Assembly: GCA_051874735.1 (NCBI GenBank)
Contig: JBJEGD010000040.1
Span: forward strand, 26,438-90,437
Source of the DNA: Candidatus Bruticola sp.
GTDB taxonomy: Bacteria > Vulcanimicrobiota > Xenobia > Xenobiales > Xenobiaceae
Direction of reading: 5' to 3'
Length of the DNA: 64,000 nt
Shown: one piece after another, positions 1 through 64,000 of the stretch
Layout: each line of letters begins with the position of its first letter
Numbering within the stretch: the stretch's first letter is position 1
The notes under the pieces: model-generated
The model's database searches: none
Told to the model about the DNA's origin: nothing
Seen by the model: only the letters and a program-made list of their open reading frames with translations
Made by a program: the position numbers and the translations under genes

Positions 1-1
1 T

Positions 2-265
2 ATTAACGGATTCAGAGCGGTGCGCCGCTGTGCCTTTGAAATGCTTAATTTAGATGAGTGCGGTTTCCCCATTGAATATCAAATGAGTATTCGAGCTATG
101 AAAAAAGCGCTGCGCATAGTAGAAATTTCCACTGTAGAGGGAGATCGCCTGGGAGGAGAGTCTAAGTGCTTGTCTTTTCCGGTAGGTTGGGGACACGTTA
201 AAGTGCTAGGACGCGAAATTATGAACAGTCTTAGCGAATATTTAACTAAAAATTTTATGAAGTAG
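2..265 (+). CDS. Glycosyltransferase family 2 (DPM-synthase-like), C-terminal part, truncated by window start
   Basis: Frame is open from base 2 (INGFRAVRR...). 'GFRA', 'FPIEYQMSIRA' and 'IVEISTVEGDRLGGESK' match the C-terminus of DPM1-like GT2 enzymes. Confidence 0.7.
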   Translation: MNGFRAVRRCAFEMLNLDECGFPIEYQMSIRAMKKALRIVEISTVEGDRLGGESKCLSFPVGWGHVKVLGREIMNSLSEYLTKNFMK

Positions 266-280
266 GCTCAGGCTAAAATA

Positions 281-925
281 ATGATTTCTTTTATTGAGGG
301 ATTATGTGTTTACAGCGGTCAAGGCCGAGTTGTTTTAGAAGTTGGCGGTATCGGTTGTGAAATTTTTGTTTCTGAACCTTTGGCTGCCAGATGTGCTGTA
401 GATAAATACTATCGCCTGCAGACTTTAATGGTTGTGCGCGATAATGAAATCTTTTTAGTAGGTTTTTCTTCGCCTTTAGAACGTGAATTTTATAAATTGC
501 TTACTTCCATTTCTGGTATTGGTTCTAAAGCTGCTCTCAAAATTTTGAGTCAGCTTACTCCAGCCGATTTAGCTTCCTGTATTTTGGCCGATGACAGCAA
601 ATCTTTAGTTAAAGTACCAGGCATAGGAGCAAAAACATCTAAGCGCATAATTTTAGAGCTCAAAGAAAAAATTGAAGAAATGGTTAAAAGTGCTGCTCTA
701 GTTTTAGATGCTTCTGCCCCGCGCGAAGCCGAACAGGCGGAGAGCAAGAGTGCTGAAAGCGCACTTCCTGGTCCTGCTTTAGAAGCCGTCTCGGTGCTAA
801 TGGGATTAGGCTGTTCCAAAGAAGAAGCTGAAAATGCCGTTAGAGCTGCTTTAAAACATGGGGCTGAGGCTGATTCCTCCAATTTAGTTATGGCGGCAGT
901 AAGTGAGTTGGGAGGCGTAGAGTAA
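281..925 (+). CDS. ruvA: Holliday junction branch migration protein RuvA
   Basis: MISFIEG...EVGGIG start, HhH motifs 'ISGIGSKAAL' and 'VPGIGAKTSKRIILELK', C-terminal 'EAVSVLMGLG'; directly upstream of ruvB. Confidence 0.97.
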   Translation: MISFIEGLCVYSGQGRVVLEVGGIGCEIFVSEPLAARCAVDKYYRLQTLMVVRDNEIFLVGFSSPLEREFYKLLTSISGIGSKAALKILSQLTPADLASCILADDSKSLVKVPGIGAKTSKRIILELKEKIEEMVKSAALVLDASAPREAEQAESKSAESALPGPALEAVSVLMGLGCSKEEAENAVRAALKHGAEADSSNLVMAAVSELGGVE

Positions 926-928
926 ATT

Positions 929-1954
929 ATGTTTGGTTTGCCTCGCCGTCAGTTGTCTCCACGTCAGGTTTCTGCTGAGGAGAGTGAAAGTGAAAAGAGC
1001 CTGCGCCCTCATAATATCTCTGAATATGTGGGACAAACTGATATAGTTGATAATCTGCGCGTTTTTATTAAAGCTGCTAAGCAGCGGCGCGAGCCCCTCG
1101 ATCATATCTTACTGTCTGGGCCGCCCGGATTAGGTAAAACGACCTTGGCCCAATTAGTCGCTTCTGAAATGGGGGTGGAAATGCGCACCGCTTCTGGCCC
1201 CGCCATTTCGCGTCCTATCGATCTTTTGGTGCTCCTGCATGGGCTCAAACCGCGTCAAGTATTATTTATAGACGAAATACATCGTCTATCTCATGTCGTT
1301 GAAGAGATTCTTTATCCAGTTATGGAAGATCTTTCTTTCGATCGTATCATCAGCAAGGGTAACGCTAAAGGAGCTGTTCAGCATCGCGTAGCTCCCTTTA
1401 CTTTAGTTGGAGCTACTACCAGGTCTGGAGCTCTGTCGTCTCCTTTACGCTCTCGTTTCGGCATACTGATGCAGCTCAATTTTTATAAACCTGCTGAATT
1501 GGCTAAAATAGTCAGTCGTTCAGCTTCTCTGCTCAATATAAATATAAACGAAGGAGGCAGTTTAGAAATAGCCCGTCGCTGTAGGGGAACTCCTCGTATT
1601 GCCAACAGACTTATAAAGAGGGTGCGCGATTTTGCCCAGGTTGATGGCGCCGATATTATTACCGCGGAGTTAGCTGCATCAGCTTTGGAGCGTATGTCCA
1701 TCGATTCATGCGGACTAGATTCTGTAGACAGGCGCATTCTTGATATTCTTATCAATACATATAAAGGCCAACCTGTCGGTTTGGCTACTTTGGCGGCAGC
1801 TGTAGGTGAAGAGCCGGAAAACTTAGAAGACGTCTATGAGCCTTATCTGTTAGCTTCCGGCTTTTTGTTAAAAACACCTCGCGGACGTGTAGCCGGCCCC
1901 AAAGCTTACGAGCATTTAGGTTTGGAGCCGCCTGGGCAATCGAGTATAGATTAA
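929..1954 (+). CDS. ruvB: Holliday junction branch migration helicase RuvB
   Basis: 'SLRP', Walker A GPPGLGKTT, 'FIDEIHRL', 'GATTRSG', 'RGTPRIANRL', 'EPYL', 'TPRGR'. Confidence 0.98.
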   Translation: MFGLPRRQLSPRQVSAEESESEKSLRPHNISEYVGQTDIVDNLRVFIKAAKQRREPLDHILLSGPPGLGKTTLAQLVASEMGVEMRTASGPAISRPIDLLVLLHGLKPRQVLFIDEIHRLSHVVEEILYPVMEDLSFDRIISKGNAKGAVQHRVAPFTLVGATTRSGALSSPLRSRFGILMQLNFYKPAELAKIVSRSASLLNININEGGSLEIARRCRGTPRIANRLIKRVRDFAQVDGADIITAELAASALERMSIDSCGLDSVDRRILDILINTYKGQPVGLATLAAAVGEEPENLEDVYEPYLLASGFLLKTPRGRVAGPKAYEHLGLEPPGQSSID

Positions 1955-4026
1955 GGCTCAGACGAAGAAGCTGTAATTTCTTTGACTAAGCTGTCAGCAT
2001 GGTAAACATGGCGCAGAGCTTCCAATAGGGCCGGTGAAGCTACAGAAATATGACGGGCTTTTACTTCATCGTAGACAAAATTGCGCACCATGCCGAACTG
2101 ATTACGGTCAAAATTGAGGCCAACTAGCTCTCCTGCCTTATTGAGCACTGGACTGCCAGAGTTACCTCCGATAGTGTCTGAAGTAGCTGTAAATACCATA
2201 TGTGTATGCAGATCTAAGCTATCGCGGTTATTCAGCCATGATGGGGGCACCCGGAAAGGAGGGGTGCCTTTGTGCAATTCAGCACGTTTGTACAGGTCGT
2301 CTAAAGTTGTACACCACTTTATTTCCTGTCCGTTGTCTTGGTAACCTTTGACCACGCCATAGGAAAGGCGCAGAGTAAAAGTGGCGTCGGGAGGAACGGC
2401 GCCTTGGTCAATTTTAAAACGTTCAGTAGCTATTTGAGCGTAAGCTTTTACTGAAGGAGCCTTAAAAATATTCTCATAAGCGCGTCGCAGCTGACGGGAG
2501 TTGTCGTCTATAGACAGGGCCAGCTGAATCATGGAATCATCCGTTTTTTGCAGTTCTTGCCAACTGAGATTGGCCAAACGTTCCCTTTCTTTGACGTCGA
2601 ACAGATGGCAGCCGTCTACCAGTTCGGCCGCTCGATCGGCCGGGCTCTGTCCTTGCAGAATAATTTGGATTGAGGGATTGTCAGCGCCTAACCGTTCGGC
2701 TGCGAAGGAAAAACTAGCGCTGAGGCGGGCCTTTTCTACGTCGGCATAGATAGGAGCTGGTGAAAATATATTCTGTTTGAGAGAATCGAGCTTAGTAGAA
2801 TTGTACTCCTGCAGATGGAATTGCGGATTATCTTTTTCTCGAGCTAAACGAACTATATGTCGGGCGATCGAGAAGAGAGGACTAGGGTAAGCATCTTTCT
2901 TTTCGAGAAGGTAATAAGGCTCTTCAAGGTGGCTGATATCTCGGCAGGCTTTTTCTATATCTTGCCAAGGGGTTTGATCGCTCACTAATTTTCTGAGGCG
3001 ATCTTCTTGGGCTTTTTTGCGCTCCATAATGGAAGTTCGGCACAAACCTTGATACATGCCAGTGTAAGCTTTACGGGAATTCGCTATAGAGCGTATATCG
3101 TTATTAATGCGGCGGGCGTTTTCAGGAGAGCGCTCGGCAAACTGCAAATAAGCGGCTTCCATAGCTCTGGCTCTAGCTAAACGGTAAGGAAGAGTTACCG
3201 AACGGGTATGTTTAGTTTGAGCGTAAGTTTCCAAACGATTAGTTGTACCTGGATGTCCGACTACAAAAACGAGATCATTTTCTTGGGGGCCTTGAGGATT
3301 GATGGTGAAGAAATGTTGCGGTTTGACGGGTTTCCCATTCTCGTAGACGCGGAAGATCGCAGCATCAAGGCAGGTACGCGGATATTCAAAATTGTCAGCA
3401 TCTCCGCCGAAGAAAGCGGCTTCTTGTTCAGGAGCCCAAACTAAGCGGATATCAGTATACTTTTTGTATATGTATAAACAGTACTGGCCGCCTTGATATA
3501 ACGTTACTACGTCGCAGCGCAGCTTAGTGCGTTCGCCGGCCTCTTTTTCTATGGTGGCTATATTGGCTTTTCTTATGCTGTCAGCCTGGGCGGCGTCAGT
3601 TTGGGGAGTTATTGAGCTGTTGACCCTATCAGTAACATCGGTAATTGACTGTAGACAGTTAATTTCTAAGTTGGGAGCTTTTAATTCCTCGCTCCTATTT
3701 TTAGCCAAAAATCCGTTGGCGATTAAGTCGCGCGTAGGAGTACTTAATTCGGAAAGGGTTTCATCAGCTATATGATGATTAGTAATTACCAAGCCGTCCG
3801 CCGAGATAAAACCGCCCGATCCGCCGTTATTGAAGCGCACGGCGGCGTGCATAGCTTTATCGAGCCACTGTTCACTTAGAGTAAAGTTATATTTCTGAGC
3901 TAGCTGTTTTTGCGGAGGAGTATTAAAAGGGAACATTCCTTCGTCGGCCCGGCAGAGTGCGGGAAAAGCTGCGGCTGCAGCCAAGCTGATAATTAGAGCA
4001 GAAGCAGAAAACTTTATATTAATCAT
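1951..4026 (-). CDS. S46 family dipeptidyl peptidase (DPP7/DPP11-like), secreted
   Basis: Signal peptide then 'ADEGMF', 'GSGGFISADGLVITNHH', 'DNFEYPR', 'GHPGTT', catalytic 'DTIGGNSGSP', 'GLNFDRN'. Confidence 0.93.
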   Translation of the reverse strand: MINIKFSASALIISLAAAAAFPALCRADEGMFPFNTPPQKQLAQKYNFTLSEQWLDKAMHAAVRFNNGGSGGFISADGLVITNHHIADETLSELSTPTRDLIANGFLAKNRSEELKAPNLEINCLQSITDVTDRVNSSITPQTDAAQADSIRKANIATIEKEAGERTKLRCDVVTLYQGGQYCLYIYKKYTDIRLVWAPEQEAAFFGGDADNFEYPRTCLDAAIFRVYENGKPVKPQHFFTINPQGPQENDLVFVVGHPGTTNRLETYAQTKHTRSVTLPYRLARARAMEAAYLQFAERSPENARRINNDIRSIANSRKAYTGMYQGLCRTSIMERKKAQEDRLRKLVSDQTPWQDIEKACRDISHLEEPYYLLEKKDAYPSPLFSIARHIVRLAREKDNPQFHLQEYNSTKLDSLKQNIFSPAPIYADVEKARLSASFSFAAERLGADNPSIQIILQGQSPADRAAELVDGCHLFDVKERERLANLSWQELQKTDDSMIQLALSIDDNSRQLRRAYENIFKAPSVKAYAQIATERFKIDQGAVPPDATFTLRLSYGVVKGYQDNGQEIKWCTTLDDLYKRAELHKGTPPFRVPPSWLNNRDSLDLHTHMVFTATSDTIGGNSGSPVLNKAGELVGLNFDRNQFGMVRNFVYDEVKARHISVASPALLEALRHVYHADSLVKEITASSSEP

Positions 4027-4262
4027 AAAAATATACTTCTTATATAAATTAACTTATTTCCTGCTGGTGGAGCTAGTCACTGTTACTCTGGGAAAGCTCT
4101 GTACTTTATAAATAAGTCTGATAGAGTGGTTATTACCTTTACTTCTAGGAATATTTGCTCTTGGCGGTAAAATTATACTTTGAAGGTTGAGGTGTTAACA
4201 TATCTTCCATGTAGTTCTGTATATCTACATGTCGGTAAAGTATGGTCAAAGGGGCAAATTCT

Positions 4263-4931
4263 ATGGGACAGCAAATTCTGATTATCGGTTTGGGACAGTT
4301 CGGCATGTCGTTGGCCCGCACACTTTCTGAAAAAGGCGTGGAAGTGTTGGCTGTAGATCGCGATCTTTCCCTGGTAGAAGAAGCCTCGCTCTTTGTAGCC
4401 GACGCCATGCAGATACGCATCGCTGATGAAGTAGATATGGCTAGGCTTGATCCTTCGAAACGCGATGCCGCTGTGTGTGCTATTGGAGATCAAGCTAAAG
4501 AAGATTCGATTATTTGTACCGCTCTTTTAAGTCAACTAGGCGCTCCTTTTATTGTTGCTAGAGCGCGTGATTCAGTACATAAACGAATTCTCAAAGCTGT
4601 AGGAGCCAATCTGATTATAAATCCGGAACGTGAATTCGGCCGCCGTTTTGCTACGCGTCTCATTAACCGCCACATGGTTGTCGATACCGATTTGGGCGAT
4701 GACTGTCTGCTAACGGAAATAAGAGTTCAACCAGGTATGGTTGGCAAAAATCTAATTGAGTTGGAACTGCCTAAGCGTTTCGAAGTCATGGTAGCTGGCA
4801 TACGCTGTTCTGAAGATCCTTCTAAAATTATCCATCCTAATCCCAGTATTCCTTTAAAAGCCAATGATAGACTCATTATTGTTTCTAATGAGTTAGCTAT
4901 TGCTGAAATGCAAAAAACTTTTCGCCGTTAA
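4263..4931 (+). CDS. ktrA: Ktr/Trk K+ uptake regulatory RCK subunit (KtrA/TrkA family)
   Basis: 'IIGLGQFG' Rossmann motif, 'ARA...HKRILKAVGA...PE', C-terminal RCK_C 'MVGKNLIELELPKRFEV'. Start placed at ATG 4263; track start 4242 is also possible. Confidence 0.9.
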   Translation: MGQQILIIGLGQFGMSLARTLSEKGVEVLAVDRDLSLVEEASLFVADAMQIRIADEVDMARLDPSKRDAAVCAIGDQAKEDSIICTALLSQLGAPFIVARARDSVHKRILKAVGANLIINPEREFGRRFATRLINRHMVVDTDLGDDCLLTEIRVQPGMVGKNLIELELPKRFEVMVAGIRCSEDPSKIIHPNPSIPLKANDRLIIVSNELAIAEMQKTFRR

Positions 4932-4937
4932 AAACTT

Positions 4938-6977
4938 ATGATAAAGAGATTGGCAGATTTATACGATAGGCTCAGAGAAGCTGCTTCAGGTTGGTCCGCT
5001 TTCAGCAGTGCTGCCATCGTTCTTTCCCCCTTAGCCTTTATCTTCTTTGGGCTCGATCTCGAGGAAGGCGGCACTATTCCGGCTTTCCGAGGTCTATGTT
5101 CAAGTCTGGCTTTAATTTTTACCGTCTCCATAGGTCTATTCTGGGATAAACACCCCAAAATAGGCAAGTTCCTCGCTATAGGCGATACTTTTGCTTGTAT
5201 AGGAGCAGCCGGCAAATATATATTTAACGATCCGTTTTCAGCTTTGACTATCTTTGCGGCAGTTTCAGTTTTAATAAACGCCGTGATTCATTATAAGGGC
5301 CATACTGGTGGATACGCCGCTCCTAAACATCAGGCGATCGATTTGGAAGCTGTCAACGGAGCGGTAGGTGGTTTTGTCAGCCTATTTTTTATAACTTGGC
5401 TGCTTTGCGGATTCAGCAATCGGTTAGGCCTGTCGCTATGTGCTTGCGGTGGACTTATTTGTCAGCTTATTTTTTATAAGTGGTCTCGTATTACCGCCTC
5501 TAAAATTCCCCAAACGGCTGTATTATTCTGTTTCTTCTTAATTTGTTTCAGTTTTTCCGCTTCTGGAACTTGGCTGACTGTAATTTCAATTTTTTTCTCT
5601 ATTTTTGTTGATATATTTATCGCCAGCAGTTACGGAGATTTAAAGCTTAGAGAAGATTTAGGCATAGACTTCTTTATAAATCGCCCAGCGCGTTTTTTAC
5701 TATTTACTTTTGTGCTGCTCTGTACGGTCGGTTCGATTCTTCTATATTTGCCTATATCGTCTCACAATAGTCTTGAATTTATAGATGCTGCTTTTATTGC
5801 AGTTAGTGCATCTTGCGTAACTGGATTGACTTGCATAGATATAGACCAATTTACCGTTTACGGTAAAATTTTTATTGTTATGCTTGTCCAATTGGGAGGT
5901 CTTGGGATGATGGGTACCGCCTCTTTAGCGATGCACGCTATGGGACGACGACTCAGTCTCCGTCATGAACGTCTGCTGGCTTCTCTTTCAGAATCAGAAA
6001 GTGGTCCCAACCTCATACGATCTTTATATATCATAGGAATTTATGTTTTTATTTTGGAGCTGCTCGGCGGCTTGATTATGACTTGGGCTCTAATAAATCA
6101 GGGAATGGCTTGGAAGAGCGCTGTAGGGCGAGCCTTTTTTATGGCCGTTACTGCTTTTTGTAACGCCGGCATGACATACGACAGCTTTAACATGGTAACT
6201 TACGCTCAGACTCCTGTTATGCTTTACACTGTAGCTTTTTTGGTCATTCTAGGCAGTATGTCGCCTCTGACTTTTTTAGCTGTTCCTCTTTGGTTCAAGC
6301 GTCGCCATATATCATTAGTCAGTTTTTTAGCCTTATCGGCTACTATGTTGCTCTTATCTTTGGGGACCGTATTATATTTGTTGTTAGAATGGAATGGAGT
6401 TTTTGCTCATCTAAATCTCCCGGACAAGTTCCACAATGCTTTTTTTCTCTCAGCGGTAGGGAGGACAGCTGGCTTCAATTCTGTAGATGTAAGTGGTTTA
6501 GCCCCTTTGAGCGTGATTATCAGTTTGGTATTTATGCTTATAGGTGGTTGTCCGGGAGGTACAGCTGGAGGGATGAAAACTGTTACGATAGCCATTATGT
6601 TATTGGCTTTTTGGAGCGATCTTAACCAAGAAAAAGAGGTCGTCTGCCGCCGTCGTCTTATTCCACATCATACGGTAAGGCGCACCGTTACTATTTTTGT
6701 GGCTTTTATGCTGACCTTAGCCTGCAGTACTATATTGCTGCTTTTGACTCAAAATATAGCTCCTAAGCTGCTCATTTTTGAAGCTGTATCTGCATTAGGT
6801 ACTGTGGGCATGAGTCTAGGGGCTACTCCTAATTTAGATGAAATAGGCAAAGATATTATTATCTTTACTATGTTTTGTGGCCGAATTGGCCCTATTTCTA
6901 TGTTCGCCGTTATGGCTGATAATAATCCTGTTAAACATGAAGTCGGATACCCTCAGGAAAATATTCCTTTAACTTAA
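4938..6977 (+). CDS. ktrB: Ktr/Trk K+ uptake membrane subunit (KtrB/TrkH) with long N-terminal membrane extension
   Basis: Four pore-loop Gly motifs (SCVTGL, FCNAGM, RTAGFN, GTVGMS), 'GGCPGGTAGGMK', 'MFCGRIGP'. Confidence 0.9.
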   Translation: MIKRLADLYDRLREAASGWSAFSSAAIVLSPLAFIFFGLDLEEGGTIPAFRGLCSSLALIFTVSIGLFWDKHPKIGKFLAIGDTFACIGAAGKYIFNDPFSALTIFAAVSVLINAVIHYKGHTGGYAAPKHQAIDLEAVNGAVGGFVSLFFITWLLCGFSNRLGLSLCACGGLICQLIFYKWSRITASKIPQTAVLFCFFLICFSFSASGTWLTVISIFFSIFVDIFIASSYGDLKLREDLGIDFFINRPARFLLFTFVLLCTVGSILLYLPISSHNSLEFIDAAFIAVSASCVTGLTCIDIDQFTVYGKIFIVMLVQLGGLGMMGTASLAMHAMGRRLSLRHERLLASLSESESGPNLIRSLYIIGIYVFILELLGGLIMTWALINQGMAWKSAVGRAFFMAVTAFCNAGMTYDSFNMVTYAQTPVMLYTVAFLVILGSMSPLTFLAVPLWFKRRHISLVSFLALSATMLLLSLGTVLYLLLEWNGVFAHLNLPDKFHNAFFLSAVGRTAGFNSVDVSGLAPLSVIISLVFMLIGGCPGGTAGGMKTVTIAIMLLAFWSDLNQEKEVVCRRRLIPHHTVRRTVTIFVAFMLTLACSTILLLLTQNIAPKLLIFEAVSALGTVGMSLGATPNLDEIGKDIIIFTMFCGRIGPISMFAVMADNNPVKHEVGYPQENIPLT

Positions 6978-7025
6978 CTTTTAGCAGAGAAAAAAGATAA
7001 TTGGGGCAGAGGCGTAAAAAGCCAT

Positions 7026-7682
7026 ATGAAAGTAGCAAAGTCTGTAAAAATAAGTATTTGGTGCTTCATACTTTTCAATTTAATGGTAGCATACTGCTGT
7101 ATCTGGATCTTTACGCGCATGTTACCTTCTATAGAAGCGGTAATTCAAGATAATGAAACGTCTATTCATGTTTCTATGACTATGATGGCCATGCTCACTC
7201 AGCATCAGCATGGCCTCGTCTCTAAGCATATTGCTATGCCTAAGTTTGAGCGGTATTTAAAAGAAGCGGAAGATCTCGTCAGTGAGAAAGGGGAAACTGA
7301 ATATCTGAAGGTTATTAGAGAACATTATCGGAATGCTTTCGAGGGGAAAAAGCTGGAGTTTAATGTAGTGACTGACGCTATAGTTAGGCTAGAAAACGTA
7401 AACAGGGAAGCCATGCATAATTCTATTGTGAAGGCTCAACATATGGGGCGAACGGGCGCCTGGGGTATAGTGTTTATGGCCATTATGAATTTTATTGCCG
7501 GCTTAATTTTTATGCATAACTTAAATCTAAAATTTATTGAACCGATGGAAGAGATAGAACAGACTATCAGCGACTTCAAAAAAGGTAATAAAATGCGCCG
7601 CTGTTTAGTTTCTAGCCAATCGATGGGCATGGAAAAAATTATGCGCAATCTTAACGATCTTTTAGACTCCATCGATCAGTAG
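7026..7682 (+). CDS. Membrane protein with TM / four-helix sensory bundle / TM / HAMP-like tail, no output domain
   Basis: Two hydrophobic segments flank a helical region ('DNETSIHVSMTM', 'SEKGE', 'LENVNREAM'). The tail 'IEPMEEI...KGN..RRC....MEKIMRNLNDLLD' is HAMP-like. Confidence 0.65.
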   Translation: MKVAKSVKISIWCFILFNLMVAYCCIWIFTRMLPSIEAVIQDNETSIHVSMTMMAMLTQHQHGLVSKHIAMPKFERYLKEAEDLVSEKGETEYLKVIREHYRNAFEGKKLEFNVVTDAIVRLENVNREAMHNSIVKAQHMGRTGAWGIVFMAIMNFIAGLIFMHNLNLKFIEPMEEIEQTISDFKKGNKMRRCLVSSQSMGMEKIMRNLNDLLDSIDQ

Positions 7683-7731
7683 GCTTTATCGGTTAGTGCA
7701 TTTCTAGTGTTTAAAAGGCAAAAATTAGTAT

Positions 7732-8691
7732 ATGAAGTTAGACCATTATACCGTTATCGATGTTGAAACTGCCAATGCTAACCGCAGTTCTATATGCCAA
7801 ATTGCCGTTCAGGAAATATATGGCGATCAAATAATTTTTGAAGCTTGCAGTCTGATCAATCCTCAGGAACATTTTGATGATCTTAATATCTCCATTCATC
7901 ATATTGAGGAAGCCGAGGTAAAAAATGCCCCTACTATGGCTCAGTATTGGCCTAAAATTAAAGATCACTGTTTAAACACAGTTATCGTGGCCCATAATGC
8001 AATTTTTGATCTTTCGGCCTTGAGCGGCTCTCTGCGTAAATACTCTATTCCTTTGCCTCCTAGTTTCAAGTATTTATGTACTTTGAAGTTGGCAGAACGC
8101 TTGTTACCTGGTCGTCGCAGATCTCAAAACCCTGCCCTCAAAGCCTTAGAAAATCCTGGAAGCGTAGGTTATTCTTTAAAAGCTCTGTGCTGCTATTATT
8201 CTATAAATATGATTAGACATCATGACGCCTTTTCTGATACAGATGCGTGTCGCCGCCTTCTAGAAAATTTGTTGCAGGAAGGCGAATTACTGGAAAGCGA
8301 TATAGGGGAATATGTAAATTTTAACCAAGCGGGCTTTGCCGATTATGAAGGGGACGGGATGAGCGCCCATAACGAAAAATCCGCTTCTGACAGTTTTAAT
8401 TCGTTTAAAGTTCATCAGGAGGTGCGCATCTGTCTTACTGGCAAGTTTCGTTTAGGTAGGCGCGACAAAGTGGAAAAAATGCTGACAGACGCCGGGGCTG
8501 TAATACAAAACTCAGTAGGCTTTGATACCGATTATTTAGTTACTGGCAATTTAAAAAATTTGGGAGCTCAATTGTCAGCTAAAGAAAAGAAAGCCGAGCA
8601 GGTTAAAGCGGCAGGTTGCGATCTTAAAATAATTAATGAAATGGAAATGAGCACTTTGTTGAAAGTTCTCTCCGAAAGTAGCCGTACTTAA
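7732..8691 (+). CDS. DEDDh 3'-5' exonuclease (DNA Pol III epsilon-like) with C-terminal BRCT domain
   Basis: 'IDVETAN', 'VAHNAIFD', 'CTLKLA', 'HHDAFSD'; BRCT 'ICLTGKF..GRRDKVEKMLTDAGA....V..DTDYLVTG...K..KAEQ'. Confidence 0.88.
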   Translation: MKLDHYTVIDVETANANRSSICQIAVQEIYGDQIIFEACSLINPQEHFDDLNISIHHIEEAEVKNAPTMAQYWPKIKDHCLNTVIVAHNAIFDLSALSGSLRKYSIPLPPSFKYLCTLKLAERLLPGRRRSQNPALKALENPGSVGYSLKALCCYYSINMIRHHDAFSDTDACRRLLENLLQEGELLESDIGEYVNFNQAGFADYEGDGMSAHNEKSASDSFNSFKVHQEVRICLTGKFRLGRRDKVEKMLTDAGAVIQNSVGFDTDYLVTGNLKNLGAQLSAKEKKAEQVKAAGCDLKIINEMEMSTLLKVLSESSRT

Positions 8692-9671
8692 GGTCTATTT
8701 GGGCTTAAAGCTGTAATCGCTTTCTGCAGGCTGGCTGCGGTGGGATCTTCTTCGATGGGGCCGTTGGCATAAAGAGGCCTGCGGCTGATTTGCTTGCTTA
8801 TGTAAAGTTGCTGATCTTTATTGAGCAGTTCATTAAGCTTTTTAGCTGCGTTTTTTTCGGCATTTTTGTCTTCTTCCGCTGCTTCAATAAGTTTTAGCAC
8901 GCATCGAGCTTGAGCCGGAGTCAGGGCTAACGATCCGCCTTTATCTTCTAAAAAAATTATAGCCGCTAAGCAGCGCTCATAATTGTTGTTGATGCGCTGC
9001 TTTGTTTGTCTTTGTAGGGCTTGCATATATTCATCAGAATATCCTGGCTTTAGTAGTCCTTTGTCAGAGCTGGAAACGTCTTTATCTTTCTCAGGGCGCT
9101 GTAGGTGAGCTTGAGCCATCTGCATGCTCAGTTGAGCTTGAGTTTCCGGACTTATTGGCGCCGCGTCAGAATCTTGGCCGCCTGTAAGCGCCGTTTGCAG
9201 CTCAGTCTGGCGGCTATCTTTGCTTCCGCCATCATGTCCGGGAAGATGTTTGACAAATATTTGTTTAGGAGCGCCTTGCTGCACAGCGGGCCGAACAGAT
9301 TGACCTTGAAATATGGAACTAGAGCGATCTATTTTGGGCATACCAACTCGGTTAGGTACGCTAGCCGGGGCGTTTTCTCCGAAACCTACAGCTAAATTTC
9401 CTGTATTTGACATTTTATCAACTTCAGTTTTGGGCGGTCCCATGTGATCTACGGTATTATCTGGTAGTTCGGCCTCAGAAGAAGTTACAACCCTAGATAG
9501 ACGGTTGTCATTCTGCTCATTATTGGCATGGCCTTGAAAAACTAAAGTTTTGTCTGCTTTGGAAGCTGGTCCGAGGTGGCTTATTTGACCTTCAGAAATA
9601 AACCTTATTTGCAGAGCGGCCCAAACGGTGAAAAACAGAGCAGTTGCTTTAAACAGATTAAGACGGAACAT
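8688..9671 (-). CDS. Hypothetical exported or anchored protein: disordered middle, helical LTxxQ-like C-terminus
   Basis: N-terminal hydrophobic segment, low-complexity linker, 'LALTPAQA' and 'LLNKDQQ' resembling Spy/CpxP-type LTxxQ helices. Confidence 0.5.
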   Translation of the reverse strand: MFRLNLFKATALFFTVWAALQIRFISEGQISHLGPASKADKTLVFQGHANNEQNDNRLSRVVTSSEAELPDNTVDHMGPPKTEVDKMSNTGNLAVGFGENAPASVPNRVGMPKIDRSSSIFQGQSVRPAVQQGAPKQIFVKHLPGHDGGSKDSRQTELQTALTGGQDSDAAPISPETQAQLSMQMAQAHLQRPEKDKDVSSSDKGLLKPGYSDEYMQALQRQTKQRINNNYERCLAAIIFLEDKGGSLALTPAQARCVLKLIEAAEEDKNAEKNAAKKLNELLNKDQQLYISKQISRRPLYANGPIEEDPTAASLQKAITALSPNRP

Positions 9672-9752
9672 ACTCTTTATTATAAGAATATCTGTAGTTA
9701 GACGCTAGCGTCTCCAAACTCTTTAAATGGAGGAATAACATTTTTTCTCTTC

Positions 9753-9780
9753 TTGACAAAGATTGGCGATGTTGTAGACT
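9753..9780 (+). promoter_or_regulatory. Putative sigma70-type promoter for the ABC exporter
   Basis: TTGACA (9753-9758), 16 nt, TAGACT (9775-9780), about 50 nt before the start codon. Confidence 0.5.
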
Positions 9781-9832
9781 TTTTGGGCATTTGTTTCCGC
9801 CATATTGTAAAAATTAGGAAAGCGTAAGAGTT

Positions 9833-11809
9833 GTGAGCTTTAAAAATTTAGTCAAGACTTTGGGACGCGTTCTCAAATATCTGCTGCCTTATTGGAAAAT
9901 TGTCGTTATTGCGCTGCTGTTTAATCTGTTAGCTACTGGAACCCGTCTGTGCCAGGCTAAATTTGTGGGCTGGATTATGGAATTAATGTCTAAGGGCAGT
10001 CCAGCTATAGCTGAACTTTTGGAACAAGATAAAAGAGAGGATAGCTTAAGACTTCGTCAGGCCGGTATCACTCCTTACGGAGAGAAAGAAGCCACCTCAG
10101 TGGCGGCAGCCGGTGGCCGATCGGCGTCGGGGCAGGTTCAAAATGGCAGAGGGGCTACAGAAGCTGTCAGTAAGTCTGCTGGAGAACTCAACAGTCAGGA
10201 AGAGGCTTTCAACAAATTTTTTAGTTATGACAACGGTCGCAATCCTTTTATGACTCTAAATTACGTTTGTCTGCTGTTCCTAATAGTAATGGCTGTCATG
10301 GGCGTATGCACTTACTTCCAAAAGTATCTTACCGATCAATGTGGTCAGTTGGCCATACGAGATTTCCGCAGCAATGTTTTCTGTGCTTTGCAGCGTCTGC
10401 CAGTTAAATTTTTCGATCAGATGCGATCTGGTGAAGTTTTATCTCGCTCCACAACTGATGTAATCACTGCTTCCGGTGTTTTCAGTCTGCTTTCTGAGTT
10501 TACTAAAAATTTTCTTATGGTAGCCGGATGCTTTATTTGGATGTTCTGGCGCGATTGGCAGATGACGATAGTAGTTTTAGTTATCAGTCCTTTAGTTGCC
10601 ATTGCTATCAGCAATTTCGGGGCAAAAATAGGGCAAAAAACTAGTAAGCTGCAGGCTCGTTTAGCCGATTTGTCAGCTTTGCAGTTCGAAAATGTGTCAG
10701 CTGTAAAAGTTGTCAAAGCTAACTGCCGTGAAGATTATGAGTATAAGCGCTTTGTCGATCGCAATGAAGATAATTACGCCGCACAGATGAAAGTCGTCCA
10801 AGTGCAATCTATGCAGTCACCCGTAGTAGAATTTTTGGGCATAATTGGCATTATTATTATCGTTTGGTTCGGAGCTACTCGCATTCTTCAAGGTCAGGTC
10901 AGCTTTGCACAAATGACCGAATATTGGGCTTTAATGGCCATGACTAGTCACCCACTGTCGGTGCTTTCTACTTTTTACGGTAGCTGCCAAAATTCCGCTG
11001 CCGCGGCGGTGCGAGCTTTTGAAATTATCGATTCCGTTCCGGAAACTTCCTGTGATGGCGCCGAAGTGTTACCCGAAATAAAGGGAGAAGTGGAATTTAA
11101 AAATGTTTCGTTCGCTTATGAAAAAGATAAACCAGTTTTGGAAAACGTCAATTTAAAAATAAAAGCTGGTGAATTTGTCGCTATTGTCGGTACTAATGGT
11201 TCGGGCAAATCTACATTGGTAAATATGTTGGAGCGTTTTTACACTCCCGACTCCGGACAAATTACTATTGACGGTCATGACATTACCAAAGTTACCTTGG
11301 ATTCGCTCCGTTCTCAGATAGGTATCGTCTTTCAAGAATCGGTACTCTTCCGTGATACTATTTATGAAAATGTACGTTACGGAAATTTAGATGCTGATGA
11401 AGCTGAAATTAAAAAGGCTATTACTATGTCGGGAGCTGATGAGTTTGTAGCGAAGTTCCCCGAAGGCTTAAATACTAATGTGGGAGAGCGCGGTTCGGCT
11501 CTCTCTGGAGGTCAGCGCCAACGTTTAGCTGTAGCTAGAGCTTTAGTTCATAATCCACGTATTCTAATTTTAGATGAATACACTTCCGGACTTGACGCCA
11601 ACGCAGAAAGTAGCCTAACTGAAGTGATTGATACTTCTATGAAAGGGCGCACCTGTCTGGTAATTGCCCACCGCTTAGCTACTATTAGACATGCTGATCG
11701 TATTGTAGTTATGAATTCTGGCAAAGTTGCCGAAGAAGGATCTCATAGTGAACTGATGGCTAAAAACGGATTGTATCGCCGTATTTTTGAAACGCAGTCT
11801 ATAGTTTAG
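9833..11809 (+). CDS. ABC exporter, fused TMD+NBD (MsbA/Sav1866-like)
   Basis: TMD with 'LPVKFFD...SGEVLSR', Walker A GTNGSGKST, Q-loop 'VFQE', signature LSGGQRQR, Walker B 'ILILDE', 'IAHRL'. Confidence 0.93.
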   Translation: MSFKNLVKTLGRVLKYLLPYWKIVVIALLFNLLATGTRLCQAKFVGWIMELMSKGSPAIAELLEQDKREDSLRLRQAGITPYGEKEATSVAAAGGRSASGQVQNGRGATEAVSKSAGELNSQEEAFNKFFSYDNGRNPFMTLNYVCLLFLIVMAVMGVCTYFQKYLTDQCGQLAIRDFRSNVFCALQRLPVKFFDQMRSGEVLSRSTTDVITASGVFSLLSEFTKNFLMVAGCFIWMFWRDWQMTIVVLVISPLVAIAISNFGAKIGQKTSKLQARLADLSALQFENVSAVKVVKANCREDYEYKRFVDRNEDNYAAQMKVVQVQSMQSPVVEFLGIIGIIIIVWFGATRILQGQVSFAQMTEYWALMAMTSHPLSVLSTFYGSCQNSAAAAVRAFEIIDSVPETSCDGAEVLPEIKGEVEFKNVSFAYEKDKPVLENVNLKIKAGEFVAIVGTNGSGKSTLVNMLERFYTPDSGQITIDGHDITKVTLDSLRSQIGIVFQESVLFRDTIYENVRYGNLDADEAEIKKAITMSGADEFVAKFPEGLNTNVGERGSALSGGQRQRLAVARALVHNPRILILDEYTSGLDANAESSLTEVIDTSMKGRTCLVIAHRLATIRHADRIVVMNSGKVAEEGSHSELMAKNGLYRRIFETQSIV

Positions 11810-11850
11810 CAGGAAGAGCTTGTCTATAGTTAACTAACATCATAAACAAT

Positions 11851-11919
11851 CGAGCTGAGAAAATGTCTTTGCTCTTGCTAACTAATGGGCAGAGACAAAC
11901 TTCTGAGCTCGTTTTTTTT
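11851..11919 (+). terminator. Intrinsic terminator-like hairpin after the ABC exporter
   Basis: Imperfect long stem CGAGCTGAGAA...TTCTGAGCTCG followed by T8. Confidence 0.6.
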
Positions 11920-11963
11920 GATTTATTATTTCTTTATTTGATTATCGACTTTCCAAACTTAAT

Positions 11964-12011
11964 AAAAAAACGTTCTTGCCAGGGCTTGACAGCCATTTAG
12001 ACAAGAACGTT
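11964..12011 (-). terminator. Intrinsic terminator-like hairpin for the nuclease operon
   Basis: Inverted repeat AACGTTCTTG...CAAGAACGTT preceded by an A-run (U-tract on the minus strand). Confidence 0.55.
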
Positions 12012-12128
12012 AGCCTATAAAAAAAGTAAACAGCACGAACGGTAATACTTTAGACTAAAATTGTCTGCTTGCTTTTTTATCGGAGATTTCAGATAAAAAT
12101 TAGCCTGGAACAGTAAAAACTCAGCTAA

Positions 12129-13166
12129 TTAGGGATTGCAGTTTTTGCATGGTGAATAGCCTTGGCGAATTAGACTGCTGAGCGAGCCTGTGTACTCTTC
12201 TCGATTAGATGGACTGATCTTTTGGGCGTAACTGCAAGAGGGGAGATGAATTTTTTTACTGCGGTTATTGAGAACGTAAATGTTGATAGCTGTACTTTTA
12301 GAGTATTGAGAATTTTTGTTATACTTCTTTTGGTAGGAGGTTTGGGAGGAATTAGAACGTCCGGAATTTTTCTGTTGATAGGCTGTGCCTGCCGCTCCGT
12401 AAGAACTGGCTCCAGTTTTATAGTCAATACTAATTTGGGGCTGCACATTATAGCAGAAAATGTTAAAGAGAATACCTTGGCCGTTATCTTCAACGGACAT
12501 AGCCTCCATAAGCACGCCGTGAGCTACTAAATTATTTCCCTGAAATATGGGAGTAACTCTGTAAAGCACGTGGTTGCCAGTTTCTTTTATGTAGTCGGCT
12601 ACCATATTCTCAAAAGGAAGCATGCCTTGAACATTTAGATATCTGGTGCCGGTGATTAAATTGCGCTCATTGGCATTTTCGGCTGTCAGCTGATAACCAA
12701 TTAAGTGGCAGCGGTTGTACAGATATTTACCTTCTACGCAATCGTACTTGGCTAAATGCCAGCCGCTAGGTTTAACTTGCCCTATCTTGCCTCTTTTAGC
12801 AGTAGGCATAAGATCGCGTCCAATATTGGCGACAGCCACACCGCAGCGCCCCAGGTTATCTAAAGGACTGTATCTTTCATAAGAGCGTGAGGTACGGTCA
12901 GCTTTAGTAAAATAGGGTACATTTTTATTGATAACAGCATAAGGGGTACCTGAGTAGGCAGGAACTTTAGCTAAGGAAAATTTACCTGCAGTTGAATTGG
13001 AGACTTTTTTTGTTGAAGCGGCTAATAGTTTAATTGTGGAATCTGCTGCTTCGACCGGTTTCAAGTTTAGAGCTACGAAGCTCAAAACTGCGATTATGAA
13101 TAACAGCAACCACAACTGTCTCGACTTATTTTTGCTGCTTACATTAGCAAAGTTGTATCTGTGCAT
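12129..13166 (-). CDS. Secreted DNA/RNA non-specific endonuclease (EndA-like beta-beta-alpha-Me) with C-terminal Ada-type metal-binding domain
   Basis: 'YSPLDNLGRCG', 'PSGWH', 'YNRCHLIG', 'NLITGTRYLN', 'YRVTP', 'YNVQPQISIDYKTG'; tail 'N..SKKIHLPSC...GYSPCKNCNP'. Confidence 0.9.
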   Translation of the reverse strand: MHRYNFANVSSKNKSRQLWLLLFIIAVLSFVALNLKPVEAADSTIKLLAASTKKVSNSTAGKFSLAKVPAYSGTPYAVINKNVPYFTKADRTSRSYERYSPLDNLGRCGVAVANIGRDLMPTAKRGKIGQVKPSGWHLAKYDCVEGKYLYNRCHLIGYQLTAENANERNLITGTRYLNVQGMLPFENMVADYIKETGNHVLYRVTPIFQGNNLVAHGVLMEAMSVEDNGQGILFNIFCYNVQPQISIDYKTGASSYGAAGTAYQQKNSGRSNSSQTSYQKKYNKNSQYSKSTAINIYVLNNRSKKIHLPSCSYAQKISPSNREEYTGSLSSLIRQGYSPCKNCNP

Positions 13167-13171
13167 ATTTT

Positions 13172-13591
13172 TTAACCTTTGCGTACAAAAATTTCTTCAG
13201 TAATTTTTTCATGAGAAGAGCCTACAAAGTCGGCAGAGCTTATTTTCTGCCATTCTTGAAGCAGATTCAAGTCAAAATAAAAATCAGCAGGATAAGTTCT
13301 GTTCCACCTGTAGATAATTATTCGTTCTATTTTATCTTTGTAAGCGGCTGCCGAAACATTTTCCAGGAAACAGTAATCCCCAGATGAAGCTTCACTTAAA
13401 AAATTTTTGCTGATAGATAATTGCTCTGGAGCCGCTTGCGAAGCAAATTGTTCAGCTGAGTAGGCGTTTAAAAACAGCTTTTTACCAGACAGTTTAGAAA
13501 TTAATCTCTCGCGCATCAGTCTATCTTGACTTTGACGCCGGTTATTGAACATTAAGCCGTTTTGATTATCTAGAGCGGCTACGAGAATCAT
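13172..13591 (-). CDS. Small protein with DHFR-like N-terminus, conserved hypothetical
   Basis: 'MILVAALDNQNGLMFNNRRQSQD' resembles the DHFR N-terminus; 'IIIYRWNRTYPADFYF' and 'FVGSSHEKITEEIF' typify this family. Confidence 0.65.
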   Translation of the reverse strand: MILVAALDNQNGLMFNNRRQSQDRLMRERLISKLSGKKLFLNAYSAEQFASQAAPEQLSISKNFLSEASSGDYCFLENVSAAAYKDKIERIIIYRWNRTYPADFYFDLNLLQEWQKISSADFVGSSHEKITEEIFVRKG

Positions 13592-13891
13592 ATGCTTATT
13601 TTTCCTTTCTCAAGTTCAGCTGCCCAGTGAAATAATTTACCGTTTAGTTCGTAATCTGCTCGGCAGCCGCGGATAGATTTTCTTCTTAACTAATAAATAT
13701 TGCAAGATCTAGTGAGAATTTTTTTGACTGAAGCTGACCTAAAAAATTGGCTTTATTATTTAGTTTTTGCTTATGTGCTGCGCTGATAATATCTTTACTT
13801 TTATAAGTTATGTTTTGAAATAGAGCTTGTAAACGGGGCGGGGTGGTCTTGTTTTTTTAGCAAGGCAGCCGTCTCAAAGGGGGGAAAAGTA

Positions 13892-15454
13892 ATGTTTGCC
13901 AATATTTTTACGGCCGCTTTAATCGGTGTTAATTCTCATTTGGTTTCTTGTGAAGTCGATATTTCTAGAGGTTTACCTAGGTGTATAGTGGTAGGCCTGC
14001 CCGATGCTGCTGTTAGTGAAGCTGGTGAGCGCGTTTGGGCCGCTTTCAGTAATTCCGGTTACGAGGCGCCGGTGGGGCGGGTGCGCATTAATTTGGCTCC
14101 GGCTGAGCTGCGCAAAGAAGGAGCCCGCTTCGATCTTTCCATGGCTTTGGCCGTTTTAGCCGCCGATGAAAACTGTGATTGCGTAACGCCAGATATGGTG
14201 AAAAATTGGCTAGTGTTGGGTGAATTAGCTATGAACGGACGAGTTCGCGGCGTGCGCGGTGTGTTGCTTTCCGTTTTAATGGCTAAACGCTTGGGCTTTA
14301 CTAATGTTATGGTGCCCCAAGAAAATTTAGCTGAAGCCTCACTAGTAGAAGGGATAAACTGCCAGGGAGTTTCCTGTTTGGCGCACGCCGCCGCCTTAGT
14401 TAGCGGCCAATATCAAGAAGCTATGGCTATAGAAGCGGGACAGCAAACTGAATATGCCCATTATATTGGCAGCTCAGCAGAACTAGTTAGCAGCTCTGCG
14501 GAGGAGAACGATCTTAAATATGTCTGCGGTCAAGCGGTCGCTAAGCGCGGATTGGAAATTTGTGCCGCCGGAGGACATCATATTTTGATGCTGGGGCCTC
14601 CAGGCTCAGGTAAAACTATGCTGGCCCGTTGTTTGTCGTCAATTTTACCCCGGCTCAGTCGCGAAGAGGCCATCGAGGTGGCGGCTATTCACAGCGTTTC
14701 TCAGTGCTTCAGCTCTAAAATGCTTCAGCAAATTCCCTTCCGATCCCCTTCTTCCAATATTTCTGCAGCCGGTTTGTTAGGTAGCATTCAGCCTGGAGAA
14801 GTTACTTTGTCTCATAAAGGTATTCTCTTTATGGACGAGTTCCCCGAGTTTCGGCGCGATTGTTTGGAAGCTTTACGTCGTCCTTTAGAATCAGGGCAAA
14901 TCGAAATTGCCAGAGCAAAAGTTCATACTCAGTATCCTTGTCGCTTCACCTTAGTGGCAGCCATGAATCCTTGTCCTTGTGGTTATTGGGGCGATCGTGA
15001 AAAAAACTGTATCTGTCAGCCGTCCAAGCGTCTGCGTTATTTATCGCGCCTTTCCGGACCTCTTCTTGATCGTATCGACCTGCAAATTCAGGTATCGCGC
15101 GCTTCTGCCGCTGAATTGCTTGAAACTTCTTTAAGTGAAAGTTCGGCTCAAGTTCGCGCTCGAGTCGAAAGAGCTTTAGAAGTGCAACGTCAGCGCGGCT
15201 GTCGCAGCGCCTTTATGAATGCTGCTCAAACCCGCCGTTTCTGCCTTCTCGATAAAGAGAGTCAAAAATTTTTAGCCGATGAGGTCAAGAAGCGTCATCT
15301 CTCCGGAAGAGTTAAAGATCGTCTCTGTCGCACCGCTCGGACTATAGCCGACCTGGCCGGACGTGACCATATTATTTTGAGTGATTTATGCGAAGCTATG
15401 GAGTACCGAGCTTTCGATCGTTTTATGGCTTCCCTGGACAGTCGCTTTGTATAA
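13892..15454 (+). CDS. comM: YifB/ComM Mg-chelatase-like AAA+ ATPase
   Basis: 'VGLPDAAVSE', 'INLAPAELRKEG..FDL', 'GPPGSGKTMLA', 'LFMDEFPEF', 'AMNPCPCG', 'LSGPLLDRID', 'ARTIADL'. Confidence 0.93.
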   Translation: MFANIFTAALIGVNSHLVSCEVDISRGLPRCIVVGLPDAAVSEAGERVWAAFSNSGYEAPVGRVRINLAPAELRKEGARFDLSMALAVLAADENCDCVTPDMVKNWLVLGELAMNGRVRGVRGVLLSVLMAKRLGFTNVMVPQENLAEASLVEGINCQGVSCLAHAAALVSGQYQEAMAIEAGQQTEYAHYIGSSAELVSSSAEENDLKYVCGQAVAKRGLEICAAGGHHILMLGPPGSGKTMLARCLSSILPRLSREEAIEVAAIHSVSQCFSSKMLQQIPFRSPSSNISAAGLLGSIQPGEVTLSHKGILFMDEFPEFRRDCLEALRRPLESGQIEIARAKVHTQYPCRFTLVAAMNPCPCGYWGDREKNCICQPSKRLRYLSRLSGPLLDRIDLQIQVSRASAAELLETSLSESSAQVRARVERALEVQRQRGCRSAFMNAAQTRRFCLLDKESQKFLADEVKKRHLSGRVKDRLCRTARTIADLAGRDHIILSDLCEAMEYRAFDRFMASLDSRFV

Positions 15455-15516
15455 ATTAATTTCAATATGTTAGAATTAGTGCCGTTAGTTTTATAATTTT
15501 CAGAAAGTATGAGCTT

Positions 15517-15912
15517 ATGGGCCCTATGATGAAATTTTTGAACGGTATGCTGGGTAATGCTTCTGAAGTTAGTGCTGAGGAAATTTTTCGCGAATATGCC
15601 GAAATTTTTATACCAGGAGAAACTATCGATCGCGCTTATAGGCAGATCCGCGATCTAATTATTTTTACTAATAAGCGTTTCATTTTTATAAATATTCAGG
15701 GTTTATCAGGCAAAAAAGTCTCCTTCTACAGCATTCCTTACAAAAATATCAGCCATTTTTGCACCGAAACTGCCGGCACTATAGATCTCGATTCAGAGTT
15801 GAAAATTTGGGTAGTTGGTTCCAATATTCCGGTAGTCGATCTAAAATTCAGTAAAGATTTAAATATTAACGATATTCAAGTTCTATTGGCTGGATATACA
15901 TTAAAGTCTTAG
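15517..15912 (+). CDS. Bacterial PH-domain protein (bPH_1 type)
   Basis: 'LGNAS', 'IRDLIIFTNKR', 'QGLSGKK', 'ETAGTIDLDSELKIW'. Confidence 0.88.
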   Translation: MGPMMKFLNGMLGNASEVSAEEIFREYAEIFIPGETIDRAYRQIRDLIIFTNKRFIFINIQGLSGKKVSFYSIPYKNISHFCTETAGTIDLDSELKIWVVGSNIPVVDLKFSKDLNINDIQVLLAGYTLKS

Positions 15913-16055
15913 TTTATTTAGATCGTCTTATTAACCTTTCATCTAAAAGTCGCTTTAGCTTAGGTTACTTTATAAAAAGGCACCGCCTTTTGAAGCTGTT
16001 TGTACTATTTTTTTCTCGGCTGGTCGGCTAGTTAGCTGTATACTGATAGGCTGTT

Positions 16056-16066
16056 TGTGCTAAAAT
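16056..16066 (+). promoter_or_regulatory. Putative extended -10 element upstream of iscS
   Basis: TGTGcTAAAAT about 70 nt before the ATG. Confidence 0.4.
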
Positions 16067-16138
16067 GCGGCCAGTTAAAGCGGACGAGCCGCTTTTTTAA
16101 TTTAGTTTAAGCTTTGCAATAGAAGTGAGTTTTGTTTC

Positions 16139-17320
16139 ATGATCTATTTAGATAATGCAGCTACAACTGCGGTATTGCCCGAGGTCGTTGAGGCTATGCT
16201 GCCGTTCTTTACTAAGTTTTATGGTAACCCTTCCAATATTTACGGTCTTTCCTTGACTTCGCGCCGTGCTCTTGATGCAGCCCGAGCTTCAGTCGCTAAA
16301 TCTATTGGGGCCAAACTTCCTGCTGAGATATTCTTTACCGGATGTGGTACTGAATCGGATAATTTGGCTGTTATCGGTTTAGCTCGGGCTAGACGAGAAT
16401 TGGGCAATCACATTATTACTACCGCTGTAGAACATCATGCTGTGCTGCATGCTTGTGAACAGTTAAAAAAAGAAGGTTTTGAAATAACCAAAATTCCAGT
16501 CAATTCTCAAGGATTGATTACGGTTGAGCAAGTGGTCGATGCTTTAACAGATAAAACTATTTTAGTTTCGGTTATGATGGCTAACAACGAGGTCGGCACT
16601 ATTCAGCCTATAGCTGAGCTGGGGCGCCTTTTAGCTAATCATCAAGCTTATCTGCATACTGACGCTGTACAGGCTGCCGGCTATATCCCTATAAACGTGG
16701 TTGAGTTGGGGGTAGATGCTCTCAGCATGTCTGCTCACAAATTCCACGGTCCTAAGGGCGTGGGGGCACTTTATTTGCGCACTGGAGTGAGGCCTTTAAG
16801 TGTTAATTATGGTGGAGGCCAAGAGCGAGGGCTGCGTTCTGGAACAGAAAATGTTCCAGGTATTATAGGCTTAGCTAAAGCTTTGGAAATTTCCTGTACC
16901 GATCAAGCTAAGCGAGCTGAAGATTTGCAAGCTAAACGAGATTATTTAGTGAATAAAATCAGTTCTGCAGTACGTGGGGCCGAATTGACAGGCCATCCCA
17001 CATTGCGTTTGCCGGGTAATGCCAGTTTCGTTTTTCCTGGAGTGGAAGGCGAATCTTTAATTATGCAGCTCGATCGCAAAGGGGTGTGCGCTTCTTCCGG
17101 TTCCGCCTGCGCTTCTTCTGCTTTGGGCGTTTCGCATGTTTTGGAAGCTATGGGATACCATGCGCCTTTAGGTAGGGGCAGTCTTCGTTTAACTCTCGAT
17201 GCTTCTATTACTTATTCTGAGCTCGATGAAGCGGCCGATATTATTATTAAAGCCGTTCAGAAACTGCAAGCTATGGCTCCTAAGTCTTGTTTCAGTAAAA
17301 CGCGTTCCTGTGGCCGCTAA
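16139..17320 (+). CDS. iscS: Cysteine desulfurase (IscS/NifS, class I)
   Basis: 'IYLDNAATT', 'GNPS', 'GTESDN', 'EHHAV', 'NNEVGT', PLP Lys in 'SAHKFHGPKG', catalytic Cys in 'SSGSAC'. Confidence 0.96.
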   Translation: MIYLDNAATTAVLPEVVEAMLPFFTKFYGNPSNIYGLSLTSRRALDAARASVAKSIGAKLPAEIFFTGCGTESDNLAVIGLARARRELGNHIITTAVEHHAVLHACEQLKKEGFEITKIPVNSQGLITVEQVVDALTDKTILVSVMMANNEVGTIQPIAELGRLLANHQAYLHTDAVQAAGYIPINVVELGVDALSMSAHKFHGPKGVGALYLRTGVRPLSVNYGGGQERGLRSGTENVPGIIGLAKALEISCTDQAKRAEDLQAKRDYLVNKISSAVRGAELTGHPTLRLPGNASFVFPGVEGESLIMQLDRKGVCASSGSACASSALGVSHVLEAMGYHAPLGRGSLRLTLDASITYSELDEAADIIIKAVQKLQAMAPKSCFSKTRSCGR

Positions 17321-17325
17321 AAAAT

Positions 17326-17709
17326 ATGGAATATTCAGCTAAAACTTTACTGCACGGAGAAAAGCCTGCTCATGTGGGGGAAATAGTTGGAGCTCATGGG
17401 CATGCGCAGGCGGAAAATCCTGTTTGTGGCGACACCGTAGAATTTTGGATAAATCTTGATGCTGAAAGAAAAAGTGTGCAGCAGGTAGTTTTTAAGTCGT
17501 TCGGATGTTTGGCTGCTGCTGCTGCTTCAGAAGCCTTGTGCGAGTTAGCTCAAGGGAGGTCCGTAAATGTCGCCCTCGCCCTAGAGGAGAAGGATATTCT
17601 GGAAGTTTTAGACGGACTTCCTCCAACTAAGCAGCATGGAGCTGCATTAGCGTGTGAAGCTTTTCAAGAAGCTTTAAACCAAGCCGTGTGCCATCAGACG
17701 AGCTGCTAG
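17326..17709 (+). CDS. iscU: IscU/NifU-N-like Fe-S scaffold with the third conserved Cys replaced
   Basis: 'NPVCGD', 'FGC', 'LDGLPPTKQH'; 5 nt downstream of iscS. Confidence 0.82.
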   Translation: MEYSAKTLLHGEKPAHVGEIVGAHGHAQAENPVCGDTVEFWINLDAERKSVQQVVFKSFGCLAAAAASEALCELAQGRSVNVALALEEKDILEVLDGLPPTKQHGAALACEAFQEALNQAVCHQTSC

Positions 17710-17836
17710 TTTGCTGCAAGTAGTAAACTAGGAGACTAATCTGGTAAAAAGTAAACAATCGCAACTTTTTGCAGGTGAAAAAGGGCTCAGGATGAACTTG
17801 AGCCTAATTTTTGCTAATTAAGAGGATTTAGCTCTT

Positions 17837-18154
17837 TTGCATTATTCTTTACACAATCGAGAGAGCAGAGCCAGCCGTCAGAGAGAAGCGGCTCATCAGC
17901 GGGCTATGGAGCCTACGCGCCGTTATTGCTATATAACTAAACGTGAAGTCACCGTCTGTATAGATTATCCCCAATATGTTAATTTCAGGTGTAAAGGGCC
18001 TGAGGGCGAAGTTTACTGTGAACACATAGTAGAGTGCTATCGCAAGGGCGTAAAATGTCGCCACAGCGGTATCTCTCAGCTTTATCCCGATCCTTTTACA
18101 CCTGAATCAGCTGCCAGTCTTCCCGATAAAGAACTGACGTTAGATAACGTTTGA
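17837..18154 (+). CDS. Small Cys-rich hypothetical protein
   Basis: GAGG upstream of the TTG; six Cys in about 55 aa. Start uncertain. Confidence 0.55.
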   Translation: MHYSLHNRESRASRQREAAHQRAMEPTRRYCYITKREVTVCIDYPQYVNFRCKGPEGEVYCEHIVECYRKGVKCRHSGISQLYPDPFTPESAASLPDKELTLDNV

Positions 18155-18208
18155 ACTGGCAGTTTTTTATCAGCTTAAGCTGACTGGCTGCTCACCGATA
18201 GACAAACT

Positions 18209-19666
18209 TTAGAAATGCATGTTCTTTTCTCGGGAGCAGGTTTCTTTTGTTCTAGTAATGGAAGGGGTCGAAGTGGCCGTAGTCTTGCTATTTTGCTTGG
18301 CATAGCTACTGTGCTTAGTCGATCTTTTCCAATTACGTCCGTTTCTGTCTGTTAGAGGAATTTCTACTTCTTCGACTACAGAAGCCTTAAAGTCTATAGA
18401 TAGGTCCATTAAGCAGGCGTACTGATGACCGTCCACCCGTTTAGAAATTTCGACCTGTTGACCTGGAGCTAAAGGATTTATTAAGTAATCTTCTACTACT
18501 TCCCAATGGGAGCCACGTTTGCTGCTTTTGACCATAAATTTGACCATAAAAGGTTTTTTAACAGCTAATTCGCCCGTGTTTCGTATAGTAGCTTTTATTT
18601 CGTAGGCAGTGAGGAAGAATGACATTTGGCGCAGCACATCAAACTCCACAATTTCCGGATTAGCTGGCTTCGGTTTCACGTTGCCGCTGTTGGTGGACGA
18701 ACCGTTTGAACTGCTTTCCGTTAGAGAACTGGGCTGAGCTGAAGAAGTTGTTTGAGAATAGCTGATAACTGCTGGCTGTGGCTGCTGCTGAGTAGGGGCG
18801 CCCACATTAGTGGGAGCTGTTCCGTTTACGCCTGTTGCTAGGCCGTACATTTGATTTAATCCTGAAGGGTAACGCATGCCAACTGCGTTGTGCATAGTAG
18901 ATACCTCTTCTATAGTGCGCGGCTGTTCAGTAGTGATCTGACGTGAGCCAACATTAGTTACTGAAACCACGGGACGTTCATAAGGGGAACTTTTTGCGTT
19001 TTTGCTGCTTAAGCCGCCCAAGCCAGCCTCAGGAAAAGCTGGGTTGTCCATAGCATCGGGAGCTGATATCACAGAAGAAGAGCCGTTGATATTAGGCAAA
19101 GTTTCTAAAGGAGGCATGCCGAAAACGTTGCCACCGTTCTGAATACTGCTCAGGTAAGCATTTTTAGCACTTACTCGGCCGTTTAATGTAGGCAGAGGAA
19201 CTGAACTCAGAGTAGCATTGCCGCTGCTTCCGCTGTCAGTTTTTACTATAATTTGTTTTTCGTTATTGGTAATTTGCGCTTTGATAATGGCGCATATTTC
19301 GTTGAGCTGAACAACTAAATCATTTTCGTACAGGCCAGAAGGAGCTTGCAGAGGAATTTGCTGGCCATTGTAAATGCAGTAAGTTTGCCCGACAACGATG
19401 GTTAACATAGAAGATGACCAAGAAGCTTCTAATTTCTGACCGTCAAACTCTACTGAAGCACCTGAGGCTCGAAGTAGAGGAGAAGCTTTGACAGCTATAT
19501 CGTTGCCCGTAGAGCCAATTACTGCTGAACGCTCTAGAGGTACGCCGTTTACCAGAACATCGGGATTGATCTGGGCCTGCTGAGCTAATGATATACCGCT
19601 AGTTAGTGTAAACAGCAACACCAAGCAGAGAAGCGGCCAACTCAGCCGCCGATAATGATCATGCAT
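18209..19666 (-). CDS. Secreted protein: copper-amine-oxidase-N (stalk)-like domain, S/T/P-rich linker, CARDB-like Ig domain
   Basis: Signal peptide; 'VLVNG...ASGASVEFD...IVVGQ...NGQQIPLQAP'; C-terminal 'ATIRNTGE....PFMVKF...INPLAPGQQVEI'. Confidence 0.65.
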   Translation of the reverse strand: MHDHYRRLSWPLLCLVLLFTLTSGISLAQQAQINPDVLVNGVPLERSAVIGSTGNDIAVKASPLLRASGASVEFDGQKLEASWSSSMLTIVVGQTYCIYNGQQIPLQAPSGLYENDLVVQLNEICAIIKAQITNNEKQIIVKTDSGSSGNATLSSVPLPTLNGRVSAKNAYLSSIQNGGNVFGMPPLETLPNINGSSSVISAPDAMDNPAFPEAGLGGLSSKNAKSSPYERPVVSVTNVGSRQITTEQPRTIEEVSTMHNAVGMRYPSGLNQMYGLATGVNGTAPTNVGAPTQQQPQPAVISYSQTTSSAQPSSLTESSSNGSSTNSGNVKPKPANPEIVEFDVLRQMSFFLTAYEIKATIRNTGELAVKKPFMVKFMVKSSKRGSHWEVVEDYLINPLAPGQQVEISKRVDGHQYACLMDLSIDFKASVVEEVEIPLTDRNGRNWKRSTKHSSYAKQNSKTTATSTPSITRTKETCSREKNMHF

Positions 19667-19778
19667 AATAAATAAACTCCTGAGTAAATTCCGGACTACT
19701 TATAAGCAGAGAAGCCTGCCTGCTAAGTTTGTGCGAAACATCCGCCGCAGAGAAATTTTAGCAGAAAAGCGGCGTCTT

Positions 19779-20915
19779 TTATAGAGTAGTGTGTCCGGAT
19801 AAGCTACTTAGAGAAGCGCTTAGTACTAAATCTGCCAAAGTTACGGCCAGCATAGCTTCAACTGCAGGTACAGCCCGTATGGCCACACAGGGATCATGGC
19901 GCCCTTTTATACTGATTTTGCAGGGCTGTAAATCTGTATTTAAAGTTTCCTGTTCTATTCCTATACTCGGAGTGGGCTTGAATGACACGCGGCCCCAAAT
20001 TATTCCTCCTGCAGATATGCCGCCCCAAATACCTCCCTGACGGTACGTTTTGGACACAACGCGGCCATGGCATTCTGTCAGCGTGTCGTTAGCTTCAATA
20101 CCGCTCATAGAACTCATTTTAAAACCTTCGCCTATTTCTACTCCTTTAGCTGCAGGCAGTGAAATAAGAGCGGAAGCAAGTCGGGCGTCTAATCTGTCAA
20201 ATACCGGATCGCCTATTCCCGGAGGTAGCCCGCGCACCACAAATACTAAAGAGGCTCCCCAAGAGTTTTGTTCTTGGCGGGCCTGATCCAAAAGCTTTTG
20301 CAGCTGTGGTTCGGCTTGGTGGTCGGGGCAGCGAGTCCAGCTTGAGTCTATCTCCTGGCGGCTTAAGTTATTTAAATAATCTTCAAACTGTCCTTTTTGG
20401 TACTCAATTTTGTAAGGCCCTAGCCGTTCCAGCCAGACAGCGATACTAAAATTTTGCTCTCCGCCGTTATTGGGGAGCCATTGGCGCAGCATTTGCTCAG
20501 CTAAAGAACCAGCTATAACTCGACCTATAGTCTCTCTGCCGCTTGAGCGTCCGCCTCCGCGCCAGTCCCGCCAACCGTATTTAGCTTGCCAAGTGTAGTC
20601 TCCGTGAGAGGGACGGTAAACGGAAGCTAATTCTTTATAATCGTGGGAGCGCTGTCCTTGATTGCGCACTATAGCTGCAATAGGGGTGCCTAAGGCTTTT
20701 CCTTCGAATACACCTGAAAGAATTTCCACACGATCACTTTCCTGGCGCGCTGTAGTATTTATTTGGCCAGGTCTTCTTCTGTTCAGCCATTGCTGTATTT
20801 CTTCTAAATTAATCATGGTTTGGGCCGGCATACCGTCAACGACGACTCCGCAAGCCGGCCCGTGCGATTCTCCAAAAGTAGCAACTTGAAATATTTTTCC
20901 CAAAATACTGCTCAT
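19779..20915 (-). CDS. aroC: Chorismate synthase
   Basis: 'TFGESHG', 'RRRPG', 'RPSHGD', 'GGGRSSGRET', 'AKGVEIG', 'FKPTPSI', 'GRHDPC'. Confidence 0.97.
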   Translation of the reverse strand: MSSILGKIFQVATFGESHGPACGVVVDGMPAQTMINLEEIQQWLNRRRPGQINTTARQESDRVEILSGVFEGKALGTPIAAIVRNQGQRSHDYKELASVYRPSHGDYTWQAKYGWRDWRGGGRSSGRETIGRVIAGSLAEQMLRQWLPNNGGEQNFSIAVWLERLGPYKIEYQKGQFEDYLNNLSRQEIDSSWTRCPDHQAEPQLQKLLDQARQEQNSWGASLVFVVRGLPPGIGDPVFDRLDARLASALISLPAAKGVEIGEGFKMSSMSGIEANDTLTECHGRVVSKTYRQGGIWGGISAGGIIWGRVSFKPTPSIGIEQETLNTDLQPCKISIKGRHDPCVAIRAVPAVEAMLAVTLADLVLSASLSSLSGHTTL

Positions 20916-21143
20916 TTTGTACTCTCTTTTGTATAAATATTGTCAGACTTAAGGTCGTTTTCGTTTGTTTGTGGTTAGGGTTCCTTTGCCTTTTTGTTTT
21001 TTTTATCGGGGCAGGAAGGCAGCCGTTAGGAGTGAACTTTGTAAGTCTGGGCGGATAGGTATGCTCTGTGAAATTTTTGATATAACACCTGAAATAGTTT
21101 GCTATTTCGGTTTTTTATGATTTCTAAGAGGTTATAGACGGCA

Positions 21144-21581
21144 GTGACTAAACAAAAAGAGAATTTACCTGTAGGTTTTTTGATTACGGTACTTAGTGAT
21201 GACGAGCGCCGCTTGTGTGCTTTAGAAGTGCGGTGCGCCGATGAATCTCAGAAAATTGAGGAGTTAAGAGAACTTGCCGGTCTGGCTTGTAAAACAGCTT
21301 TGACTAATTCTGACATAATGTACCTAGATCGCAGGCATATTCCTTGGGAAGAAGTTCGTCGTCGTGAGCGCAGTTTTACTGCCAGTGTTTCTAGTGAATG
21401 TTCCGATTACTCGAAAATAGAGGAACAGGTGCTTTCTCTTATGGGCAAATGGTACGGGGAAGTTTGCCTTATGGAGCACGAACTTAAAGGCAAAGGTAAT
21501 TTTGGGTTGCTTTTGGCTAGGTTAAATAGAGAACACAGTTTGAAAGCTGCTTTTACTAATCTTGTTATAGTGCAGTCCTGA
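21144..21581 (+). CDS. Hypothetical protein
   Basis: 145-aa ORF with GAGG upstream of the GTG; no motif recognised. Confidence 0.5.
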   Translation: MTKQKENLPVGFLITVLSDDERRLCALEVRCADESQKIEELRELAGLACKTALTNSDIMYLDRRHIPWEEVRRRERSFTASVSSECSDYSKIEEQVLSLMGKWYGEVCLMEHELKGKGNFGLLLARLNREHSLKAAFTNLVIVQS

Positions 21582-21681
21582 GGCTAAGCCTAGAATTTAT
21601 CTAGAATTTTTGTCAGATTGGGTGGCAGGCCGACTGCTTTGTTCGTAATGGCTGTTTATTGAAGTTTTGTTGCTTTTTTTA

Positions 21682-21710
21682 TTGTCTGTTGGCTACCCAT
21701 TTGATAAAAT
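21682..21710 (+). promoter_or_regulatory. Putative sigma70 promoter with extended -10
   Basis: TTGTCT (21682-21687), 17 nt ending in TGA, TAAAAT (21705-21710). Confidence 0.55.
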
Positions 21711-21954
21711 AATTACACGATACCGTGCGGCACGCGGAGAACTCTGTTGAGTCATTTTTGCAGGTTAATTCGGCGTTTTCCGTTTTCCGTTTTTAGTCGG
21801 CGAGTGTTTAGTTCTTATCCTCTATCTCAGAGGACAAGTTCTGCCCGGCAGCGTTGTCTTCTAAAGCGGACTTCCGTCTTCGTTAGGTAGTTCCTGAGGG
21901 TCGTGCAGTTCCATTGGCGCGGTGTTTTAATTTTTTAGAAGGGCGTTTTACAAA

Positions 21955-22554
21955 ATGTCTATCAATTCCGTTAACTCTTTTGCTAGTACTTACAGTGCGT
22001 CCGCTCCTGTATACAGCAAGGAGCAGACCAATGGCGAAGCTGTTGCAGTTCAAGCAGAACCGCAGGAAATGTTCGCTCTAAGCGAAGAAAGCAGCGATCC
22101 CATTGCTCAAAAGCCTAGCTTTGCTACTCGTGCCGTTCGCAATGTAGCCGGTGTGGTAACTGGAGCTATTGGGGCTGCTGCTGGAGCCACTAAGGGTGGC
22201 TTAGTTGGTGCTGCTGAAGGCAAAGTGAGCTTATCTCACGATGCTAAAATTGTTCTGCAAACTATTGGTGCTTCTGCCGGTTTAGTGGCCGGCTTGGCTA
22301 TTACTGGTGCTGTCGGTGGTCCGGTTGCTCTGGTGGGTGGTTTGATTGCCGGTCCTTTAGTCGGATCAATGGCTGGTGGTGCTGTAGGTGGTGCTGTTGA
22401 GGGGCTCGGTTCTGCTTTGGTCGGTGCCGGCCCTGGTGCTGTCAGAGGTGCTAAGAAAGGCTTCGACATCGGTCGTACCGTAATCGACAAGATTGTAGCC
22501 AAAGATACTCCTGCTCCTCAAAATGACAATCAAACAAAGTCTCTCGGTGAGTAG
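21955..22554 (+). CDS. Glycine-zipper (GxxxG repeat) protein with Ser/Asn-rich N-terminus
   Basis: Long G/A/V-rich runs 'AGVVTGAIGAAAGATKGGLVG' and 'GGLIAGPLVGSMAGGAVGGAVEG'; has its own terminator. Confidence 0.75.
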   Translation: MSINSVNSFASTYSASAPVYSKEQTNGEAVAVQAEPQEMFALSEESSDPIAQKPSFATRAVRNVAGVVTGAIGAAAGATKGGLVGAAEGKVSLSHDAKIVLQTIGASAGLVAGLAITGAVGGPVALVGGLIAGPLVGSMAGGAVGGAVEGLGSALVGAGPGAVRGAKKGFDIGRTVIDKIVAKDTPAPQNDNQTKSLGE

Positions 22555-22587
22555 AGCAGTTTAATTTACCTTTTTTTCTATAAATTG

Positions 22588-22623
22588 AAGGGGCCCCCGC
22601 CTGAATAAGGCGGGGGCCTCTTT
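22588..22623. terminator. GC-rich terminator hairpin between convergent genes
   Basis: GGCCCCCGCCT-GAATA-AGGCGGGGGCC, 11-bp perfect stem. Confidence 0.8.
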
Positions 22624-22665
22624 AGTTGGGTTAGAGTACAGAACTATAGTTTTGCGACGTGCAGC

Positions 22666-24480
22666 TCATTCAGTTGTATCGATTGCTTCAAGCTTGTCTT
22701 TTAAAACTTTAATAAATTGTTTTTCATCGGTATGCAGGTTCAAACTGCAGGCCTTATTGAACATGTTCAAGCTTTGGGCAATATCATTTCTTTCCAAGTA
22801 AAGCTGCCCCAAAACCAAATAAGGGTATCCATCCTGCGGAGCTTCTGAGGCTAAAGATTTTAAGGATTGCTGTAGAGAAGCGCTGCGTTCCGATTTAAAA
22901 GCTCCGCGAAGCCACTGAATTTTTAATAAATAACTGTTGGGCAATTTGTTGGCTAAAAGAGCCGCTGTGTCGTCTAGTTCGTACCAAAGACGCTGGTCGC
23001 TGCAGAATTGGCAGATTGCTTCTGCCATGAAATTGGGCATAGCGTAAGAAGATAAGCTTTGCAGCTGGCAGGCCGCTCGGGGGCTCTGAATAGTAAATAT
23101 GTACAAGAATGCTCGGGCTTCGATAACGTCTGGATGACGTTGAGGCAGCTTACTGAGCCAAAATTCAGCGGCCTGCCAGTCATATTTAAACATAGCTTGC
23201 CAGGCCTGTAACATTTTGGCTGCCGGTTCTTCCATCAGGCTTAGGTCTTTTGTTTCTTCGACGGTGAAATGGTGCTGGCGAATCCAAAATTTGGCCCTGC
23301 TTATATTCTGAGGATTGGCTTGTATTTGCTGCTTTATTTGCTTCCAATCTTGAGATGAGGAGTCGCCTGGCACAGGTTGTGGGGATGGTTGGATATTTTT
23401 TAAAGCTGAAGCTAGATCGAGTCGGCTTCGTGATCCGTTTAGACAGCTTTTGTAAGTTAGCATTTTATGATTAACCTTAAGTTTTAAGGCTTCAGAATCT
23501 AAAAGAAATTTTTGAGTTTTGGTTTGAACTTGTTTAATAATATTGGCAGTTGGTTCTTCTGAAGCTTTGACTCCTTTGCTATCGTCACCTATATACCAGA
23601 CTACTAAATTCGGATCTGTTTTAGCAAAGCAACTTTGGCGGGTATAAGAATATCGCCCTTGAGCTGAATCGACGGGTACATATCCCAAAGTAGGACAAAA
23701 AACTTCACACCAGGAGTGGGTTAAGGGCTCTCGAGGTTGGGATGTGCTTAACAGCAGACCTCCGCTTATTCTCACTTTAAATCCGTTTAACTGTAGCAGC
23801 TTGGCAGTAAGTATGGCAGCGTCTGAACATTGCAGACGGCGATCTTTTAACATAGAGGCAAAAGATGTTTTAGCTTTTTCTGAACCATAATTAAAGTTAG
23901 TGCGCATAAAATCGTAAACAGATAGCAATTTATAAAGATCAGTCTTTTGGCTACCCGCAGCTTGGGAAGCTAATTTATGCAGCATTTCTTCTTCTTCAGA
24001 CGAAGTTGCTGTTAAAATTTCATGCCAATAATCCGCTTGAAAGACTCGGCGCTCTGAATTTTGTTGAGCAGCTGCTTCCCAATCTTGCAAGCTGAAATTG
24101 TAAACTAAGGCCTCATTTTCCACAACAGCCTGTTGACTGATCGTAAAAAATTGCCCAGGTTGTATGGTGAGCTTATTGTAATGGGCATAAGTATTGCCAA
24201 ATTCATCGCGGCTTTGGCTATCTGGTTCAGGAGTTAGGCGGAAATCGGTAATTTTTTGTCTGTAAGGCCTATTTTGCAATAGGGGAACTTTTAAAGAGAC
24301 TAGGCAAGTATAATTGTGCAAATTTTGGTAGCTTACATCGAGAGTAAGACGGCGTTTAATGCTCTCACAGTCTTCTACAGACGGCATGGGTTGAGCTGTC
24401 GATAGGTTGCAACTCTGGCGGCAGCCAGCCAAACTAACTAAGGCAATTACAATTAAGGCCGAAAACAATTTATGAATCAT
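22666..24480 (-). CDS. Transglutaminase-like lipoprotein with C-terminal TPR-like helices
   Basis: Lipobox 'SLAGC'; 'DEFGNTYAHY'; catalytic triad in 'LQCSD', 'HSWCEV', 'VPVD'; TPR-like 'YLVLGQLYLERNDIAQSLNMFNKA'. Confidence 0.8.
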   Translation of the reverse strand: MIHKLFSALIVIALVSLAGCRQSCNLSTAQPMPSVEDCESIKRRLTLDVSYQNLHNYTCLVSLKVPLLQNRPYRQKITDFRLTPEPDSQSRDEFGNTYAHYNKLTIQPGQFFTISQQAVVENEALVYNFSLQDWEAAAQQNSERRVFQADYWHEILTATSSEEEEMLHKLASQAAGSQKTDLYKLLSVYDFMRTNFNYGSEKAKTSFASMLKDRRLQCSDAAILTAKLLQLNGFKVRISGGLLLSTSQPREPLTHSWCEVFCPTLGYVPVDSAQGRYSYTRQSCFAKTDPNLVVWYIGDDSKGVKASEEPTANIIKQVQTKTQKFLLDSEALKLKVNHKMLTYKSCLNGSRSRLDLASALKNIQPSPQPVPGDSSSQDWKQIKQQIQANPQNISRAKFWIRQHHFTVEETKDLSLMEEPAAKMLQAWQAMFKYDWQAAEFWLSKLPQRHPDVIEARAFLYIFTIQSPRAACQLQSLSSYAMPNFMAEAICQFCSDQRLWYELDDTAALLANKLPNSYLLKIQWLRGAFKSERSASLQQSLKSLASEAPQDGYPYLVLGQLYLERNDIAQSLNMFNKACSLNLHTDEKQFIKVLKDKLEAIDTTE

Positions 24481-24604
24481 TGTTTATTTGTTCTTATGTT
24501 TAAGATTGTTTTACAGTTTAACATAAAAGGCCGCAATTTTGACAAAATTAGAGGAAGAGGAGGGCTTTGAGCTGAAAGTGGGGCTCGTTTCTGGAGGGAT
24601 AATT

Positions 24605-25489
24605 GTGAAATATTATTGTTATTCTGCTGTAATATCTGTGCTTTGGGCGGTAGCAACCGTCTGTCTTCCCTCGCTAGCTGCCAACGAAGATTCTTTATCA
24701 GTGAATCCGACTAGCAAAAGTCATACTGGTGTGGATACTGTCACTATTTCTAAAGTTACACCTCGCACTTCAGCCGATATTCCTCAGAATTGTCAGTTGC
24801 CCGTGGTGCTGCTAGCTGATTATCAGCTGCAATCGTCCAGTAGCGGCTTAATAAAAACTAGAGCCTTCATCTGGTCGCCTAAGGATAAGGGCAGCTCTAG
24901 TTATAAAAAGGGGCTGCGTCCTATTTCTGCAGTGATGCAGGCAGCCGTAAAAAAAGGCAGTGGAAGTGTGAAAGTTTCTTTCCCTCCTTTGGCTATGCCT
25001 GTTAAAGCAGATCCTCAAACTCAGTTAGTTGTGGTTTCTAGCTTACAGAACAGTGCTCATAAAGAAATTGCTTGGGGAAGTAGCTACAATTTTGTGCGCG
25101 GTTCTATGATGTTGACTAAGACCGCTGACAAAAGTCCGCGTTCCGCTATCACCGTTTTAGACTTCTCGCCTAAAGTCGGCACTCTAACTGTAGGCAAAAC
25201 TCAGGAATTTACTTACAAGTTTCAATACAGCCTTAAAGAACAAGATTACGGTTTTGTTAACTTCGAATTGAAAAATGCTCTGGACAGTTTTGAAACTAGC
25301 CCTTGGTACTGTGCAGCTGTACCAGTTCCTAAAGGAGCAGGAGTTGTAAAGTACGTTTCAGGTAGATACTTTTTCCCGTACATGTACAAATTCTATAAGA
25401 TGCGTTTGGGCGTTCTTTATCGCACTGAACCTTTGGGAGGTACTGTTGATGCGCTATTTTACGGGGATTGGCAGCTTGCTTCTAACTAG
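24605..25489 (+). CDS. Secreted protein with two tandem beta-rich repeats
   Basis: GGAGGG RBS before in-frame GTG 24605; signal peptide 'ISVLWAVATVCLPSLAA'; internal duplication visible. Confidence 0.65.
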   Translation: MKYYCYSAVISVLWAVATVCLPSLAANEDSLSVNPTSKSHTGVDTVTISKVTPRTSADIPQNCQLPVVLLADYQLQSSSSGLIKTRAFIWSPKDKGSSSYKKGLRPISAVMQAAVKKGSGSVKVSFPPLAMPVKADPQTQLVVVSSLQNSAHKEIAWGSSYNFVRGSMMLTKTADKSPRSAITVLDFSPKVGTLTVGKTQEFTYKFQYSLKEQDYGFVNFELKNALDSFETSPWYCAAVPVPKGAGVVKYVSGRYFFPYMYKFYKMRLGVLYRTEPLGGTVDALFYGDWQLASN

Positions 25490-25566
25490 AATATATTGAA
25501 ATTTAATTTTGCTTTTGTTACTATGAACACAGATATATCTTTCTTTGTATTTTGGGAGGAAAGAGC

Positions 25567-26217
25567 ATGAACATAGCCTTCGTTTTAAATTCAGCCGTGC
25601 TTTCTGCTACTTGGTCCTCATTCAGAGATCGCGCCGAACGAAAAGGTGAGGGCAGTGCTTGTCAGCTCGACGGTGGAATTTTGCTGAATGTAGCTGCCGA
25701 AAGGGCTCTTTCTAAAGAAATTAAGGCCGCCGAACAATTAAAATATTCCGATTTAGTTCTTCCTGAGACTAACTTCCATGTTCAGTCTGTCAATTTGGTT
25801 CCTTCAATGCGTTCCAGAGTTAGCAAGGCTTTGCGCAATTTGGTAGATGGTTTTGAGCTGCCTCTGGTGCGTCGCAGTTTCGTCTGGTCTGGTTGTTTTG
25901 CGATGCTGGCTTCCGTAATTCTGAGCGGCAGTCAGCCAGTCAGTGCTGAAACTATTCCTGTTTGCTCTAAGACCGCTGTTCAGTCTGTCAGCCCCGTTCA
26001 AGGGCTGCTGGCAGCCACCGAGGTCGATCCTGTCAATCATGCTCTGCGTTTAGGCAGTGCTTGGGGATCCTACGCTGATTCGGATAGTAGCCATACAAAT
26101 ATCCCTGCTCAGCATATAAATATACCTAACGGGCAGCACAGCAACAGTGCTCATCTTCCATTAGGCAGCAAAGGACACACTCCTCAGGTTCCTCCTGTGA
26201 CTGGGGCCGGAGTGTAG
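25567..26217 (+). CDS. His-x-Asn repeat protein A (candidate RiPP precursor 1)
   Basis: GGGAGG RBS before ATG 25567; internal 'RRSFVW...ASVILSGSQPVSA' signal-like segment; C-terminal HTN, HIN, HSN. Confidence 0.6.
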   Translation: MNIAFVLNSAVLSATWSSFRDRAERKGEGSACQLDGGILLNVAAERALSKEIKAAEQLKYSDLVLPETNFHVQSVNLVPSMRSRVSKALRNLVDGFELPLVRRSFVWSGCFAMLASVILSGSQPVSAETIPVCSKTAVQSVSPVQGLLAATEVDPVNHALRLGSAWGSYADSDSSHTNIPAQHINIPNGQHSNSAHLPLGSKGHTPQVPPVTGAGV

Positions 26218-26284
26218 TTTAGCAACTGATACTAAAGAGAACAGCAGGCTAGTGCAGCCGCTCCATTTCAGAAAGGCTATTTTT

Positions 26285-26842
26285 ATGAGACGATACAGAG
26301 TTGCCTTAGAAAAAGGGACTGAGCTAAATAAAGAGTCGGAATATCTTTTAGAAAACAGAAACCAAGCGGTTAAAGTTAATTTGCTTTCCCGGTTAGGTTC
26401 AGATAGCTCTAGTTTTGAGCTGTCTTTAATATCTTCTAAATATTCTAAGTTGGCTGCTTGTGCTGCGGCAGTAGGGGCTGTTATAGCTGGCCCCGTTCTG
26501 CCTGCTCAGGCTTCTTCTTTGGTAGGGCTGCCTAGCGCTTCTGCCCAAGTGGTTTCTCTGCAGGAGTGTTTTGCTTGTTCAGCTTTAAGTTCTTGCGGAA
26601 AAGAGATTATTTTAGACAGCGCTGTTAAGATTGAATCCCCTGATAATCTGCAGATCGCCCAAGCTAGCTATCATACTAACGGCTCTACCCATGTAAATAA
26701 AACGCCAGTTCCGCATACTAATACTGCTTGGAGCAACCATAGCAACACCGGTGGGCACTCTAATGGCGACTGGGCCAACCATGGCAATACCGCTTCTGGT
26801 ACTGGACACGTAAATTTGGTGCACGGCGACTTCTTATTCTAA
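26285..26842 (+). CDS. His-x-Asn/Trp-x-Asn repeat protein B (candidate RiPP precursor 2)
   Basis: GAAAGG before ATG 26285; internal 'KLAACAAAVGAVIAGPVLPAQA' signal-like segment; last 56 aa contain 7 HxN, 2 WxN and 1 HxD triplets. Confidence 0.7.
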   Translation: MRRYRVALEKGTELNKESEYLLENRNQAVKVNLLSRLGSDSSSFELSLISSKYSKLAACAAAVGAVIAGPVLPAQASSLVGLPSASAQVVSLQECFACSALSSCGKEIILDSAVKIESPDNLQIAQASYHTNGSTHVNKTPVPHTNTAWSNHSNTGGHSNGDWANHGNTASGTGHVNLVHGDFLF

Positions 26843-26870
26843 GCTTAAACTCTTCAACTTTTGTGTCTCA

Positions 26871-26906
26871 GGCTCGGCTCATTGTATGGCTGAGCCGCCT
26901 TTTTTT
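26871..26906 (+). terminator. Terminator/attenuator hairpin between the precursor genes and the SPASM gene
   Basis: GGCTCGGC-N10-GCTGAGCC (one G-U pair) followed by GCC and T7. Confidence 0.6.
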
Positions 26907-26970
26907 CAGCCTCTTTAATCTGCCTTCCCATATTTGTTAAGGTTGATGCAGAGGCCGCGGAGGTTTTGTT

Positions 26971-28176
26971 ATGCTCAATCTGGTTGCTCCAGTAAGCTGC
27001 AACATTATTTTAGCGTCTGAAGCTTGTACGGCTGCTGATACGCTCAGTTTTCAAGAGTGGTCGGCTATTTTAGACCAGCTTGGAGCAGCTAATGAGTTTC
27101 GAGTTTACGGTTTTGAGAGATGGTTTTCTCTTAGACAAGAAGTCGGCGAAACAGCAGAAAATGTTCTGTCTTGGTGGAATAGACTGGATAGTTGCCAAAA
27201 GTGTTTTCACGTCTATTTTGACGGTTCAGTTGCTCTGGAGAAATTTCCCAGCAGTCTATGGGCTGCTCTCTTAAATTGTTCTTATTTAGGAAGCGTAGTA
27301 TTTTGTTTTTCCGGTCAGCGTGCCTTAGCGGAAGAACCAGGCTGGACGCTCCTGGAAAATGCTGCCGCCGCTGGTTTCGATACTGAAGTGTCTATTTTGT
27401 TAACTGAATACAGCGCTTTATCTATTGAAGAGCTTACTAATGAAGCCCTCGACGGTGGGGCGTCGCTAGTTATTTTTGAGCGCTTATCTCCTGCTGAGAG
27501 TGGAGAACTCTCTTTAGAGAGCTTGCGCCGCAGTGCTGAACAAATTAAGGAGCTGCGCCAGCTCGGTGTAGAGGTGGCTATGAGCGGATGCTTCCCGAAT
27601 TGCTTTAGCAAAGGCGATATACCTTCTTGTTTAGCTGGTACGGTTAGTTGTGCTATTACTCCCGACGGGATGCTTCGTCCCTGTCGTTATGTCGACAGTT
27701 CAGGCTGCTTAAGTTTAGTGCACAACAGTTTGACTGCCGCTTGGCGCAGCGATGCTTTTATAAATTGGCGCCGTATTAGTTCCGAGAGTTGTCAGCAGTG
27801 CAATAAATGCAATCTCTGTCCTGGAGGTTGCCTGCTTTATGCTTACAAGAGCGGCGGCCAAGATAAAGATCCTCTGATTTCAGAAACTGAGACGGAGGAG
27901 ACTATTTTACAAGAAGTTACTTTGGAAGATGAACTTTGCCCAGTGCCTTGTTACAACATAAGGGCTGAGGAGTTCGGTTGGTTGTTGATGCGCGGATCTC
28001 GAGTAGTTCCTGTCAGTCCTAAGGCTGCGTCAGTTTTGGCCCGTTTCGATGGTAGAACTACGCTTGGCCAGATAGAAGAAGAATTCGGATCGGGAGCTTT
28101 GTCATTTATTTACTCGCTGTATGTGCGCGGTTTTGTTGAATTTAAAGATATGGTGGCGCTGGGTGAGGACAGCTGA
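26971..28176 (+). CDS. Radical-SAM-fold/SPASM protein with degenerate SAM cluster motif and C-terminal PqqD/RRE-like domain
   Basis: GGAGG RBS; 'LSFQEW..ILDQL' helix; SPASM 'CLAG..SCAITPDG.LRPC...CQQCNKCNLCPGGC'; winged-helix tail 'ASVLARFDGRTTLGQI...FIYSLYVRGFV'. No CxxxCxxC in the N-terminal region. Confidence 0.8.
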   Translation: MLNLVAPVSCNIILASEACTAADTLSFQEWSAILDQLGAANEFRVYGFERWFSLRQEVGETAENVLSWWNRLDSCQKCFHVYFDGSVALEKFPSSLWAALLNCSYLGSVVFCFSGQRALAEEPGWTLLENAAAAGFDTEVSILLTEYSALSIEELTNEALDGGASLVIFERLSPAESGELSLESLRRSAEQIKELRQLGVEVAMSGCFPNCFSKGDIPSCLAGTVSCAITPDGMLRPCRYVDSSGCLSLVHNSLTAAWRSDAFINWRRISSESCQQCNKCNLCPGGCLLYAYKSGGQDKDPLISETETEETILQEVTLEDELCPVPCYNIRAEEFGWLLMRGSRVVPVSPKAASVLARFDGRTTLGQIEEEFGSGALSFIYSLYVRGFVEFKDMVALGEDS

Positions 28177-28222
28177 TCCTATTAGTTTTTTTAATTAAGT
28201 TAGACTGAACGGGGAGCTAAAA

Positions 28223-28684
28223 ATGAGGCGAACTTTGAGCCGCGATTTTATGGATTTGGTGCGTCATTTTGCCTACCATGAAAAGCAAATCCATGTTTAT
28301 GGTGTGACAGAGCCTCTATACCGCTCGGAAATTCACGTGGTTTGGTTGGTGGGCGTCGAACCAGGTCTTTATGGAATGAAGCTGGCGAAAAAAATCGGAG
28401 TGACTAAAAGTGCAGCTTCGCAAATTCTTTCCAAGTTAGAGAAAAGGGGCATGATTTCTAGCCGCGTAGCTGCCGATAAGCTAACGAAGCGGGAATACGC
28501 TTTAACTGAGGAAGGCTGGAAAGTCTTTGCTTTTCATGAGGAGTTGCACCGCGAGTTTGAGAAACGCTTTAATACTTTTTTTAAAAAATATACTCCTGAG
28601 CAGCGTAAGTTTTTGAAGACGTTTGTGCAAGACCTCAATAACGTTTTGGACATTTGGTTTACTGACGACCTTTATATATTGTAA
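28223..28684 (+). CDS. MarR-family transcriptional regulator
   Basis: 'LYRSEIHVV', HTH 'LAKKIGVTKSAASQILSKLEKRGMI', wing 'LTEEG'. Confidence 0.92.
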   Translation: MRRTLSRDFMDLVRHFAYHEKQIHVYGVTEPLYRSEIHVVWLVGVEPGLYGMKLAKKIGVTKSAASQILSKLEKRGMISSRVAADKLTKREYALTEEGWKVFAFHEELHREFEKRFNTFFKKYTPEQRKFLKTFVQDLNNVLDIWFTDDLYIL

Positions 28685-28940
28685 GAACTAAGAATTGTCA
28701 TTGGCAAGTTAATTTTTGTAATATTTTCTGTCTGCTATAGGCTGTGTTGTTTCTTTTCTAAAATTACCTTAAGAGAAGTCCCGATTTTGTAAGTATTTTA
28801 GCGTTTTTTTAGGAGGAAAAGGCGAGACAATATTTAAGGTTTGCGCTATCATAATGTAAGAAGGTGTGCGAGGGCTTGGCAGCGCTTTAGAGCTTCTTCT
28901 ATTCGGGCCATGCAAAAAAAGGAGAGGAAACTATCGTAAT

Positions 28941-29516
28941 ATGCGTGTTTTAACCAAGCGTTCGAGGTTTTATGCTTTTTCACTGATAGAACTTATGGTA
29001 GTTATATCAGTGGCTTCGCTGCTTATAGCTATTGTAGCGCCAGCCTGGAGTAGCTATAATACCCGTCTAATGGTACTGACTAATGCCAATGAAGTGGCGG
29101 CTGAACTGCGCAATGCTCGTGAAAAAGCTTTCCGCAGTGGATATTTTGTGTATTTTTATTATCAGTATAATAGCTCTAAAAGAAAAACATACTATTCTTA
29201 TTGTAGGACTGCGCGATTAAGTTACATTAATTTATCTAACGGTGTTTTGACCGGTAATGCGGGTTGGGGTGGGAATGCAGTAACTAATTCGTTGCTTTCT
29301 AAGGTTCATGTGCTAGATCGCAGATGCGATTTTTATAGTAGCGCTACTGCTACCTCTGCTCTCTCTAATGCTTACATTAGTTTTGATATTGATGGATCTG
29401 TTTTTGATACGTCTGGTTATGTAAAATCAGGTGACAATTATGTCATATATGTAGGCTCTGGAGGCTACTGTGTGCCAATTACAATTTCTCCTATCGGGCG
29501 AATAACGGTAGGTTAG
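28941..29516 (+). CDS. Type IV minor pilin/pseudopilin (FimT/GspH-like)
   Basis: Class III signal 'KRSRFYA|FSLIELMVVISV', 'ELRNAREKA', 'ISFDIDG', 'ITISPIGRI'. Start moved to ATG 28941. Confidence 0.85.
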   Translation: MRVLTKRSRFYAFSLIELMVVISVASLLIAIVAPAWSSYNTRLMVLTNANEVAAELRNAREKAFRSGYFVYFYYQYNSSKRKTYYSYCRTARLSYINLSNGVLTGNAGWGGNAVTNSLLSKVHVLDRRCDFYSSATATSALSNAYISFDIDGSVFDTSGYVKSGDNYVIYVGSGGYCVPITISPIGRITVG

Positions 29517-29518
29517 GT

Positions 29519-30394
29519 ATGAACAAGAACATCAATTTTGTTGCACAGAAGAAAAAACGGGGAGTGGCCCTTATTTCGGCCCTTTTCGTCTTAGTTATTA
29601 TGGCTACTATTTGCGGCGGCTTTGTTTCTATTATGGCCCAAAATAGCAACGCTTCACGCCGGGCCGCTGAAGATAGTATTCTGCTCTATACGGCTGAAGC
29701 TGGCTTAGAATATGCGAAGTGGTGCGTTAAGCACAACCTAACTTATTACCCGGTGCGCGACCTTTACACTGCCTCTTCTTCCACCGTACCCAAAATAAAG
29801 GCTGGTGGCCTTTATAACTTTTGGGGATCGAGTGCCTATTTCGCTTACCCTGGAGCCGACATTTCCTCTTCTAATTTGGCTTCAATAGATTATCTGACTC
29901 GTCGCTATGAATATCTTTATTGGACTGATTTAAGTTTTGACAACTCTAATCAGAGTGGTCGCAAAAATGTTTTCGATGTGAACGGGGAAACCCGCTTTCT
30001 TACTACCTTCCAAATTACAGCAGGTGTAATTTGGGATAATGCCAAAACCAGCTCAACTTATAATAATACTTCTACTGTCAACTATGTCAGGGCTGTGGGC
30101 AGTTCCAGTCAGAGAGGGTTCCCTGTAGAATTAGTTTCTACAGCTAGGCTCTGGAGTCTGAAGGACAACGGTCAGCTTTATAACGCCTTTAATAATCAGA
30201 ATAGCGCCAATCAGCTTACATTAGTAGAAACTTCCAAACTTATCGAAGATATGGGAGCAGTTCAGGAGGCCACGCGCACTTTGCACTGTACTTTCATGCA
30301 TGCGGTCAACGCCGATCAGTACAAGAACAGCTACCCAAAACAAGATTATTACGATGTAAAAATGTTTAAAGATTACAGGGATTATGCACGATGA
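29519..30394 (+). CDS. Type IV minor pilin (PilX/GspK-like)
   Basis: 'KKKRG|VALISALFVLVIM' lacking Glu5, then 'YTAEAGLEYA', both typical of the PilX N-terminus. Confidence 0.85.
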   Translation: MNKNINFVAQKKKRGVALISALFVLVIMATICGGFVSIMAQNSNASRRAAEDSILLYTAEAGLEYAKWCVKHNLTYYPVRDLYTASSSTVPKIKAGGLYNFWGSSAYFAYPGADISSSNLASIDYLTRRYEYLYWTDLSFDNSNQSGRKNVFDVNGETRFLTTFQITAGVIWDNAKTSSTYNNTSTVNYVRAVGSSSQRGFPVELVSTARLWSLKDNGQLYNAFNNQNSANQLTLVETSKLIEDMGAVQEATRTLHCTFMHAVNADQYKNSYPKQDYYDVKMFKDYRDYAR

Positions 30395-31833
30395 GTTGGA
30401 TAAGCGTAAACAGGCGTCAGCGCGGCGTCACTCTCATAGAAATATTGGTGGCCGTAGCTGTTCTGGCTGTCGGCTTCGGCGCCGTCTTTCAGGTGTTCCC
30501 TTTGGGATACGCAGCGGCAGCTAAAGGTAAAAATCTCAATATAGCTTATGAGCTAGCTTCGCGCCGTTTGGAAGAGGCTCGCGGTTATGTGCTTTTTGGC
30601 GGTAATCCCAATAACGGCAATGCGCTATCTTCCTTCTCCTATTGGGGCAGCGGAGCGCCAGCTCCTGATGGTACTACTTATAAAGCTGTCAGCACTAACG
30701 GACAGTTTGTGGCTTTCAGTACTTCTACCGCTCCGGAGAATAAGTTCTTCTACAAAATAGACTGTCTGCCGGTAGTGGACAACCGTCGCCTTTATTTGGA
30801 GTTCCCGGCTAGACGCACTGGCGTAAAATCGCCTATCCACTATAACGGCAGCTACGCTCCAGCCACAGAGGTAGCTGACACCGCTAACTCAGGGTTCGCC
30901 TCTATGTTCCGTTTAACTGTCACTGTGCGCGGTCCGCTTCCTCAGGTCGAGTTGGCTGCCGATGATGAGTTCAGTAATTACAGCGAGGGTGCTGTAGAAG
31001 CCATACTTTCGACCATGGTGACCAACGAAAACTTAGGCGACGCTTTGTTGGCCAGTAACATGACTTTGCGCAATACTACTTATGGCACCGTGGGCGACGA
31101 CCCCACTGGAGGTCTTACTGGCGTTACCGCTTACAAGGGAATGCCTAGGCGCGGCCCGAGTGTGGCTAATTTAAATAAAGTGCTCATCAAAGGATTTACC
31201 CAGACCAATCCTCATCCTGAAAATTTTACAGTGCTCAATGTCGCCAACTTGACGCCTACCGAATTAGCCGATACTGGACCCAGTATCTTAGACAGCAACG
31301 GAGCTGCTTCTGTGGCGCGCCGCCGTTTTGCTAACGATGCTTATTACGATCCTAGCTATGGCAAATACAATCCTTACTACCAAGATAAGACTGGCAGCCA
31401 GTTTACAGCTCAGGAGCTTATTGAGACTAATATTCTTGGTTTAGATAACGTTATGATTTACTCGCCGTCTTTGGCTGTAGGCGGATCTACCTATAAGCAC
31501 AGTGCTTGTTCCTGGACCGGTGGCGGCTGGATTGCCGAAAGTAACAAGATTCATCGTTTACTACCCCCCGGAGCTGGCGGTAATCCCAGCAGCAGTTACT
31601 GGTGTTTAGAATTGGTTAACGATTTGATCGGCCGCGACGGCGATTCTCCCAGTAAAGCTGGAGCTGCTTTAATGGATATGAAGTTTGATGGCGATATTTA
31701 TCTGGGTAGCAGTAACGTGGTCGGCTATACGGCTGGCAGCTGCGATTCCAGCGGCAATGTGTTCGGTACGAGAGTGCGTACTCTGGTTCGCATCGAGGCC
31801 GGTAAAAATTACAATAACGTTTTACAGTATTAG
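30391..31833 (+). CDS. Large type IV minor pilin (PilV/GspI-like) with extended C-terminal domain
   Basis: 'RRQRG|VTLIEILVAVAVL', 'AYELASRRLEE'; 480 aa; overlaps the upstream stop (ATGA). Confidence 0.85.
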   Translation: MSWISVNRRQRGVTLIEILVAVAVLAVGFGAVFQVFPLGYAAAAKGKNLNIAYELASRRLEEARGYVLFGGNPNNGNALSSFSYWGSGAPAPDGTTYKAVSTNGQFVAFSTSTAPENKFFYKIDCLPVVDNRRLYLEFPARRTGVKSPIHYNGSYAPATEVADTANSGFASMFRLTVTVRGPLPQVELAADDEFSNYSEGAVEAILSTMVTNENLGDALLASNMTLRNTTYGTVGDDPTGGLTGVTAYKGMPRRGPSVANLNKVLIKGFTQTNPHPENFTVLNVANLTPTELADTGPSILDSNGAASVARRRFANDAYYDPSYGKYNPYYQDKTGSQFTAQELIETNILGLDNVMIYSPSLAVGGSTYKHSACSWTGGGWIAESNKIHRLLPPGAGGNPSSSYWCLELVNDLIGRDGDSPSKAGAALMDMKFDGDIYLGSSNVVGYTAGSCDSSGNVFGTRVRTLVRIEAGKNYNNVLQY

Positions 31834-31862
31834 TTAAGGGCGTAACTGCAGGGAGGCACACA

Positions 31863-32603
31863 ATGAATATGAGGTTTTACGGTTTTAGGTCTGGCCTGTT
31901 GAAGCGGCGCGGCTTTACTTTGGTAGAGCTGCTCATATCTATAGCCATGTTTTCGCTCTTTACTTTAACTATTACTCAGTTGCTGATGGGCGGTATCGAT
32001 TCTTTTAAGCGCGGTCAGGTAATTACAACCTTAAAGAATGATGTAAAAACCTGCTTGACTCAAATTGAAGCCGATTTGCGTTATGCCAACAGTCGGTCTT
32101 CTTTTACCGATCCGGTTTATACTTCTGGAAATCAGTCTTTGGTTATGTCCTTTTATCGTTTTTATGCCAGAGATACAGACTGGACGGTTGATGGCTCAAC
32201 TTCCACTTATAAAGTAGATTATGCTATAGAACAAGAGGGTGATACTTATGTGCTCAATTATTCTAAAAGGAGCGGTACTAAGTATAAAATGCTTGACGAT
32301 GTTATGTTAAGTACGGTGCCTGGCCAAGCTGGTACTTCTGGCAATTACAACAGTTATTTCCAGTGGGGACGCGTTAGCTACGGAAGCAACATTAACACCG
32401 TTCCCGAAGATGTAATGAACATACGTTTGACTAGTGGCCGCTATTTAGGCAAAGAAATTTTAACTATGACTATGTCTAGTGCGGTAGCTGTTCGTACTCC
32501 TGTAGAGTGTTCTAATATGAAAGCTAGCGGTGGTATTCGCACCCAGGCTGTGGAGCTTTTGCCTTTTGAGGTTAATCTGCGTTCCGGCTCTTTATCATTC
32601 TAA
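31863..32603 (+). CDS. Type IV minor pilin (PilW/GspJ-like)
   Basis: 'KRRG|FTLVELLISIAMF', 'IEADLRYA'; GGGAGG RBS. Confidence 0.87.
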   Translation: MNMRFYGFRSGLLKRRGFTLVELLISIAMFSLFTLTITQLLMGGIDSFKRGQVITTLKNDVKTCLTQIEADLRYANSRSSFTDPVYTSGNQSLVMSFYRFYARDTDWTVDGSTSTYKVDYAIEQEGDTYVLNYSKRSGTKYKMLDDVMLSTVPGQAGTSGNYNSYFQWGRVSYGSNINTVPEDVMNIRLTSGRYLGKEILTMTMSSAVAVRTPVECSNMKASGGIRTQAVELLPFEVNLRSGSLSF

Positions 32604-32611
32604 TAATAAAT

Positions 32612-32651
32612 AAAAAAAAGAGCCTGCCAAAGCGGCAGGCTCTTTTTTTTT
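32612..32651. terminator. Bidirectional intrinsic terminator
   Basis: A8-GAGCCTGCC-AAAGC-GGCAGGCTC-T9 between the convergent pilin and metal-ABC operons. Confidence 0.9.
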
Positions 32652-32657
32652 GAGGAC

Positions 32658-33458
32658 TCAGACTTGCCGCCAGCGTTTAATGAGCATGGATATTACTAAG
32701 AACAGGCAGGCAACAGCTGTAATAGAAGCACTAGTAGGTAAATCATAACGTACGGACAAGCCCACACCTAAAAAAACTGAGGCTAAAGCAGAAAGCAGGG
32801 AGGCTATGCAAACCCATCTCCAGCGGCAGCTCAAACATAATCCGGTCAGCGGAGGTACTATCAGCATAGCAAATACTAGCAAAGCACCGGCACTGTGTAT
32901 AGCGACAGCTATAGCTAATCCTACCGTAAAGTAGAAGAGCCAATTCCAAAATTTTACGTTGTACCCTAAAGCCTGAGCCATCATAGGATCAAACGAAGCC
33001 AATATAAACTGTTTGCAAAATATGAGGCTCATAGCTGCAATAAAGACTAGCGCGCCAATCATAAGATAAATATCCGTTGAGGTGACGGCTAAAACATTGC
33101 CGAAGAGCAAACTTAGCATATCGCTGTCGGCGTGGGGAGATAAGGCAATAAACAGAACGGCCGCCGCTCCAGCTGCTACGTAAGCGCTGCCTATGAGCCC
33201 TTCTGAAGGAAGTCCGCGTCGATGATCCTTAGCGAAGAAAGTTACTCCTCCCAGCATAAGAATGATGGCTCCTAAACTGCAGGGGAGGTGGAGCCAACCG
33301 CTCATAGCGATGCCGGCTGTTGCTAGTTGAGCTAGGGCTACTCCTACAAAGGTAATACGGCGCAGTACGATCAGCACTCCCAAGTAGGCAGTCATTAAAG
33401 CAGTCAGGGAAGCCGAAAGCAAAGCTAAAGAAGTAAAATCTAAATTATCAATAGACAT
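32658..33458 (-). CDS. Zn/Mn-type ABC transporter permease (ZnuB-like)
   Basis: 'LGVLIVLRR..FVGVALAQ', 'LLFGNVLAV', 'SFDPMMAQALG', 'GALLVFAMLIVP', 'DLPTS'. Confidence 0.92.
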   Translation of the reverse strand: MSIDNLDFTSLALLSASLTALMTAYLGVLIVLRRITFVGVALAQLATAGIAMSGWLHLPCSLGAIILMLGGVTFFAKDHRRGLPSEGLIGSAYVAAGAAAVLFIALSPHADSDMLSLLFGNVLAVTSTDIYLMIGALVFIAAMSLIFCKQFILASFDPMMAQALGYNVKFWNWLFYFTVGLAIAVAIHSAGALLVFAMLIVPPLTGLCLSCRWRWVCIASLLSALASVFLGVGLSVRYDLPTSASITAVACLFLVISMLIKRWRQV

Positions 33459-33499
33459 ATTCTCTCTCAGAAAAAATAAACGGAAGCCTATTTGCGGTA

Positions 33500-34246
33500 T
33501 TATTTATTCCACCGAATGGGACGTCCAAACAGTTTGCTTAAATATTGAGAAGTAAATATCTCTTTAGGTTCGCCCCAGCTTATAGTGCGGCGGCCATTTT
33601 TATCAGAGTGAAAAATGCCGACAATTTGCGCATGTTCGGCCACAATTTCTAACATGTGGGTGACTATGACAACTGTCATACCCTGCTTGTGCAGTTGGGA
33701 GACTATTTCCAGAGTATCTTGGCTAGCTCCTAAATCCATGCCGTTAGTTGGTTCATCTAAAAGTAGGACTTGTGGTTTCGACACTAGAGCTCTGGCCATA
33801 AGTACTCTTTGCAGCTGCCCTCCAGAGAGAGCGCTGATATGAGAATCAGACCAAGCTTCTAAATTTACCTGCTCTAAAGCTTGCTTGACAGCTTGCCGAT
33901 CAGTCGAAGATGGCCAAAATCTGTTTCCCATTTGGGCGTAGCGTCCCATAAGTACAGTGTCAAAAACGGAAAGTGGAAAAGAAGTTTCTAAAGTTTGGTG
34001 TTGAGGCATATAGCCGAGTCCATGCATACGGTGCTGCTCCTGACCTGAAGAGTCAAAAAATTTGATATGACCGCTTATAGGTTTAAGAGCCCCTACTAGA
34101 CCTTTTAAAAGAGTAGATTTGCCGACGCCATTAGAGCCAACTAAGCCGATGTATTTGCCTCTTTCAAGAGAAAAATTTAGCCCTTCTAGTATGGGATAGC
34201 CCCCGTAGCCCAAACTGACTTGGCTGAATTCTGCAAACATAGCCAT
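33500..34246 (-). CDS. Zn/Mn-type ABC transporter ATPase (ZnuC-like)
   Basis: GSNGVGKST, 'GYMPQ', 'VLMGRY', LSGGQLQR, 'LLDEP', 'VTH'. Confidence 0.93.
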   Translation of the reverse strand: MAMFAEFSQVSLGYGGYPILEGLNFSLERGKYIGLVGSNGVGKSTLLKGLVGALKPISGHIKFFDSSGQEQHRMHGLGYMPQHQTLETSFPLSVFDTVLMGRYAQMGNRFWPSSTDRQAVKQALEQVNLEAWSDSHISALSGGQLQRVLMARALVSKPQVLLLDEPTNGMDLGASQDTLEIVSQLHKQGMTVVIVTHMLEIVAEHAQIVGIFHSDKNGRRTISWGEPKEIFTSQYLSKLFGRPIRWNK

Positions 34247-34247
34247 T

Positions 34248-35174
34248 TTATTTCAAAGCCTTAACTAACTGATTAACGTTGTATTCCATCATTTCTAAAT
34301 AAGTAGAAGTATTAGGTAAACTTCCGGGCTGGATGGGCAATTTTAAAGTGGTGGCTCCCGATTTTTGAGCCACAGAGTTGGGCAAATTCTCAGGATACCA
34401 AGGTTCAAAAACTACCACCTTAACTTTAGAATTTTTCATCAGCTCTACAAGTTCGTTGAGTTGGCGGCTAGAAGGAGAGACGCCTGGTTTAGGCTCAATA
34501 TTGCCGCATACTTTTAAACCGAAATGGGCGGCGAAATAGCTCCAAGTGCTGTGATAAGTGACGATATTGCTGCCTGCATAAGGCTGTAATAAAGCTTTCC
34601 AACGTTTATCGGCCTGATCGATTTTATGCCAGTAGGCGCTGTAATTTTTATCATAAATAGCTGAGCCTTCCGGATCGATACGTTTAAAAAAGGCGGTCAT
34701 AGTTCTGGCCACATGTTTTACATTAGTAGGATTGAGAGTATAATGCGGATTTCCGTCAGGGTGAGCATCGCCACGGGAACGATCGACTTTGCCGCTAGGC
34801 TTATCCATAACTTTAATGCCTGAGCTGGCTTCTAAAAAGTTAGGTTGTCCGGGCATAATTTTGGGATTGCGAGCGCTGCGCAGCAGACTGGGAGCCCAAC
34901 CTATTTCCAAGGATAATCCCGTTTCGATGAAAGCATCAGCTTGCTGTAAGGTACGCAGATAGCTAGGTTTTGTTTCCACAAAGTGAGGATCTTGGCCGCC
35001 TTTGGCAATACAGGTAACTTTTACACGGGATCCGCCTATCTGGCTGGCTATATCGGCTAAATCGGGCGTAGTGACAGCCACATTCAAAGTTTTATCGGCG
35101 CATACTGGCTGAGAAAAACAAAAAGCCAGACACCAAACTGTCAGAAGAACGCACCAAAAAGAAGTTTTAGACAT
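34248..35174 (-). CDS. Metal ABC substrate-binding protein (ZnuA/cluster A-I)
   Basis: Signal peptide; 'QDPHF', 'GDAHPDGNPHY', 'TYH', 'IEPKPGVSPS'. Confidence 0.92.
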   Translation of the reverse strand: MSKTSFWCVLLTVWCLAFCFSQPVCADKTLNVAVTTPDLADIASQIGGSRVKVTCIAKGGQDPHFVETKPSYLRTLQQADAFIETGLSLEIGWAPSLLRSARNPKIMPGQPNFLEASSGIKVMDKPSGKVDRSRGDAHPDGNPHYTLNPTNVKHVARTMTAFFKRIDPEGSAIYDKNYSAYWHKIDQADKRWKALLQPYAGSNIVTYHSTWSYFAAHFGLKVCGNIEPKPGVSPSSRQLNELVELMKNSKVKVVVFEPWYPENLPNSVAQKSGATTLKLPIQPGSLPNTSTYLEMMEYNVNQLVKALK

Positions 35175-35207
35175 AAAAAATACTCCTTTATTTAGGCAAG
35201 ATTAAAT

Positions 35208-36893
35208 TTAATATTTATGGGCTCCATGAGGGCCAATTACTACATTCCACTGCAGTAGCAGTTCGTTATAGCTAGGCTGCCAACTGGGAGAAGTTCGGTT
35301 GTATTGCAGTTTTATGGAATTCCATTCGTTGGCGATATACTCTGCAAAGGTAGAGAAGCGCTTAGTTTTGCCGTCTTCAACTAAAGGAGACTCAGCTTCT
35401 TCATAGCGAGCTCCTAAGCGGAAATTTTTATTGCAACGGTACGCTAAATAGGTGTACCAGCCACTCAAATTTTTGTCTTTGAGCATAGAATGGTGCTCAT
35501 GCTCTTCCATTTCTTCAATTTCTTCAGTTCGGTTAGTTTGGTAGGACTGATGAGCCTGCATGTATTCGCTGCGCCAAATGAATTCGCGGTAAGGATCAGC
35601 AGTAGGGCTCCATTTTAGAGTTAAGTCGGCACCGTTAATAGAAGAAGAGCGTATATGCTCGCTGTCTATAGAAGAACTGGCGTGAGAAAGTCCTAAAGTT
35701 AAAGTAGTATCGTCATTAAGCTCAGCCATATTTTCCCAGCGGGCGCTGAACATCGGATTGTGTTTGCCCTCGTTGGGAAACAGTGCAAATTCTTCTTCAG
35801 CCTCTTCGCCGTTGTGGGAATGGCCTTCGATGCGGCTAGTGACTGAGGTGGAAATTTTCGAATACCATGGAGTGGGCAACAGCCAAGATAACTCTACACC
35901 TGGAGTGGATAGTCCCTCTTCGCCTAAAAATTCAGTATAGGGTAGAGGGCGATCTATTTGAGGTAGAGCGTGAGTATGCGTAGAATTTAAAGCTCCAAAT
36001 TCTGTGCGCATTTGGCCAGCGCGTAGTTGTAAACCGCCGCTTAGCCCCATATATTGTATGAAAGCTTCCTCTAATTCCGGACTTTCATTTTGATGGGCGG
36101 CAAAAGTTGCTTCTAAACGGGTAGACGGATCGACTGGGGCTGAAAGCTGCAGTTCAGCTTCCTGAATGAAGAAGCTGTTTTTTGTTGAGCTGTCTTCCTG
36201 GCCGCCTAGTTGGCCTCCGCCTAGCAAAACTAACGAAATGTTAGGATTCATATCTGGCTGTTGGCCGCTGGCCTGAGCAGTGGCCTCTTGGGGGGCCTCA
36301 GAGGCTGAAGGGGGTTCCGGCCCCAAATCTTCAGTTTCACCGTCGTCTGGATTGGCTTGGGCTTCCAACTCGTTAAGCTTCTTAGAGCTATTTAAAGAGT
36401 TATTTTCATTTGGTGAGGACTCCGCTAGAGCTGCTTCCTTTTCCCGATCTAGCTTATCCGTGGGAGCGTCAGCTAGATTTGGGGTTTGCTTGGGCTCCTC
36501 CATTGAGGCGGCAGCTGCTGTTCTCTCTGAAAAACTGCCCTCACCTTGGGTAGCTGCTGTCTGGAACTGACCGCGCCTCATTTCCTCAATCTGAGAGCGC
36601 ATTTCGTCTATTTGAACTTGCTGTTTTTCGATTAATTTGGCTTGATCTTCGAGTAGGCGCTGCTGTTTTTGAAAAAGTTGCTGCAGTTCATCGAGTGAAT
36701 GAGTAGAAGGCTGAGCTGCAGGGGTGGAATTATTTAAGCTTTTAGTATTGTCAGCTGTATTATTTAACGAGGCAGAAGGGCTGCTAAGGTCTGTGGAATC
36801 GACAGTTTCAGCTTGAGCTGAAAGCGATAAAGGACCAGCTAGAGCAGCACCAAGCAGACCAATACCCAGAAGGTGTAGGTGTAGCTTCGGCAA
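35208..36893 (-). CDS. Outer-membrane beta-barrel, porin-like, with coiled-coil N-terminus and His-rich loops (putative metal uptake channel)
   Basis: Signal peptide, coiled coil, acidic linker, then 'MNPNISL', 'EAELQLSAPVDP', 'LEEAF', 'FGALNSTHTH', C-terminal 'IGPHGAHKY'. Confidence 0.8.
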   Translation of the reverse strand: MPKLHLHLLGIGLLGAALAGPLSLSAQAETVDSTDLSSPSASLNNTADNTKSLNNSTPAAQPSTHSLDELQQLFQKQQRLLEDQAKLIEKQQVQIDEMRSQIEEMRRGQFQTAATQGEGSFSERTAAAASMEEPKQTPNLADAPTDKLDREKEAALAESSPNENNSLNSSKKLNELEAQANPDDGETEDLGPEPPSASEAPQEATAQASGQQPDMNPNISLVLLGGGQLGGQEDSSTKNSFFIQEAELQLSAPVDPSTRLEATFAAHQNESPELEEAFIQYMGLSGGLQLRAGQMRTEFGALNSTHTHALPQIDRPLPYTEFLGEEGLSTPGVELSWLLPTPWYSKISTSVTSRIEGHSHNGEEAEEEFALFPNEGKHNPMFSARWENMAELNDDTTLTLGLSHASSSIDSEHIRSSSINGADLTLKWSPTADPYREFIWRSEYMQAHQSYQTNRTEEIEEMEEHEHHSMLKDKNLSGWYTYLAYRCNKNFRLGARYEEAESPLVEDGKTKRFSTFAEYIANEWNSIKLQYNRTSPSWQPSYNELLLQWNVVIGPHGAHKY

Positions 36894-36898
36894 TTTTA

Positions 36899-36960
36899 TT
36901 CTCCAATTCGGCTTAAAAAATATATATTGATGTAGTTAAATGGCAGAGCCGAGAGGAGAA
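36899..36960 (-). promoter_or_regulatory. SD-sequestering hairpin covering the porin RBS
   Basis: On the minus strand TTCTCC-TC-TCGGCT (36960-36947) pairs with AGCCGA-ATT-GGAGAA (36913-36899). The GGAG lies 7 nt before the porin TTG. Confidence 0.7.
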
Positions 36961-37361
36961 GGAGGTGAGCGGCCCGTTTTAGATATGAAGTCTAGACGGT
37001 CGCAAAGGCAACTGTAATATTCCAACTGTTCTGGCAGCGGACAACAATAGGGTAAGAACAGAAAGCTGCGGTATCCTTGACCTAGTTGGATAATAATTTG
37101 GCAAGCGGAACAGTCGTCTTCTTGAATTCCAGAAGTGTTTTCCAAGTGAAGGGCACGATTAGAGCAACTGCAAAAGTCCGCCTGATCGAAGAATTCGATT
37201 TGACAGAAACGGGCTGCCTCACAAGGAAAAATTCGGCTGCTGTGAGGGTGCAACCAAAGCATACCTTGAGCTGGTACAAAGAAAAAAAGCAGCCATAAGC
37301 AGATCAGCCCTAAAGAACCGAACTTACTTAGGTCGTTATTTTTATCTTTAGCTCGCAGCAT
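36936..37361 (-). CDS. DUF2946-like leader protein (CxxC plus C-terminal RSPP arrest-like motif)
   Basis: Hydrophobic signal-like segment, 'HPH', 'DDCSACQ', 'TGRSPP'; first gene of the metal uptake operon. Confidence 0.72.
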   Translation of the reverse strand: MLRAKDKNNDLSKFGSLGLICLWLLFFFVPAQGMLWLHPHSSRIFPCEAARFCQIEFFDQADFCSCSNRALHLENTSGIQEDDCSACQIIIQLGQGYRSFLFLPYCCPLPEQLEYYSCLCDRLDFISKTGRSPPSPLGSAI

Positions 37362-37407
37362 ATGGAGTAAGTATTGAAATAAGGGTAAATAACTTTAAGA
37401 TCAACTC

Positions 37408-37436
37408 ATTATAAACCCGCTTTCTTTATTAGTCAA
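37408..37436 (-). promoter_or_regulatory. Near-consensus sigma70 promoter of the metal uptake operon
   Basis: Minus strand TTGACT (37436-37431), 17 nt, TATAAT (37413-37408). Confidence 0.8.
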
Positions 37437-37581
37437 TGATAATGAAAAATCATCAGCACTAACCTGTAGTACCATTTTTAGAAGTTTTAATTTAATTTAA
37501 TACACAATATATTAAAAATTTTATGCAAAAAAGTATCTTTTTCTGTAGGGTAAAAGCCTTTAAATATTAAATAATAGGCTT

Positions 37582-38832
37582 ATGAAGACTGTAGCAATGT
37601 TGTTAGCCGGCGGGGAGGGCTCACGACTCACTGTCCTCTCTGAAAAGAGGGCCAAGCCCGCTGTTCCTTTTGCCGGGAAGTTTCGTATCATTGATTTTAC
37701 CTTGTCGAACTGTGTAAACAGCGGCATCAATACTGTAGGAGTGCTTACTCAGTATCGCCCCCACAGCCTTGCCGATCATATCGGTATTGGCAAGCCTTGG
37801 AATTTAGATCGCAACCGAGGCGGAGTGCGCATCCTGCCCCCTTACCAAGAGCGCGGAGGACAGCATTGGTATGCAGGTACAGCCGATGCTATCTATCAGA
37901 ATCTTGGCTTTATCGAGAGCAATAATGCCGATTTAGTACTTATTCTATCTGGCGATCATATATATAAAATGGATTACAATGCCATGATCGCTGCCCATGT
38001 CGCTAATCATGCCGATTTAACTGTTGCAGTTATGCCTGTGCCCATTGAGGAAACGCATCGCTTCGGTATTATGGTGGTAGATGGAGAGGGACGTATTACT
38101 GAATTTTATGAGAAGCCCAAAGAGCGTGATAAAGGTAATTTAGCTTCTATGGGCATCTATATTTTTAATGCCAGCATTTTAGCAGAGCGGCTTAAAGAGG
38201 ATCCGGGAGTTAAGGTCGATTTCGGTAAAGATATTATTCCTTCTATGGTAGAGCGCGGCGATCGCGTGTTTAGTTATCGCTTTGAAGGTTACTGGGTCGA
38301 TGTCGGCACCATCGATTCCTACTGGAATACTAATTTAGAACTTCTCAAAGATGGTCATGGTCTCGATCTTTACTCCAATAAATTCCCGGTTATGACTCTT
38401 TCCGAAGAGCGTCCGGCGGTAAAGATTGGACCGCAGGCTAAAGTAACTGGTAGTTTGCTCTCCAATGGTTGTGTAATTAGGGGTACAGTTATAAACAGTG
38501 TGCTCTCTCCTGGTGTGTATGTCAGCCCTGGAGCCGTAGTGATGAATTCTGTTCTGATGAACGATACTTGGGTCGGACCAGGAGCTCGTCTGGATAAATT
38601 GGTGCTCGACAAACGCGTTGTCGTAGGCACTGGAGCGCAAGTAGGCGTGGGCGATGAGAGTGTGGCTAACGAAGATATGCCGGATAAACTTTTTGCCGGT
38701 ATAACTGTAGTTGGCAAAGATTCAATCATTCCTGAAGGAGCCAAGATTGGCCGCAATGTACTTATTGGCATCAATAAAGATGAGAAAGATTATCCTGAAG
38801 ACAGAATAGTAGGAGACGGTAAGAGCATTTAA
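37582..38832 (+). CDS. glgC: Glucose-1-phosphate adenylyltransferase, catalytic subunit
   Basis: 'LAGGEGSRL', '[17 protein letters not shown]', 'WYAGTADA', '[11 protein letters not shown]', 'EKP', 'SMGIY', 'YWVDVGT'. Confidence 0.97.
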
Positions 38833-38862
38833 CCCGTCTGCGCTCAGACAAAGGAGCAAATT

Positions 38863-40125
38863 ATGTCTAATACATTAGCAATGATTATGGCTGGAGGGGG
38901 CAGTCCCGGCCTAAGTGTGCTTACTGAAGTCCGTGCCGATGCTGCTGTAGAGTTCGCTGGTAAGTTCTGCCTAATCGATTTTCCGCTGTCTAACTGTGTA
39001 AACTCTGATATTTATAATGTGGCTGTATTGACTCAGTACCGTCCTCAAACGCTCAATAGTCATATCGGAACTGGCACTCCCTGGGATCTAGACTTGAATC
39101 AGGGAGGTGTGCATTTACTACAGCCTTACAGAGGCGGGGTCTATGGCGACTGGCAAAAAGGTACTGCCGATGCTGTGCGCCGCAATCTCGATTTTATTAT
39201 GGCGCAAAATGAGGAGTATGTGCTTATCCTGTCTGGAGATCATATTTACTCTATGGATTACCGTCCCTTAATAAACGCCCATATTACTAATAATGCCGAT
39301 GTAACTATTTGTGTACGCAATGTAAGCAGCTTCGATGCTCATCGCTATGGAATGCTTTTGGTTAATAACGATCAGCGTGTCTACGGTTATGAAGAGAAGC
39401 CTAAGCGTTCCCACAGTTGTTTAGCGAATATGGGCATTTATGTCTTCCGCAAAGACTTTTTGGTTAAAATTTTAACTGAGCACGATTTGAACGATTTCGG
39501 TCGCGATTTGCTGCCTTACGTAATAAGCCAGCATCACCGTGTGTTTAGCTATTATTTCCCTGGGTATTGGGCCGATGTCGGCAACATTCAGTCCTATTGG
39601 GAAGCTAATATGAGTTTGCTGGCTGAGGAACCTGCTCTCGATCTCTATGATAGCGGTTGGGTTATCCATACTCGTTCTATGGATCAAGCTCCGGTGCGCA
39701 TCGGTTATCAAGCTAAGGTGGCGGACAATATTCTTTCCAACGGAAGCAAGGTAGACGGTGACGTCAGTCGCAGTGTGATTTCTTCTGGGGTCGTCATTGA
39801 AGAGGGCGCAATAGTTAGGAATAGTATTTTGATGCGCGGCGTTTACGTTAAGAAAGGTTGCGTTATCGATCACTGTATTATCGATTGCGATTGTGTTATT
39901 GGAGAGAATTGTCAAGTTGGTGTGGGCGAAGACATTGTTCCTAACAGAGAAATGCCGAGCGTTTTAAATACTGGTCTTACTCTTATAGGTAAAGCCCGCA
40001 TTTTAGCTCCGGGTACTGTAGTTGGACGCTCCGTCATTATTCACCCAGCCCACGGAGTCAAGATCGCTCCCGAAGTAACGGGTGAAATTGGCAGCGGAGC
40101 CAGTGTTGGTGAAGCTGAGCGTTAG
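38863..40125 (+). CDS. glgD: Glucose-1-phosphate adenylyltransferase, second (GlgD-like) subunit
   Basis: GlgC paralogue with degenerate 'AGGGSPGL' and 'RADAAV' (Arg and Lys of the catalytic motifs lost), in tandem with glgC. Confidence 0.8.
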
Positions 40126-40161
40126 TTAAGCTTTGGTTTTTGAGCTTAAGTAGAATAAAAT

Positions 40162-40213
40162 AAGAAGAGCCGCTTCGCTGCTTAAACTTTAAGAGGGCGA
40201 AGCGGCTCTTCTT
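40162..40213. terminator. Long-stem terminator between convergent glgD and MATE genes
   Basis: AAGAAGAGCCGCTTCGC ... GCGAAGCGGCTCTTCTT, perfect 17-bp inverted repeat. Confidence 0.85.
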
Positions 40214-40224
40214 GTGTCGACTAA

Positions 40225-41637
40225 TCAGTGTTTTGAACGGATCGAGCCCATTAAACGTTTTAACACCAGATAGTAAACGGTAGCTGACATAATGAAGGAA
40301 AATACTTCAGCAGTTGGTTGGCCGCTGATAACGCCGAACATACCGAAATAATGATCGAACAGCAAGGTAATGGCTATATTAAATAAGCCAAGACGCACGG
40401 CTGAAAGGGTGAAAGAAGCTTTGCCTAAACTCATAGCTTGCAGACCGTAGACTATTAAAAAATTAATTACGGTCAGCGGTACTCCCAGGCTAGCTAGGCG
40501 CAGGAATTTGGCTCCTAAAGTTATGGTAGCTTCATGATCTATAAAGAGAGAGATAATTTCTCGGGAGAAGATCCAGGAAACGGCCACACAACCGGCTGAG
40601 AAAATTAGACTGCTGATCCAGGCAAATTTAGTTATATCCCACATGCGCCGGTAATTTTTTGAGGCGTAGTTATAGCCGACCAACGGCATATAACCTTGAC
40701 ATATGCCCATGCTGATATTGATAGGTAGCATCTCAATCTTTTTGACGATGCCGAAAGCGGCTATCGGCACGTCGCCGTATTGGGCTGAGAGGCGTACGAT
40801 CATAAAGTTGCCGATGCCGGCCAAGAGGGTATTGGCTGCTGAACTAGCTCCTATGGAAACGACTGGCCAGAAGCACTGCCAACGGTAGTGATGCGGATTA
40901 AGTGACAGGCTGGTACTATTTTGGCGGCGCAAGCGAATCATAATAAAAACAAAGTAAGCGCAAGAAATTAAGCCGGAAATTAAGGTAGCTGCTGCTGCTC
41001 CAGCTATGCCCATTTTTAATATGGATATAAAAATAGGATCTAATAAAATATTAAGAATACCGCCCAGCATAAGTCCGAAGCTAGCTTGTTTAGCGTGGCC
41101 ATCGCTGCGCAGTAAATTGGCTGTGCCCAAATTAACCGCAGTAGGTACAGCCCCTATAGTAACCACATAGAACATATAGCAGCGAGCGTAATCTATGGTG
41201 CCGCTGCCGGCTCCTAATGTATATAAAATTTGATCTAAGAAGAAATAGCTGATTACTGAATATAGCAGGGCGGAGGCTATAATAGTATAAAAACTGAAAG
41301 CGCTCACGTGTTTTACTTCTGCTTCTTTACCCGCTCCCAACAGGCGGGAAATAACGCTGGCCCCACCTAAACCGAAAAGGTTGCCGATGGCGTTTAAAGA
41401 GTAAAACAGGGGAAAAGTTAAAGACAGGGCTGCTACCATATAGGGGTTGTTTAACTGTCCTATAAAGTAAATATCAGCCGCATTGTAAAGAACTGTAATT
41501 AGCTGGCTAAGAATAGTGGGAACTGAAAGAACGGTGACAGCTTTAGCTGCCGACATCTGCTCAAATAGTTCCTTGTTTGTGGCAGTATTTTCAATTTGAC
41601 TGCTTTCGGCATCATGATACGGTTGATTAATAGGCAT
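40225..41637 (-). CDS. MATE family efflux transporter (MepA-like)
   Basis: 'P.ILSQL...YNAADIYFIG', 'LRSDG', 'NILLDPIFI', 'GIAGAAAAT', 'PLVGYNYA'. Confidence 0.93.
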   Translation of the reverse strand: MPINQPYHDAESSQIENTATNKELFEQMSAAKAVTVLSVPTILSQLITVLYNAADIYFIGQLNNPYMVAALSLTFPLFYSLNAIGNLFGLGGASVISRLLGAGKEAEVKHVSAFSFYTIIASALLYSVISYFFLDQILYTLGAGSGTIDYARCYMFYVVTIGAVPTAVNLGTANLLRSDGHAKQASFGLMLGGILNILLDPIFISILKMGIAGAAAATLISGLISCAYFVFIMIRLRRQNSTSLSLNPHHYRWQCFWPVVSIGASSAANTLLAGIGNFMIVRLSAQYGDVPIAAFGIVKKIEMLPINISMGICQGYMPLVGYNYASKNYRRMWDITKFAWISSLIFSAGCVAVSWIFSREIISLFIDHEATITLGAKFLRLASLGVPLTVINFLIVYGLQAMSLGKASFTLSAVRLGLFNIAITLLFDHYFGMFGVISGQPTAEVFSFIMSATVYYLVLKRLMGSIRSKH

Positions 41638-41663
41638 AATACAGAGAAAAAGAGAGGCAGCAG

Positions 41664-42209
41664 TCAGTGATGCTGAGCTAAATATTCTTGAAACTCTTTA
41701 GTTTTAGACCAATACTTTATGCCCCAATTTTCAAAATTCCACTCCTCCATATAGTTATTGCATTCATAATCAATGTAAAAAAGTTTTCTGCGATATACGA
41801 CAAAATTAGTCGGGAAATAGTCAATGTTTATGCCCCTTGGATAAAGTAGAGCACACATATCTCGAACTTGGCGCAGATAATCGTCGTCCATTTTGTCTTG
41901 CTGAACACATTCAAAAATAGTTGGCCCAGGGATGTACTCTTTAAGAATGCGCTCATTAGTTATATCTGCCTCAATAAGTTTCGGCAAAGGCAAACCTAAA
42001 GAAGCCAATTTGGCGTAATCATTTAATTCGCTGGCCATTTTATCGCCGAACTGGTAATAAGAGCAAGGTTCGTGATGAATTTGTTTGACGACAAATTGTG
42101 CGCTTCCACTCTCCTGCTTAGGTGAGGCTAAGTAAGAATAGCCGCCTTTGCCTTTGCCGAGCAGTTTCTCGAGGTAAAACTCTTTTCCGTTGACGCTGAT
42201 TGTATCCAT
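41664..42209 (-). CDS. Minimal protein-kinase-like fold protein
   Basis: Gly loop 'LLGKGKGGYSY', 'VVKQ' Lys, 'KEYIPG', catalytic-loop-like 'IDYFPTNF', 'IDYE'. Confidence 0.65.
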   Translation of the reverse strand: MDTISVNGKEFYLEKLLGKGKGGYSYLASPKQESGSAQFVVKQIHHEPCSYYQFGDKMASELNDYAKLASLGLPLPKLIEADITNERILKEYIPGPTIFECVQQDKMDDDYLRQVRDMCALLYPRGINIDYFPTNFVVYRRKLFYIDYECNNYMEEWNFENWGIKYWSKTKEFQEYLAQHH

Positions 42210-42236
42210 GTTTTATCTACAATAAAAACAACCTTT

Positions 42237-43583
42237 CTAGTATTTTAGCACCCTCTTTTGGTACTGGCCGCAGCCGGGATGACCTAAGAACTGTCCATCT
42301 TTAATGAGTATTTGTCCTCGAACCATAACTATATCGGGTTTGGAAGAAACTTGGCGTCCTTCGTAAGGAGACCAATCAGCTTTTTCGTGTAAAGTGGCAG
42401 CTGAAATAGTGTAAGGCTCGCGGCTCCAAATAACGATATCTGCATCTAATCCGATTTGCAGAGCCCCTTTATTATTTAATCCCATTATGCGAGCAGGATT
42501 TGTACAGCAGACTTCTACCCAGCGTTGCAGGCTCAACTGAGGCAAATCTTTAATCAACATGAAGCGTGTTTCTACTGAGCTCAGGCCGCCAGGCACTTTG
42601 TTGAAACTGTCAGGACGCTGTTTTTCAGCCTTAGTAAAGGGGCAGTGATCGCTTGACACTGAATTGAGACTTCCCGCAGCCAGCGCTTCAGCTAAGGGGA
42701 GTTGTTGACCTTGAGGACGGATAGGAGGAGAACAAATCGGCAGCGATCCTAGAACATCAAAAATAGAACTGTCCAGGCAGGTGTAGTGGGGACAGGTTTC
42801 AGCAAAGACGGTTTGGCCGCGTCGATGCGCCTCAGCTATAGGCGGCAGATCTTCAGCGCAACTTTGATGGAATAAAAAGATTTTTGATTTAGTTGCATAA
42901 GCAATATCTAAAACGCGGCGTACCGCTTCTCCCTCAGCCCAAGCCGGGCGACACCTGGGATGATTTTGCGGTTTAGTCTTACCGTTAGCTATAGAGCTTC
43001 TAATCAGCTCTTGAATTAAGGGCCAGTTTTCAGCATGAACTAGTGGCAGGCCGCCTGCTTCAGCAATTGTTTTAAAAGACCGGTAGAGCTGACCGTCATC
43101 GAGAGTAAAAGCATAAGCGGTGTAATGTTTAAAAGTTGGGCAGCCATCTTCTACAATCGACTTTACTTCCGCTAAATTGTCTATATCGTGGGGGAGGATT
43201 GACATATGCAGACTGAAGTCGGTGCAGGCCTGTTTCTGAGCTTCCTGGCAGCGTCTGTCTAAAGCCTCTTTCATACTTTGGCCGTTTTTAGTTTCGACAA
43301 AATCCATGGTTGTAGTAGTGCCGCCAAAAAGGGCCGCCTCTGTACCTGAAGCAAAAGTGTCGCTAGTCCAACAGCCTCCCACAAAGTAGCTCATGTGAGC
43401 GTGTACGTCGACGCCTCCAGGAGTAACTAGTCGCTCTTGGGCGTCTATAACTGCTGTATTTTCATTTTTTAAGAAGTTCAGATCTTGGCCCAAAGCACAA
43501 ATGGTGCCTTTATTAACAGCTATATCGCCTTTAAATACTTGGTTGTTGGTGACTATTAAACCGTTGGTTATTAGCAAATCCAT
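42237..43583 (-). CDS. hydA: Dihydropyrimidinase/hydantoinase (amidohydrolase)
   Basis: 'PGGVDVHAH', 'GTEAALFGGTTT', Lys in 'TFK', 'VHAEN', 'ETCPHY', 'CSPPIR', 'SSDHCPF'. Confidence 0.88.
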   Translation of the reverse strand: MDLLITNGLIVTNNQVFKGDIAVNKGTICALGQDLNFLKNENTAVIDAQERLVTPGGVDVHAHMSYFVGGCWTSDTFASGTEAALFGGTTTTMDFVETKNGQSMKEALDRRCQEAQKQACTDFSLHMSILPHDIDNLAEVKSIVEDGCPTFKHYTAYAFTLDDGQLYRSFKTIAEAGGLPLVHAENWPLIQELIRSSIANGKTKPQNHPRCRPAWAEGEAVRRVLDIAYATKSKIFLFHQSCAEDLPPIAEAHRRGQTVFAETCPHYTCLDSSIFDVLGSLPICSPPIRPQGQQLPLAEALAAGSLNSVSSDHCPFTKAEKQRPDSFNKVPGGLSSVETRFMLIKDLPQLSLQRWVEVCCTNPARIMGLNNKGALQIGLDADIVIWSREPYTISAATLHEKADWSPYEGRQVSSKPDIVMVRGQILIKDGQFLGHPGCGQYQKRVLKY

Positions 43584-43638
43584 ATTCTATTCCTCTGCTG
43601 CAGCTAAAAAAGAACATTTATTGAGAAATAATTAAAAC

Positions 43639-43695
43639 AAAAGCGCCTTCTCGGCGGCAGTCCTCTCTATTGGAGAGGCCGACTAAAAAGGCGCT
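43639..43695 (-). terminator. Hairpin downstream of aspS (probable terminator)
   Basis: Outer stem AGCGCCTT...AAGGCGCT, inner CCTCTC/GAGAGG, A-run on the left. Confidence 0.55.
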
Positions 43696-43741
43696 CAGTA
43701 AAGCTGCCCGATTAACAATACAGTCAGCTGGGCTAAAAAAA

Positions 43742-45532
43742 TTACAGATCGTATTTTAAGTGGACAAGTTTCATTTGTTCGTCAGTAACTACTACGGGAG
43801 CGCCAGTCATCAAATCGACGCCGTTAGTATTCTTAGGGAAGGCGATAACTTCGCGTATAGAAGTTTCGCTGGCCAGGAGAGCGGTAAGACGATCTAACCC
43901 TAAAGCTATGCCTGCGTGAGGAGGAGCGCCGTAGCCGAAAGCGTTAAGCAGGAAGCCGAACTTTTCTTCAGCTTCTTCCATAGAGAGTCCGATGCACTTC
44001 AAAATACGCTCTTGCATAGTGCGCTGGTGAATACGCACAGAACCGGAGGCCAACTCACAGCCGTTGAGCACCAAATCGTAGGCAGCGGCGCGCACTTCTA
44101 AAGGTTTAGTCTCTAATTTGTCCATATCGTTGGGCAGAGGGCTGGTGAAGGGATGGTGCTCCGCTTCTAAACGGTTCTCTTCTTCGTTCCAGGAGAACAT
44201 GGGGAAGTCGATAACCCACAGGAATTTAAATTCTTTGGGATCGAGCAAATTCAGATGATTAGCTACATCTAAACGCACTTTACCCAGGGACAGACTGAGA
44301 TCTTTGCTAGGGCCAGCAGCCAGAACTAACAGATCGCCAACTTGGGCGCCGCTGACTTGGCACAACTGCATAAGCTTTTCTTCGCCCAAGAATTTCAGCA
44401 GACTGGATTTTACGCCGTCCTCAGTACGACTAATAAAGAAAAGTCCGGGCAGCTTAGCCGCTATAGCAAAACTCTTGAAAAGATCTTGCTCTTTGCGAGT
44501 AGCTTTACCTTGTCCTTTGATAACGAAACCTTTCACAGCCTGACCAGCTTCGATAGCCTGATCAAAAGCGCCAAATCCAGTTTTGCCGATGAGGTCGGTA
44601 AAATTCTGAATAACCATATCTACACGCAGCTCGGGTTTATCTGAACCGTATTTTTCAATAGCTTCAGAGTAGGGCATGCGGGGAAGCTGTTCGGGAATGG
44701 GAATATTGAGAGTTTTTACAAACAAATGTTGAATGAGCCCTTCGATCATGTTGAGGATGTCGTCGCGCTCAACAAAAGACATTTCCATGTCTATTTGGGT
44801 AAATTCCGGCTGTCTGTCAGCGCGCAGATCTTCATCGCGGAAGCAGCGGGCAATTTGGAAATAGCGATCGAGGCCGCTGACCATAAGCATTTGTTTATAA
44901 AGCTGGGGAGACTGAGGCAAAGCGTAGAATTTGCCTGGATTGACGCGGCTAGGCACTAAATAATCGCGGGCTCCTTCAGGAGTTGAAGCCATCAAAACTG
45001 GAGTCTCAATCTCGTAGAAGCCGTTAGCATCGAAGTAATCGCGCACCGCTTTCGCTACCCGGTGGCGCAGAGCTAAGTTGCGCACCATGCGAGGTTTGCG
45101 CAAATCGAGATAACGATATTGCATGCGCAAGCCTTCATCGGGAGCCTGATCGTCGGAGATATGGATCGGCAAAGTTTTGCAAGGATTAAGGATGTGCAGC
45201 TCTTCCACATTTACTTCTATATCTTTGGTGGGCAGAGTTTCATTAGTAGAAGGAACTGCGCGGGGAGCTACGGTGCCGACGACAGCAATTACAAATTCGT
45301 TGCGCAGGCTACCGGCTTTAGCGAAAACTTCAGGAGTAACGGATTGATTGAAAACACACTGAGTCATGCCGCTGCGGTCGCGCAAATCGACAAAGATTAA
45401 ACCGCCTAAATCTCGGCGTCGGTCAACCCAACCCATAAGTACGACTTTTTGGCCTGCATCGGCCAGGCGCAGAGCACCGCAGTAATGTGTGCGCTTCAGA
45501 CCATTTAAAGGTTCAGGGCTGAACTCTGACAT
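43742..45532 (-). CDS. aspS: Aspartate--tRNA ligase
   Basis: 'KRTHYCG', 'GWVDRRRDLGGLIFVDLRD', 'TPEGARDY', 'LPQSPQ', 'FRDEDLRADRQPEFTQ', 'GAPPHAGIALGLDR'. AGAGGAG RBS precedes ATG 45532. Confidence 0.98.
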   Translation of the reverse strand: MSEFSPEPLNGLKRTHYCGALRLADAGQKVVLMGWVDRRRDLGGLIFVDLRDRSGMTQCVFNQSVTPEVFAKAGSLRNEFVIAVVGTVAPRAVPSTNETLPTKDIEVNVEELHILNPCKTLPIHISDDQAPDEGLRMQYRYLDLRKPRMVRNLALRHRVAKAVRDYFDANGFYEIETPVLMASTPEGARDYLVPSRVNPGKFYALPQSPQLYKQMLMVSGLDRYFQIARCFRDEDLRADRQPEFTQIDMEMSFVERDDILNMIEGLIQHLFVKTLNIPIPEQLPRMPYSEAIEKYGSDKPELRVDMVIQNFTDLIGKTGFGAFDQAIEAGQAVKGFVIKGQGKATRKEQDLFKSFAIAAKLPGLFFISRTEDGVKSSLLKFLGEEKLMQLCQVSGAQVGDLLVLAAGPSKDLSLSLGKVRLDVANHLNLLDPKEFKFLWVIDFPMFSWNEEENRLEAEHHPFTSPLPNDMDKLETKPLEVRAAAYDLVLNGCELASGSVRIHQRTMQERILKCIGLSMEEAEEKFGFLLNAFGYGAPPHAGIALGLDRLTALLASETSIREVIAFPKNTNGVDLMTGAPVVVTDEQMKLVHLKYDL

Positions 45533-45780
45533 ATATTTCTCTCCTCTGGCTGCCATTTTTTTTGCTTATGATTTACTCAAGAGGCAGCTGTAAAAAAATA
45601 AAAAGACAATAATATAAAAATATTTTGGCTGCAGACTGAAAAACAGAGCTGACAGCTAAAAAGCTCGGCAATAACCGCCCCAGCCAAGCTGTCGGCCACT
45701 TAGAACACAACCTGGCCGGAATTTCTAAGCTTGATGTTCTTCTCCTGCGTTAGGTTGGCGCCAGAGAGAACGGACCAGCA

Positions 45781-46890
45781 CTAAAAGGAATCGGAATTTA
45801 TCTGTTCTGCGTCGGTGGGAACAACCGCTTCAGAAAGATTCCAGGCCAGACTATCAGTCATCAGCTCATCAAGAGCGTGGAAAATTTTCTCTAGCGACGA
45901 GGTCGGCTCTTGCTTCACTATAGAACGGTGAGCCACTTGCCAAGGAGCCCACTGTTGCGTGTTTAGGGAGGCTGTCTGGGGTTCGTAGACGGCTACGACA
46001 GGCTTTTTGAGAGCTGCAGCTAAATGGACCGCTCCCGTGTCTGGAGTAACCACAAAATCGATACTGTTGAAGAGAGTGGCCCAGCGGCGGAAACTTAGAT
46101 TGCCTATAAAGTGGACATCTTCACTAGTCATTTTAGGTTGGGGAGCAAAATTTTTTAGAGCTGTCTGCAGATTGTCGGCCAGTTCTCGTTCAGCTGATCC
46201 GTAGCAGATTATCAAGTCGCCGCCGCGGGAAGTCATAATCAGCCCTCCGGCCAGACGCGCTAGATTATTGACCGTCCAACCGCAGCTCAACCAATTATTA
46301 TGGAGCTGCAGCAGCACAGTGGGACGCTTCCACTTTTCGTTCATTTGCTGAGAAAGAGCCACTTCATTAGCGCTTAACTGCAAAGATAGGGAGTCGTCTT
46401 CATAAGTTAAGCCCATATTTTTGGCCAGCTCGCCAAGTTGCTGAACTTCGTGGGGAATAGGATGGGATAGAGACAGCTCTTTATTTAGATTGATGCTCAT
46501 ACTGTGAGTTAGGTACAGAGCTGTGCACATAATGGCCGTAAGCGGACGACTAGGATAAAAATAGCCGACTCGGAGGGGAGCCTTAGTAGCGTAAGCGAGT
46601 TTATAAGCACAAGTTCTGGGAGCCAAGCATACGGTAAGATCGGCTTTTAAAGAGCGCAACTCTTCCTCTAAAGCGCTGTTTGGTTTACCTTCGTAAGAAA
46701 TAATTCTATCGATAAAACTTACATTTTCCAGTACAGAAGCGGTATAAGCTGGCAAAACCATAATAATCTCCGCTTGAGGAGCACCGGCGCGTAAGGCTTT
46801 AAGAAAGGGAGTAGAAAGTATAAGATCGCCGATATGGTCGGTTCTTATAACTATTATTTTTTTTATTCCTGACCAAGGAATTGCTTTCAT
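45781..46890 (-). CDS. Glycosyltransferase family 9 (LPS heptosyltransferase-like)
   Basis: 'IRTDHIGDLILSTP', 'TPDTGAVHLAAA'. Confidence 0.9.
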   Translation of the reverse strand: MKAIPWSGIKKIIVIRTDHIGDLILSTPFLKALRAGAPQAEIIMVLPAYTASVLENVSFIDRIISYEGKPNSALEEELRSLKADLTVCLAPRTCAYKLAYATKAPLRVGYFYPSRPLTAIMCTALYLTHSMSINLNKELSLSHPIPHEVQQLGELAKNMGLTYEDDSLSLQLSANEVALSQQMNEKWKRPTVLLQLHNNWLSCGWTVNNLARLAGGLIMTSRGGDLIICYGSAERELADNLQTALKNFAPQPKMTSEDVHFIGNLSFRRWATLFNSIDFVVTPDTGAVHLAAALKKPVVAVYEPQTASLNTQQWAPWQVAHRSIVKQEPTSSLEKIFHALDELMTDSLAWNLSEAVVPTDAEQINSDSF

Positions 46891-46908
46891 GGCCTGATCA
46901 GATACCTC

Positions 46909-47793
46909 CTATTGTCCCATAGCCTCTTTCATGCCGCCGACATAGTAGTACTGATAAACTATTTCGCGGGCTAATTTCACCTTAGGAGCTAAAGCTTCCA
47001 GCCAGTTGAGAATAAATTTATAGCGTTTCAGAAAAGAGTGGGCCAGCATAGAGAGAGGATTCATGCCCATTTGTAGACTGATGCGCAGATCGTGATATTT
47101 GCGGTAAAAACGTACCGTAGAGTGGCCGGCTAAGCGCATTCTTCCTTTTTGCTCTTCAAAACCGACAGGATGCCAATGGTAATTGATAGCTTGGGGAGCG
47201 TAATAAATTTGGCAGCCTGATTTGATTAGACGGTAGCCCAATTCCAGATCTTCGTGGCCGTACCCTTGGAAAGCTAAGTCAAAACCGCCTACTTTAACTA
47301 AAAGTTCGCGGGATACAGAAGCATTGCCGGTGAGGAAGTAATGCCAGGGCAAAAGTTTACGGGAAGCTTTGTGGCGGGAATGGGCAGCCGGATCTTGGGA
47401 AAATAACCGGTATTCATTTAGATCTTTGACCTGAATTTCGTTACCTACTACAGCTTGCCCCGGATGCTGTTCATGGTAGCGGCCATGAACGGCTAGTAAG
47501 TTGGGGTCAGCTATAATATCGGCGTCGGTAAAAAGAACGATCTCACCTTTGGCGTTGTCTATGCCACGATTTCTAGCGCCGCTTCGTCCGGTATTGGGGC
47601 CAGGCAGAAAGTGCAAGTTGGGGGCTTGTATACTCTGCACATATTCAGCTGTGCCGTCAGTACTGCCGGCGTCGCAGAGCAGAATTTCGTAATTGTCGGG
47701 ATGCATGGTTTGGTTGAGCAAAGAAGGGAGCACTTCTTTTAGCTTATCTGCTCGGTTATAAGTGGGAATTACTACGCTGATTTTTATGGACAT
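46909..47793 (-). CDS. Glycosyltransferase family 2
   Basis: 'SVVIPTYNR', 'DAGSTDGT', 'ARNRG', 'FTDAD', 'GGFD..F.GYGHEDLELG'. Confidence 0.93.
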   Translation of the reverse strand: MSIKISVVIPTYNRADKLKEVLPSLLNQTMHPDNYEILLCDAGSTDGTAEYVQSIQAPNLHFLPGPNTGRSGARNRGIDNAKGEIVLFTDADIIADPNLLAVHGRYHEQHPGQAVVGNEIQVKDLNEYRLFSQDPAAHSRHKASRKLLPWHYFLTGNASVSRELLVKVGGFDLAFQGYGHEDLELGYRLIKSGCQIYYAPQAINYHWHPVGFEEQKGRMRLAGHSTVRFYRKYHDLRISLQMGMNPLSMLAHSFLKRYKFILNWLEALAPKVKLAREIVYQYYYVGGMKEAMGQ

Positions 47794-49016
47794 ATTTTTT
47801 TACAGGCCTCGTAAATAATCTGGCTGAATTTTTCATCATCTTGGTTCTTCTCCTGCCTGGCCACCAGCTGACATAAAGTGCGCCAAGGTTTCCAGCGTGT
47901 GGTATTGCGTTCGAAACTTTCAGCTGGGAAGAAAACGACTGAAGGCAGACTTACAGCTGCAGCCGTATGAGCTGAACCTCCGTCAGGTGAAATCATAAAA
48001 CGGCAATTTCGCAAAAAAGAGGCAAAAAGGCGCAGATTATGGTCAGAAAATACCGGAACTTTTATATAAGAATTAGGCTTTTCAGAATATTGGGCGTGCC
48101 CGTTTAAGTAAACAGTCAAATCGGCAGCGAACTGATCTACCCAGATTCTATCGTTGGGAGCACAGGTAATTATAGGATAAAACCCGCCGTTTAATAATTT
48201 GGCATACAATTTGATAACTGGCTGGAGTAGCGGCCAATAAGGTGAGAAAGATGTATCGTTAGGGCTTTCAGGCTGCGAGCGTTGAGTATGCACCTCAGAA
48301 ATTGAAGCTTGCTGGCTTATAGTTGCGGCTATATCTGGGTGCCAGCGCGGCATGAGCTGAAGAGCGCAGCTTTTTACGACAGATGAGCTTTGGGGCATCG
48401 TTAACTCAAGAGTTTGGAGGTAAGCTTGGCGTCCTCGCTCTATTTCCTCTTGGGTAAATTGGAAAGTTAAATCTGGCCAGTCCGTTTCGGGCGGGACTTT
48501 TACGCCCAATTTTTTCAGCAGCAGGAAAAATCGGGCGGTTTGATGCAAATGGGCGTCTTGGTGCGGATTATTGGAAAAGGGCACACGATAATTGAGCTGA
48601 TATAATAGGGATAGACTTTTTAGAGGCTGGCTGAGACCAGGAAAGAATCCGCAGCGCACGGGAGCACCGCTTCGAAAAACAGAAGAGAGAGCGTAGCCCT
48701 TCTCTGTAAAACTGAGAACCGCTTGGAAGTTGCCGCGTTTTAAAGCAGCGGTGAGCTGCTTTTTGAAGTCAGCTGCTTTGGTGTCGAAGATCATTACTTC
48801 AGCCGTATCTGCAAATACTGGAGCTCCTAGCTTAGAGGCCATAACAGTTACGCTGCTTTGCGGACAGGCTTTAACTAGAAAACGCAGGCAAGGGAGAGAC
48901 AGGATACTATCTCCGAGGCCGTCAAGCACAACGACCGCTATACGGCGGGCTTTAATTAGGGGAGAGTCGGCGTTTAAAAATTCACTGCGGTTAGAAAACA
49001 TATATAGAGGTTGCAT
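47784..49016 (-). CDS. Glycosyltransferase family 9 (second heptosyltransferase-like)
   Basis: 'LDGLGDSILSLP', 'SPDGGSAHTAAA', 'RWKPW'. Confidence 0.85.
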   Translation of the reverse strand: MQPLYMFSNRSEFLNADSPLIKARRIAVVVLDGLGDSILSLPCLRFLVKACPQSSVTVMASKLGAPVFADTAEVMIFDTKAADFKKQLTAALKRGNFQAVLSFTEKGYALSSVFRSGAPVRCGFFPGLSQPLKSLSLLYQLNYRVPFSNNPHQDAHLHQTARFFLLLKKLGVKVPPETDWPDLTFQFTQEEIERGRQAYLQTLELTMPQSSSVVKSCALQLMPRWHPDIAATISQQASISEVHTQRSQPESPNDTSFSPYWPLLQPVIKLYAKLLNGGFYPIITCAPNDRIWVDQFAADLTVYLNGHAQYSEKPNSYIKVPVFSDHNLRLFASFLRNCRFMISPDGGSAHTAAAVSLPSVVFFPAESFERNTTRWKPWRTLCQLVARQEKNQDDEKFSQIIYEACKKICP

Positions 49017-49151
49017 TTTGTAAGAAGGGCTTTTCTCCCTTTTTTGTCAGTTCATCAATTCGTTTGGGGCAGGGGCCCAAGATTTTGCCGAAAAATAGGC
49101 TGGTCTATTTTACCCGTTTTTTCCTTACTAGAGAATTAAATAAATATTTGT

Positions 49152-50972
49152 ATGAATGTTGAAAAAACTAATTTAGCTGAAATAGTCGGTTTAACTGTAA
49201 TACTTCTAGCCGGATTAGCCTTTGCTTATATAGGCTTGGGCCCCTGTGATCGTCATCAATTTGCCTCTATGAGCTTCGCTGGTTTAAGCCTGCAGGCTTA
49301 TTTCGGACGATTCGAAGGAGAGGCCAACGGATTTTTATATTATTTGCTGCTGGGCATATTCAATAATTTGTGCGGTTGGAGCAAAAATACGGCTGCCCTT
49401 TTTTCCGCTCTTAGTTTAGTTGGCGCCGCCTGGCTTATCTATCTAACTGTAAGACGCTGGCACGGCAGCAGAGCTGCTCTGTATAGCGCTATGTTTTTAG
49501 TCTCTTTCAACAGTTCAATTTACTTTAGTTCTTATATACGTTTTTATGCTTTCGACATGTTTATGTGCGCTCTGGCCGCTTTTTTGAGTGTACTTTGGAT
49601 AGAACAGACTGAAAAAGACGAAAGAGCTTTAGTTGTTAGCGGCGAGCCAGTTTCCGCTAGAAGAGCTTGGCTGAAAAATTTATTTACTAAGTATCGTTTT
49701 CAGCTTTTAGGATTTTGTTTAGCTGCCGCTCTGCTGGGGGTCTTTTCGGCTATGATTGTCAGCTCAGTTATATGGATCGCGTTAAGTGCAGCTATTTTGG
49801 CTCAAGATTGGCGCCAAATTAGGAATTGGTGCTGCTGCGGTTTCTCTGCTCTGTTGCTGACGGCTGCTTGGGGTTGGGCGGTGCTATTTAATCCTTGGGC
49901 TTACGCTTTGCAGGGTAAGAATATGGAGCCGAGCTGGAATTTGCTGCTCAGTATTTATGCCAAATATTTAGGTCTGGAAATGCTGCCTGGCCGTCAGCCC
50001 CTAATGTTGGCTTGGTGGGAGACCCCTTTGGAACTGCAGATTATTCCTGCCGCTTTAAGTTTGTTTTTGCTTGTCAGCGGAGCGGTTGTATGCTGCCGGC
50101 AGAAACGCTATCTTTTCCCGGTTTGGGTTCTGCTGCCGCTGACACTTTTCGTTTATTCTCTAATTTTTAAGCCGTTACTTTCTATATGGAATTTGAGCTT
50201 CGTTATTCCCGCTTTGGCGGTGCTTATGGGCGTAGGTTTAGCCTATATACGCCCCGCTGTGCAATATGCGTCTTTGCTAGTCTGGGCCTGTTTAGCTCAG
50301 GTGGCTTTAATTAATTACAGCTGGCCAGCTGACGCTGAATATTATGACGCTTGGCATATTCGCTCGCAATATGCTGCCGCTCCGCTGCTGATGGCTGATT
50401 TTCAAGTTTTAGAAAGAGCGGAAAGCAGTTTGGAACCTTACTTTTCGCTGCCTTCGTTAGTACTTGATAATTCGCGCAGCTTAATTTTACCAGTTAAACA
50501 ATACAGCCAGGAGGCTGATTTTTGGTTAGATAAGCATCGCTTTAACGCCATTTACGGCCGTCCAGTACATGACGGCACTGAACTTTCCAATATCCCTTGG
50601 CGGCTGCTTGTAGGGGTGACTGACCGCAGTTGGCAGCAATTTCCTTATAAAGGTCAGGGAACGGAGCTGCGCGCCGCTCTGGCTAAGCAACCACCACATC
50701 AACTGCGTCGTTTAGCCGCCGATTTTTCACCGCAAGCTCGTCTGTATGAACCGGATAAAAATTTTTATGAAATCCCGGCGCTGTTTCCAGATTCTCAAGG
50801 AAGATTGGCCCAGCCTCCGCGGGCTCTTTGGTGTATGTATACTTCACCTTGGTGCAGTTCTGAAATAGAGCCTTTTAGTTTGGAGAAGCTGGCGGCCTTT
50901 TTGCCATATTACAAGCGCATATTAGTTTGGGATTGTGGCAGAGTGCAGCTCTGTCTAATTATTTTGCGTTAG
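49152..50972 (+). CDS. Polytopic membrane protein, GT-C fold (PMT/ArnT-like) candidate
   Basis: About 11 TM segments, 'GFLYYLLL', 'LFSALS', 'YFSSYIRFYA', soluble C-terminal domain; lies among LPS genes. Confidence 0.6.
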   Translation: MNVEKTNLAEIVGLTVILLAGLAFAYIGLGPCDRHQFASMSFAGLSLQAYFGRFEGEANGFLYYLLLGIFNNLCGWSKNTAALFSALSLVGAAWLIYLTVRRWHGSRAALYSAMFLVSFNSSIYFSSYIRFYAFDMFMCALAAFLSVLWIEQTEKDERALVVSGEPVSARRAWLKNLFTKYRFQLLGFCLAAALLGVFSAMIVSSVIWIALSAAILAQDWRQIRNWCCCGFSALLLTAAWGWAVLFNPWAYALQGKNMEPSWNLLLSIYAKYLGLEMLPGRQPLMLAWWETPLELQIIPAALSLFLLVSGAVVCCRQKRYLFPVWVLLPLTLFVYSLIFKPLLSIWNLSFVIPALAVLMGVGLAYIRPAVQYASLLVWACLAQVALINYSWPADAEYYDAWHIRSQYAAAPLLMADFQVLERAESSLEPYFSLPSLVLDNSRSLILPVKQYSQEADFWLDKHRFNAIYGRPVHDGTELSNIPWRLLVGVTDRSWQQFPYKGQGTELRAALAKQPPHQLRRLAADFSPQARLYEPDKNFYEIPALFPDSQGRLAQPPRALWCMYTSPWCSSEIEPFSLEKLAAFLPYYKRILVWDCGRVQLCLIILR

Positions 50973-51079
50973 CATATTTTGGCAGGTTTTGCCCAGTTTT
51001 GTGTAAAACTGCAGCCCCCCGCGGCTGGTAGCCGTTATTTTGCATACAGCACTTTTGTTATAGGGAGTGAGTTGTTAAA

Positions 51080-53482
51080 TTGAGTTCACGCAATAGTCAG
51101 GAAACATTTTCTTTAGGCAGAGTTATTGAAGCGCCTCTGCCCGATTTAGTGCGATCCCGCTTTTTGAATTATGCTTTATCAGTTATTACTGATCGCGCTT
51201 TGCCTGACGTTCGCGATGGTCTCAAACCTGTTCAGCGGCGTATCCTCTATGCCATGCATCACGATCTTCATTTGAGCCCCGACAAGAGCACTCTAAAATG
51301 TGCTAAGGTTGTCGGACAAGTTTTAGGCAGTTACCATCCGCATGGCGATTCCGCCGTCTATGAAGCAATGGCTCGTATGGCGCAGTCTTGGACTTTGCGT
51401 TATCCTCTTGTATTCGGTCAGGGTAATTTCGGCTCCATTGATGGAGATGGTCCGGCAGCTTACCGATATACGGAAGCCCGTCTTAGTCCCATCGCCATGG
51501 AATTTGTAGAAGAACTTAGTCAAAATACGGTCGATTTTGTGCCAAATTTCGATGAGAGCACTCCTGAACCTAAAGTTTTGCCTGCTAAAGTTCCGCAAAT
51601 GCTTATTAATGGCTGTATGGGCATCGCTGTAGGTGTAGCTACAAATATTCCGCCTCACAATTTAGGCGAGGTTTTGCAAGCCTGCTGCGCTCTCATTGAC
51701 AACCGCCAGCTGAGTACAGCGCAACTTTTAACTCACATTAAGGGGCCCGATTTCCCTACTGGCGGTGAATTATTAAATAGCCGCCAGAGTTTGGAGCAGA
51801 TTTACAGCTCAGGCCAGGGGGCTTTGAAGATACGCGGCACTTATAGAGTCGAAGAAAAAAACAAGCGTCTATTTAACATAATTATCGATTCTATACCTTA
51901 CATGGTCAATAAATCGGAATTAGTTGAAGAAATAGGTAATATAATTATGGCGGGCAAGATCCCCCATCTGCAGGATGTGCGCGATGAATCTGCAGCCGAT
52001 ATACGCATCGTTTTAGAGTGCCGCCGCGAGGCCGATCCTACGGCAGTAATGGCTTACCTTTTTAAAAATACTAAGCTGCAGAGCCAGTTTAATGTAAATA
52101 TGACTTGCTTAACCTCGAGAGGGCCGGAGCGGGTTAATTTGCGTACAGCTCTGCTTGAATTTATCGATTTCCGTTTTGATGTGACGGTGCGCCGTCTCAA
52201 TTATGAAGTACGTTTACTTAATGAACGGATCCACATTTTAGAGGGATTTGTCAAAGTGTTCGAGGCTATAGAGGAAGCTATAGCTATTATCCGCGCTTCC
52301 TCCAGCCGCGCCCAGGCCAATCAGGCGTTGTGCGAGCGTTTTTTAATCGATGAAGTGCAGGCAGATGCAGTATTAGATTTGCGTTTGTATCGCTTAAGTC
52401 AAGATGATGTTTTGCTCATTCGCAGTGAACTGGCTGAAAAGCAGGCTAAGCGCGATAATTTAGAGGCTCTTTTAGGAGATATGTCGGCGCTTTGGTCGTT
52501 GGTTAAAGATGATTTCGTGCAGCTAAGTCAACGTTTGGCTGATGCTAGGCGCACTCAGGTTCTGCGTGAGGGAGCTGAAGAGCTAGTTTACAATGCTGAC
52601 GATTTCATTGTCGATGAACAGTTAGAAGTGGTAATTACCCGCGACGGCTGGTTGCGTCGAGTTCCAGTGGGAACCGATTCCAGCAAACTTCGTCTGCGTT
52701 TGGAAGATTCTATCTGGCAAATTTTAGAGGGTTCGTCTTTAAATTCTTTGGTACTTTTTACCAATTTAGGCGCAGCTTACACTATGGCAGTCCATGAATT
52801 GCCCAGCGGTACCCGCGGTTTCGGCGAGCCGGTGCAAAAATTTTTTAATTTCAGTGATGGTGAAAAAATAGTTGCAGCTTTTCTTTTTGATAATCGAAGT
52901 AGTGAAGTTTGGTCTGCTCAAGATGACAAGGAACTGCCTCATTTGCACGCTTTAGCTTTGAGTAGCGACGGCAAAGGGGTGCGTTTCTCTTTTGCTCCTT
53001 TTGTAGAAAATTCGAAAAAAAGCGGCCGTCGTTATATGCGCTTAGGCGAAGGGGCTCAGGCTCTTACGGTAGAGGCGGTGCGCGGAAGCGAACATTTAAT
53101 TGTGCTTACGGAACAAAATAGAGCTCTAATTTGTCCTGTAGAGGAAATTAGTTTTATGTCTGGTAGCGCCCGCGGTGTTCAGGTAATTAAATTAGAAAAT
53201 GAAGACAAACTTTGGGAGAGTATGGTTGTCAGCGGTTCCGATCAGGGAATAAGGCTCAGCTGCAGCGGTTCCAGTACTCTAGTGGAAGTTTCCCTGCGCA
53301 AACAGAAGGTCTGTGCTCGAGGAGGCAAAGGCACCCTTCTAATTAAGCGCGGTAAACTGCAGATACAGCAAAAATTCTACAGCGATGACGCTGCAACCTC
53401 ACCTGCAGTTGAATCGGCCGCGCCTTTAGAAAAGGCAGATGGAGAAGTTAAGGCCGATTTTGAAGCGGAAACTGAAGTTTAG
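51080..53482 (+). CDS. parC: Type IIA topoisomerase subunit A (probably topoisomerase IV ParC)
   Basis: '[16 protein letters not shown]', 'YHPHGD', catalytic 'AAYRYTE', '[14 protein letters not shown]'; short divergent CTD with no GyrA-box at the usual position. Confidence 0.85.
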
Positions 53483-53586
53483 TTATTTAGTAAGTATGGT
53501 AAGGCCCTGAACTGTTTCTACGATAGGTTAGAAAAACTGTGATTTTATGGGGTCGTTTTCAGGTTAGAATTTTAAGCGAGGCGAAA

Positions 53587-55491
53587 ATGGAATCTTATAC
53601 TGCTCAGGATATTCAGGTTTTGACCGGCTTGGAGCCGGTCCGCAAAAGGCCTGGTCTGTATATAGGCAGTGTTGACAGTGTCGGTCTGCATCATTTAATT
53701 TGGGAAATTTTAGATAACTCTATAGATGAAGTTATGAACGGCTACGCTACTTGGGTTGAATTGGAACTCGATCGCGACGGTCGCTCTATAAGGATTACCG
53801 ATAATGGACGCGGTATTCCGGTAGATATTCATAAAGATTACGGTAAATCGGCTTTAGAGCTGATTATGACTACGCTTCATGCCGGCGGAAAATTTGCTCA
53901 TGCCAATTACACCTACTCAGGAGGTTTACACGGTGTAGGAGCCTCAGTAGTCAATGCCTTGTCGGAGCGCTTGGAAGTAACCGTTAAGCGTGATGGCGGC
54001 GAGTGGTTCCAGTCTTATGTTCTAGGTCAGCCTACCGCACCAGTTATGCAGGTGGGACAAAATGTACGCGGCAGCGGCACTTCTATTTGGTTTAGGCCCG
54101 ATGAAGATATTTTTGAAGAAACTATTTTCGATCCTAAAATTATTTTAGAAACTTTAGAGGCTAGAGCTTGGCTGCATAAAGTAAAAATTATTTTTAAAGA
54201 TCGAGTTAACGGTATTACTCATAAATTAGATCATAGTGACAGCGGTTTAGACGGATATTTAAAGCAGCTGGTAGGAAATGAACCCCGAGCTTCCGCTTGG
54301 GAGGATTATATCTTTGCTTATAAACGGGAAGAAAATATCCGTATGGAAGCGGCGGTGCTGTGGAGCCAAGCTGGTGGCGAACAGGTGCGCAGTTTCGTAA
54401 ATGGCATTAACACGCCGCAAGGGGGCACCCACGAATTAGGTTTAAAAGCCGGATTAGTAAAAGCTGTGCGCAATTATATGGAAATACACAATCTTCAGCC
54501 TAAGGGCGTAAAGTTAAGTGCTGAAGATATACGTTGCGGTTTGCGAGCCATTATCGCCGTTTATATCGCCGATCCTCAATTCAAAGGGCAGACTAAAGAA
54601 CGGCTCAACAATACAGAAGTAAATGGTCAAGTCGCTGCTGCAGTGGCGCCGGCCTTTGAACGCTGCCTTAATGAAAATCCTTCCATCGCTTCTGGGTTGA
54701 TCGACCGCATAGTATTGAGTGCCAAAGAGAGAGCAGCGGCGGCTCAAGCTTCAGAAACGGTTGTCCGCAAGTCAGTAACACGTAAATTGAATTTGCCGGG
54801 TAAATTAGCCGACTGTTCGTCTAACCGCACTGAGGAGTGTGAACTTTTTATCGTCGAAGGTGACTCTGCCGGAGGATCTGCCAAACAGGGACGAGATCGC
54901 CGCTTCCAGGCTATTCTGCCGCTGCGGGGTAAAATTTTGAATATAGAGCATGCCGGTGCTGATAAGATCGGCCAGAATAAAGAAATTGCCAATTTAATTA
55001 GCGCTATAGGATGCGGAGTTGGCAGCAACTTTTCTGCTTCTAAGCTTCGCTACGGTCGTATTGTAGTACTGACCGACGCCGACTCCGACGGTCACCATAT
55101 AGCCTGCCTTTTAGTAACCTTCTTTTATAGGTTTATGCCGGAACTTATTAAGCAAGGCCATGTTTACTTAGGACGCCCGCCGCTCTACCGTGTGCAGAAG
55201 GGCAAAACTATTAACTGGGCGTGGACAGAAGAGGAAAGGGAAAGTTTAAGCAAAAATGGCCGCTCTAAAGGGGCAGTGCAGATAACCCGTTTTAAAGGAC
55301 TGGGCGAAATGAGTCCTGAACAGCTCAAGGCCACTACGCTCGATCCCGATACCCGCACTATTTTCCGAGTAGTGGTCAACGACGAAAAAATTGCTTCTGA
55401 AACTATTTCCGAATGCTTCGGACGTGATGTGACTCCGCGCTACAAGTTGATTATGGAACATGCCAATGAAGCAGATGAAATAGACGTTTAA
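53587..55491 (+). CDS. parE: Type IIA topoisomerase subunit B (probably topoisomerase IV ParE)
   Basis: 'GLEPVRKRPG', 'DNSIDE', 'DNGRGIP', 'GLHGVG', 'EGDSA', 'PLRGK', 'DADSDG', 'RFKGLGEM'. GAGG RBS before ATG 53587. Confidence 0.85.
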   Translation: MESYTAQDIQVLTGLEPVRKRPGLYIGSVDSVGLHHLIWEILDNSIDEVMNGYATWVELELDRDGRSIRITDNGRGIPVDIHKDYGKSALELIMTTLHAGGKFAHANYTYSGGLHGVGASVVNALSERLEVTVKRDGGEWFQSYVLGQPTAPVMQVGQNVRGSGTSIWFRPDEDIFEETIFDPKIILETLEARAWLHKVKIIFKDRVNGITHKLDHSDSGLDGYLKQLVGNEPRASAWEDYIFAYKREENIRMEAAVLWSQAGGEQVRSFVNGINTPQGGTHELGLKAGLVKAVRNYMEIHNLQPKGVKLSAEDIRCGLRAIIAVYIADPQFKGQTKERLNNTEVNGQVAAAVAPAFERCLNENPSIASGLIDRIVLSAKERAAAAQASETVVRKSVTRKLNLPGKLADCSSNRTEECELFIVEGDSAGGSAKQGRDRRFQAILPLRGKILNIEHAGADKIGQNKEIANLISAIGCGVGSNFSASKLRYGRIVVLTDADSDGHHIACLLVTFFYRFMPELIKQGHVYLGRPPLYRVQKGKTINWAWTEEERESLSKNGRSKGAVQITRFKGLGEMSPEQLKATTLDPDTRTIFRVVVNDEKIASETISECFGRDVTPRYKLIMEHANEADEIDV

Positions 55492-55655
55492 AAGGTTGAG
55501 TCGGTGTGAACTGATTCTATGGGAGGTCAGTTGGCCGTTGCTCAGTTGGGCTGTATATATGCAGTTGTAAATGCATGTACAATTGCTAACGGCCACTCAG
55601 CTTCCGCCACTAAGCGGGTTAGCTCTTACTTAATATTAGTTATAAAGCTGCATGA

Positions 55656-56873
55656 TTAATCGTGCCAAGTGCGTTCTATTGCTTCCAGCAGCCGATCTGA
55701 GGCTCCAGCATAAGGCGAGTACATGCGGCTGAACTCGCATTTTTGTTGCATTATTTGCTGCGGATCGTCGAGCAAGCCCAAGGCAGCGCTAGCTACATAG
55801 GCTGGAGTTACGACGTCAATTATCTCCGGCACAATTAAACGGTTGGCTAAAATGTTGGGTTGAGCCATAAACCCGACTTTATGGCGCATGCGCATTAACA
55901 GACGTCCTTTTAATTGGCGTCCGCCTGGAATCCAATCCAACAGTCCTATTAATCCGATATAAGGTAGCTGATCGGGACGGTTAATAGGCAGCACCATCAG
56001 CTCAGGAACACCCAACACGGCAGCTTCGGCAGTTTTAGTGCCTGGAATAGTAATACATAGAGCCGAAGCACTCAGTTTGGGCAGCTGATGGCGGCGCACT
56101 ATTTCAATAGCTACTCCTTCCGCCTGCAGAGTATCGCCTATAATTTTACCTTGGATACCTCCGACAGCTGGATGAGGAGGAGCTTGCAGGGCCCTAACTA
56201 GTTTATTTGGGGGAATAAACGGGGAAATTTGCATCTGGAAACGCAAGCTGGGGCGGATCTGTTTCATCAGCTGAGCGGTGCGCAGGAAGAAAGGACTCAA
56301 ATTGGTTAATTCCGTTACACGGCTTCCCGGTAGAAAAGAAATTAAGTTAGGATCAGATTGGGGCAGACTGCCATAACGAGCCAAATAGCTCTGCATAATG
56401 AAGCGTACGTCATCTACGACTAGATCGCCAATTGTAATAGCTTTTTCTAAGGGCAGTTTATGACGCCTCATCCAGTCATAGTGTTTTTCGTCTTTGATAA
56501 AGTAGCCTTTAAAAGCAGAATCCCACCACCATCGGCCCCACAGATAGGACCAGGCGGGAATTTTCCAACGCCACGCCAGAGCAGCGCTGTACATTAAGTC
56601 GCCGCCTAAGTGGAGAAGAACGCTATTTTTGTGCTTGGCGCTGCTGCCTTCCCACAGAAGCTGGAAGTACTGATGAGGTCTTATGACTTCGTTTATATGC
56701 AGCAATTCCAGAGCCACTTTCCCCTCGGAACCGGTGGCAAAAGGGCAGGGCAGTAATATAACGCTGATACTACAGCCAGGCCAGCGGCGGTGTACAGCAG
56801 CAGCAACTGGACTTAGCCAACCGGCTATCTCTCCTGGACTATTGGCTGTTATGTAAATTTTCTGCGGATACAT
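55656..56873 (-). CDS. Lipid-A-disaccharide synthase-like (LpxB-related) GT-B protein
   Basis: 'NSPGE..GW', 'LGGD', 'FLPGSR', 'PGTKTAE', 'PNILANRLIVPE'. Confidence 0.75.
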   Translation of the reverse strand: MYPQKIYITANSPGEIAGWLSPVAAAVHRRWPGCSISVILLPCPFATGSEGKVALELLHINEVIRPHQYFQLLWEGSSAKHKNSVLLHLGGDLMYSAALAWRWKIPAWSYLWGRWWWDSAFKGYFIKDEKHYDWMRRHKLPLEKAITIGDLVVDDVRFIMQSYLARYGSLPQSDPNLISFLPGSRVTELTNLSPFFLRTAQLMKQIRPSLRFQMQISPFIPPNKLVRALQAPPHPAVGGIQGKIIGDTLQAEGVAIEIVRRHQLPKLSASALCITIPGTKTAEAAVLGVPELMVLPINRPDQLPYIGLIGLLDWIPGGRQLKGRLLMRMRHKVGFMAQPNILANRLIVPEIIDVVTPAYVASAALGLLDDPQQIMQQKCEFSRMYSPYAGASDRLLEAIERTWHD

Positions 56874-56892
56874 ACGACTTTCTTAATTCTAC

Positions 56893-58380
56893 TTATAATT
56901 CTTCTTCTCTGGTTAGAGAGATAATCTGCGTTGTTGAGCGTCCCGGTATAAGTTTGGCAAGTACAATCTTGCCGCCAAAACTTTTGATAACAGGGGCTTC
57001 TGGCAGGCTGGCTTCGTCGTAATCGCCCCCCTTTACGTGAACATCGGGACGCAGTTTTTCAATGAGTTGTAATGGAGTTTCCTCGTTGAAAATAACGACT
57101 ATATCGACACACTCCAAAGCGGCCAACATAGCGGCTCTTTCTTCTTGGTTGTTAATAGGACGCTTAGGCCCTTTCAAGGCCTTGACTGAACTATCAGAAT
57201 TTAGGCCAACTACTAAAAGATCGCCTTCATTTTTGGCAGCCAACAAAGTATTAAGGTGGCCTATATGCAGAATGTCAAAACAGCCGTTGGTGAAAACTAC
57301 GGTAGGAGGCGTCTGCGTATGGCGCAGCCGTTCAATCCGTTCGACAGCTTCTGCAGCAGAAAGAATTTTGCGCTGAGGATTAAGCTTGTTTTTGATAGAG
57401 CCGGCCTGCAGCGATTCTAGCAGTTCTTCTGTATTCACAGTGGCGGTGCCAACTTTGCGCACAACTACGGCAGCAGCGTGCGAGGCTAAACTCATAGCTT
57501 CGTTAATCGGCACGGACGCGGAGGCGCACAAGGACATAACTGAAAGTACAGTGTCGCCGGCGCCACTGACATCGTATACCTGAGAAGCTAAAGCCGGCAC
57601 TTTTAAAGTTGGCTGATCTTTGCGGAAGAGAGCCATGCCGCGCTCTCCTAAAGTAATTAGCACTGATTTTAACTTCAGCTCACTGAGGAGTGAGCGACCG
57701 GCTGCTTCCAGTCCTTGATTGTTGTGAGTATCGCATCCAGAGGCTTCCTTAGCTTCTTTAGCGTTTAAAGTAATCAGCTCGCAGCCCATAAAGCGTTTAA
57801 GGTTTACTGGCTTCGGTCCGGCGATAACAGGGATATCGCGGAAAATTTTAATCAGATCGGGAACGTGTTCGCCCCAGAGCAGACCTTTGTCGTAATCAGA
57901 GATTACTACGGCGTCGTAATCTTGGCGATGATTATGGGCCCAGGCTAGTATCTTCTTCCAAACGTGATCTTTTACAGCGCATCGCGTTTCTAAATCGGCG
58001 CGTACTACCTGCTGACTGTTAGCAATTATGCGTGTTTTCATAATAGTGGGGTAATCTTCGCTAACTGCCAGGCCGCTTATACCTATATCTTGACGTTCCA
58101 GCATTAAACGGAGCCTTCGTCCTATGTCGTCCGATCCAACTACACCCAGCAGATCTACTTTGGCTCCCAGGGTTTTAAGATTGGCTACTACGTTGGCTGC
58201 TCCGCCCGGAGTATAAGAGTGATGGGCGATATCGACTACGGGAACAGGTGCCTCAGGACTGATGCGCGAGACTGTACCCCAAACCCAATAATCGAGCATT
58301 AAATCGCCTACTACCAGCAGTTTGGAGTCGGCAAAAGAATGGCAGATGGCCGCGGCTTTTTCGTATTCTATTAAGTTCAT
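56893..58380 (-). CDS. hldE: Bifunctional ADP-heptose synthase (kinase plus adenylyltransferase)
   Basis: 'GDLMLD', 'RISPEAPVPV', 'GGAANV', 'SDYDKG', 'DVSGAGDT'; 'FTNGCFDILHIGH', 'GLNSDSS', 'KGGDY'. Confidence 0.97.
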   Translation of the reverse strand: MNLIEYEKAAAICHSFADSKLLVVGDLMLDYWVWGTVSRISPEAPVPVVDIAHHSYTPGGAANVVANLKTLGAKVDLLGVVGSDDIGRRLRLMLERQDIGISGLAVSEDYPTIMKTRIIANSQQVVRADLETRCAVKDHVWKKILAWAHNHRQDYDAVVISDYDKGLLWGEHVPDLIKIFRDIPVIAGPKPVNLKRFMGCELITLNAKEAKEASGCDTHNNQGLEAAGRSLLSELKLKSVLITLGERGMALFRKDQPTLKVPALASQVYDVSGAGDTVLSVMSLCASASVPINEAMSLASHAAAVVVRKVGTATVNTEELLESLQAGSIKNKLNPQRKILSAAEAVERIERLRHTQTPPTVVFTNGCFDILHIGHLNTLLAAKNEGDLLVVGLNSDSSVKALKGPKRPINNQEERAAMLAALECVDIVVIFNEETPLQLIEKLRPDVHVKGGDYDEASLPEAPVIKSFGGKIVLAKLIPGRSTTQIISLTREEEL

Positions 58381-58447
58381 TTTAGACAGCCTCCATGAAA
58401 ACGCGAGGTTATTTTACCTAGATATTAAAAAGTCTTGCTTTAGGAAC

Positions 58448-59617
58448 TCAATATGCACCCAGTTTTTGTTTATCTTGATGTTTGCGTACAGCTTGAGCAA
58501 AAATATTCAGCATATTTTGAGCGTGTATTTGGGGAGTGAACCGTTGCACTCGTTTTAGACCCAGTTCGGCTTTTTCGGCAAATAAACTTTGATATTCTAA
58601 ACTTCTTCGGTATTTTAGTATAAAACGTAGCTTTTCAAGCAAATTTTTGGTATCGGACTGATCGTAATAGAAAGGTACAGAACCGCCTATCTCTGGTAAA
58701 GCTGCGCATTTCGAACTTAAAATAGGGCATGAACAGCTCATAGCTTCTGCCATAGGCAGAAAAAAGCCCTCGTAAGTTGAAACGGCAGCTAAGCAATCGC
58801 AGTAGGAATATGGTTCAACTATTTGTTCTTGAGTAAGTTGACCTAGAAAGACCAAATGGTCGCTTAACTGCGCCATCAATTTATGCACATTGCTCATATA
58901 GCGATCGAAAGAACTGGGAAAGAGTTTTTGATACAGGCTGATCTGGTATTCAGGTTTGGGCCCAGCTACGACAATTTTATGGGAAAATTCATCTTTGATA
59001 TAACTGAAAGCTTCCAACAGCTGGAGAAAATTTTTGTTTTTATCGTACGGATTGCCTACAAAGAGGATAAAAGGAGCTCCCTGGGTATGTGACTTCATAT
59101 ACTGCAGTCGCTTTACTTCATTGTGACAATTAAGGGCAGCTTGGCTGCGAAAAAACACTGGATTTATGCTGTTGTAGCAGACAGTAAGAATTTTATGCTC
59201 GTCTCCTAAATAATAACTGAATTCCTTATTTTTGACGTATTCTGAAGTCGCAGCGGCGTACTCCAACTGGGAAGAGAGCTTCTTCCAGTTTCTGTAAGGT
59301 TGAAATCGTGAACACTTTTTCCAAAAAGTTACGTCGTGGACTGTTAGAACTTTAGCACAGGGAAGTAACTTGTCAACTCTATCCCAAGGGTACCAGCAGA
59401 CGTCCAAATTTTCAGGAGCATTTTTAAAAGTAAGGCAGGGGCCTAAGTGACCGACTTCTTGTTTTAAGCTTTCTAGCAAATGAGGTTTAAAAGTTAGGAA
59501 AAAGAGTTGATCGTCGTACGATTTGACCTTTTCATATCCTGCTAAAAAGTTTCTTACTACCATGCCCATACCTCGGCTATCTCTGGGCAGAAAAGTTGAG
59601 TCTATGCCTATAATCAT
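58448..59617 (-). CDS. Glycosyltransferase family 4
   Basis: 'MIIGID', 'TVHD', 'KNF..LLEAF', 'STYEGFFLPMAEAM', 'ALPEIGG'. Confidence 0.9.
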   Translation of the reverse strand: MIIGIDSTFLPRDSRGMGMVVRNFLAGYEKVKSYDDQLFFLTFKPHLLESLKQEVGHLGPCLTFKNAPENLDVCWYPWDRVDKLLPCAKVLTVHDVTFWKKCSRFQPYRNWKKLSSQLEYAAATSEYVKNKEFSYYLGDEHKILTVCYNSINPVFFRSQAALNCHNEVKRLQYMKSHTQGAPFILFVGNPYDKNKNFLQLLEAFSYIKDEFSHKIVVAGPKPEYQISLYQKLFPSSFDRYMSNVHKLMAQLSDHLVFLGQLTQEQIVEPYSYCDCLAAVSTYEGFFLPMAEAMSCSCPILSSKCAALPEIGGSVPFYYDQSDTKNLLEKLRFILKYRRSLEYQSLFAEKAELGLKRVQRFTPQIHAQNMLNIFAQAVRKHQDKQKLGAY

Positions 59618-59815
59618 TGGTGCATTTCTCTCTTAAAAATGGTCTTACTTAGTAAATTACAGTTTTTCTAGGCACTAGCAAAAAGGAACAAAGCGACATT
59701 GAGTTTTCTATTGGCGCTTATAACTTAGTACAATAAAGTGCAGACTATGTAGACATAAAAACTAAAATTTTGTTAGGCAGGCTTTACCAGATGGTTTTAA
59801 GAAAAAAACACAGCT

Positions 59816-60211
59816 ATGAAATGGTCTGCTGCTTTGCTGCGCTCCGGCTTAATAAATTTTACCGCTGTAGCTTTAAGCCTGATGACAGGTATTTTTATTT
59901 GGGCCTTTTTGCAGAATCCGTTTAATTTATATAAAACCGGATGGGAAGCTGTTTATCCAGAAAATTTACTGATCTTTAGTTTTTTAGTTGGGGCCTCTTT
60001 TGCTGCTTGGTCTTGCTCCTGTTTAGCTAGCTCTAAAATTATGTACATTTATACTCCGCTGTCACTGGCTCTTTTAGTTTATGCCAATAGCTGTCCTGGT
60101 TTTGCCCTGTCGCTCTGCGTTGTATTCGTGTGGCTGCTGTTAGCTTATATGCTCCATAAAGGTATTGTAGGTCAAACACCCCAGCCTGAAAAATTGAACG
60201 AGGGAAAATAA
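59816..60211 (+). CDS. Small hypothetical membrane protein (about 4 TM)
   Basis: Hydrophobic 131-aa ORF filling the gap between genes. Confidence 0.55.
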   Translation: MKWSAALLRSGLINFTAVALSLMTGIFIWAFLQNPFNLYKTGWEAVYPENLLIFSFLVGASFAAWSCSCLASSKIMYIYTPLSLALLVYANSCPGFALSLCVVFVWLLLAYMLHKGIVGQTPQPEKLNEGK

Positions 60212-60225
60212 AGCTGCTGAAAATT

Positions 60226-60843
60226 TTAATCAGCTGCAGGCGGAAGCAAAGATAGTATAGCTTCGGCTAAAGGCAGTGGCGTGTTGCGTTCAATATAAGT
60301 GCGGGCCGACTCGATAAACTCGTTAAAAGATATTTGAGGATTTTGGTGAGCGTAGCGATCCGCCTGCAGAGCCATTTCCAGTTTGTCTAGGGCGTGAACA
60401 AACTTAGCTTCCGGAGTAGTACTGCGCTGATATTCGGTAAATCGTTCTGCCATTATAGAACCATTGGGTAGCGGTCTGCATATAGCGCGGAAGGCTGTTT
60501 TTTCTCGGCAGGCTTTATCTTGGGGAGTTACATTGTCATAAGGGGTAAGATCGCCAACATTCACTTCCGCCCAGTCGTGAACTACAGCCATTTCTAATAC
60601 TTTCTGTCTGTCCATATTGTCAGGACATAAAGACAGAGCCAGAGCGGCTGTTCCCCAACTATGATCGGCGCTGCTTTCCGGGTTGTTAAGGCCCACACGC
60701 TGCCATCCCGCCCTTTTTACTTCTTTAAGAGCGGGGATAGTGTTGAGAACCCCGGTAATGTTGTTTATGCAACAATTTTGCCGTTCAGGTTCGCGGCATT
60801 CTTGCTCTGTTTGCGTCCGATTCTGTTGGGACCTTAAGCGCAT
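60226..60843 (-). CDS. HD-domain phosphohydrolase (HDDC2/YfbR-like 5'-deoxynucleotidase family)
   Basis: 'LKEVKRAGW', 'ESSADHSW', 'VHDWAE...GD', 'EAKFVHALDKLE'. Confidence 0.9.
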   Translation of the reverse strand: MRLRSQQNRTQTEQECREPERQNCCINNITGVLNTIPALKEVKRAGWQRVGLNNPESSADHSWGTAALALSLCPDNMDRQKVLEMAVVHDWAEVNVGDLTPYDNVTPQDKACREKTAFRAICRPLPNGSIMAERFTEYQRSTTPEAKFVHALDKLEMALQADRYAHQNPQISFNEFIESARTYIERNTPLPLAEAILSLLPPAAD

Positions 60844-61658
60844 ATCATACCTACTATAGCGTCAAAGAGCCAATCAGGAGCATATTTTTTGAAGAAGAGT
60901 AAAACTTTGGCGTCGAGGGGGCCTGCATAGCGCAGTTGGGGGGAGCGGGCGCTGAGCGCTTTAACGATAAGGTTGGCAATATAATCGGGGGAACCGACTA
61001 AGGCGTCGCTGTAATTAAGTTTTAATACTTTGCTCATTTTGGCACAGATCTTAGCATACGGACCTTGAGCTGAAGTTTGCTGCATTTTATTGATAGCTAT
61101 ATCTGACCATTCTGAACGGATTACGCCAGGTTCAATCAGCACTACCTTTATTCCGTAAGGAGCAACCTCATGGCGCAGGCTGTCAGATAGAGCTTCTACC
61201 GCCCGCTTAGAGGCGTAATACCATGAGCCCATAGGGGTATAAATTTGGCCTCCCATAGATGATATATTGATAATGCGTCCGCTCTGTTGTTGACGCATAA
61301 AGGGCAACACTTCTCGCGTCATAGAAGCTAGACCGAATACATTTACTTCGAATTGATTATGGGCTTCTTCGTTGCTGACTTCTTCAAAAGCTCCGTAAGA
61401 GCCGTAGCCGGCGTTATTTATTAGAGCGTCTATGCGGCCGACTTCTTCTATTATTTTGCCCACACAAGCAGCACAGGAGTCGGGTGAGGTTACATCGAGG
61501 CTTACAGGGCGCAGGCCTAGTTTGGCCAATTCGGCCATCGGTTCTTGACGTCGGGCTGCTCCGTAAATCGTCCAGCCCTGATGTAAAAGAGCGCGCGCTG
61601 TGGCGGCTCCTATGCCTGAAGATGCCCCCGTTATTAAGCATACTTGACTCACAGTCAC
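60834..61658 (-). CDS. Short-chain dehydrogenase/reductase
   Basis: 'TGASSGIG', 'NNAG', 'SS', 'YYASK', 'IEPG'. Confidence 0.95.
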   Translation of the reverse strand: MTVSQVCLITGASSGIGAATARALLHQGWTIYGAARRQEPMAELAKLGLRPVSLDVTSPDSCAACVGKIIEEVGRIDALINNAGYGSYGAFEEVSNEEAHNQFEVNVFGLASMTREVLPFMRQQQSGRIINISSMGGQIYTPMGSWYYASKRAVEALSDSLRHEVAPYGIKVVLIEPGVIRSEWSDIAINKMQQTSAQGPYAKICAKMSKVLKLNYSDALVGSPDYIANLIVKALSARSPQLRYAGPLDAKVLLFFKKYAPDWLFDAIVGMICA

Positions 61659-61840
61659 TAAAAATCTCCTGATAATAAAAACTTGAAGGCGGTACTTTTT
61701 TTATTCTGCGCGTTCTTCCTTTTTGAAAGGGCAGCAATTAGTTGAAAAGCCTTTATAGGCTTAAGTTTATGAAAAAGATAGAGTGTCAAAAACTAAAAGT
61801 ACTAGACTATTTATATTTTTTTGGAGTATAATATCGCGCT

Positions 61841-63676
61841 ATGGAACGCAAAGATTTAAGAAATTTAGCAATTATTGCTCACATCGACCACGGAAAAACC
61901 ACTCTGGTCGATGGTTTGCTGCGCCAAGCCGGAGCTTTCAGAGTTGGACAAGATGTAGTTGAACGCGTTATGGACTCTAACGATTTAGAGCGTGAACGTG
62001 GCATTACGATCTTGGCTAAAAATACTTCTGTAGTATATGGCGATGTAACTTTAAATATTGTAGATACACCCGGACATGTCGATTTTTCCAGTGAAGTTGA
62101 GCGAATTCTGGGCATGGTTGACGGCTGTCTGCTGGTTGTCGATGCTTTTGAAGGGCCGATGGCTCAGACCCGTTTTGTGTTAAAAAAGGCTTTGGAGACC
62201 GGTTTATCTCCTATTCTAGTAGTCAATAAGATCGACCGCCCCGATGCTCGCCCTCAGCAAGTTGTCGATGAAGTGTTGGAACTTTTTATCGATTTAGGAG
62301 CCGATGATAAGCAGATAGATTTTCCTGTAGTTTATGCCTCTGCCCGCAAGCAGGTGGCTTCTTACAGTCCCGATGGTCCTTTTGAGAACTTGCAGCCTCT
62401 TTATGAGACTATCATTAAGCATATACCTTGCCCCAAAGGCGATCCCGATGCTCCATTGCAGATGCAAGTCAGCAACCTCGATTACGATGAGTATGTCGGA
62501 CGTTTAGCCATTGGGCGTATTGTCAACGGAAAGATCGCTCCTGCTAAGAGCATTTGTTACGGAACCTCTGTAGATAAATGTCGCAATGGTAAAATCGGAC
62601 AGGTTATGGGCTATGTAGGCTTGAGCAAAAAGCCTATTGAAACCGCTTCTGTAGGCGATATTGTGGCTTTGACCGGTTTGCCCGACGTCGCTTTAGGAGA
62701 CACGATTACTGAAATAGAAAATCCCGTTTTCTTGCCCGGACTCGATATAGAAGAGCCAACTTTGGCTATGACTTTTATGGCCACAGACAGTCCATTTGCT
62801 GGTCGCGATGGCAAGTATGTAACTTCCCGTCAGCTGCGCGACCGTCTCATGCGTGAAGCTGAGCGCAATGTGGGATTGAGAGTGAAGCCTGTTGAAGGTA
62901 CGACCGATGCGTTTGAAGTCTGCGGGCGAGGCGAGCTTCATCTTTCTATTCTGTTAGAGACTATGCGCCGCGAAGGTTATGAACTGTCGGTAACTGCTCC
63001 TCGTGTAATTACTAAAGTAGTTAACGGCGAGCTTTTGGAGCCTATTGAAAACCTGACTATCGATATCCCCGAAGAGTGCATGGGGCCGATTATGGAGAAA
63101 GTTGGGGCTAGAAGAGGCGATCTTATCAATATGACTGGAAGCGGCAGCGGCAGACTCCATCTGGAATTTTCTATTCCTGCTCGCGGTTTGGTTGGCTTCC
63201 GCTCGGAGTGCCTGACTATTACTCGAGGCTACGGCGTCATGAATTATCTGTTTGCCGGTTATGGCCCTTATCGTGGTGAAATTGCCAGACGCACGCGTGG
63301 TTCCTTAGTTACAGGTGAAACTGGTACGGCTACTTCCTATGCTTTATTTAACTTACAGGATCGCGGTGTATTCTTTATTTCTCCTGGCGATGAAGTTTAC
63401 ACTGGTCAGATTGTTGGAGAGCACTGTCGCCCTAACGATCTCGATGTCAATGCCTGCAAGAAGAAGCACGTGACTAATATGCGCTCTTCTACTTCCGATG
63501 AGGCTGTCCGTCTCGATGAGCCGCGCAAGTTGACTCTTGAACAGTGTCTTGAGTTTATTGCTGATGATGAATTGGTGGAAATAACTCCTCACTGTCTGCG
63601 TATGCGTAAAGCGGTGCTCGATCCGGCAACGAGAGCTAAACAGCGTAAAGATAGGGAAAAGCGCGACGGTAAATAA
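61841..63676 (+). CDS. typA: Translational GTPase TypA/BipA
   Basis: '[10 protein letters not shown]', '[10 protein letters not shown]', 'DTPGH', 'NKID', 'GRGELHL', 'TNMRSS', 'DELVEITP'. Confidence 0.98.
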
Positions 63677-63694
63677 GCTTTTCTAGTTACAGTT

Positions 63695-63732
63695 AGCCTG
63701 CAGCTATTTTTTCCTGCTGCAGGCTTTTTTTT
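63695..63732 (+). terminator. Intrinsic terminator after typA
   Basis: AGCCTGCAGC-N11-GCTGCAGGCT followed by a T-run. Confidence 0.85.
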
Positions 63733-63914
63733 GTAAATACGCTTTCAGTTCCGCCAGCTTATTTTTATTCTACCTTAGTTTTTCTGTCGCTACGTTTATC
63801 TTTAGATGCCGTCTTTAGGCATTTACTGTCGGTATTGAGCCGGTATTCCTAGCGTTATTGGCTCTCAAACTTTTTGCGTACATTTTTTTAACATCATTTT
63901 TTTTATTTAAGTAC

Positions 63915-63988
63915 TTGACAGCGGCTAAGCTGAGCAGTAATATATTCGAGCAGTCGCGATGAGGCGACGCAGAAAGTTTTGACAACAG
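63915..63988 (+). promoter_or_regulatory. Strong promoter with boxB/boxA-like leader (probable rRNA operon start)
   Basis: T-rich UP-like tract, TTGACA-N17-TAATAT, hairpin GTCGC-GATGAG-GCGAC, then boxA-like AAGTTTTGACAAC. Confidence 0.55.
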
Positions 63989-64000
63989 TAGAAATTATTG

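What the first reader, a model, noticed from the sequence alone, without database searches (positions are those of the whole stretch)
25567..28176. Candidate undescribed RiPP system: tandem His-x-Asn/Trp-x-Asn repeat precursors plus a SPASM/RRE maturase-like gene
Seen: two adjacent same-strand ORFs end in cores built from aromatic-x-Asn triplets. Protein A has HTN, HIN, HSN. Protein B reads HTN-GST-HVN-KTPVP-HTN-TA-WSN-HSN-TGG-HSN-GD-WAN-HGN-TASGTG-HVN-LV-HGD-FLF. A terminator-like hairpin follows, then a protein with a full SPASM Cys set and a PqqD-like tail. Known: rSAM/SPASM enzymes form three-residue cyclophanes on aromatic-X-X motifs (triceptides, e.g. WxN/FxN in xenorceptides), and His-Xaa-Ser repeat proteins occur beside rSAM genes. 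Inference: this is an HxN-repeat analogue with up to about 10 crosslink sites in one core. I do not recognise it as a named family.
Basis: partly seen in the sequence, partly recalled or inferred. Interest (0 to 1): 0.9.

Follow-up and report, generated by a model that had tools for sequence, protein, structure and literature searches.

The report
His-x-Asn proteins with dead radical-SAM partner
Two exported proteins with tails built from His-x-Asn triplets always travel with a maturase-like iron-sulfur protein that, in this gut bacterium, has lost the part needed for radical chemistry, so this is an undescribed protein-maturation cassette rather than a working peptide-antibiotic factory.

Summary
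ORFs A (25567-26217) and B (26285-26842) end in 3 and 9 aromatic-x-Asn triplets. A terminator-like hairpin follows, then C (26971-28176) with a complete SPASM cysteine set and a C-terminal RRE fold. B is the only one of 8,629 ORFs in the genome with more than 4 such triplets in 70 residues.

The B-C link is conserved. In 401 genomes of the phylum, all 19 with B also have C's tail. Within the genus, 5 genomes have both and 4 have neither.

The RiPP reading needs two corrections:
- C is a pseudo-radical-SAM protein. The loop that carries CxxxCxxC is deleted and the GGE motif is degenerate, throughout a 14-member clade. Sister lineages keep CX3CX2C or CX4CX2C next to B-like genes. C is still under purifying selection.
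- A and B are 185-216 aa proteins with a conserved N-terminal extension, a signal-peptide-like helix with AxA, a disordered linker and then the triplets. They are linked to a minor-pseudopilin operon in three families.

Best reading: this is an ancestrally rSAM-matured, Sec-exported protein pair whose partner here is a non-radical, leader-binding Fe-S escort. No family model or paper matched it.

Organism: Candidatus Bruticola (Xenobia, Eremiobacterota).

The parts
24539..25489 (+). U: a 316-aa protein of unknown family with a hydrophobic N-terminal segment. It is a conserved neighbour of the cassette.
   Evidence: ORF. No Pfam family and only a marginal NCBIfam hit. Homologues lie beside the cassette in 6 of 16 other loci compared. 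One of these lies 3 kb from C in G049, a different family. The Atlas search was uninformative.
25567..26217 (+). A: a 216-aa HxN protein. It has a conserved N-terminal extension (residues 1 to about 103), a hydrophobic segment (104-121) followed by VSA|ET, a linker, and then HTN/HIN/HSN (nt 26092-26145).
   Evidence: A GGAGG Shine-Dalgarno sequence and two promoter-like sites lie just upstream. The family alignment A3 of 10 sequences shares the N-terminal motifs, the [FW]E.x.L motif, the hydrophobic helix and the HxN arrays.
26285..26842 (+). B: a 185-aa HxN/WxN protein. It has a leader (residues 1-54, MRRYRVAL..VKVNL..FELSL), a hydrophobic segment (55-76) ending AQA|SS, a linker, 9 triplets (nt 26672-26815) and a tail ending GDFLF-COOH.
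   Evidence: Alignments A2 and A4. Statistics on 36 representatives. The AF2 model is disordered apart from helix 54-67 and a short helix 93-101 (pLDDT 55). The family has 45 representatives at E <= 1e-3 among 1.84 billion proteins.
26871..26906 (+). Terminator-like hairpin (9 pairs, 6 of them G-C) followed by a T-run, between B and C.
   Evidence: A consensus match plus a fold z-score of -3.4. Function was not tested.
26971..27570 (+). C, residues 1-200: a radical-SAM-type partial TIM barrel that lacks the CxxxCxxC loop and the GGE motif (a pseudo-rSAM domain).
   Evidence: No PF04055 match. Alignment A1 shows a 13-17 residue gap where relatives carry the Cys loop, and YGFERW where they carry GGEP. 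The AF2 pLDDT is about 90. PqqE 6c8v gives Z 19.3 and SuiB gives Z 18.4. Foldseek gives SuiB at E 7.5e-12. dN/dS is about 0.1.
27589..27939 (+). C, residues 207-323: the SPASM domain with 9 conserved cysteines (C207, C211, C220, C238, C274, C277, C283, C287, C323).
   Evidence: PF13186 at E 5e-6 and TIGR04085 at E 3e-9, both over their cut-offs. The cysteines are invariant or nearly invariant in A1.
27928..28149 (+). C, residues 320-393: a C-terminal RRE (PqqD-like winged-helix) domain, the most conserved part of the protein.
   Evidence: 8t19_A (PbtF RRE) gives Z 8.9, rmsd 2.4 A and 74 of 86 residues. Topology is four strands followed by three helices. PqqD 3g2b is the top profile hit in the PDB, at E 0.16. 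Mean column identity is 62% over 13 sequences. dN/dS is about 0.04.
28223..28684 (+). MarR-family regulator, present in the cassette only within the genus.
   Evidence: PF01047 at E 5e-8. The best NCBIfam hit is AdcR-like at 31.8 bits, far under its cut-off of 175. Homologues were found only in L010 and L043.
28866..32603 (+). Four pseudopilin-like genes: P1 28866-29516, P2 29519-30394, P3 30391-31833 and P4 31863-32603.
   Evidence: The N_methyl motif PF07963 is found in P1, P3 and P4. The genes are conserved beside A-B-C in family f1 in two different gene orders. They lie near the cassette in G047 and directly upstream of A-B in G060. The secretins and ATPases are encoded on other contigs.

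Best explanation
The region is a lineage-specific cassette of Eremiobacterota (the organism is Candidatus Bruticola, class Xenobia).

What A and B are. A and B are paralogous exported proteins with the same build. Each has a conserved cytoplasmic N-terminal extension of 50-110 residues, which I read as a leader. B-type leaders carry M-[RK]-x-[YF]-[RK]-V-x-L, V-x-V-x-L and [WFY]-E-L-x-L. The leader is followed by a roughly 20-residue hydrophobic helix ending in A-x-A, which looks like a signal-peptidase site. Then come a variable disordered linker and an array of [His/Trp]-x-Asn triplets. B always ends in ...H-x-N-x-V-x-G-D-[FY]-x-[FY]-COOH.

What C is. C descends from peptide-modifying rSAM/SPASM maturases of the PqqE/SuiB/SkfB fold and carries a fused C-terminal RRE. 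Sister lineages keep the SAM-cluster cysteines next to B-like genes. The ancestral job (inferred) was therefore radical modification of A and B in the cytoplasm before export, with the leader removed by signal peptidase.

What changed here. In the window's whole family the Cys loop is deleted and GGE is lost (shown). C here cannot cleave SAM. It still keeps all SPASM cysteines and the RRE under strong purifying selection (shown). I infer that it now works as a non-radical partner. It would bind the leaders of A and B through the RRE and either escort them to export or hold them for a redox step that uses only the auxiliary clusters.

Where the products act. The mature HxN domains act outside the cytoplasm, probably together with the co-conserved minor-pseudopilin set (inferred from linkage only).
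For: The trio is real and linked.
- B-like and A-like ORFs lie directly upstream of C homologues in 9 of 16 G-handle loci. These cover genera g1, g2, g4 and g5, family f4 and G047.
- In the phylum survey, 19 of 401 genomes have B and all 19 are among the 26 with C's tail.
- Of the 22 genomes with a strong tail match, 3 lack an HMM-detectable B. Two of these are cut by contig ends and one (G047) has a divergent B-like gene.
- In the genus, 5 of 9 other genomes have both genes and 4 of 9 have neither.

C is a pseudo-rSAM.
- It has no PF04055 match, while 33 other matches (31 above the cut-off) occur in the genome and none on this contig.
- The Cys loop is absent and GGE is degenerate.
- The 14-row f1 clade has 100/100 support and contains no canonical triad.
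- Of 29 protein clusters that share the tail, 18 lack PF04055 and 11 carry it.

Active relatives sit beside B-like genes.
- These are L066/P0019 (CX3CX2C, GGEP), G072/L067 and G047/L036.
- A CX4CX2C subfamily is conserved in 8 clusters; with P0082, G060's own protein, that makes 9.

Fold of C.
- PqqE gives Z 19.3, SuiB Z 18.4 and SkfB Z 18.2.
- The RRE of PbtF gives Z 8.9 over model residues 320-393.

C is not decaying.
- dN/dS is about 0.1 for the N-domain and SPASM domain and 0.03-0.05 for the RRE in 4 within-genus pairs. dS is saturated, so these values are rough.

Build of A and B (36 representatives).
- 34 of 36 have a hydrophobic segment and 28 of 36 have AxA after it.
- 31 of 36 have the [WFY]E motif before it.
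- 33 of 36 have their first triplet after the hydrophobic segment.
- 36 of 36 end in F or Y.
- B is predicted to be disordered outside the helix.

Pseudopilin linkage.
- The order is U-A-B-C-(MarR)-P1-4 in g1 and g4 (MarR in g1 only), and U...P1-4-A-B-C in g5.
- The order is P1-4-A-B at a contig end in G060.
Against: - No binding was shown. The one complex prediction gave no verdict and is not counted either way.
- No expression data exist for this locus.
- The role of a SPASM domain without the rSAM cluster is unknown, so 'escort/chaperone' is inference by elimination.
- A trans-acting rSAM cannot be excluded. The genome has 4 true rSAM/SPASM genes on other contigs.
- The signal-peptidase site is read from sequence pattern only. 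A and B could instead be N-in, C-out membrane-anchored proteins.
- In G049, A-B and C lie on different contigs, and C sits mid-contig without them. Physical linkage is therefore not universal.
- Pseudopilin linkage was seen in 3 of the 6 families with loci long enough to judge. It could partly reflect shared ancestry.
Confidence: 0.6

Rival explanations
1. A and B are RiPP-type precursors whose His/Trp-x-Asn triplets are each closed into three-residue cyclophanes. The chemistry is done either by C despite its missing cluster or by one of the genome's other rSAM/SPASM enzymes, recruited through C's RRE.
For: - The triplets match the aromatic-X-X3 logic of known triceptides. HAA, HNR and HTK rings with His are described in passages of PMC11499958. 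A WVN ring in xenorceptide A2 is described in passages of bioRxiv 10.1101/2024.12.16.628070.
- C has the fold of RiPP maturases plus an RRE.
- A leaky-terminator layout lies between B and C.
- Four true rSAM/SPASM genes exist elsewhere in the genome.
- Active orthologues sit next to B-like genes in other lineages.
Against: - C lacks the Cys triad, the GGE motif and any PF04055 signal.
- No rSAM gene is on the contig, and none is among the neighbours conserved across loci.
- The other rSAM/SPASM proteins have N-terminal extensions of their own, so they do not obviously need C.
- There is no protease or exporter, and the substrates are 185-216 aa with signal-peptide-like segments.
- Triplet arrays are kept and even expanded where the enzyme is dead.
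Confidence: 0.12
2. A and B are periplasmic or surface metal-binding (for example zinc-scavenging) histidine-repeat proteins. C is only a co-inherited neighbour, or an Fe-S protein with an unrelated role.
For: - The last 60 residues of B are 13% His and 15% Asn.
- Within the genus the cassette contains a MarR regulator whose best NCBIfam hit is the zinc-dependent AdcR family.
- Within the genus it also abuts a ZnuA/ABC-3/ABC_tran operon and a porin.
- The repeats survive loss of the radical centre.
Against: - The MarR and Znu neighbours are found only in genus-level relatives.
- The AdcR hit scores 31.8 bits against a cut-off of 175.
- B and C co-occur in 19 of 19 genomes and are lost together within the genus.
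- C carries a peptide-recognition fold.
- Asn is a poor metal ligand, and the invariant W-x-N-H-x-N and G-D-[FY]-x-[FY] features are not explained by metal binding.
Confidence: 0.1
3. The cassette is essentially a pilus or type-II-secretion accessory module. A and B are cargo or tip-associated factors of the fibre primed by P1-P4. C is an evolutionary relic with little present function.
For: - The pseudopilin set stays next to A-B-C through a rearrangement within family f1. It is also adjacent or near in G060 and G047.
- The genome has two secretin/ATPase machines on other contigs and only 13 N_methyl genes, 3 of them here.
- A and B look exported.
Against: - C is under purifying selection in all three domains, so it is not a relic.
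- No pilin genes were flagged in the loci from f4, f17 and f19, although several of those contigs are short.
- This model is compatible with the best explanation rather than exclusive of it.
Confidence: 0.12

Closest known systems
HXS anti-phage system (HxsA with His-Xaa-Ser repeats, rSAM enzymes HxsB/HxsC, HxsD). PMC13128918: abstract and Results sections 8 and 9 read.
   Same: - A protein rather than a short peptide carries tandem His-x-small-polar repeats.
- It is matured in the cytoplasm by rSAM/SPASM-type enzymes and then acts in the periplasm.
- In HXS only one of the five repeats is modified, yet all five are needed. This is a precedent for a repeat array that is not cross-linked at every unit.
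   Different: - The repeats here are HxN/WxN, not HxS.
- NCBIfam gives no hit for A or B to any family, the His-Xaa-Ser models included, at E up to 0.1.
- There is one C protein with a fused C-terminal RRE instead of two rSAM enzymes plus HxsD.
- C here has no rSAM cluster.
- No peptidoglycan-binding domain was detected.
- The leader precedes the signal-like helix.
- The cassette is linked to pseudopilins.
- There is no PADLOC match.
Triceptide / three-residue cyclophane RiPPs (HaaB, YhhB, HtkB; XyeB and the xenorceptides). PMC11499958 and bioRxiv 10.1101/2024.12.16.628070: passages read.
   Same: - The motifs are aromatic-X-X3, with His or Trp first and Asn known at position 3 (the WVN ring).
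- The maturase has an rSAM/SPASM fold.
- The core is C-terminal and ends in an aromatic residue.
   Different: - The enzyme here lacks the radical centre.
- NCBIfam hits to YhhB and DynA are marginal, at 16 bits against cut-offs of 445-450.
- The precursors are 185-216 aa with a signal-like helix.
- No Gly-Gly protease, HlyD protein or ABC exporter genes are present.
- The RRE is at the C-terminus.
PqqE/PqqD, SuiB and SkfB (solved rSAM/SPASM peptide maturases)
   Same: - These are the best structural matches: PqqE Z 19.3, SuiB Z 18.4, SkfB Z 18.2, and SuiB at Foldseek E 7.5e-12.
- The tail resembles PqqD and RRE domains.
   Different: - Sequence identity is 14-16%.
- The Cys triad is missing.
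- The RRE is fused at the C-terminus, whereas in SuiB it is N-terminal and in PQQ biosynthesis it is a separate protein (recalled, not tested).
Mycofactocin maturase MftC (TIGR03962)
   Same: - It is the best NCBIfam hit to C, at E 3e-10 over residues 128-295.
- MftC acts on the C-terminal Val-Tyr of its substrate (recalled). B ends in the invariant G-D-[FY]-x-[FY]-COOH.
   Different: - The score is 39.8 bits against a cut-off of 265, so C is not a member.
- There are no MftA-, MftB- or MftD-like genes.
- No rSAM cluster is present.

Membership tests
Radical SAM superfamily (PF04055) | A CX3CX2C (or variant) triad that binds the SAM-cleaving [4Fe-4S] cluster | tested here: not met
   No such motif lies in the loop after strand 1. 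Alignment A1 shows a 13-17 residue gap there. Relatives P0019, P0020, G047 and G072 carry CX3CX2C, and the f11 group carries CX4CX2C.
Radical SAM superfamily (PF04055) | A match to the family HMM, and the GGE SAM-binding motif | tested here: not met
   There is no PF04055 hit at E up to 0.1. None of the 33 genome-wide matches is on this contig. C has YGFERW where relatives have GGEP.
Radical SAM superfamily (PF04055) | A partial TIM-barrel fold | tested here: met
   The AF2 model has pLDDT of about 90 over residues 10-170. PqqE, SuiB, SkfB, anSME and viperin give Z of 15-19.
SPASM domain (PF13186 / TIGR04085) | An HMM match above the curated cut-off, and the seven-cysteine pattern C-x9-15-G-x4-C ... 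C-x2-C-x5-C-x3-C ... C (pattern recalled) | tested here: met
   The scores are 27.2 against a cut-off of 21.5 and 37.2 against 27. C220-x12-G233-x4-C238, C274/277/283/287 and C323 are conserved.
RRE / PqqD-like domain (PF05402) | A match to the family HMM | tested here: not met
   None of 7 tail sequences gave a PqqD hit at E up to 10. The profile against the PDB puts PqqD 3g2b first, but only at E 0.16.
RRE / PqqD-like domain (PF05402) | A winged-helix fold of three strands plus three helices that binds a leader as an added strand | tested here: met
   The fold is met: 8t19_A (the RRE of PbtF with bound peptide) gives Z 8.9, rmsd 2.4 A and 74 of 86 residues over model residues 320-393. Leader binding itself was not shown.
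Triceptide (three-residue cyclophane) RiPP system | An active rSAM/SPASM cyclophane synthase encoded with the precursor | tested here: not met
   C lacks the radical centre. No rSAM gene is on the contig. The feature is met in the sister lineages L066, L067 and L036.
Triceptide (three-residue cyclophane) RiPP system | An aryl-to-C-beta cross-link (loss of 2 Da) on aromatic-X-X3 motifs | not testable with these tools
   The motifs are present (9 in B, 3 in A). The chemistry needs mass spectrometry.
HXS system (HxsABCD) | A His-Xaa-Ser repeat protein HxsA, two rSAM enzymes and HxsD | tested here: not met
   A and B have no NCBIfam hit at E up to 0.1. There is a single C protein, no HxsD-like gene among the neighbours and no PADLOC match. 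Whether PADLOC 2.0 holds HXS models was not checked.
Mycofactocin maturase MftC (TIGR03962) | An equivalog HMM score above the cut-off | tested here: not met
   The score is 39.8 bits against a cut-off of 265.

The most novel reading that the evidence does not exclude
This would be a protein-maturation pathway in which the RiPP logic has been grafted onto Sec export. An RRE-recognised leader sits in front of a signal peptide, so signal peptidase removes the leader. The maturase has since evolved into an iron-sulfur pseudoenzyme that serves as a dedicated escort, or as a SAM-independent redox maturase, for His-x-Asn repeat proteins. Those proteins work with a type IV pilus or T2SS pseudopilus tip.

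A bolder sub-reading applies to lineages with the active enzyme. There the W-x-N-H-x-N...G-D-F-x-F-COOH tail of B would be cross-linked into a rigid beta-strand mimic, like the BamA-binding cyclophane peptides.
Probability: 0.25. Interest if true: 0.85.

Novelty: new variant of a known kind. Interest (0 to 1): 0.68.

Why it matters
- It defines an unnamed family pair, the HxN-repeat proteins A and B and an rSAM/SPASM protein with a C-terminal RRE. The pair is confined, as far as searched, to Eremiobacterota, including gut-associated Xenobia.
- Nature has run the comparison for us. Active (CX3CX2C, CX4CX2C) and dead versions of the same maturase sit next to the same substrates. This makes two questions directly testable: what SPASM auxiliary clusters and RREs do without radical chemistry, and whether repeat arrays such as HxS and HxN need a modification at every unit.
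- The layout of leader before signal peptide suggests a general way to couple cytoplasmic modification to Sec export.
- The link to minor pseudopilins is unexpected for an rSAM system.
- For genome mining, it warns that SPASM plus RRE plus a repeat-rich ORF does not by itself mean an active RiPP cluster.

Tried and rejected
- Complex prediction of C's RRE (residues 312-401) with B's leader (residues 1-60) gave no verdict, with a score of 0.02 against a mark of 0.32. The controls were not run. It is not used as evidence either way.
- RNA evidence: no RNA holder was listed for 25400-28300.
- Rfam: there were no matches over gathering scores in the whole window.
- Earlier findings of this scan: nothing was found by place, by sequence or by words.
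- The Atlas look-up of U gave only unnamed clusters at a score of 0.91 or less with low recognition, so it was uninformative.
- Pfam on neighbours in distant loci gave Kelch, a pyridine-nucleotide disulfide oxidoreductase, B12-rSAM paralogues and two proteins with no family. None is conserved across loci.
- PADLOC: no defence family matched B, C or U. A gave one marginal hit (Orf5, E 0.0042, 13.7 bits), which I disregard. The MarR protein gave only weak winged-helix hits.
It was repeated with the 14-row A5 and gave 3 loci.
- One literature search on 'pseudo-rSAM' and 'SPASM' was swamped by medical 'spasm' papers.
- In the tree run my motif labels were wrong for two rows. L036 was labelled 'none' because its N-terminus was not trimmed, but it has CX3CX2C. 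P0009 was labelled CX4CX2C for cysteines that lie inside strand 1, not in the cluster loop.
- Considered and rejected: A and B as type IV pilins. They have no G|F-x-x-x-E motif, and their long N-terminal extension is unlike a prepilin leader.
- Considered and rejected: B as an outer-membrane barrel. The mature part is about 110 aa and is predicted disordered.
- Considered and rejected: N-glycosylation sequons. The residues after Asn do not fit N-x-S/T in register.

Full report
1. What is there.

On the + strand lie the following genes:
- U, 24539-25489, 316 aa, with no Pfam family.
- A, 25567-26217, 216 aa.
- B, 26285-26842, 185 aa.
- A hairpin followed by a T-run at 26871-26906.
- C, 26971-28176, 401 aa.
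- A MarR gene, 28223-28684.
- Four pseudopilin-like genes, 28866-32603.

On the other strand follow ZnuA, ABC-3 and ABC_tran genes and a porin-like gene.

A has HTN, HIN and HSN. B has seven HxN and two WxN triplets between residues 130 and 177 and ends in HGDFLF.

The pattern is not chance. Among 8,629 stop-to-stop ORFs of at least 60 aa in the 2.47-Mb genome, B is the only one with more than 4 [HW]xN in any 70 residues. It has 9.

The organism is a Candidatus Bruticola-like MAG (class Xenobia, Vulcanimicrobiota/Eremiobacterota). This rests on the record title of the nearest locus, at 79% identity, and on the taxonomy look-up.

2. What C is.

C scores above the curated cut-offs for SPASM: PF13186 at 27.2 bits against 21.5, and TIGR04085 at 37.2 against 27. 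It has no Radical_SAM match. A genome-wide PF04055 search gives 33 matches (31 above the family's cut-off), none on the window's contig.

In the 14-sequence alignment A1 the N-terminus (M-L-x-L-x-x-P) is shared by all members, so the start codon is right. Where relatives carry the cluster loop, the window's protein has a 13-17 residue gap. Where they have GGEP, it has YGFERW.

The SPASM cysteines are invariant or nearly so. They include C220-x12-G-x4-C238, C274-x2-C-x5-C-x3-C287 and C323, together with C207 and C211.

The AF2 model has pLDDT 78 and pTM 0.73. Its best structural matches are:
- PqqE, Z 19.3, 268 residues, rmsd 3.7 A.
- SuiB, Z 18.4, and Foldseek E 7.5e-12.
- SkfB, Z 18.2.

Residues 320-393 match the peptide-bound RRE of PbtF (8t19_A) with Z 8.9, rmsd 2.4 A and 74 of 86 residues. 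By sequence the tail is not a recognisable PqqD: none of 7 tails hit Pfam. PqqD 3g2b is nevertheless the first of only two PDB profile hits, at E 0.16.

C is therefore a pseudo-radical-SAM protein with an intact SPASM domain and a C-terminal RRE.

3. Is the link with the HxN proteins conserved?

Yes.
- B-like ORFs, and usually A-like ones too, lie directly upstream of C homologues in 9 of 16 G-handle loci. These are genera g1, g2, g4 and g5 of family f1, family f4, and G047.
- Of the 7 loci without a B-like ORF, G049 has A-B on another contig. G060 has P1-P4-A-B ending at a contig edge, while its C starts another contig.
- G055 has A- and B-like copies 9-10 kb away and on a second contig.
- The remaining four loci (G045 twice, G048, G052) are only 25-28% identical to C, and their genomes have no B.
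- In a sample of 401 genomes of the phylum, C's tail profile hits 26 genomes, 22 of them at E <= 1e-29. The B profile hits 19, and all 19 are among the 26.
- The three strong C hits without an HMM-detectable B are G011 and G012, which are cut by contig ends, and G047, which has a divergent B-like gene.
- Within the genus, 5 of 9 other genomes have both genes. Four of 9 have neither, at 88-97% completeness.
- These genomes are kin, so the counts overstate independence. The joint presence and absence inside one genus is the most telling part.

4. The family has living and dead enzymes.
- Three metagenome loci were recovered with the B tail. L066 encodes a B tail followed at once by a C homologue (P0019) with CX3CX2C and GGEP. 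L064 and L065 encode A, B and a C without the triad.
- G072 (L067) and G047 (L036) also have CX3CX2C next to A- and B-like genes.
- A further group, family f11 and 8 database clusters, has a conserved C-x4-C-x2-C with GGEP and scores as PF04055.
- Of 29 protein clusters that share C's tail, 11 carry PF04055 and 18 do not. Every cluster whose tail is at least 71% identical to the window's lacks it; between 61 and 67% both kinds occur, P0019 (67%) being active.
- In a maximum-likelihood tree of 27 homologues, the f1 clade of 14 rows has 100/100 support and holds no canonical triad. The deeper order of the f4, f11/f17 and G047 branches is unresolved, so the number of losses (one to three) is open. 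Two of my labels in that run were wrong, as noted under Tried and rejected.
- The dead enzyme is not decaying. Four within-genus pairs give dN/dS of about 0.09-0.13 for the N-domain, 0.08-0.12 for SPASM and 0.03-0.05 for the RRE. dS is saturated at 0.9-1.7, so these are rough.

5. What A and B are.
- An exhaustive profile search of 1.84 billion representatives finds 45 B-family proteins at E <= 1e-3, 38 of them at E <= 1e-10. The word-indexed search found 9.
- Neither A nor B matches Pfam or NCBIfam, and B matches no PADLOC family; A gave one marginal PADLOC hit (E 0.0042), which I disregard.
- I examined 36 representatives. Nine of the 45 were left out: fragments, A-type or chimeric rows, and the weakest hits. 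In these 36:
  - The median is 7 HxN and 2 WxN triplets.
  - 36 of 36 end in F or Y.
  - 34 of 36 have a hydrophobic 15-mer with Kyte-Doolittle mean of at least 1.6, starting at residue 48-110.
  - 28 of 36 have A-x-A just after it.
  - 31 of 36 have a [WFY]-E-x-x motif before it.
  - In 33 of 36 the first triplet lies after the hydrophobic segment.
  - The middle residue of a triplet is mostly T or S.
- The N-terminal 50-110 residues are conserved: M-[RK]-x-[YF]-[RK]-V-x-L, then V-x-V-x-L.
- A has its own conserved N-terminus, but shares the V-x-L...[FW]-E-x-x-L, helix and AxA build.
- One database protein (P0063) joins an A-type head to a B-type tail.
- AF2 predicts B to be disordered, with pLDDT 55 and, beside the helix at 54-67, only a short helix at 93-101.
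- In G016, A and B are expanded to 25 and 29-31 triplets with a repeat unit of the form P-H-T-N-T-F-T-P-H-S-N-T-A-G-T, although its C is of the dead type.

My reading, which is inference, is that each is an N-terminally extended Sec signal peptide. The extension would be the leader seen by the RRE in the cytoplasm. Signal peptidase would then remove leader and signal together, releasing a roughly 100-residue HxN domain outside the cytoplasm.

6. Context.
- Clustering of ORFs across 17 loci gives, as conserved neighbours of C, only B, A, U, the four pseudopilin-like genes and a pair of GlgC-like genes further off.
- The pseudopilin block lies downstream of C in g1 and g4, and between U and A in g5. 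It lies directly upstream of A-B in G060 and within 6 kb in G047.
- No pilin genes were flagged in the f4, f17 and f19 loci. Several of those are short contigs.
- The genome's two secretin and ATPase sets are on other contigs. Only 13 N_methyl genes exist in the genome, 3 of them here.
- The MarR gene and the Znu operon accompany the cassette only within the genus.

7. Mechanism, with status.

Shown:
- The triplet arrays.
- The SPASM and RRE folds.
- The absence of the radical centre.
- Purifying selection on C.
- Co-occurrence and adjacency of A, B and C.
- Active orthologues beside B-like genes.

Inferred:
- The ancestral enzyme modified A and B before export. The site is unknown. It could be the triplets, as in triceptides. 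It could be one site only, as in HxsA, where a +8 Da change maps to the last of five HxS repeats while all five are needed (PMC13128918, section 9). It could also be the invariant C-terminal G-D-[FY]-x-[FY].
- In Bruticola, C binds the leaders and escorts or conditions A and B without SAM chemistry.
- The mature domains act with the pseudopilus.

The persistence and expansion of triplets under a dead enzyme argue that the array has a function of its own, such as binding a metal, a polymer or a partner strand.

8. Comparison and novelty.
- The nearest described systems are HXS and the triceptide cyclophane synthases. HAA, HNR and HTK rings are described in PMC11499958 (passages). WVN, FAR and WSK rings and a C-terminal Phe occur in xenorceptide A2 (bioRxiv 10.1101/2024.12.16.628070, passages).
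- The present cassette fails the defining tests of both (see Membership tests).
- Searches of the held library for His-Xaa-Ser with radical SAM, for triceptide/cyclophane/SPASM, for Eremiobacterota with radical SAM or RiPP, and for HxN or His-x-Asn repeats found nothing that describes it. The library lacks most subscription journals, so this is not proof of absence from print.
- I rate it a new variant of a known kind. The known kind is rSAM/SPASM-RRE maturation of a repeat-bearing exported protein.
- Three features are unusual: the leader before the signal helix, the pseudopilin linkage, and a clade-wide conversion of the maturase into a pseudoenzyme.

9. Verdict.
The gene partnership and its novelty hold.
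- 'A maturase making about 10 cyclophanes' does not hold for this genome as encoded.
- Interest is 0.68.

Noticed in passing
G000 contig C32 (L062 4472-7510): Two tandem genes encode true rSAM/SPASM proteins of 497 and 503 aa. They carry CSLRCTYC and CNLACRYC and have long N-terminal extensions. A J-domain/TPR protein lies upstream. This may be a separate peptide-maturase pair.
   Followed up: partly
G000 contig C5 (L063 3885-5603): A 444-aa rSAM/SPASM protein (CNLNCPYC) is preceded by a 97-aa Cys- and Asp-rich ORF. This may be another precursor/maturase pair.
   Followed up: no
L030 (G016) 7012-9319: The A and B homologues are expanded to 25 and 29-31 HxN triplets, with a regular 15-residue double unit. 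The adjacent C lacks the rSAM cysteines.
   Followed up: partly
P0063 (database protein): This protein is a chimera with an A-type N-terminal leader and a B-type tail ending in GDYVF. It shows that the leader and tail modules are exchangeable.
   Followed up: no
L071 (G055) 3790-6657: Several A/B paralogues lie in tandem. They use H-x-D as well as H-x-N and end in SDYIY. One B copy appears to be split into two ORFs (4186-4578 and 3790-4173).
   Followed up: no
window 22666-24480 (-): A 604-aa lipoprotein-like protein has a transglutaminase-core domain (PF01841, E 1.5e-10), with only sub-threshold TPR-like hits at its C-terminal end. It is divergently placed next to U. A homologue lies at the same place in the same-genus locus L043 (49%) and a 28% match in L041 (G048).
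   Followed up: no
window 32658-36893 (-): A ZnuA/ABC-3/ABC_tran metal-uptake operon is followed by a porin-like 561-aa protein, immediately downstream of the pseudopilin genes. It was seen only in genus-level relatives.
   Followed up: partly
window 37582-40125 (+): Two tandem paralogous GlgC-like nucleotidyl-transferase genes (416 and 420 aa) stay near the cassette in four other genomes of the family.
   Followed up: no
L036 (G047) 4736-15035: Five paralogous B12-binding radical SAM genes, each of about 440-470 aa, surround the A-B-C genes of this genome. Its C keeps CX3CX2C.
   Followed up: partly
window 21955-22554 (+): A 199-aa Gly/Ala-rich protein of unknown family is 85% identical in the same-genus locus L043.
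   Followed up: no
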